Below, piece after piece: positions 1 to 36,437 of a DNA stretch of 36,437 nt. Every line of letters starts with the position of its first letter. Position 1 is the stretch's first letter. The position numbers and the translations under genes are program-made. The notes beneath the pieces were generated by a model, which searched no databases, was not told where the DNA came from, and worked only from the letters and a program-made list of their open reading frames with translations. Origin of the DNA: Octopus bimaculoides (Eukaryota); assembly GCF_001194135.2 (NCBI RefSeq), contig NC_068986.1, positions 64,136,098 to 64,172,534 of the forward strand, written 5' to 3'.

Positions 1-146
1 TCATCCATGCGAACACATTTCTCTCCTACAACATCACTATTCTCTCTCCTACACTGTCTTGCAACACGAAATACCTCGAGTCTTTGGTCCTCACGGCGCA
101 GAACATTGGCAAATCTTTCCTTATCTGCTTCCCCTCTGGCTGTATA
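1..146 (-). mobile_element. RTE-clade LINE fragment (region between endonuclease and RT), cut by the window edge
   Basis: Reverse complement aligns by eye to 30325-30462 of the RTE copy (tttgccaatgttctg.gcc.tgaggaccaaagact.gaggtatttcgtgttgcaagacagtgt). Confidence 0.85.
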
Positions 147-217
147 TACATATTTATATGTGTCTTTACACTCACAAATACAGACATGTATTTGTGTACA
201 CACACACAAACATACAC

Positions 218-255
<38 letters not shown>

Positions 256-257
256 CT

Positions 258-424
258 CTACACTCTCTGAGTGGTTGGCGTTAGGAAGGGCATCCAGCTG
301 TAGAAACTCTGCCAAATTTAGATTGGAGCCTGGTGTAGCCATCCGGTTTCACCAGTCCTCAGTCAAGTCGTCCAACCCATGCTAGCATGGAAAGCGGATG
401 TTAAACGATGATGATGATGATGAT
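258..424 (+). mobile_element. RTE 3' tail (5'-truncated LINE or tail-sharing SINE) ending in (GAT)n
   Basis: Near-identical to the RTE 3' end at 32403-32568 (gagtggttggcgttaggaagggcatc...caacccat.ctagcatggaaag.ggatgttaaacgatgatgat). Confidence 0.85.
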
Positions 425-432
425 ATCTATAT

Positions 433-627
433 CAGTGCCATGTAAAAGCACTGGTGTGGGACCAAATAGATGCACACACCACACTCTGTAAGTGGTTGGT
501 GTTAGGAACGGCATCCGATCATAGAAACCATGTCAGATCAGACTGGAGTCTGGTGCAGCTTGCCAGCCCTGGTCAAACTGTCCAACCCATGCCAGCATGG
601 ACAATGGACATTAAATGATGATGATGA

Positions 628-631
<4 letters not shown>
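433..631 (+). mobile_element. Second, more diverged RTE 3' tail copy ending in (GAT)n
   Basis: gtgccatgtaaaagcac...gtggttggtgttaggaacggcatc...tccaacccatgccagcatgga...(gat)n. Confidence 0.8.
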
Positions 632-670
<39 letters not shown>

Positions 671-1149
671 NNNNNNNNNNNNNNNNNNNNNNNNNNNNNN
701 NNNNNNNNNNNNNNNNNNNNNNNNNNNNNNNNNNNNNNNNNNNNNNNNNNNNNNNNNNNNNNNNNNNNNNNNNNNNNNNNNNNNNNNNNNNNNNNNNNNN
801 NNNNNNNNNNNNNNNNNNNNNNNNNNNNNNNNNNNNNNNNNNNNNNNNNNNNNNNNNNNNNNNNNNNNNNNNNNNNNNNNNNNNNNNNNNNNNNNNNNNN
901 NNNNNNNNNNNNNNNNNNNNNNNNNNNNNNNNNNNNNNNNTGATTTGTGGCTGAATCTGTTTTTAAGGGTTGGCTTCAAAGGTTGCATTCAGTTTTCTTT
1001 TAGTATCCATTATGCTACTGAGTCTATACTGTTTTTGGTTAAATCCCAATGAGCCAAGTTTGTCTCAAGTTTGATCTCTGGTTATGGCACCCCACTTACA
1101 CATGTAATTTCTCTGGAGAACTATTTGTGGCACAGCTTACATTCTCCAC

Positions 1150-2345
1150 TTCCGGATACACAAGCAAAAGACACAAAAGAAGTGAACTGGGTGACTTGAA
1201 TTTAACTGTCTGCCCAGTGGACTGACCAACTGACTGGAGTATAGCAGGTTAACTGAATGATGCTAGGCATATTGATTGCCTTGCAAGTAGACTGAAGGAA
1301 TCTGTTGTAACAGTTGGATTAACAGCCTAGCACATGAACTGACTATCAGACTAGTATTTGAACTGATTGACTCTGTACACAGCAAGTGGGTTGACTGCAT
1401 CTCTAGCTGGTGGACTCATTGCTTGGTGGTTGCACTGACAGTTAGGCAATTAGATTGACTGTCAGGCAGTTTGGTTGACTGACTGTCTGTCTAGCAGGTT
1501 GACTGATTGTTTACTTGCTTTGCTGTTTTACAAAGTGATTGATTATTAATCTAGCTGGAGAATTGACTGACTGTAGCAGAAAGACTGATTGCTTGTCTAA
1601 TAGTGGACTGACTGATTATGTCTAACAGATGGACTATTTGTCTGTCTAGCACTGTGTTACATGAACTGAATAATAATTGTATCTGGGAAGTATAGAAATC
1701 CACTCAATTGACAGATGGATTGTTTGGTATGTAGACTACATGTCTTTCTAGGTGGGTAGACTAGCAGATAGTCTGTTTGGTTGTCAACCTAGCAGATGGA
1801 CTGACTGGCTGAACTGTCTAGCAGGTAGATTATCAATTGGACCGACACTCTTGACAAACTTGCAGCTGGAAAAACTATCTGGCAGGTGACTGGCTAATTG
1901 ATTGATGGACATCTTGTAGGAGGACTGATTGTAGGTAAGTTGACTGACAGTCTCTGTATCAAATGAACTGTCTGACTAGTAGATGGACTAACTCCCTGTT
2001 GACATGACAGGTGGACTAACTGCCTCTCTAGCAGGTGGACAGACTATTGTTTATTGGGTTAATAGATTGACTGACTATTGAGTGGACTAAATGACTGAGT
2101 GACTGTCTGCTTGTCAGCTAAGTGAACTGACTGAGTCTGCCTAGCATGTGGAGTGATAGTTTGTCTTGGAGCTGTCTAAAAGATGAACTGAATGAGCTGC
2201 ATAACTGTTAGATTGACTGATTTTCTGTATAGCTGATAAAATGACAACTGTGTTGAGTAGATGGACAGACTTGAGTAATTGGCTGTCTAGCAGATACACA
2301 ACCTATTTATCATACTGATTGAGTGATTGGTATTGTCTACAAGAT
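1150..2345. repeat. Highly degenerate minisatellite, unit about 25-30 bp, consensus near tctagcagRtggactgactgNNtg
   Basis: About a dozen ctagc(a/t)g cores with recurring gactgact(g), e.g. ~1490, 1550, 1760, 1790, 1818, 2028, 2288. No ORF. Confidence 0.7.
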
Positions 2346-2478
2346 TGTGTATTACTATATACTTTCAAGAGGTCTACATCTGCCAATATACATATAATTT
2401 TGATTAAAATTCTTTACATGTATTCTGTATTGCTGTATAAGATAGGAGATAACTCTGAGTGTACCAGTAATATATTTG

Positions 2479-2533
<55 letters not shown>

Positions 2534-2610
2534 GTGTACATATGCATGCATGTATGCTCATGTATATGTGTATGTATATCTAGCTTTCTGTATTCATGTA
2601 TATGTTTATA
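2479..2610. repeat. Compound (TA)n/(TG)n/(TATG)n microsatellite; one example of many in the window (e.g. 631-670, 3638-3663, 4345-4400, 6879-6930)
   Basis: Directly visible. These tracts generate the YIYIYI/CVCVCV ORFs in the track. Confidence 0.97.
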
Positions 2611-2754
2611 TGTTTGCATATGTGTAAAGTGTCTGGTTCTGAGGCGAGATATGTTATTGACTTAGGACCTGTCTATTTGTTTCCGTTTATAGATTGAAAG
2701 ACAATAGCATAATACATGCAGTGGAGGTATCTACACTGTATCTTTCTGTAACTG

Positions 2755-3620
2755 TTATGTTGAACATTGGCAAACCTCTTACATTCTATTTTTTCCTTTC
2801 CTTTGTAAATCTGATGCCTAGCTTCTTCCCTAGCTACCTGATAGAATAATCTTCTGTTTCTATTTTCCCAGTCATTCCAAGTCTGTCTTTTTACTTTTAT
2901 AGCTATGTTAACCTCACTGTTCCACCACATACAGTCTGGCTGGCAGTTTGCGCCAACCATAGATTTGATGTGAGTAGGATGACCCATAGGAGCTTCCAGT
3001 TGTTCTCTATGTTATAGGTCTCTATCTTCCTTTTCATCAAATGCTTGACGTAAAATCGCTTTAAATTTCTGTTTGCTGGATCTTTAAGCTTCCATAACTT
3101 CCTTTTCCAGACTGGTTTTTGTCTCTCCTAGTCTGAACTCACTAGCCACGAACCTATGTTGGGTTGTACTTCTTTACCAGGGAAAGATTTTACATTCCCA
3201 AGCATCTGTTTAACCCATTTCCTGGTGAGGATGTCAGTCTGGCTTATGTGCCCCCCACTAGATTGATAGGTAATCAGGTGGTTGGCTGGCTTCTTAAAGT
3301 TAGCTTTGCACATCAAGTCATTTGCATTGCTGACCTCCAACAGCTTTGTTCCTTCCTGATTTCTAGAACCAAAGCTGTAACCTCCATGTAAGCCCCAGGA
3401 TCCATTGAGGGTGTTTCCCAACATGTCTGTTGAAGCCACCTGCAATAATATGGTCATTGTCATTTATTATTGAGGTAATCTGCAATATGGTCTTGTAAAA
3501 TTGGTCCTTTTGTTTCTCTACAAGCCCAAATTGCGGAGCATAGGCAGAGATAAACACCACTGTTGCTTTATCCAAGACTAGTCTCATTTTAACTATCCTA
3601 TCACACACTCTGACTATCTT
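2755..3620 (-). mobile_element. Degraded RTE LINE fragment, APE-like endonuclease plus linker
   Basis: Frameshifted peptides CDRIVKMRLVL...ISAYAPQ, AGGFNRHVG, NFKKPANHLITYQSSG, KSFPGKE and WWNSEV parallel the copy at 26917-27479. Confidence 0.88.
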
Positions 3621-4345
3621 GATTACTTATCCACCCATATATATATATATATATATATATATANNNNNNNNNNNNNNNNNNNNNNNNNNNNNNNNNNNNN
3701 NNNNNNNNNNNNNNNNNNNNNNNNNNNNNNNNNNNNNNNNNNNNNNNNNNNNNNNNNNNNNNNNNNNNNNNNNNNNNNNNNNNNNNNNNNNNNNNNNNNN
3801 NNNNNNNNNNNNNNNNNNNNNNNNNNNNNNNNNNNNNNNNNNNNNNNNNNNNNNNNNNNNNNNNNNNNNNNNNNNNNNNNNNNNNNNNNNNNNNNNNNNN
3901 NNNNNNNNNNNNNNNNNNNNNNNNNNNNNNNNNNNNNNNNNNNNNNNNNNNNNNNNNNNNNNNNNNNNNNNNNNNNNNNNNNNNNNNNNNNNNNNNNNNN
4001 NNNNNNNNNNNNNNNNNNNNNNNNNNNNNNNNNNNNNNNNNNNNNNNNNNNNNNNNNNNNNNNNNNNNNNNNNNNNNNNNNNNNNNNNNNNNNGTAGCTA
4101 TATTTTTGAATAGAACTTATTTTCGATAATTTCAATTGATTTTAATCGATTTAAATTTCTTTTCTATTTGAAAATTGGTTATGAAACACGTGTAATCTTT
4201 TTATTATATTTATCTTATGATATTTACTTTACTTTATATTATACTCATTTATTGTGCTTTTAATTATTAATTTTTCTATATGTGATAGTGGATTTTCATC
4301 GATGAGTTCTTGAAAATTGGTTATTTTCCCTAAAACTATATATTT

Positions 4346-4395
<50 letters not shown>

Positions 4396-4504
4396 CACAT
4401 ACATATGGATTGTGGTGGTGCTTGTGTTTGTTTCTTCTTGTGTGGACATACATAATGTTTGTGAATGAGCCTCACCATCATACAAGAGGTGTTCTTTGTT
4501 TCCA

Positions 4505-4662
4505 ATTTTCTGTGGAAACATGTTTGGCCATGGAAAAACATTAGCTTGTAAAACAGGTGAGGGCTGGTGACAGGAGGTAGCTCAGCTAGCCATAATAAAT
4601 TTTCCTCAATGAAATCTGTCTTACCCATGCAAGCATGGAAAAGTGGATGTTAAGCAATGATG
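4505..4662 (+). mobile_element. Very degraded RTE-tail-like repeat
   Basis: Ends tcttacccatgcaagcatggaaaagtggatgttaagcaatgatga, matching the shared tail. Confidence 0.55.
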
Positions 4663-5004
4663 AAGCTGACTATGTTGATATACATACACTTCTTTGTTTC
4701 TTCGTAATATTCTTTGCAAAAATTGTTTATTGATTTGTTACAATTGGGTGATTAAATATCCATCTTCAAGAAATCATAATCAGATATTGTTTTAGTGAAG
4801 ACAAAAGTAAAAGAGGATGAGAAGAAATCGATTGTGAAATACACACACACACTATCTTTAAGATAGTGTGTTTTACATTGATTTGATAGCATTGTATCAT
4901 ATATTCCTATAATGTAAATTCTGATTATTTTGGAATTTGTTCTGAAATAACGACTGTAGTAAACATGTATTTTTAAAAATAATAATCATTTTTTTTTGTC
5001 TTGC

Positions 5005-5310
5005 AAGTACTTGGTGACCCTGTCAGTGCAGGTGCCACCTAAAAGCCCCCAGTCCACACTGTAATGTGGTTGGTGTTTGGAAGTGCATCTAGCTCTAAAA
5101 ATCTTACCAAAACTGACCTAGCCAGTGCTTCTGTCACGTAAAAAGCACTACTGACCTCGCCTGTGTTTGTGCCATGTAAAAGGCACTAAGTCCATTCTGC
5201 TGAGTGGTTGATGTTAGGAAGGGCATCCAGCAATAAAGTCCTCCCAAAACAGTCACAGAAGTCTGGTGCAGGCTTCTCCTTGGCTGGCTCTTGTGAAACT
5301 GTCTTACCCA
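5005..5310 (+). mobile_element. Degraded RTE-tail-like repeat with internal duplication
   Basis: Repeated gtgcca.gtaaaa.gcac units and two gtggttg.tgtt.ggaag.gcatc.agc segments; similar to 11390-11700. Confidence 0.7.
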
Positions 5311-6877
5311 GTTGCGGGGAGAGAGAAAACTGCATTAGTAGCTAGCTGTTACTGATTACAGCTGAGTCGAAGGGAGTAATGTGACACAGTCTTGGAGTTG
5401 AATCTTAAGCACTAGGCTACACACCTTCGTGTATGTGTGTGAGTGTATGTGTGTATACATGCCTATGTACACACTTTCACGTGTGTATGTGTGTACGTAT
5501 GCCCATGTGTTTAATAGGTGAAATTGACAAGGAAGAGGGATTATTGATATTGAGAAATATAAGTGACTTTCAGCTGAATTATTTTAGGAAAGACAAAGTT
5601 CTTCAATGAAACAGTGTTACATATCACAATAGAAACTAACTTTGATTGTATACCACCTAGAACCTTAGACCTTACCATAAGCAATGTGGGAAATTTTTTC
5701 ATAAATAAAAGCTCTAACCATTCTCCTAGCTGTTTATGTAACTTAGTTTTTAATATTAGTAGGCACATCATATTGTCTCTAGATCAAGGCACCTTTGTAA
5801 GTGTATTTCATTATTACAGTGTAATAAACATAAACAACAGATTTTCTTGGAAGATACAATATGTCAAAATTTCATGCCTTAAAGCACTGGAACAGAAAAT
5901 GCAGAATATTGTGATAAAATTTTATCTTCAGTTTAAGTGGAAAACAAACAGAGCAAAAGAGTTTCTTAATTTATTTCCAGCATTTCTCCAAGAACCACTA
6001 CAGGAACCATAATATCTTCAACAGAAATGTTGTAAAGTTAATTATTCTGTATGTAAAATCTTTGCAAGTCCCATCAGAAGTTACAATACTCAGTAGCTTA
6101 TTAACATAACCACCTCAAATTCAGATCTTGTACCTACCTGTAACTGTATCAATTCTGATAGTTGTCTATTTAATGGTAACTGTTTTATGAAATCTGTATA
6201 ATACAGCACTAGACTACACTTGAATGACAACTAAAATCTTACATTGCACTGACCAAACTTAAAGATTCAGATTTATCAGCATAGATATTCCTTTAGTAAC
6301 CCTCATAGACTTCCTCTAACTGTTTTGTTCAAGTATATTTGGCTTTTCATAGTGATGGTCCAACACATGTATAATAATATTGCTTAGTCTATCCTGGATA
6401 TGTAAAACTGTATTGCCTTTCACTTATGCCTAACTAGACAAATGCTTATCTTGTACTAGGATTCTTACAGCTTGAATTTAAAATTGTAACTTTTAACATC
6501 ATGCAAGCATTTTCCTAAATATCTATTAGCTTATGATATACCACCTCTATGTACAATACTGGCTTTGATATGACTTGACGAGACATTATTTCTGTGGGAT
6601 ATTGCATTTGTTTTTCTTATCTTTTTTCTTTACATTTTTTAATAACATTGTATCAATGAAGAGTACTAATATATTCATGTATTTATATAGGTATTTCTTT
6701 CTCTCCTAATTACCTCAACATAGCATAAATTTTATTTCCAGTTTTGTTTAATGATGATTCCCCACCCCCTTCACATTGATTTTCTTTTATCCTATTGTCT
6801 TTTACTCCAAATAAACAATTGTGTTTGTATATCCCTGTAAAAACATAACTGTATATATATTATGTGTACCTGCATGA

Positions 6878-6930
<53 letters not shown>

Positions 6931-6932
<2 letters not shown>

Positions 6933-8155
6933 CTCCTCATTTAACACCCCTCATCCATACTGGCATGCGTTGGATGGTTTGAAAGGATTCAAGTTGCAGG
7001 GCTGCATTGTTCTCCTATGCAAATGCTTTGGCATGCTGTTGATGAGTGGATACCCTTCCTAACACCAATCACCTCACAGAATGTACTGAGTGCTTTTTCT
7101 TGAACCTGTACAAGTGAGATCACCTTGCAACTTGCCTAAAGTGGCCCTTATAACTAAAGGAGATTGATGAGAGGGTGAAGTATGAAGAGAGGAACCGGTT
7201 TATAGTCATGAATGTGATAGTGGAGAGAGCATTATAGGGGCAGAGAGTGTAGAAGGGATAAAGGAAAAGGAAGGGATTAGTGTCAGGTTAGTGAGAAAGG
7301 GATTTAAAGAATGGTGAAGGTGGCAAAGCAGTTGTGTAGAAGTGGTTCAGACAATTAAGAGTCTATTTCTAATATGTTCATAGTACACATTGCTCCACTG
7401 CATTTACTATATCTGTGATTCCACTATATCTCCTGTGTATTGATAGCTTATTGGGTACAGCACATGGAGTTTATACCTACTCCTTTCCTGCATATCAAGC
7501 AAGGCCATTTCCCTGATGATAACTGGAGTCTGTCTTCTTTCCTTGTCTATTAACACCTCAGTCTTAGCTTACTTTGAGAATACTTGGATTGTAGGTTTAG
7601 ATTCCATGCCTGAAATTTCTTCTAATTCCATTATAAATTAGCTATGTGAATTAGATAATTGACATATAAGAGTTCTTGTGGACAGCTGATCTTAAACTCA
7701 TTTGTGATGGTGAGAAGGACTATGTTGAACAGAAGAGCCTTGACAGTCCCCTACCTTCATATCAAATTCCTACTCAAACTCACTGTGGATTCTCACTGCA
7801 TCTTCATACACTGCTTAAACAACTCTCACAATCCATTTATCTACACCTAGTTTCTTCATGACCACCAAATTATTGAGTGCAACATTCGGTCAAACACTTT
7901 CTCTAAGTCGAAGAATGCTAAGGGTAGTGGTTTACTCTTAACCAAGTATTTCTCCTGCTGTTGTCTCACTAGGAAGATTGGATCTCTGTCAAACACAAAG
8001 CCAAAATACATCTAATCTAAGCTGACTATTTTGGATCATTTGTGTTATGATTTTCTCTCTGACCTTCATAACCTGCTCAAATAATTTGTTGTCTGTATAA
8101 CTTACTCTCACTAAGGGATCTCTTTTGTTCTTGTACTAGTTTACCATGACATTGC
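6931..8155 (-). mobile_element. Degraded 5'-truncated RTE LINE (RT domain plus 3' tail)
   Basis: Minus-strand translation of ~7640-8030 gives YFGFV...IFLVRQQQEKYLVKSKPLPLAFFDLEKVFDR...IIWWS*KKLGVDKWIVRVV...ELLY, a decayed RTE RT. The family 3' tail lies at 6931-7105 on the same strand. Confidence 0.8.
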
Positions 8156-8196
8156 TATGCTACATATGTATTTATATGTATGCTTATCTACATGTA

Positions 8197-9498
8197 TGAG
8201 GTGGTTTCAAAAAGTTCCCGGACTAGTTACATTCAATAAAGAAAATGACTTCTTTACCTAAGTTTTAACATTATATCCTTTGAAATAGTCACCTTGCACA
8301 ACAATACACCTGCCACTTTTGGAATCCAGCCTGGAAGTTGTTTTCTGTAAGCAAGTCGAGGATCTTATGCAATTTGCTTTAGATCTCAATAACAGTGTTG
8401 AAAGGGTGATCTTTGAGCTGCATTTTCATTTTGGGAAGAAATGGAAGTCTGCAAGTGCCAAATCTGGTGAATAGGGCAGATGTGGAAGCAATACCATGTT
8501 TTTGGCAAGAAACTCACAAGTGAGGAGAGCTCAGGGACAGTGCATTGTCATCATGAAGAATCCAATTCTTTGCACTCCACAGATTCTGTTGCTTTTGCTG
8601 AATGTCCTACCTCAAACACTTAAAAATGTCACAGTAGAACTCTAGATTAATGATCTGGTCCTGGGGGATGAATTCTTGGTGCAAAATACTGCGGATGTTG
8701 AAAAAATGATGAGCATACTCTTGATTGAGCTGCAGCTCTGTCATGTTTTCTTCAATCATGGAAATAAAGGGTTCTTCCATTGTGATGACTGCTGCTTCAT
8801 CTCAGGGTTGTACCCATAGACCCAACTCTTGTCACCAGTGATAGTCCTTGACATGAAGAATGATTCATCAGCAATACGCTGACAGAGATCTTAACAGACT
8901 TTGACACGATGTTCTTTCTGTTCAGTAGTCAGCAGGCAGGGGACAAACTTGGCAGAGGCACGCTGCATGTTCAATTCAGATGTTTGGATTGCCTGCACAG
9001 ATCCATACGGCTGACCAGCAACATCAGCCATGTTGTTGATTGTCCTCTGACAATCCTCATGTACAAGCTGATGAATTTTCTTTACATTTTCAGGAGTGAC
9101 ACCTGTGGCAGGTCTTGCAGATGGCTCATTGTCTTCCAAGGACGTTCTTCTGTTTTTGAAGCACCTGTGCCACTCAAATCATTGGGCATGACCCATTGCC
9201 TTCATGCCGTAAGCTTGCTGAATCATGCTCAATGTCTCTCTAACAGACTTCCTAAGTTTAAAGCAAAATGTCACATTGGCTCTTTGTTCCAACTTCTTGT
9301 CTGTGACAAAATCACAGACTACAGCATACATGTGATCACAAAAACACAAATTTCACAACTTGTGAAGTAAACACAGCGATTTCACTCAGCACACTGCCTC
9401 ATGAAGGTCACTAATAGCTCTCACTGCACATGTGACCGTGTGCTGCCATCTGTTGGCATGCTACAGAACTAATCCTGGAACTTTTTGATACTACCTTG
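8197..9498 (-). mobile_element. Full-length (~1.3 kb) inactive mariner (DD34D) transposon
   Basis: TA at both ends (8195-8196, 9499-9500). Imperfect ~30-bp TIRs tgaggtggtttcaaaaagttcccggactagtt / aactaatcctggaactttttgatactaccttg. Disrupted transposase motifs EQRANV.FCFKL, SAKFVPCLLT.EQK, ITGDKSWVYGY.PE, WILHDDNA and HLPYSPDLALADF. Confidence 0.93.
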
Positions 9499-9583
9499 TA
9501 TGGATGTATGTATGTATGTATGTATGTGTGTGTGTGTATGTGTGCATGCATCTAATCTCCCTTACATCATTTTGTGGAACATT

Positions 9584-10630
9584 TACCATATTCACGTATA
9601 ATGTAAGAAATTTGATACAAAACATCAGGGTTACAATTGTTTGGTAGCAATATACTCATGTATAAAAAAATATTTAAACACAAACAATTTGTAAAAATGA
9701 ATATACCAAAAGTAGCTACTCTGAGACATCAAATGAACAGTGTATATACTTCGTTGTTTGCAACAATGTGTTGGAAATACTTCCTATGGTATCTGTTGAT
9801 TCTTTTAATATGCTGGTGGTGGTTTCTTATATATTCTTTTGTTAAAAGTGATTATTTAATTTAAAAGACAAGACTTTAAAATATGCAAGTTACATTACTG
9901 ATATATGATAATAGCTTTAAAAAAATCTTCACTTCACAGTGAAACATTAAAATATATGTTCATATAGTTTAACAAATGTTCATCAGTCTCTTGATGTTGT
10001 TATGAAGAAATCATTTAAGGATGAATTTATGAAACACTGGATATCATGGATGTTATCTGATGAAGTGGAAAAATTGCAGGAAGTAATTTCAAAATGTCTG
10101 GATTTGATACTTTTGCCACTGGGTTAAAATAGCTTGGATGCTTTACCCGAACATATGGATTCCAAGAGCTAAAAGACTAGCATCGATAATAGAGTGGAAC
10201 GGAAGATAACCTGTTGTGGACTGATGAGGATGACGCTACCAATACCACTGCAAGTTTAGATGATGAGGATGTTGAAATGACAAGATTGGACAACAATGAA
10301 AAACTAAACCAAGAAAAATAGCTAGAGATTATTTGGAGATGATGAATCAGACTTTGGTAGTTTTGAAATAATAAACTCTCTTTATGAACAAAGACCTGTG
10401 CAACCCTACCTCCCCACTCAACAGCTTATGTGTAAACATTACTGAGCAAAAGCAGAACCCACCATTGTTTGTGTTTTAGCATTTGAGTTTTTGTGTTTTA
10501 TGTCTTCTAACTTTTGTAGTGATATGCACACAGTCTCATTATATAAAAGGATAAAATATATTTATGATTTTTAGCTATGAAAATTGGGGGTCACATATTT
10601 GAAGTCATATTGTACTTCTAAAGATCATAG
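9584..10630 (+). mobile_element. pogo/Tigger-family (DDE_1) transposon relic
   Basis: 9981-10050 encodes HQSLDVVMKKSFKDEFMKHWISWM (cf. QPLDVSVNKPFKD..R..W..WM). GTEDNLLW at ~10196 and an acidic end DDESDFGSF at ~10338 follow. Many stops; boundaries approximate. Confidence 0.7.
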
Positions 10631-11220
10631 CCATCTGGTTTTTATCTATATCTAGGATTACATTAACCTATTTTAGGATGATAGGGTGTAATATGAAGGA
10701 AATTTGGTTGCTATTTATTGCAAGTCAAGCAACCATATAGAGATTCTCTCAATGGCTTTTGGTTTGAATGTGTTTTCAAATGTTACATCCACTGTTGTCT
10801 TGTGCAAATTGTAAACTGAAACAGCTGTGGCTAATTTGTAAATTAATTTTTTCTTGTGACAAACCTCTGCAATTTTCCTTTTCATTTTATATTGCTACCT
10901 TAACAATCTGTACCAAATTTGTTCTTGGACAACTTAGCTTAACTAGTGGCTAAATGCAGATGTTTTAAAATAAATAAATATAATGCACAATTCATAGACA
11001 CACAAAAAATATGCACACACATATGTAGTGGCTGATTTGTATGTTCTCTTGTTTGTCAAAATTGTTTAACAAATACTGAGAGTATATATACTGCTTATTA
11101 ACTAAGTATCATAGTCCATCTCTCACAATACCACTGATGATGACTGCAGATACGTTGCCTATTTTGTCTAGCCATCTACCTGCCTACTTATCTGTATGCT
11201 TGTCTGCCTCTCTTCATATA

Positions 11221-11365
11221 TATCATCATCATCATCATTTAACATCTATTTTTCATGCTGTCACGGGTTGGATGGCTTGACAGGAACTGGCAAGCCAGGA
11301 CTGCACCAATCTCCACTGTCTGTTGGACAGTTTTTATGACTGGATGCCCTTAATGCCAATCACTT
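11221..11365 (-). mobile_element. RTE 3' tail copy, minus strand
   Basis: (cat)n followed by ttaacat.tatttttcatgctg.cacgggttggatgg...ggatgccctt..tgccaatcac, the reverse complement of the shared tail. Confidence 0.8.
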
Positions 11366-11389
11366 GTGTGTGTGTGTGTGTGTGTATTC

Positions 11390-11701
11390 CTTGTCTTGCA
11401 AGTTACTTGGTGACACTGCTGGTGCCATGTAAAAAGCATCCAGTCTACACTGCAAAGTGGTTGGCATTTGGAAGGGCGTCCAGCTGTAAAAACCATGCCA
11501 AAACTGACCTTGTCTGTGCCACATAAAAAGCACTCAGTCCACTCTGCAGGGTGGTTCATATTAGGAAGGGCATCCAGCTGTAGAATCCGTGCCAAAACAG
11601 GCACAGGAGCCTGGGGGTAGTCTTCTACAAGGCTGGCTCCTATCAAACCATCCAACCCATGCCAGCATGGAAAGCGGACATTAAACAATGATGATGATGA
11701 T
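11390..11701 (+). mobile_element. RTE 3' tail copy with internal duplication, plus strand
   Basis: Two ggaagggc.tccagctgta segments; ends ccaacccatgccagcatggaaagcggacattaaacaatgatgatgatgat. Confidence 0.82.
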
Positions 11702-11714
11702 ATATTATTATTAT

Positions 11715-12070
11715 TGTGTGAGAAAGCAGTGCATGCCATCAAAGAGACACGGGGGTAAAATATTCGAAGCCCAGTATATCCATCATGGCTACCCGTCTGA
11801 TAAGGGGACACCAGGCACATGCATCACAACCGCATGTACACAACATAGTGATCTCATTTTTCAGCATCCCTTGTATCCCGCAAAGGGACATGCTCAACTG
11901 GTTACGGTCAAGCAGATCTTTGGTATTGAGCAGAAAATTTGCTGTAGCCCATCATTTACACCAAGACAAAAAATGCACTTGTTAAAACTTCCAATCAGTT
12001 AAGATCAGAAGTCATGAGATCCACTGCTTTGTACTGCATCACAGCATTTATTATTATCATTATTATTATT
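11715..12070 (+). repeat. Probable interspersed retroposon fragment ending in an (ATT)n tail
   Basis: GC-richer block terminated by (att)n. It resembles a repeat I recall from octopus sequence, but there is no second copy in the window. Confidence 0.35.
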
Positions 12071-12072
12071 TG

Positions 12073-12210
12073 AAAAACAGTTTGTTTGGCCACGTGCAAC
12101 TTCGTCTGATCAGCTCATCACATGAACCTAGCTTGTCAGGCTCTCTGACAAGCTAGGTTCTTGTGACAAGCCTAAGTTGCATGGGACTAAATCAAATGAT
12201 TTTTAAAAAA
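12073..12210. repeat. Fold-back (palindromic) element, probably a MITE
   Basis: Perfect 16-bp stem gaacctagcttgtcag (12124-12139) / ctgacaagctaggttc (12145-12160) with a 5-nt loop. Outer arms tgcaactt / aagttgca and further imperfect pairing. Confidence 0.75.
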
Positions 12211-12237
12211 AAGTATACGTAACTTCTACCATGTATG

Positions 12238-12278
<41 letters not shown>

Positions 12279-12318
12279 TATATATACACATACATGGTAG
12301 AAGTTACGTATACACATA

Positions 12319-13108
12319 CAGGGTGTGGTTAATAAACTGTCATCTAAATTACACAAAAATGAAAATAACACTGACATCTCGTTTTAAAATATATTCAATT
12401 AAATTGCCACTGGCTTCAACCAGACGATTTCGGAATCTCCTGCAACTCTTCTGGACAGTCTCCTTGTTTAAGTTGGTGAATGTGGCCGTAATCCTTGCTT
12501 TCAGTTCATCTTTGGTGTTACAAGGAATTTTGTTGGTCTCTCGCTCAACTGTGCCCCACACATTAATCAAGGGGGTTGTAGTCTGGGGAGTTAGGTGGTC
12601 AGATGTTAGGGGTGATGTGGTTGTAGAAATTGTCTGACAGCCATGACTGAGTTCTCCTGCTTGTGTAGCATGGTACAGAATCTTGTTGCCAGACATAGGG
12701 TCTTCCAGCAGCCACCCTTTTCACCCAGGGCAGCACTACCTCCTCCAGGCACTTGATGTAGGCCTCCATGTTGAGTCTGAGGCTGTGTGGGAAGATGTAT
12801 AGAGGCATAACATTGCCATCACTAGTGATCACTCCAAGCACCATGATGTTGACTGGATGTTTGATTTTTATAACTCTTGGTACATGTCCTCAGATTAATA
12901 TCCAAACACTCTGCAATGTTCATATTGGAGCTTCCGGCATGAATGCCAAGCAGTACATGTCGTTGGCAGAGTGAATTGCATCATGGTGATGTTTTTCTCA
13001 CAGGCAGTGCCGAACTGACCTTACTTTACTGTGTAGTTGACAAGATCAAGAACAATGCACATGCACAAAATTAAAAATATAAAATGGCGACAATTTACCC
13101 ATCGTGCT
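12319..13108 (-). mobile_element. Internally deleted Tc1/mariner-superfamily element of DD37D (maT) type
   Basis: Starts TA|cagggtgtgg at 12319, with a degenerate counterpart near 13085-13108. Peptides VMVLGVITSDG..PL.IFP, YVWQQDS.PC.TS..TQ.WL, *PPNSPDYNPLD and VWGTVERETNK; 37 residues separate the 2nd and 3rd catalytic Asp. Confidence 0.85.
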
Positions 13109-13190
13109 ATGTGTGTGTGTGTGTGTATCTATATTTATATAGTGTGTGTCATTTGCTGCCAACTCCCCAACTGTTTCCAAGTAAAATTTG

Positions 13191-13215
<25 letters not shown>

Positions 13216-13221
<6 letters not shown>

Positions 13222-13385
13222 TGGCTGTGTGGTTAAGAAGTTTGCTTCCCATCCACATGGTTTTAGATTCAGTCCTACTGCATGGCTCCTTGGGCAAGTG
13301 TCTTCTTCTATAGCCCCAGGCTATAGTAGAAGGCTTTTAAGTGAATTTCATAGATGGAAGCTGATAGAAACACATTGTGTGTGTG
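13216..13385 (+). mobile_element. tRNA-derived SINE (degraded)
   Basis: A-box-like gtggctgtgtggtt and B-box-like agattcagtcc, then ttgggcaagtgtcttct.ctatagc. A homologous copy lies on the minus strand at 24110-24392. Confidence 0.75.
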
Positions 13386-15013
13386 TGTAAAGTCCATCTG
13401 TTTTTCTGCCTAATCAGTTTAACTGCCTGCCTATTTCTAGCTGTGTTTCTGTTTATCTATGTCAGCTTGGTTGTCTCTCAGTGCAACTGTGTCTTGTATG
13501 TCTGACTGGCCATATAATTCTGTGTGCGATTGTTTTTCTGCTTGCTTATTTGGATATGCTTCTGTAGCTCTTACATGTTTGTTTGCCTGTTGTATGTCTC
13601 TGTTACATACATGTGTGAAGTGGTCCATTTTGTTGGTGTGCATAACCTTTTTAAGGACATTGATTTTTAAACAAACATATTCAGACATTGTCAAACTATT
13701 TGGTGTCCAACCTCTGTATCCACAAATTAACTGATCTACACTTGATGTTATGTATGTGAATCCTCCCACATCTCCTCTCCTCCCTCCTCTCTTCAGTCTT
13801 CTCTTCCTTGTCTCTGTGGCTTGCATGCTTCTATGACACATTAAGCCAAATTTGATAAATTGCATGAAAAAAGACAATATCTAGATAGGCCTGATGAAAT
13901 ATGGTCATTCTGGGTGCCAGACTGTTTGAATAAAATTTCTGGGCAGGTTTATTGACGAAACAATTTTTTTTTCTTCAGAGTGAATAACACCTCTTCATAA
14001 TAGTATTCGAAATCAGTGAGGTGTATAATTTACTACTGGTGATGATGATGATTAGAAATTAGAGGAAATGTTTTTCAAAAATAAATAAATATTAAATGTC
14101 TTGTAAACTGCAATAAGCTATATATGGGATCCAGTTTCAGAAATAATTTCAGGAATAAAATGCCAGTCTATTATAGGTAATTTTTTTCCCTTTGACATGG
14201 TGACTATTTCAGATGAACCAAGGCAATGTAGAATAACACATCCTCAGAAACTCAGCAAAACACCCTCAATGGATTTGAACTGGTGATCCATAGGCAGGTA
14301 GTTAATAACTTATCCACTTGACTATTCTGCTTTTATGTTCTAGCTGCTAATTAAGGCAAGGTTAAAAGTTACCTCCTCTAACTAGTAAATAATTGAAATT
14401 CTTAATAAAATTTATTTGAAATATAGTAGAATGTATAGAAGAATGAAAGAATATTCCATAAAAACATTCTGATTTCTTTTTATTGTTCACATGGACAGCT
14501 GGAATATAAACTTGTCTTTAAAATGTCAGCTTGAAGTTGATCCTTAATAAATTGGCTCTAACTCTTTTGCATAGTCTGAATCTATAGTTCTTTTGTCGTA
14601 TGTAAAATATCATAGTGTATAGTGGTCAAGACATTTATTTCTCTAATGGTGAATTTACATAGCTCTAATTGCCTGCTGCTGCTGGCTACTATAGTGTACC
14701 ACTGTAATTAATGAGGTTTGTTAGCTTGCAGTAATAAATTCAATCCCACCCACTATCACAACAGGATTGGAAAACTGCAGTGGAAATCATACCATTCTCA
14801 TTCTTCTCAATCGTTAGTCAAAGATACCTTAGACACAGTAGGGTTACAAGGTTACAATGAGTGTTAGTTTGTTGAGAGGGGTAAGGTCTATAGCCTTTTT
14901 ATGGAATAATTAGGCATGGTTGTTAGGTAAAATCTGAAATTTGATTGAGCAACCTTACAGTCAGTGGTATGCTAAACATGACCATCTTGTCTTTCCAAGC
15001 AATTTATCTAGGA

Positions 15014-15231
15014 CAGTGTTTCTCAATCACTTTTTTTTATAAGATACTCCTTTTGATCTTGTAAAATTATCAAGAGTATTCCCTCCCCACTACAAAGCAA
15101 AGCAGTTGTTTTTTTCTCTCAGCATTTGTATTGGTCTTTAATATAAAGTGTTGATGGTCACAACCAGCACCACCCCAAATATTCTATAACACCCTCCAAG
15201 AGGGTACTACAGTCTCTTTTGAGGAACATAG
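15014..15231. mobile_element. Possible hAT/Charlie-type MITE relic
   Basis: Left end cagtgtttctcaa; degenerate right end tttgaggaacatag; no intact TSD. Confidence 0.35.
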
Positions 15232-15463
15232 ATTGAAGGTTGTTTTATTTAATGAGTTATTCCACTTTTAGAACAGTAGTGTGTGATTTAAGGGAGATTT
15301 GACTGCTGATGTTGGCAAGTTAAGCAACTCAGTTGGCTCATTGCCTTTATTGAGCAAGATTTATGTGGTTAGTATTTGTTTTGAATCTTCGAAGGTTTGT
15401 GGTTGTAAAAATGTTTTTAGAAGGTGGGTGGGGACCCCAGTTTTAATGGAAGATAGTATTTGA

Positions 15464-15897
15464 CCCTTTAGCATTCAAACCGGCCATATCTGGCCCAAAT
15501 ATGCTATCTGTTTTATGTTCAAACCAGCTAGATTCAGCCTCTCATACCTACCCTGCAATGTTATTCTAAAAATAAACAATTACACTGAAATCTTGAAGCT
15601 ATGAGGCAATGTATTGTTAATTTTAAAACAATGTGAATAAAGAAGCATTACATTTGATCTGAAGGCTCAAGGGTTAACCCTTCAGAATTTAAACTAGCCA
15701 TGTCTGACCAAATTATTCTACTTGTTTTATATTCAAACTGACCAGATCTGGCCTTTTATACCTACCCTAAAATGTCATTCTCAAAATAAACTATTACATC
15801 ATTTGAAATCTTGAATCTACGTGACAATGGGTGATTAATTCAAAATATGTGAATAAACATGCACTAAATTTGACAGAATAATCTGAATGCTAGAGGG
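15464..15897. mobile_element. Two head-to-tail TTAA-targeting (piggyBac-like) MITEs, 15464-15673 and 15678-15897
   Basis: Termini ccc...ggg with TIR consensus near ccctttagcattcag. Flanks ttga / ttaa / ctaa, the central TTAA (15674-15677) being shared. Internal sequences are clearly homologous. Confidence 0.72.
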
Positions 15898-16410
15898 CTA
15901 ATATAAAGCAGAATGGAGGCTAAGACAACAAGAGTTGATAGAAGGCAGAGAATTGTTATATCATGGTTAATAGAAGTCTTAAATTCTGAGTATGATCTAT
16001 GGCTTCTAACTAGAAAAATATTTGTCGAATTTTATAATGAAAATTTATAGGAAACACAAGTTAAATAACTTTGCAACTTAAAAAAAAAACTATTTACAAT
16101 TTTAATTATTTTTAAATATGTAAAAAATAAACAAGAATAGAAATATAAAATATTCACATTGTCCAATAAAGTCAACATCACGGTGGTGCACCAGCATGAC
16201 CGCAGCCACTTGGCTGAAACACATAAATAAAATAAATAAGTAGTTCAGATAACTAAATATATATAGAACTGCTGTTTGATTCACTTTAAAACTGGTAGTA
16301 TTTTGTTAAACATTTTTGTTTTGCATTTTTCAATGTTATACTTAGGCCTTTTGCTTTGTGACTGTCTTTTTGATTTAAATCTCTTAAATTTCTCACTATT
16401 TTTCCTGTTT

Positions 16411-16443
16411 AATCTAATAAAGTTTTGCTTCCTCATTTTTTAG
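16411..16443 (+). promoter_or_regulatory. 3' splice acceptor of a 5'-UTR intron immediately before the GTF3C1 start codon
   Basis: Branch-like ctaat (~16414), pyrimidine tract gttttgcttcctcattttt, then TAG|G (AG at 16442-16443), 9 nt before the ATG. The TAG is also an in-frame stop. Confidence 0.75.
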
Positions 16444-16452
16444 GTTTCCAAC

Positions 16453-19400
16453 ATGGCTGCTGACTTTGTTGGGGATCTGTTGGATGAAGTGGCTTTAGAA
16501 GGGTTAGATGGGACAACACTTAATACATTATGGATACGACTTAAAGACCGCCCAAACTTTGCTTTCAAAATAGACGATCAGTCTAAAGAATTTATCTGGA
16601 ATTCTTTAGTAATTCAAGATCAACTTCAGTTCTATGAACTCCCAACTGACCGCCTCCCACTTGTTACCATCAACCATTTTGATTACCAAGATCCTTCTAC
16701 AGGTCAGTGGATTGAAGCTGCCAAGATTGTCGACTGCTATCCTATTGAAGTAGTCAAAGATAACCCATGTGTCCAAGGTTCATGCTCCACTTATTCAACT
16801 CGATTAAATATCACAAATCAAATACGCTCAGATGATTACCAAAAGCTTTGTAGTCTAGAAGAAGCCGAAGCACTATGGGGCGAGAGAATGGTTATTGTTG
16901 CTTCCCAGAATTTACGGAGTATGTCTCTGTTTGGACCAGACAGAGACCCAAATATGAGGTTGTTGGATTTACCATATTGCATCTTAGAAAGAATTGGTCG
17001 TTCTCGTTATATTGGGGAACTCACCCGAGGACACAACAGTTTAGCTGTTTTTAGCGATTCGCCAAAACTTATGTTTCATTATTTTAAGTTACTAATCCGT
17101 TTATCACTTGTCCGTAAGCAAGTATTTGCTATGACCAATGTTGTAAATAAACAGGTCCACACTAGATTATTACATCTACCTCGATTTTACTCTGAAAAGA
17201 AATCTCGGTACATGGTTCTACTAGAACGCCTCACCAGCTACTTGAAGACCAAATACAGCCACCAAGAAGAGGTTGCTATTTGTAAGGAAGATATCGGGAT
17301 TGATGATCAGTCCTTCAAGAAGCTGTGTCGGGCTTCTACTAGATATGTGCGGATATTTAATATGAACTACAGAGATATGTATCCAGACTCAGAAGTTATT
17401 GAAAATGTGAAAAACAAAAAGTATAAGGAGAAAACAGTTCGTGTGATTCAAATGATGAGAGAGTATGGTGTCGAGGAAGATGAAGATGAAGAAGAAATAG
17501 AAAGTGACGAAGAGGGAGAAGATACTGCGACAGTGACTAAAGATGAAAAAAACAAATCAGAGCCTATAAAATTACTATGGGAAAGGCCATTTATCCAACA
17601 AGCAAATGATTTACTTGAATGTGCTGGTCCTGGGGGCATGTCTCTTAAAGATATGATGAAGTGTATGAATATTTCAACTTTTGAAAGCCGTAGTGTCCTG
17701 AAGTATTTGACTAGGACCAAAGCATCTCACTCAGTTATGTTAGATGTTGGCAGACAGCGTAAAGCTATGTATATCTCCTATAAATTCGCCAACACCAGTA
17801 AATTACATATGGATTTAGAAAAAGAAAGGAACAAAATGGAACAGTTGATAAAGTCAACTCCCAAACTTCCATTTAAATCTACACCCCAGCAGAAGGGATT
17901 AACATCTGAGGAGAAGAATAAAGAATCAGCCCCACACACTAATTCAAGTGGAACCAATCAACAAGATGCTACTGTTGATCCTGTAATGAATATGCAGGAA
18001 GAGGATGATACTAAAAAACCACGCCTCACTTCAAAGGTCCTTCAGCGGACCAACTGGATCATTGAAGCTGTTCAAGAAGCTAAATTAGTTGATAAGACAT
18101 TTGCTTTAAAGAATATGATTTTAAATAAAGAAAAAGCCATGGGCGAATCAACTCAAATTGACAAGAAATCTGTCGACCGTATCCTGCGACGTCTGCAAAA
18201 GAATGGACAAATCCGGTTAATAAAAACCATAATTAAAACTGATAATAAACAAAAAGAATTAACGTTCATTTGTGATCCCAGTATCACACCTGATCATCAA
18301 ATTGTGAAGAGTGCTATAGAACAAGCTAAACTGAAATATTTTGGGGTTTGCAAAGAGCATTTACGTGAATCTGAGCGTATGAAGATGAACAGCCGTTTGC
18401 TTATGAAAGATATGCCTCCTAGTGTCCAAGATAGTGTGCGCAAACTGCATGACCACCGAAGCAAGATGAAAGCATGTGATATGCGTTATGATCCATCATA
18501 TATGAGAAAGTATGGTGTCTTACCAAAGTTTCGTAAAGCTGAAACTGTCCACAAATTATTGTGGTACTTGATATATGCTAATAGAAACAAGACACCCATA
18601 CCAAATGACCAAATTCGTAAAGATCCTGCTTTGGAGGTGAAAGCTGACCCTGATAGTGACATCACTACTACCACAACTTACGATTCACCTCAGGCTCTTA
18701 TACCTGAGACTGATGTTGATGGTAATGTGGAGTGGAACATAAAATCAACTGAAAGTGTCCCTCCTGTGTATGTTGATGACAATTCATGGCGGCGTTATCT
18801 TGCTCCTTTGCCTCTACATTCTGGATTCCAGGTCGGCTGGTGTCTTATCAGTGACGTTTTGCTTTTGTTACCCCTACAGTTATTTTGTCAAATAGTCTCT
18901 CTTCCATACAAAATTAATGGTCTGAAAGAATTTCTTGCAGATCCTGTGAAACGCTACTATCCTATAACTTACCTGCCTTTTAAACTTACCCAGCAACTCC
19001 TCTATGCTCGTCGTTACATATTTACGTTTTATGAAGTTTGTACATTACTCTGTCAAATGGGGTTACTCTCATTTGGAGATCAAGTCCTCAAAGAGAAAGA
19101 CCAAGTGTTTATTTACCTTCACAAAAATGCTAAACTGGTTGATACGAAAAGTTCTGTTGTTGGCTACTGTCAGGTTCGCCCACCTGAAGGACAAACATTT
19201 CCAATTGAATCCTTTCATTTAGATAGCTGGGAAGTTCTTGAAAATTATTGGTTCTGTTTTAGAGTCACTGCATTGAATACTCCATTAGGAAGATATCACA
19301 AAGTGGTTGATGAAGTAAAATGGGAAGAAGAACATGGTGTAGCCCCAGTCTCTTATAGTTTGTCTGATGCTCAATCTGCAAAGACACCGGATACAGTTAT

Positions 19401-22400
19401 TGACAATGGTGCCATACCTGGTGATGGATTAGGTGCTGCCGGCTTCGACTCTTCTCTATTTTGCCATATCTCTCGGAATTGGTTTTGGTATGCTGAGACC
19501 AGTCAATGGAAGAATATTGTTAAAGAAAAAAGAGTAGATAAAAAATCTAGTGATGTAATATCGCCCTTACATCCAACTATCTTTGAAGAGAATTCTCTTA
19601 GCCAGAGACTTCCTCGACTTTTTGGACCAAAAAGGAGACTGGCGCTTGATAAAAATGATGAGGCTGCTGAAACTTTTGGGAAAAAGAATGCATCTGAAAA
19701 CCCAAATGACAAAGAAGGAAAATCAAAATTTCCTTTGTCAAAAATTCCCAAACCCAAAAAACGGAAATTATTTGGTTATTTGAACAAAGGATTAAAAAAG
19801 AAAGCTCGTAAACGTACTGAGATTTATGATGAACGAGATAAATTAGCTTTAAAAAGTAAGACCAAGGAAAGAGTTGTTTGGTCACAGCAGGAAGACAGCT
19901 TTTTGCTTCTCTGTAAAGTTGCCAATCTTTTCATGGAAAATAGAAGACCTAATGTACTTAGTCGTATGATTGTTTCTTGGACCAAGATTCGAGATTTACT
20001 TATGGATAAATATCCAGAGTATGCTAAAGATAAAACATCAAAAGCATGTCAGCGAAGAGTATCATTTGTTCTGAAGAATCCTCAAACAGTCCTTAATGTT
20101 TCTGCATTTCTACAAGAAGCGTTGCATGACTCCAAACTTATGGAAGATTTCGGTTACAGGAGATTTAAATATGTACAGGATGATGAAACTGACAAAATAT
20201 TTGAGGATCTAGTAAACCGATTAATTGAGAAATTTTCTTCAGATAAATACACACAGAGATGTGATCTTCCAAATTCTTTGAATCAGCTTAACAATAACTA
20301 CATTTTAACCCAAATTGGTAAATGGAAGAAAGTCTCTGAACCTAAAGATATTACTCGAGTGGATGATATCTATGCTACAGTCTTGCATAATATTATACAC
20401 AGTTATCTATCATTGAATGATAAACAAGGCAGAGCCCATGAAATGTTCCGTTTATTTAACCAGTATCCAGAGAGCTTAATGAATGAAGTATTTGCACAAA
20501 TGCAGTCAGATCGTATGATCACTCGAGTTAAGAGAAAAGTAATTAAAAACAAACAGAAAGAGGCAGACCTTTCTTCCTTAAATACTCATCAACTGAGCCA
20601 AAAATACAATTATTATTTTATTAGTAGGTTTCCTCCTAATTTATTTTCTGACATCTTTGAGATGGTTGATTTGGTGGAATCTGCTTCAACTGAAGGTTAC
20701 AATGTGTCTGATGTACCAAAAGGGGGATATGCAGCTTTTATAGTTTCAATCGTTGGCCTTCAATTAGCTAAGTTTGATGTAACAATACCTGATAAAATTA
20801 TTGTCCTTGATCCTGAGGGATTGAAATCAAATCCTATTGGTCGAGGGAAAGTTCCAAAGACAAATGAACCTGAAGATGATTCTGTTGCTGAAGGAGATCT
20901 CCAAGTTTCCGAGAATTCTCCAAAGTCTCCTGCAAATGAATCTTCTACAGAATGTGAAAGTGTTTCTCAAGAAATCCAACAGAGTGGGCAGAAGAGGCCA
21001 CGGGAAGACAGTATAAACAAAGATTCTTTAACAGATGATGATTCTGGACCTAGTGCACCAAAAAGCAAGCCAATCCCTTCCAACACATCAAAACCTTTGG
21101 TAATCAGACCTCATCATTTGCCCAGGAAAACAAATGCTAGAGTTTCTCGTGTGACTCTGTCCCTTGCCCGATCTGAAAATATCACAGGTTTGAACCTGCG
21201 TGAATTAAACCCACAAGATAACTTTGTAATCAACAGTTGTGTTGTTAAAATAAGTCTTCTTAATTCTTTGTTACCTAAATTTCATGGTAATACTGAAAAA
21301 GATGTTTTACTTGTGGAGTCTGCATCGTCATCAGGGGACATTTTATGGATCACCGAAAAAGTCTTTAAGAACATTATAAGGAAACAATATCAGTTAGTAC
21401 CACAGCCAGAAGAAGTGTCTACAATTTGGGATAATCTTCGAAAGCAGACTAATATGTCAGCTCGTGATATTGGTCTCCTACAGCAAATATTGAGTGTTAT
21501 CGAAAGAGAGCAAAGCATGGGAATCCGAAAATATGATCTCCAGTATCATTTCCAAAATCGGTGGTTACAAGTCAAAAAGTGTGTGAATGTCCTTGAAAAA
21601 CATCAACTGATCCTAAAAGTCGGTGTCACAGTAGAACGCTATGTTTCTGTCAAATATTCACGTCCATGGATTATACATGCATTTAAAAATACTCGTGGCC
21701 GATCAGATCAGAACAATATTGATGATTGCTTCTCTGATTTACTCTCCAGCCCAGAAGAGGAATACACCAAATCTTTCACATCTCTTGATGAATCAAATAT
21801 TGCAGATTCTGGTGCATCAGCTTGTGATGCTGCTTTAAATGCATTGAAACAACTTGAAGCTGAATGCAATTCCAATTGCACACTTAACCTTAGCTATCAG
21901 TCAACACCGTCATGTAGTTCAAACAGCAGTACATTTGGGTTGCCTAGCAACAACCGAATACCAGCTTGTACCTCTCAACCTCCAGAACAAGAATATGACA
22001 ATGGTGAAGATGATGATGTCATTTTACTTGAAAATCCAAGCACAGCAGGTAATTTTTCAATGAGTAAGCGAGTTAAGAAGAAACCTGCCAGACTAGCATT
22101 GAATGAAGATGCTTCTTGTACAGCACCTTCATTGAGTACATACAAAAAAGTGCGTGTACTCTGCCGTCCATGGAGAAAGCCTGAAGGTTTGCTCAATAGA
22201 AATGTATTAAAGATGATGCTTGAATCACTTATGTTTTTCATCATGTCCAAGCCTGGAGTGTCTGAAGAAACAATTTTTGCCAAGTACAATCCTGTTTTGC
22301 AGCCAGTACCCGTTAAGGAACTATTGGGACTTTTGGAAGATATTGGTTGTGTCTCAAAGACTATATTGAGGAAACCAAGGTGGATCTCAGTATTTAGCAA

Positions 22401-22530
22401 AACAAATTCCATTGAGGAAGTTGAAGAAGACCACGAAGGAGATGTTATTATGTATGATGTAACTTTGGAAGGGACTTTACGAATGGGACAATTCATGAGT
22501 CATTTGATGTCATCCAAAGTGTCACATTAA
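16453..22530 (+). CDS. GTF3C1: General transcription factor 3C polypeptide 1 (TFIIIC220/tau138 ortholog, B-box-binding subunit); single-exon CDS, 2025 aa
   Basis: Uninterrupted 2025-codon ORF with good start context (caacATGG). The N-terminus LLDEVALEGLDG, the segments QGSC, IVASQ..R..LFG, YCILERIGRSR..GEL (B-block binding domain, ~16975-17187) and DVGRQR, and the C-terminal RPWR..EG.LN...M.E...F.IMSKPG...VLQPV...ELL..LE..GC all match my recollection of human GTF3C1. Confidence 0.95.
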   Translation: MAADFVGDLLDEVALEGLDGTTLNTLWIRLKDRPNFAFKIDDQSKEFIWNSLVIQDQLQFYELPTDRLPLVTINHFDYQDPSTGQWIEAAKIVDCYPIEVVKDNPCVQGSCSTYSTRLNITNQIRSDDYQKLCSLEEAEALWGERMVIVASQNLRSMSLFGPDRDPNMRLLDLPYCILERIGRSRYIGELTRGHNSLAVFSDSPKLMFHYFKLLIRLSLVRKQVFAMTNVVNKQVHTRLLHLPRFYSEKKSRYMVLLERLTSYLKTKYSHQEEVAICKEDIGIDDQSFKKLCRASTRYVRIFNMNYRDMYPDSEVIENVKNKKYKEKTVRVIQMMREYGVEEDEDEEEIESDEEGEDTATVTKDEKNKSEPIKLLWERPFIQQANDLLECAGPGGMSLKDMMKCMNISTFESRSVLKYLTRTKASHSVMLDVGRQRKAMYISYKFANTSKLHMDLEKERNKMEQLIKSTPKLPFKSTPQQKGLTSEEKNKESAPHTNSSGTNQQDATVDPVMNMQEEDDTKKPRLTSKVLQRTNWIIEAVQEAKLVDKTFALKNMILNKEKAMGESTQIDKKSVDRILRRLQKNGQIRLIKTIIKTDNKQKELTFICDPSITPDHQIVKSAIEQAKLKYFGVCKEHLRESERMKMNSRLLMKDMPPSVQDSVRKLHDHRSKMKACDMRYDPSYMRKYGVLPKFRKAETVHKLLWYLIYANRNKTPIPNDQIRKDPALEVKADPDSDITTTTTYDSPQALIPETDVDGNVEWNIKSTESVPPVYVDDNSWRRYLAPLPLHSGFQVGWCLISDVLLLLPLQLFCQIVSLPYKINGLKEFLADPVKRYYPITYLPFKLTQQLLYARRYIFTFYEVCTLLCQMGLLSFGDQVLKEKDQVFIYLHKNAKLVDTKSSVVGYCQVRPPEGQTFPIESFHLDSWEVLENYWFCFRVTALNTPLGRYHKVVDEVKWEEEHGVAPVSYSLSDAQSAKTPDTVIDNGAIPGDGLGAAGFDSSLFCHISRNWFWYAETSQWKNIVKEKRVDKKSSDVISPLHPTIFEENSLSQRLPRLFGPKRRLALDKNDEAAETFGKKNASENPNDKEGKSKFPLSKIPKPKKRKLFGYLNKGLKKKARKRTEIYDERDKLALKSKTKERVVWSQQEDSFLLLCKVANLFMENRRPNVLSRMIVSWTKIRDLLMDKYPEYAKDKTSKACQRRVSFVLKNPQTVLNVSAFLQEALHDSKLMEDFGYRRFKYVQDDETDKIFEDLVNRLIEKFSSDKYTQRCDLPNSLNQLNNNYILTQIGKWKKVSEPKDITRVDDIYATVLHNIIHSYLSLNDKQGRAHEMFRLFNQYPESLMNEVFAQMQSDRMITRVKRKVIKNKQKEADLSSLNTHQLSQKYNYYFISRFPPNLFSDIFEMVDLVESASTEGYNVSDVPKGGYAAFIVSIVGLQLAKFDVTIPDKIIVLDPEGLKSNPIGRGKVPKTNEPEDDSVAEGDLQVSENSPKSPANESSTECESVSQEIQQSGQKRPREDSINKDSLTDDDSGPSAPKSKPIPSNTSKPLVIRPHHLPRKTNARVSRVTLSLARSENITGLNLRELNPQDNFVINSCVVKISLLNSLLPKFHGNTEKDVLLVESASSSGDILWITEKVFKNIIRKQYQLVPQPEEVSTIWDNLRKQTNMSARDIGLLQQILSVIEREQSMGIRKYDLQYHFQNRWLQVKKCVNVLEKHQLILKVGVTVERYVSVKYSRPWIIHAFKNTRGRSDQNNIDDCFSDLLSSPEEEYTKSFTSLDESNIADSGASACDAALNALKQLEAECNSNCTLNLSYQSTPSCSSNSSTFGLPSNNRIPACTSQPPEQEYDNGEDDDVILLENPSTAGNFSMSKRVKKKPARLALNEDASCTAPSLSTYKKVRVLCRPWRKPEGLLNRNVLKMMLESLMFFIMSKPGVSEETIFAKYNPVLQPVPVKELLGLLEDIGCVSKTILRKPRWISVFSKTNSIEEVEEDHEGDVIMYDVTLEGTLRMGQFMSHLMSSKVSH

Positions 22531-22913
22531 TCTGTTACATAACTGATGACAGATTTCTATTTTTACCTCAATTCCATATGGTCCAAAAGAACTTCCCCAC
22601 TCCCCATTAAAAAAAAATGGAATTAAAAAAATATAAAAAAGAGAACCTCATTTGCTGCATTACTCCAATTTTTGGATTTACACAAAAGAAAAAGAAAAGA
22701 AAAAAAGTAATCTTCACTTGTTTTTGTCCATTATTTCATAAGAAAAGAATCTTGTAGTTTTTAGGACCTGGTTTCTATGTATGCATGGCCTGACATATGT
22801 GGAAACAATACACCACAGTGGAAATACACAATTTTTCCTCAATTTCAAATCATTTCATTAACTTGTGACTCATCTGTGTATCAATATATAATTATTTAGA
22901 TCATAAAACAGTA

Positions 22914-22919
22914 AATAAA
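22914..22919 (+). terminator. Probable polyadenylation signal of GTF3C1
   Basis: AATAAA about 385 nt after the stop codon, followed by a T-rich downstream tract (ttgttttcatttttttt). Confidence 0.45.
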
Positions 22920-23883
22920 AGCACTTGTTTCATTTTTTTTAATTACTCAAAAACAATTATTTTATTTATCTGTCAGCAGTTAATGTATTCACAGTTTAAT
23001 ATTTGCTTTCGTTTCCGTTGATGTCTTGTATTTTGTCATGTATAGTATGCTGTGGCATATGTCATTGAGGTAACTCTAATTCTATAGCTGAATCTTAATG
23101 ATTCGTCTTCTCCAAACTCAATGCTGTAAACCAATAGAACCCTCATAAATTATACAGTACCCTCATGTTAACTCCTGACCAGTTCTGATTGACCATGCCT
23201 ATGATCAAATAGTGTTCCAATCATGGCTATTCTGTACGTTAGGAACTACAATATCTTTAAGTTGGTAGAGAATTATTTGAGGGATATTTCTTTATTATTA
23301 CTTGCAAGTTGAATAATTGTGTAGAGACTCCCTTTGCTTCACTTTGGTGCCAAATTAAAGCTAGGTTCATTGCACTAGCAAGAAATGAATATCTAACCTA
23401 TGGACACAGTTCATTGTCTGAAGAAATTTAAGTGGTTTAATAATTACCCTTTAAGAATTCAACCAGATTAAGACTAAGACTGTAACTGAATTGAATTTCA
23501 GTGTCAGATTTATGTTAGATTTGTGTGGTTGCTCTTTTTAATCATCAGCATCATCAATGTTTTGAAGTTTATTTTTAATGCTAACAAAAGTTCAGTAAGT
23601 TTATGTAGTTCTGTGTGTTTCAGTCAGACATCATCTTGTTAGTGAGGCCTAAACTTGTTAACTTTTCTTAATTTTCTAATAAAATTTTCCTTAGATCTGT
23701 ATCACCTGAGTCAAATCTGTTTAGCTTCTTAATACCAACTGCCTGAGATTACCCATCATCATAGGATCCATTTTTTTCCAATGCTTTCATGAGTCAGATG
23801 GAATTCTGTCAGATAGATTTTTTTGCTGCCAGATGCCCTTCTAATCACCATTTGCTTCTGAATAAGGTAATATTTCTCTATAG

Positions 23884-24100
23884 GAAGGCATTGAGCTGGC
23901 AGAATCATTACTGAGTTGAGCAAAATGCTTAGTGGCATTTTGACTGTCTTTAGATTCTGATTTCGAATTCTGCAGAAGTCAACTTCGCCTTTCATCATTT
24001 TGGGGCCAATAAAATAAATACCAGTTGAGCACTGGGGTTGATGTAATCAACTTACCCCCACCTTTGAAACTGCTGGCCTTGTGCCAAAATTTGAATCCAA
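23884..24100 (+). mobile_element. tRNA-derived SINE of a second family with a conserved central domain
   Basis: A-box-like gagctggcagaa and B-box-like gatttcgaattc, then gtcaacttcgcctttcatcattttggggccaataaaataaataccagttgagcactggggttgatgtaatc, which resembles central domains shared among SINE superfamilies (from recall). Confidence 0.7.
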
Positions 24101-24109
24101 TATTTCTCC

Positions 24110-24392
24110 ATAGCTAGACATGTAATCATAGAAACTTGGAAACAAAGAACACTGCTTGTATGACAGTGATGCTTGTTTATAGCTATCATGCGAAGTTAAG
24201 GCAGGGAGACAGTAACACATGCACACACACATACGATAGGATTCTTTCAGTTTGTCTTTATTAGAACCATTCACAAGGCTTTGACTGATCACAGGCTATA
24301 GCAGAAGACACTTGCCAAAGATATCACGCAGTGGGACTGAACCCAAAATGGTAGTTGAGAAGCAATTCCTCATCACATAACCACATCTGTGC
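24110..24392 (-). mobile_element. tRNA-derived SINE, same family as 13216-13385
   Basis: Reverse complement reads gcacagatgtggttatgtga...gggttcagtcccactgcgtga...ttggcaagtgtcttctgctatagcc. Confidence 0.78.
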
Positions 24393-24838
24393 ATACAGAT
24401 ATATATATATGTGTGTGTTTGATGTATATATGTGTGTCTGTGTTCTGTACTGATAAGAAGGCCATTAATAGTGTGGATGCAGCGAGAGAGAAAAAAGCAT
24501 GCAAGTAAATATATATATATATATATCACCCTCATTAAATGATGAAAATGATGATGACATTCTATTTATATATATATTACCAAATAAATTTTTTTTTTTT
24601 TTTGGTGTGTCTCAGTCTTACTGCATCCAATACTCTGGATTTGGGCAATTACAGCCTCTAAATTATTTTCAATTGAATTATGTATCCCAATTCTACAGTT
24701 GTACATTCAAAAATGCTCATCGCAATGAAATACCTGTTGAACACAAAATATGAACTACATGTGACGTCTACACTTGAGCACACACGCACACACACTCACA
24801 AACATGAATGTACGGTGCTACACATCCATACATGTATA

Positions 24839-24866
24839 TCTATATATATAAAAATGAGAATGTGTG

Positions 24867-24897
<31 letters not shown>

Positions 24898-26367
24898 GTG
24901 AATCCCTAAAACTCGAGAACTACGCAACCAATTTCATTCAAATTTTACACATGCCTTACTTAGGGTTCCAGTTGTGTTTTAGTAAAAAAAAATTATTAAC
25001 TTCTTGCAGAGTTCGAGCACACGGCAACATAATATCTCCTCCACTATTACGTGTCAAAAGTGAAACAAAAACACTCATGTCAAATACTTTCACTTTAAAA
25101 ATGAAACTATTCCACTAACTGAAACAATCACATTTCGATACTGTAGTGACAGATACTTTCACAGAGAGAGAAAGAGAAAGAGAGAGAGAGAGAGATGNNN
25201 NNNNNNNNNNNNNNNNNNNNNNNNNNNNNNNNNNNNNNNNNNNNNNNNNNNNNNNNNNNNNNNNNNNNNNNNNNNNNNNNNNNNNNNNNNNNNNNNNNNN
25301 NNNNNNNNNNNNNNNNNNNNNNNNNNNNNNNNNNNNNNNNNNNNNNNNNNNNNNNNNNNNNNNNNNNNNNNNNNNNNNNNNNNNNNNNNNNNNNNNNNNN
25401 NNNNNNNNNNNNNNNNNNNNNNNNNNNNNNNNNNNNNNNNNNNNNNNNNNNNNNNNNNNNNNNNNNNNNNNNNNNNNNNNNNNNNNNNNNNNNNNNNNNN
25501 NNNNNNNNNNNNNNNNNNNNNNNNNNNNNNNNNNNNNNNNNNNNNNNNNNNNNNNNNNNNNNNNNNNNNNNNNNNNNNNNNNNNNNNNNNNNNNNNNNNN
25601 NNNNNNNNNNNNNNNNNNNNNNNNNNNNNNNNNNNNNNNNNNNNNNNNNNNNNNNNNNNNNNNNNNNNNNNNNNNNNNNNNNNNNNNNNNNNNNNNNNNN
25701 NNNNNNNNNNNNNNNNNNNNNNNNNNNNNNNNNNNNNNNNNNNNNNNNNNNNNNNNNNNNNNNNNNNNNNNNNNNNNNNNNNNNNNNNNNNNNNNNNNNN
25801 NNNNNNNNNNNNNNNNNNNNNNNNNNNNNNNNNNNNNNNNNNNNNNNNNNNNNNNNNNNNNNNNNNNNNNNNNNNNNNNNNNNNNNNNNNNNNNNNNNNN
25901 NNNNNNNNNNNNNNNNNNNNNNNNNNNNNNNNNNNNNNNNNNNNNNNNNNNNNNNNNNNNNNNNNNNNNNNNNNNNNNNNNNNNNNNNNNNNNNNNNNNN
26001 NNNNNNNNNNNNNNNNNNNNNNNNNNNNNNNNNNNNNNNNNNNNNNNNNNNNNNNNNNNNNNNNNNNNNNNNNNNNNNNNNNNNNNNNNNNNAAAACCTA
26101 TTTGTATATGCTCCACAAGGGAAAACAAGGAACATAGTTTACAATGAGGTGTTATAATCACAACAGCAAGAAAGTATGTACATGATCACCTTCTTTTACG
26201 AAACTTCATTGACTTTCATATATTTATATTGATATACATATATATACGTGTGTTTGGGTGCGTGTGTGTATATACATCTCTATATATAAAGATGATGCGT
26301 AGTCTAGACGGCGTTTTTAGATTTCATTATTCTCTTTAACCCGGGCAACGCCGGGTATTTCTGCTAG
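24839..26367 (+). mobile_element. Helitron 1 (defective; spans a gap)
   Basis: 5' A|TCtatatatataaaaatgag at 24839. Helicase C-terminal codons NLFVYAPQGKTRNIVYNEVL* at 26095-26157. 3' hairpin acccgg-gcaacg-ccgggt (26339-26356), then CTAG|T (26364-26367). Confidence 0.88.
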
Positions 26368-27545
26368 TATACTTATAAATATATACATAAATTTACATCA
26401 CAATCTTGATCAAGATAATCATAATTCAATAAATATAATGTATGTATGTATGTGTATATGTGTCTATGTATGTATGTATGAATATATGTATGCATATAAA
26501 TGTATGTGTATATATGTATATACATCTATAATTCTGTCTTAGATTTAGCTGGCCGTAAACTTTTATTTCTCAATTCTATATCTCTACCATTCAATATTTA
26601 CTGTCTCTGTGTGACAGAAATCCCAAAATAATATCTCTCTATCTCCCTCGTGCTCTGGCCTAACCCTCTCTGCTTTACTCTGTCTCTCTCGATCCCACCC
26701 TCTCTCTCTCTCTCTTCTCCTTCCTCTTTCGATTAACCCCTTGCTTCGCCAGATCTATAAAACTAGCACGTGCACCCCAATTCCCCCACTTGACCTAAAT
26801 ACATTTGCAGCAATAGCTGTGGTGCACCCGAGAAGTAAGGTGGAGAGGAGGTTCCGCTAGGTAAAGAACACAGGTACAAGATTTTCTGGGCAAGGAACAC
26901 AGACGGGGTAGGGGGTGTGGGTATACTTCTTGCAGAGAAATGGGTGGATAAGGTAATTGAGGTAGCTAGAGTATGCGATAGAATACTTAAGATTAGATTA
27001 GTCCTTCACCATGGGTTAGCAACCATTATCTCGGCCTATGCCCCTCAGCCTAGGCTACCTGACAGACAGAAAGACCGATTTTATGACACCCTCTTGCAGA
27101 CTACCTCATCGACGAATGACAGGGACCTTCTCTTTGTGGCTGGTGACTTCAATGGTCATGTTGGACAACATTCAGGGGGCTTCCATGGCGTACATGGAGA
27201 CTATGGTTTGGTTCCCGCAATGAGGAGGGAACCAGGCTGATGGAGTTCCGTGATGCAAATGACCTTATGGTCTGCAATACTAACTTCAGGAAACCTGCCA
27301 GTCATCTAGTCACCTACCGTTCTGGCAGACACATTAGCCAAATTGACTACATCCTCGCCAGGAAAAGGGAAACATGGCTGCTTATAAATGCCAAAACCTT
27401 CCCAGGCGAAGAATGTACCCCACAACATAGACTAGTAGTTAGTGACTTCAGGATCAGGGCTAAGTGGTTGCCCAGATGACCAGCATGGAGGAGAAGGGTC
27501 TGGAAGCTCAAAGATCCTGCGAATGGACAGAGATTTAGAGACTTA

Positions 27546-30084
27546 CTAGCAGTATAATCTGATGTCTGGATGTAACTTATTACGCCATCTACAATAAATC
27601 TTGCTAGGTGAAAATCAACTAAAAAAGAAAGCCTTACAATGAAAAAACCCTTATGATGTAAATATGTTCATAATTCAAAAGACGAAATTAATAGGGAAAG
27701 TCTGAAGGCTGTTTTGAGTAACATTATTAAGTGTATGTAAATTTCTTCCGTCTAATTGGCTATACAAATGCTTGTGCAAAACAACTTTTTGCGCTGCCTT
27801 GATTACATAGCAGGGTAATTCCTTTTAGCAGGAGGTAGGACGGCAATTTGTGATGAAGCAATTGCTGGTGATCTGTTGCTACACAGTTCTGCCAGAATTC
27901 TATCAGATTGGGCAGTAGATGTTGATGCACCATTTTGCATTATATTCAAAGTAGCTTCTGGAATGTGGTGAATTGCTGCAGTCTGTTGCTGTCTTTTTAA
28001 ACCTGTTGCTTTCTTTCCCCAGCAAGCTCTCTTGTTTGGAGGCATAATCCATGTACATATTAAACAGAACAAAAAAAGTTATAACAGATGGCAGGGTCGG
28101 TAGTTTTCACATTTCGGTAATTTTTCAGATTAACACCCGCACGATTACGTAACCCTAACCTTGACCCTAAAACCGTAACACTAACGCTCATTGTAACCCT
28201 AAAAACCGTAACCCTAACACTAGTGAAAACCGTGCCGGTGTTAATCTGAAAAGTTACCCACATTTGTAATGAAGTTCACTGATTTGCAATGTGTTGTCCA
28301 TAAGCTCCGTAGTTTGTATATTTACAAAACATGAGTTATCTTGTAGTGAATGCTTGTGTGTACGTGCGCGTGTATGCGTTTGAGAGACCGAGAGAGGGGA
28401 GGAAAGGAATAGAGAACGGGAGCAATGAAGAAAGAGAGGAAGGGAGAACGGAAGACAGTTATAAAATAGCAATGCATGCGCATGTTTATATAAGAAACAC
28501 AGAAACTAAATCTTATATCTATAATGTTGATGTGTTTATGTGTATGTTGTCACAGATCACGTATGTGTGGTTGTGTGTGTTTTTACGTTTCTATGTTATG
28601 AAAAATATGTTAGAGGTAGAGGGATACAAGAAAGCTATTAAATGGGAGAGAAGAAGAACGAAGTGAGAGTGAAAACGTAGAAGGAAAGAATAGTCTTAAA
28701 GCAAGTTAATCTATGACTTTCTCTCTCTCTCCTTCTTTTACTCTTACTCTGTATATTATATGTTGAGCGCGTGGTCGATGTGTAAGAACGCCGGTACAGG
28801 TAGAAGGGAAGAAATATAAAAGTTGCTAGAAACAACAGCCAAATCTCCCTTAAATCACACAAAGTAAATGGAATTTTAAAAAATGTAATTACTGCACTGG
28901 AAAGTTCACATCAAGAAAATTCCATTGATGTAAAAATTTGTACAAAAAAGTGGAAGATGTGGATTTCTATAAACTTTTAAAAAGGCTTCACACAGATACA
29001 GAACTTCAGCATTATATATTAAGATGGGCAACACACACACACACACAGAGAAAATCTGCCTTTTATAGATAAGATTACTTGAAGCCTTTGACGAAATAGA
29101 GGGGGACATAGCTTCACACGATGTAGAAGACAACTGGAGGTTTCTANNNNNNNNNNNNNNNNNNNNNNNNNNNNNNNNNNNNNNNNNNNNNNNNNNNNNN
29201 NNNNNNNNNNNNNNNNNNNNNNNNNNNNNNNNNNNNNNNNNNNNNNNNNNNNNNNNNNNNNNNNNNNNNNNNNNNNNNNNNNNNNNNNNNNNNNNNNNNN
29301 NNNNNNNNNNNNNNNNNNNNNNNNNNNNNNNNNNNNNNNNNNNNNNNNNNNNNNNNNNNNNNNNNNNNNNNNNNNNNNNNNNNNNNNNNNNNNNNNNNNN
29401 NNNNNNNNNNNNNNNNNNNNNNNNNNNNNNNNNNNNNNNNNNNNNNNNNNNNNNNNNNNNNNNNNNNNNNNNNNNNNNNNNNNNNNNNNNNNNNNNNNNN
29501 NNNNNNNNNNNNNNNNNNNNNNNNNNNNNNNNNNNNNNNNNNNNNNNNNNNNNNNNNNNNNNNNNNNNNNNNNNNNNNNNNNNNNNNNNNNNNNNNNNNN
29601 NNNNNNNNNNNNNNNNNNNNNNNNNNNNNNNNNNNNNNNNNNNNNNNNNNNNNNNNNNNNNNNNNNNNNNNNNNNNNNNNNNNNNNNNNNNNNNNNNNNN
29701 NNNNNNNNNNNNNNNNNNNNNNNNNNNNNNNNNNNTATATATATGGGCAACACACACACACACACTAAATTAAAAAATGTTAGTAAGTAAAAGTGTTTTA
29801 AAAAAGATTGTTAAATTTTCAGATTAATACCCGCACGATTTTCACTACATTGTTAGAGTTAATAGATTTTATTAGGGGGGAAAATGTTTATTTGTGTAGT
29901 TTTATGGATTTTATTCGTTATTAGGAGTTATTTTGACTGAAAAAATGACGCAGTAACCTAACTAATTGTATTTAGAATATTAATTCTGATTCTTTAATCC
30001 AAGAAATTTGGAATTGTGTAAATGTATGAATTTTAAACATACACACACACACACACAGAGAAAATCTGCCTTTTATAGATAAGA
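27546..30084 (-). mobile_element. Helitron 2 (non-autonomous) inserted in the RTE LINE
   Basis: Plus-strand junctions gacttA|CTAG (27546) and ataaGA|Ttacttgaagcc (30084; duplicated at 29074) equal minus-strand A|TC...CTAG|T. Removal restores gac tta tta ctt gaa gcc (DLLLEA). The sense-strand ORF MPPNKRACWGKK resembles the RepHel N-terminus. Confidence 0.85.
28116..28258. mobile_element. 143-bp MITE with 28-bp TIRs, a degenerate (CCCTAA)n core and a probable 8-bp TSD
   Basis: Left ggtaatttttcagattaacacccgcacg; right cgtgccggtgttaatctgaaaagttacc. Flanks cacatttc (28108-28115) / cacatttg (28259-28266). A partial second copy lies near 29812-29850. Confidence 0.85.
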
Positions 30085-32569
30085 TTACTTGAAGCCTTTG
30101 ACGAAATAGAGGGGGACATAGCTTCACACGATGTAGAAGACAACTGGAGGTTTCTACGGGACAACCTACTCAGGGCCACTGACCAGATCTGTGAATGGTG
30201 CAAAGTCCTCTCTTGACCAAAAATAACGTGGTGGTGGAACAATGTTGTTGACATGGCTACTAGACAAAAGAAACAGGCTTGGAAGAACGGAATTGTATCA
30301 GACTGCCAGAAGAGAGGCTAGGCCAGACGGGAAGCGGATGAGAAAAAAATTGCCAATGTTCTGTGCCATGAGGACCAAAGACTTGAGGTATTTCGTGTTG
30401 CAAGACAGTGTGTGAGAGAGAATCGTGATGTCGTGGGAGAGAAATGTGTTCACATAGATGATGGTACACTTGCACTAAATGAGGCTGCAAAGAAAGAGGT
30501 TTGGAGACGCCACTACAAAAGATTACTCAATAAAGAGAATGAATGGGAGAAAGAGAGTCTGCCGTATGTCGACATAACAGAGGGACCAGCTATCCGAGTT
30601 GACAGTACCATGGTAGTTAAAGCAATTAAGAGTATGAAGACAGGGAAAGCCCTGGGCCCATCAGGAATCACTGCAGAGATGCTCAAAATATCTGGCAGTG
30701 TCGGCTATAGCCTAGTCACCCGTATTGTTAACCAGGTGATACACGAAAGAGTCATACCCAATGACTGGTGTAGCAGCACCATAGTCAACTGCTACAAAGG
30801 TAAAGGTGACATTTCAGTTACAAATAATTACAGAGGTATCAAGTTGTTAGATCAGGTAATGAAAGTCACGGAGAGGGTCATAGCCCAACTAATTAGGGAG
30901 CGAGTCAGTTTAGATGAGATGCAGTTTGGGTTCGTGCCATGGAAAAGCACCACTGATGNNNNNNNNNNNNNNNNNNNNNNNNNNNNNNNNNNNNNNNNNN
31001 NNNNNNNNNNNNNNNNNNNNNNNNNNNNNNNNNNNNNNNNNNNNNNNNNNNNNNNNNNNNNNNNNNNNNNNNNNNNNNNNNNNNNNNNNNNNNNNNNNNN
31101 NNNNNNNNNNNNNNNNNNNNNNNNNNNNNNNNNNNNNNNNNNNNNNNNNNNNNNNNNNNNNNNNNNNNNNNNNNNNNNNNNNNNNNNNNNNNNNNNNNNN
31201 NNNNNNNNNNNNNNNNNNNNNNNNNNNNNNNNNNNNNNNNNNNNNNNNNNNNNNNNNNNNNNNNNNNNNNNNNNNNNNNNNNNNNNNNNNNNNNNNNNNN
31301 NNNNNNNNNNNNNNNNNNNNNNNNNNNNNNNNNNNNNNNNNNNNNNNNNNNNNNNNNNNNNNNNNNNNNNNNNNNNNNNNNNNNNNNNNNNNNNNNNNNN
31401 NNNNNNNNNNNNNNNNNNNNNNNNNNNNNNNNNNNNNNNNNNNNNNNNNNNNNNNNNNNNNNNNNNNNNNNNNNNNNNNNNNNNNNNNNNNNNNNNNNNN
31501 NNNNNNNNNNNNNNNNNNNNNNNNNNNNNNNNNNNNNNNNNNNNNNNNNNNNNNNNNNNNNNNNNNNNNNNNNNNNNNNNNNNNNNNNNNNNNNNNNNNN
31601 NNNNNNNNNNNNNNNNNNNNNNNNNNNNNNNNNNNNNNNNNNNNNNNNNNNNNNNNNNNNNNNNNNNNNNNNNNNNNNNNNNNNNNNNNNNNNNNNNNNN
31701 NNNNNNNNNNNNNNNNNNNNNNNNNNNNNNNNNNNNNNNNNNNNNNNNNNNNNNNNNNNNNNNNNNNNNNNNNNNNNNNNNNNNNNNNNNNNNNNNNNNN
31801 NNNNNNNNNNNNNNNNNNNNNNNNNNNNNNNNNNNNNNNNNNNNNNNNNNNNNNNNNNNNNNNNNNNNNNNNNNNNNNNNNNNNNNNNNNNNNNNNNNNN
31901 NNNNNNNNNNNNNNNNNNNNNNNNNNNNNNNNNNNNNNNNNNNNNNNNNNGAAGACCTGTTGAGGCAAGTAAATTTGAAATCGAAATCGAACCAAATTCG
32001 ACGACTGGCACCCATGCCAACCTCTCCTTCATTGGACACTAAACTCTGCTTACGAAGACCTGTTGGGGCAAGTGAAATCGAAATAGTAATTGAACCATAT
32101 TCGATGACTGGCACCTGTGCCAGTGGAGCACTAACAGCACTGTCCGAGCATGATCATTGCTAGAGCAGCTGTCTGGCTTCCGTGCTAGTGGCCCGTAAAT
32201 AGCACCATTTGAGCGTGATCGTTACTAGCGTTGCCTTATTGGCACTTGTGCCAGTGGCACGTTAGAAAATCATTCGAGTGAGGTCGTTGCCAGTGTCGCT
32301 GGACTGGCTCCTGTGCAGGTGGCATGTAAAAAACACCATTTTGCGCGTGGCTGTTGCCTGTACCGTGTGACTGGCCCCTGTGCCGGTTGCACGTAAAAGC
32401 ACCCACTACACTCTTGGAGTGGTTGGCGTTAGGAAGGGCATCAAGCTGTAGAAACTCTGCCAAATCAGATTGGAGCCTGGTGCAGTCATCCGGTTCACCA
32501 GTCCTCAGTCAAATCGTCCAACCCATACTAGCATGGAAAGTGGATGTTAAACGATGATGATGATGATGA

Positions 32570-33150
32570 TACAAATACCTGTCAGTCTTTCCCAAATATG
32601 ATCAACAGTCAAACACTTCTTCACTACAAACTGTGAGTTTCTTGAAAATCTTTCTTAAAACACATTTACTTACTACCAAATGTATATATACACTCAATAC
32701 ACATTAATACATACATACATACATACAAACATACATACAAATACACACATACATAAATGCAATTGACAAACTTGTATTCCCTACAAACTGAGTTTTTGGA
32801 AAATTTTTTCTCACACATTTACTTACTACCATATATACACACACACAGAATACACACTCATACATACATACGTACAAATACACACTCATACATGCATACG
32901 TACAAATACACACATACATACAAATAAACACATACATACAAATAAACATACATACAAATACCTGTCAGTCTTTTCCAAATATGATCGACAGTTAAACATT
33001 TATTCCCTACAAAGTGTGAGTTTCCTGAAAATCATTTTTAAAACACATTTACTTACTTACATATATATACACACAGAATACACACTAATACATACATACA
33101 TACAAATACACACATACACAGAAATACATACATACTAATACCTGTCAGTT
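32570..33150. repeat. Tandem repeat, ~190-bp period, three units plus the start of a fourth, with (TACA/CA)n spacers
   Basis: aatacctgtcag at ~32574, 32956 and 33138; ctacaaa.tg.gagttt...gaaaat...acacatttacttact at ~32632, 32781 and 33007. Confidence 0.75.
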
Positions 33151-33253
33151 TATTTATTTATTTGCTCTTTCTTATCACCTCTTCCCCCTTCAATTTTACG
33201 CATACTTTCCAAGACAATTTCTCTGAACTTTCACCCTTTCTTTCAGACATTCA

Positions 33254-35100
33254 ATGTCACCGAAAAAGAGAAGTTGCCTCAGTTGCCATACCGTGTCAGC
33301 ACTGGCGCTAAAGGTGATTAGAGCAAACGAGTCCTCCAACTAAACTGCTTTTACACTTTCACCGAGCGCCTGACGTGCAGTGCAATTTGTCCATTATCAT
33401 TTGCAAATGTGCTCTACGTTGCAGTGGAACAGTCGACAGTGAGAAGCTGCCCGCGGTGTGACGAGTACCAACAGCCATTACTGGCACCTATGGGCTTTCA
33501 AGTATGAGCCAAACTTTAATTACTCCATCTGCGCAGACATAAATATAGGGGAAATGTGCTTCAATTGCCAATTCTGCAATGCTAAAAAGTGGGCTGGGGA
33601 GAAACCTGGAATGTGCTGCTTAAATGGTAAGGTCAGCTTGCTCCCTCTTCCAGAACCGCCACAGCCTTTGAAGGAACTACTTACTGTTTCTACCACAAGG
33701 TCATCAAAATTCCTTCAAATCATCAGAAATTACAATTGTGTGTTTCAGATGACTTCTTTTGGGGCTAATGTTGTCACAGACAGTGGTTGGATGCCTACTT
33801 TCAAGGTCCAGGGACAGGTGTACCATCTTATTGGGTCGCTCCAGCCACTACAAAATTGCAAGCCTTCGTTCCTCCAAATTTACTTCATTTCCAACTACTG
33901 TAGGCAACTTGCTGTGCGGTACGGCATTATTGCACCACCTGCAAACACTGATGCTGATACTTTTGACAGGGACGTTCTACTCTGCAAAACATGCTTCATG
34001 AACACAACAGCTATATTTGCAGTTTCAAATACGCCTTGCAAACAGCCCCTTCACCAAACTTCACCATTGTCATCGATGCTGACAAAAGACCTTCTGGGGA
34101 GCACGCACGCCATTATAACACTCCTTCATGCAATGAAGTGGCTGTACTTCTCCATGGTGAACAGCACAATAAGCAAGACATACTTATTCATAGCTGTTAC
34201 AGTTGTCTTCAACTAGAGCTGATACAGTACGTGCATGTCTGACGTCATCCACATTGTGGCCCCTGGTGGAGACTCTCAAACTTAACACTAACATGTGTGC
34301 TCATATGCGAGGTGATATAGCTTCAGCAGAGTTTTCTAACACCCTCCTTGCACTTGGCGAAGGCAAAACTCCCTGCGACAAAAAGGGTAATGTTGCCATC
34401 AATTCACTTGGTACCATTGTTAATACGCCTTCTGATCTCACGGATGCAGTATTCCCAGATCTCCAAGCAAATTATCAGAATATGGATTGGATTGGCCAAA
34501 AGGCTATTCTGGCCCCGAAGAATAAATCTGTTAATCATATTAATGATCAAATGCTAATACTCATTCCTGGGGATTGCTATATATATAAGTCTATCAATAG
34601 AACTCTTAACCCCGAGGACGTCATCAACTATCCAATAGAGGTACTAAATTCCTTTCAGCCCCCTGGACTACCCCCACACATTCTGAAACTTAAACTTGGT
34701 GCCTCTATAATGCTCATTCAAAATTTGGTTCTGCCGAAACAATGCAATAGGACACGTTTGATTATTAAGTCCTTATCTTCTGATCTAATTGAGGCCACAA
34801 TAATCACAGGGTGCAGTTGAGGCAATGTTGCGCTCATACTGAGGATGCATCTTTTCCCATCAGGAACAGACTACCTTTCACATTTTGGAGGTCCCAGTTT
34901 CCAGTCAGGCCATGCTTCGCAATGTCAATTAACAAAGCACAGGGACAAATGCTGTCTGTCGCGGGAATACATTTGGGGGAGCCGTGTTTCTCTCATGGTC
35001 AGCTTTACGTTGGCTGCTCGCATGTGGGCAGCAAGAGTGATGCTTTCGCATTCATTCTACAAGGAAAAACAAAAGACATTGTGTATTAGGAGGTTTTATT
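33254..35100 (+). pseudogene. Helitron RepHel remnant: Rep N-terminal region joined to the PIF1-like helicase C-terminal half
   Basis: MSPKKRSCLS start. C..C.AKKW.GE..GMCCLNGKV, FL..IRNYN..FQMTSFGA, TFKVQGQVYH.IGSL, PSFLQIYF and ADKRP.GEH.R.YN.P...EVAV, then directly TRAD.V.ACL..S.LW, ILAPKN, GLPPH.L.LK.G..IML..NL, QFPV..CFAMSINKAQGQ, CFSHGQLYV and GKTKDIVY. Multiple stops and frameshifts. Confidence 0.92.
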
Positions 35101-36359
35101 GGATTACTTCGCTTCCTAATTTTAACTTTTTTTAATTAAAAAAAATTTTTGCCTTTCCGTCAGTAATTTCTAAGTAGGTGTAGGTTAATATTCATTGCAG
35201 TGCACTTGACACTCCCAACCATCAGCTGTAAAAAGGCTGATTCTCGTGGCGTTACAAAGCTTCATTACAAATCAGACCCTGCTCAAAAATCAGCTGTTCT
35301 TCCTCACCAGCCCCCATTCAGCGGGCATCGGAGGACCATGGACACGTTACTATTTCACTTCCATACGACTCTCAAACGGTCAACAATGCTTTTATGACAA
35401 CATTTACATTTTTAGGTGGTTCCCTGCAATTACTTCACACTTCACCAACACCTGGCCTCCATTCAGCTCTATTTCCCTCCCTTTGTCAGCACAGCAGCCT
35501 CTTCTTCTATATCCGACGTACATGAAACATCTCCCCCCTTCCATCTTCTCTCTCAACATTACAGTTTACATCAGCGGCAACAGGATCACGACATACAATT
35601 TCAAAACCAAGCAACATATCATTTTATACAACAACAAATGTAATCATAACGACGATCAATGAAACAAATGGATACAATTAATTACATGAAGTAACTATCT
35701 CTTACATGCCATTACAATTTACATCAAATAACAAGACTTCAAAAGTCGATAAAACTAAATACATACATCCTCTCTCTCACCATTATATTTTACACCATTA
35801 CATTTTACAACAAATACAAAATATTCAAAAGTAACAGGTCATTTTACACAACATCTCCATGACAGAGGTGTTGTGATTCATCTATTCAGCACCACTACAC
35901 TCTTGTCAGTCTGACATATGGTGAGTAGATGCTATTGTTGTATATTTTCAAACTTACCCATATTTACTTACCAATGATTAATCCCCCTCTTTCCTCCATA
36001 GGGCATCTGTTCTGTTTTCACAGAGCATGAAGTTTTGTAACAGCACATCCACTGCTGTTGGTGGAAAAGGAACACGCCGTATTCACCTGCGAATGTTTTG
36101 CACACTCTTACATGACTACCTACCAAATTGTTACAATTGTAAGAACAATAATACAGCCTTTTCAGGGCCACCTCACATTCTATTGTTACCCCTTCTTAGA
36201 GTGTTGCAATGCTCTTTGTAAGGCTTTCTATTCAGTTGCAAATCGATTGGTTGGGTGTTAACTTATATCAATCTTTGCCTCAATAATCATAATTGAGTAG
36301 AATCATTAACAGTACTTTAAAGCAATTAAACCCCGAGCAACACTGGGCACTTTTGCTAG
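33254..36359 (+). mobile_element. Helitron 3 (internally deleted; 5' terminus not located and lies upstream of 33254)
   Basis: RepHel remnant plus a 3' end ccccgagcaacactggg (imperfect hairpin) followed by cacttttgCTAG|T at 36356-36360, homologous to the Helitron 1 terminus. Confidence 0.8.
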
Positions 36360-36377
36360 TTCTAAATAAAAACTGAC

Positions 36378-36437
36378 TCTCCGGCAGACACTCTAGCCAA
36401 ATCGACTACATCCTCGCCAGAAATAGGGAAAGAGGGC
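36378..36437 (+). mobile_element. RTE endonuclease fragment running off the window end
   Basis: ctccggcagacactctagccaaatcgactacatcctcgccag matches 27318-27362. Confidence 0.8.

What the first reader, a model, noticed from the sequence alone, without database searches (positions are those of the whole stretch)
16411..22920. Intronless full-length GTF3C1 with only a 5'-UTR intron: candidate retrogene that replaced the parental TFIIIC subunit
Seen: 6,078 bp of coding sequence with no intron, stop or TE, in a region otherwise saturated with TEs, plus a strong splice acceptor 9 nt before the ATG. A-rich tracts after the stop (attaaaaaaaaa ~22606; aaaagaaaaagaaaagaaaaaaag ~22683) could be poly(A) relics, but this is weak. 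Established: vertebrate GTF3C1 is split by many introns, and LINE RT can retropose mRNAs. Inference: the intact ORF is a functional retrocopy that recruited an upstream exon and promoter, or the product of whole-gene cDNA-mediated intron loss, in an essential Pol III factor.
Basis: partly seen in the sequence, partly recalled or inferred. Interest (0 to 1): 0.75.

Follow-up and report, generated by a model that had tools for sequence, protein, structure and literature searches.

The report
Intronless GTF3C1 gene of coleoid cephalopods
The octopus gene for the largest subunit of the RNA polymerase III factor TFIIIC has its whole 6-kb coding region in one exon. Cuttlefish and argonaut share this layout, whereas scallop, ark clam, abalone and priapulid genes have introns, so an ancestor of octopuses and cuttlefish lost about 35 introns at once, most likely through a reverse-transcribed mRNA.

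Summary
Window 16453-22530 (+) is one 2025-codon ORF encoding a full-length GTF3C1 (TFIIIC220) orthologue. The source is Octopus bimaculoides chromosome CM046606.1. An acceptor lies 9 nt before the ATG.

The intronless coding region is not specific to this octopus. It is also one exon in O. vulgaris, Argonauta hians and the cuttlefish Sepia pharaonis. Scallop orthologues have about 32-36 coding exons over 35-68 kb. Ark clam, abalone and priapulid orthologues also have introns. The state is therefore derived and arose no later than the last common ancestor of octopuses and cuttlefish.

The gene is under strong purifying selection (dN/dS 0.07-0.10). No second cephalopod GTF3C1 appears in the protein collections searched.

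Spliced cuttlefish RNA contigs prove the 5'UTR intron, with the acceptor at the same -9 position. The A-rich tracts lie inside a conserved 3'UTR that ends at AATAAA 22914-22919, so they are not poly(A) relics. No target-site duplication is detectable.

A one-step cDNA-mediated loss of all coding introns is well supported. Whether it happened in place or by retroposition and loss of the parent is unresolved. Scallops seem to have a 5'UTR intron 19 nt before the ATG, which leans slightly towards loss in place. This is a new member of a known kind, of moderate interest.

The parts
14169..14297 (+). Candidate non-coding first exon or promoter-proximal block. The putative donor is CAG|GTAGTT at 14297/14298. 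The TSS is unknown.
   Evidence: This is the only upstream block conserved with Argonauta (L002 8863-9018, 72% identity). It aligns with the 3' end and GT donor of the RNA-verified first exon of Sepia (L005 4992-5023). This is an inference: no Octopus spliced read was available, and the region has low CpG o/e.
14298..16443 (+). 5'UTR intron. The 3' end is firm; the 5' end depends on which upstream exon is used.
   Evidence: The acceptor (polypyrimidine tract plus AG at 16442-16443) is at the identical position, 9 nt before the ATG, in Argonauta and Sepia. In Sepia, two independent RNA contigs (L003, L006) join a site 4.97 kb upstream directly to this position with GT..AG boundaries. The O. vulgaris gene model also splices into it.
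7311..7322 (+). Homologue of the 12-nt first coding exon used in the O. vulgaris annotation (ATGGTGAAGGTG). It is a possible alternative upstream exon.
   Evidence: The O. vulgaris protein CAI9723773 begins MVKVVSN + MAADF. Its exon at L014 10001-10012 is followed by a GT donor. The orthologous O. bimaculoides site has GC at 7323-7324. O. sinensis has three RefSeq protein accessions with the same protein sequence, which may reflect alternative 5'UTRs.
16444..16452 (+). 9 nt of 5'UTR at the start of the large exon.
   Evidence: The sequence is gtttccaac in Octopus and Argonauta and gtttcccac in Sepia.
16453..22530 (+). Uninterrupted GTF3C1 coding sequence: 2025 codons plus TAA.
   Evidence: Pfam domains map to 16477-16920 (WH_GTF3C1_N), 16966-17196 (B-block_TFIIIC) and 18022-18336 (eWH_GTF3C1). 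dN/dS is 0.097 against Argonauta and 0.072 against another Octopus.
22531..22928 (+). 3'UTR with both A-rich tracts. The poly(A) signal AATAAA is at 22914-22919 and the probable cleavage site is near 22928.
   Evidence: Similarity to Argonauta runs to 22921 and then stops. The Octopus contig L012 ends at 22928. There is no A-run after the site and no flanking direct repeat beyond chance.

Best explanation
This is the single, functional GTF3C1 (TFIIIC220, B-box-binding subunit of the Pol III factor TFIIIC) gene of coleoid cephalopods. All of its roughly 35 ancestral coding introns were removed precisely and together, through a reverse-transcribed, spliced mRNA. This happened on the lineage leading to the common ancestor of octopuses and cuttlefish.

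The gene is now transcribed from one or more short non-coding upstream exons. These are spliced across a 1-9 kb 5'UTR intron to an acceptor 9 nt before the ATG. Transcription ends about 400 nt after the stop codon.

Of the two cDNA routes, I slightly favour recombination or gene conversion of the resident gene with its own cDNA. That route keeps the ancestral promoter, the very short first exon and the 5'UTR intron, because a first exon of about 30 nt offers too little homology for the intron to be converted away. The other route, a retrocopy at a new locus followed by loss of the parent, remains nearly as likely.

Shown: the intronless state, its phylogenetic distribution, the intron-rich outgroups, purifying selection, and the 5'UTR splice in Sepia. 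Inferred: the single event, the cDNA intermediate, the route, and the donor exon in O. bimaculoides.
For: - **Identity.** Three Pfam GTF3C1 domains are found. The alignment to human GTF3C1 is colinear along the full length, E = 2.8e-229.
- **One coding exon in independent assemblies.** O. bimaculoides; O. vulgaris, colinear at 97.8% over 7 kb; Argonauta hians, 6036 bp for 2011 aa; Sepia pharaonis, 6129 bp for 2042 aa.
- **Outgroups have introns.**
  - Pecten maximus: 36 tblastn segments over 68 kb.
  - Mizuhopecten: at least 32 segments over 35 kb.
  - Tegillarca.
  - Haliotis: the gene range is far longer than the CDS.
  - Priapulus.
  - The first coding intron, after ALEGLDG, is shared by scallops and Priapulus and is absent in coleoids.
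- **Removal was precise.** 14 of 27 well-defined scallop exon junctions fall in gap-free Octopus alignment.
- **Function.** dN/dS is 0.07-0.10.
- **Single copy.** No second cephalopod-like cluster appears among 5.8 billion or 1.8 billion proteins. The next hits are at most 39% identical over full length. The two closer fragments are from Tegillarca and Priapulus.
- **5'UTR intron.** Spliced Sepia RNA contigs prove it, and the acceptor is conserved.
- **Lean towards loss in place.** Both scallops have a polypyrimidine-AG 19 nt before the ATG, with conserved sequence after it. They also share a conserved non-coding block 0.3-1.4 kb upstream. This suggests that a 5'UTR intron next to the ATG is ancestral.
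Against: - No Nautilus, squid or vampire squid genome could be examined. The event is therefore dated only as 'before the octopus-cuttlefish split and after the split from bivalves and gastropods'. Stepwise loss along that long branch cannot be excluded.
- The route is unresolved. Microsynteny could not be tested (10-kb flanks only, and neighbours differ even between scallop and abalone).
- No promoter motifs are shared between scallops and coleoids.
- The scallop 5'UTR intron is inferred from sequence only, and Priapulus shows no such acceptor.
- Retrogenes commonly acquire new upstream exons (PMC4772013). Partly processed transcripts can also carry a 5'UTR intron. A 5'UTR intron therefore does not by itself exclude retroposition.
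- Absence of a paralogue was tested in protein sets, not in whole genomes.
Confidence: 0.8

Rival explanations
1. Classical retrogene replacement ('orphan retrogene'). A fully processed GTF3C1 mRNA was retroposed by LINE machinery into a new locus in a coleoid ancestor. It recruited an upstream exon and promoter, creating the 5'UTR intron, and the intron-bearing parent was then lost. This is a sub-route of the best explanation and its main competitor on mechanism. The confidence given is the share I assign to this route.
For: - All coding introns are lost, exactly as expected for a processed copy.
- A new 5' non-coding exon spliced in just upstream of the retrocopy is the commonest way retrogenes become multi-exonic (PMC4772013).
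- A close precedent exists in amphioxus SYCP1: a single 3.2-kb coding exon, non-coding 5' exons and a lost parent (PMC5803294).
- No promoter similarity to scallops was found.
- The immediate neighbours in Sepia (RtcB-like and GT22 models) differ from those in scallop and abalone.
Against: - There is no poly(A) remnant after the poly(A) site and no target-site duplication. After more than 200 million years this is expected either way.
- Scallops appear to have a 5'UTR intron at nearly the same place, so the exon need not have been recruited.
- A full-length retrocopy of more than 6.5 kb is unusually long.
- Microsynteny is not conserved among non-cephalopod molluscs either, so differing neighbours carry little weight.
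Confidence: 0.4
2. A recent, octopus-specific retrocopy whose intron-bearing parent still exists and carries the function. This is the implicit 'young retrogene with poly(A) relics' reading.
For: Only the A-rich tracts after the stop codon.
Against: - Argonauta and Sepia have the same intronless structure and the same acceptor.
- The A-tracts lie inside the conserved 3'UTR.
- dN/dS is about 0.1.
- No other cephalopod GTF3C1 is found in protein collections that include annotated proteins from O. bimaculoides, O. sinensis, O. vulgaris, A. hians and S. pharaonis.
Confidence: 0.02
3. The intronless gene is the ancestral molluscan or lophotrochozoan state, and the introns elsewhere are gains.
For: None found.
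Against: Scallops, ark clam, abalone and a priapulid all have introns. At least one intron position (after ALEGLDG) is shared between scallops and the ecdysozoan Priapulus. From general knowledge, vertebrate genes are also multi-exonic.
Confidence: 0.01
4. Stepwise loss of about 35 introns by many independent events along the long stem branch of coleoids.
For: The stem branch is long, and no intermediate taxon could be examined.
Against: It requires about 35 independent precise deletions in one gene while the one intron outside the coding region is spared. A single cDNA-mediated event explains both facts. From general knowledge, other coleoid genes keep typical intron-rich structures.
Confidence: 0.07
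5. Assembly artefact: cDNA contamination or a mis-assembled transcript.
For: The window contains five assembly gaps.
Against: The same structure, with colinear non-coding flanks, is present in four independent genome assemblies from three genera. No gap lies within 16444-22928.
Confidence: 0.005

Closest known systems
GTF3C1 / TFIIIC220 (human; yeast Tfc3/tau138 family), the B-box-binding largest subunit of TFIIIC
   Same: The domain set is the same (N-terminal winged helix, B-block-binding domain, extended winged helix). The alignment to the human protein of PDB 8cli is colinear along the full length. The protein length is similar (2025 aa against 2109 aa for the chimpanzee/human-type orthologue).
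   Different: Identity to vertebrate and bivalve orthologues is only about 31-33%. The coding region is a single exon, against about 32-36 coding exons in scallops.
Retrogene replacement / 'orphan' retrogenes (e.g. amphioxus SYCP1, PMC5803294; human orphan retrogenes, PMC3548309 and PMC4772013)
   Same: A multi-exon, single-copy, conserved gene is represented by one large coding exon. There are non-coding 5' exon(s) and a 5'UTR intron. No parental copy is detectable, and the gene is under purifying selection.
   Different: A change of genomic location, which is the feature that defines a retrogene, could not be shown. No poly(A) tail or target-site duplication is left. At 6.1 kb of CDS it would be much longer than typical retrocopies. 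Scallops probably have a 5'UTR intron already.
Reverse-transcriptase-mediated intron loss by recombination of a cDNA with the resident gene (the Fink model; recalled from general knowledge, not read here)
   Same: Many adjacent introns were removed precisely and simultaneously. The 5'-most intron is the only one kept. Promoter and function would be kept, consistent with an essential single-copy gene.
   Different: Textbook cases usually remove a few 3' introns. Here every coding intron (about 35) is gone. In-place origin is inferred, not shown.
Rodent preproinsulin I gene (retroposed from a partly processed transcript that kept the 5'UTR intron; recalled from general knowledge, not read here)
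   Same: A functional copy that lacks the coding-region intron(s) but retains an intron in the 5'UTR.
   Different: In rodents the parent (Ins2) persists, and flanking repeats and a poly(A) remnant are visible. Neither is the case here.

Membership tests
GTF3C1 / TFIIIC220 orthologue | N-terminal winged-helix, B-block-binding and extended winged-helix domains in the canonical order | tested here: met
   Pfam PF23704 (aa 9-156), PF04182 (aa 172-248) and PF24101 (aa 524-628) all score above their curated cut-offs.
GTF3C1 / TFIIIC220 orthologue | Full-length colinear similarity to an experimentally characterised GTF3C1 | tested here: met
   Human GTF3C1 (8cli_A): E = 2.8e-229, with four colinear stretches covering query 5-2018. 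All top database hits are named GTF3C1.
GTF3C1 / TFIIIC220 orthologue | Binds the B-box of tRNA-type Pol III promoters within TFIIIC | not testable with these tools
   Biochemical property; inferred from orthology only.
Processed retrogene / orphan retrogene | Lacks the introns of the parental or orthologous gene | tested here: met
   There is one coding exon, against 32-36 in scallops. Junctions are precisely joined.
Processed retrogene / orphan retrogene | Lies at a locus unrelated to that of the parental gene | tested here: inconclusive
   Only 10-kb flanks were available. Neighbours differ between Sepia, scallop and abalone, but also among the outgroups themselves. The Sepia RtcB neighbour model is dubious.
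Processed retrogene / orphan retrogene | Poly(A) tract directly after the copied 3'UTR | tested here: not met
   There is no A-run after the poly(A) site at about 22928. The A-rich tracts are internal to the conserved 3'UTR. Erosion over this time span is expected, so this is weak evidence.
Processed retrogene / orphan retrogene | Flanking target-site duplications | tested here: not met
   The longest shared word between the flanks is 9 nt, typical of shuffled controls. Erosion is expected here too.
Processed retrogene / orphan retrogene | Parental gene absent (orphan) and the copy under purifying selection | tested here: met
   No second cephalopod GTF3C1 cluster is found. dN/dS is 0.07-0.10. 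Whole-genome tBLASTn for decayed parental exons was not possible.
In-place RT-mediated intron loss | Precise loss of adjacent introns with the 5'-most intron retained | tested here: met
   All coding introns are absent. The single remaining intron is in the 5'UTR, 9 nt before the ATG.
In-place RT-mediated intron loss | The retained intron, first exon and promoter are homologous to those of intron-bearing orthologues | tested here: inconclusive
   Scallops have a conserved polypyrimidine-AG 19 nt before the ATG and a conserved upstream non-coding block. There is no transcript proof and no sequence or motif similarity to coleoid exon 1. Priapulus lacks such an acceptor.
In-place RT-mediated intron loss | Conserved genomic position relative to intron-bearing orthologues | not testable with these tools
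   This needs chromosome-scale synteny or linkage-group comparison with Nautilus and bivalves.

The most novel reading that the evidence does not exclude
The intronless GTF3C1 is one visible product of a burst of reverse-transcriptase activity on the coleoid stem lineage. That burst would have replaced, or stripped the introns from, several essential multi-exon housekeeping genes at the time the coleoid genome was reorganised. GTF3C1 would then be a clean shared derived marker of Coleoidea and an entry point to a genome-wide class of cDNA-converted genes.
Probability: 0.1. Interest if true: 0.6.

Novelty: new member of a known kind. Interest (0 to 1): 0.4.

Why it matters
GTF3C1 is an essential, single-copy Pol III factor gene that is intron-rich in the other animals examined. 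Losing about 35 introns at once from a 6-kb coding region is an unusually large and clean example of cDNA-mediated gene restructuring.

The state is shared by octopods and cuttlefish. It is therefore a discrete, essentially irreversible genomic character that could help date events on the cephalopod tree, once Nautilus, vampire squid and squids are checked.

It also offers a test case for telling retrogene replacement from in-place cDNA conversion, because one non-coding intron survived. It does not reveal a new mechanism. The gene is already annotated as GTF3C1 in public records. No paper in the searched library mentions GTF3C1 together with 'intronless'.

Tried and rejected
- **Poly(A) relics.** Rejected. 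The A-rich tracts lie within a 3'UTR conserved with Argonauta.
- **Target-site duplications.** The longest shared word between the 5' and 3' flanks is 9 nt, as in shuffled controls.
- **Synteny.** A human RTCB probe (sequence recalled from memory) found nothing in the window or in the Argonauta, Sepia or O. vulgaris loci. The Sepia 'RtcB' neighbour model begins with a 3-nt exon and is unreliable. Neighbours in scallop (Mito_carr, CARD) and abalone (DUF1751) differ from each other, so 10-kb microsynteny is uninformative.
- **Octopus contigs L008-L012.** They are colinear with the genome through the intron. They give no splice junction, and I could not establish whether they are RNA or DNA. Their run accessions appear in no searchable paper.
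- **Promoter search.** No E2F or YY1-like motifs are shared between the scallop block and the coleoid exon-1 regions. There is no CpG-rich region in the 16 kb upstream.
- **Short-segment protein search for fragmentary paralogues.** It returned nothing, not even the query protein itself. I treat this as a tool failure, not as evidence.
- **Scallop transcripts to prove the -19 acceptor.** None are in the collection. The Mya arenaria locus is not on record.
- **tRNA and Rfam scans of the window.** Both were empty.
- **Literature.** 'GTF3C1 + intronless' gave no papers. The 'cephalopod + retrogene' and 'octopus + intron loss' searches turned up nothing on this gene.
Full report
**What is there.** The window is from Octopus bimaculoides, assembly GCA_001194135.2, chromosome CM046606.1 near 64.15 Mb. 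It contains one real long ORF, 16453-22530 on the + strand, of 2025 codons. The other 'long ORFs' at 25-32 kb run through assembly gaps of N. The protein carries the three Pfam domains of GTF3C1 in order: WH_GTF3C1_N, B-block_TFIIIC and eWH_GTF3C1. It aligns colinearly with human GTF3C1 of PDB entry 8cli along its full length, E = 2.8e-229. Identity to non-cephalopod orthologues is about 31-33%.

**Distribution of the intronless state.** In each of the following genomes the gene range for the exact protein equals the CDS length:
- Argonauta hians: 6036 bp for 2011 aa.
- The cuttlefish Sepia (Acanthosepion) pharaonis: 6129 bp for 2042 aa.
- O. vulgaris: colinear with the window at 97.8% over 7 kb.

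The outgroup orthologues all have introns:
- Pecten maximus: 68 kb in 36 tblastn segments.
- Mizuhopecten yessoensis: 35 kb in at least 32 segments.
- The ark clam Tegillarca granosa: interrupted.
- The abalone Haliotis rufescens: a gene range far longer than its CDS.
- Priapulus caudatus: intron-bearing.

The first coding intron, right after the motif ALEGLDG, is at the same position in both scallops and in Priapulus. Coleoids lack it. Fourteen of 27 well-defined scallop exon junctions fall in alignment stretches where the Octopus protein has no gap within 8 residues, so removal was precise. The intronless coding region is therefore derived. It arose after the cephalopod lineage separated from bivalves and gastropods, and before octopods and cuttlefish diverged. 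It is not a recent feature of this genome.

**Function and copy number.** Nei-Gojobori dN/dS is 0.097 between O. bimaculoides and Argonauta, and 0.072 against a second Octopus species. Synonymous sites are saturated against Sepia. Cephalopod GTF3C1 forms three 90%-identity clusters: Octopus, Argonauta and Sepia-like. Next come bivalves at about 33%. In the 50%-identity library, scored exhaustively, only one representative is cephalopod-like. The best other full-length hits are at most 39% identical. The two closer fragments are from Tegillarca and Priapulus. No intron-bearing paralogue is visible. Unannotated decayed remnants could not be searched for.

**The ends of the gene.** Two independent Sepia RNA contigs (L003, L006) start with 30 nt that map 4.97 kb upstream in the Sepia genome. 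They then continue exactly at the AG|GTTTCCCAC-ATG acceptor, with GT..AG boundaries. The acceptor sequence and its position, -9, are conserved in Octopus and Argonauta. The 5'UTR intron is therefore real and as old as the intronless coding region.

The Octopus donor exon is inferred, with two candidates:
- The only upstream block conserved with Argonauta is 14169-14322. It aligns with the Sepia first exon and has a donor CAG|GTAGTT at 14297/14298.
- The O. vulgaris annotation uses a 12-nt exon 8.4 kb upstream, which gives the N-terminus MVKVVSN-MAADF. Its homologue in the window is 7311-7322. There the donor is GC rather than GT.

O. sinensis has three RefSeq protein accessions with the same protein sequence, which may reflect alternative 5'UTRs.

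At the 3' end, similarity to Argonauta continues for about 390 nt after the stop and ends at AATAAA (22914-22919). An Octopus contig ends at 22928. Nothing A-rich follows the poly(A) site, and the flanks share no direct repeat beyond chance. No retroposition hallmark survives, as expected for so old an event.

**Mechanism.** About 35 introns were removed precisely and together from the coding region, and the only intron spared lies in the 5'UTR. This points to a spliced-mRNA/cDNA intermediate. Two routes fit.

- **(a) Retrogene replacement.** A processed copy lands elsewhere, recruits an upstream exon and promoter, and the parent is lost. The pattern is well documented. Amphioxus SYCP1 is a close precedent (PMC5803294). 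Most multi-exonic mammalian retrogenes gained exons upstream, and 'orphan' retrogenes replace their parents (PMC4772013; PMC3548309).
- **(b) In-place conversion.** The resident gene recombines with its own cDNA, which keeps the promoter and the 5'-most intron.

One new piece of evidence bears on this choice. In both scallops a strong polypyrimidine-AG lies 19 nt before the ATG. Conservation begins at that point. A conserved non-coding block lies 0.3 kb upstream in Pecten and 1.4 kb upstream in Mizuhopecten. This suggests that a 5'UTR intron next to the ATG is ancestral in molluscs. If so, the coleoid intron is more simply read as retained than as recruited. A first exon of only about 30 nt would also explain why that intron escaped conversion.

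The lean is weak, for four reasons:
- The scallop intron is not transcript-proven.
- Priapulus shows no such acceptor.
- No promoter motifs are shared between scallops and coleoids.
- A retrocopy with a short 5'UTR would also tend to acquire an acceptor close to its ATG, and a partly processed transcript could carry the intron along, as in rodent insulin I (from general knowledge).

I put about 0.8 on 'ancient one-step cDNA-mediated intron loss in the sole functional orthologue'. Within it I weight the routes roughly evenly, with a slight preference for (b).

**Rejected readings.**
- A young retrogene with a living parent is excluded.
- Ancestral intronlessness is excluded.
- An assembly artefact is excluded because four independent assemblies show the same structure with colinear flanks.
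- Stepwise loss cannot be excluded without intermediate taxa, but it is unparsimonious.

**Novelty and interest.** The gene is already annotated as GTF3C1 in public records. Its structure seems not to have been discussed: no paper has GTF3C1 together with 'intronless'. It is a new and unusually large member of a known class (orphan retrogene or RT-mediated intron loss), not a new kind of system. Its value is as a clean rare genomic change for cephalopod phylogeny, and as a test case for separating the two cDNA routes. Interest is 0.4.

**Limits.**
- No squid, vampire squid or Nautilus genome was reachable.
- Look-ups of flanking DNA were limited to 10 kb and are now exhausted.
- The donor exon and TSS in O. 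bimaculoides, and the scallop 5'UTR intron, are inferences from conservation, not from reads.

Noticed in passing
window 671-940, 3664-4093, 25198-26092, 29147-29735, 30959-31950: Five assembly gaps (runs of N, 3176 bases in all). They explain the very low 'GC' values and the spurious long ORFs listed at 25115-26161, 28906-29765 and 30412-32163.
   Followed up: yes
window 34203-34820 (+), with adjacent ORF 33458-34216: Fragment of a Pif1-type helicase (Pfam Pif1_2B_dom E = 3e-10; PIF1 E = 3.6e-5). It is most likely a decayed Helitron-like element downstream of the gene.
   Followed up: partly
window 258-432, 472-669, 11516-11705, 32304-32577; also 13214-13388/24223-24391, 15460-15657/15674-15873, 3133-3638/26940-27451: Several families of dispersed repeats lie in both flanks. 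The first family also occurs in many copies and both orientations around the O. vulgaris and Argonauta loci. None lies inside the transcribed large exon 16444-22928. No tRNA-like or Rfam match was found.
   Followed up: partly
window 28001-28900: A stretch with near-normal CpG content (observed/expected 1.0-1.27), against a window median of 0.30. It could be an unmethylated promoter or a young insertion. No Pfam hit was found in the ORF at 28331-28666.
   Followed up: no
window 5614-6012 (+): An ORF with a marginal Pfam match to the group II intron maturase domain (Intron_maturas2, E = 5e-5, 23.7 bits). It is probably a decayed retroelement or a chance match. The neighbouring frames show no reverse-transcriptase ORF.
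   Followed up: partly
window 7311-7324; L014 10001-10014: The O. vulgaris gene model starts translation in a 12-nt upstream exon (ATGGTGAAAGTG|gt), adding MVKVVSN to the protein. In O. bimaculoides the same site has a GC donor. The conserved N-terminus MAADF... (compare scallop MDTDF...) suggests that 16453 is the true start.
   Followed up: partly
L005 7295-7297 (Sepia pharaonis locus): The annotated RtcB-family gene next to Sepia GTF3C1 begins with an exon consisting only of ATG followed by GT. Its range overlaps the GTF3C1 first exon on the other strand. It is probably an annotation artefact, so it was not used for synteny.
   Followed up: partly
L004 2546-2676 and L013 8463-8594 (scallop loci): A conserved non-coding block lies upstream of scallop GTF3C1. 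It has E2F-like (TTTCGCGCG) and YY1-like (AAAATGGCGCC) motifs and CpG o/e of about 1.3. It is a likely core promoter plus first exon.
   Followed up: partly
window 21975-22496 (-): A 173-aa antisense ORF inside the GTF3C1 coding region, with no Pfam match. I regard it as a chance ORF.
   Followed up: yes
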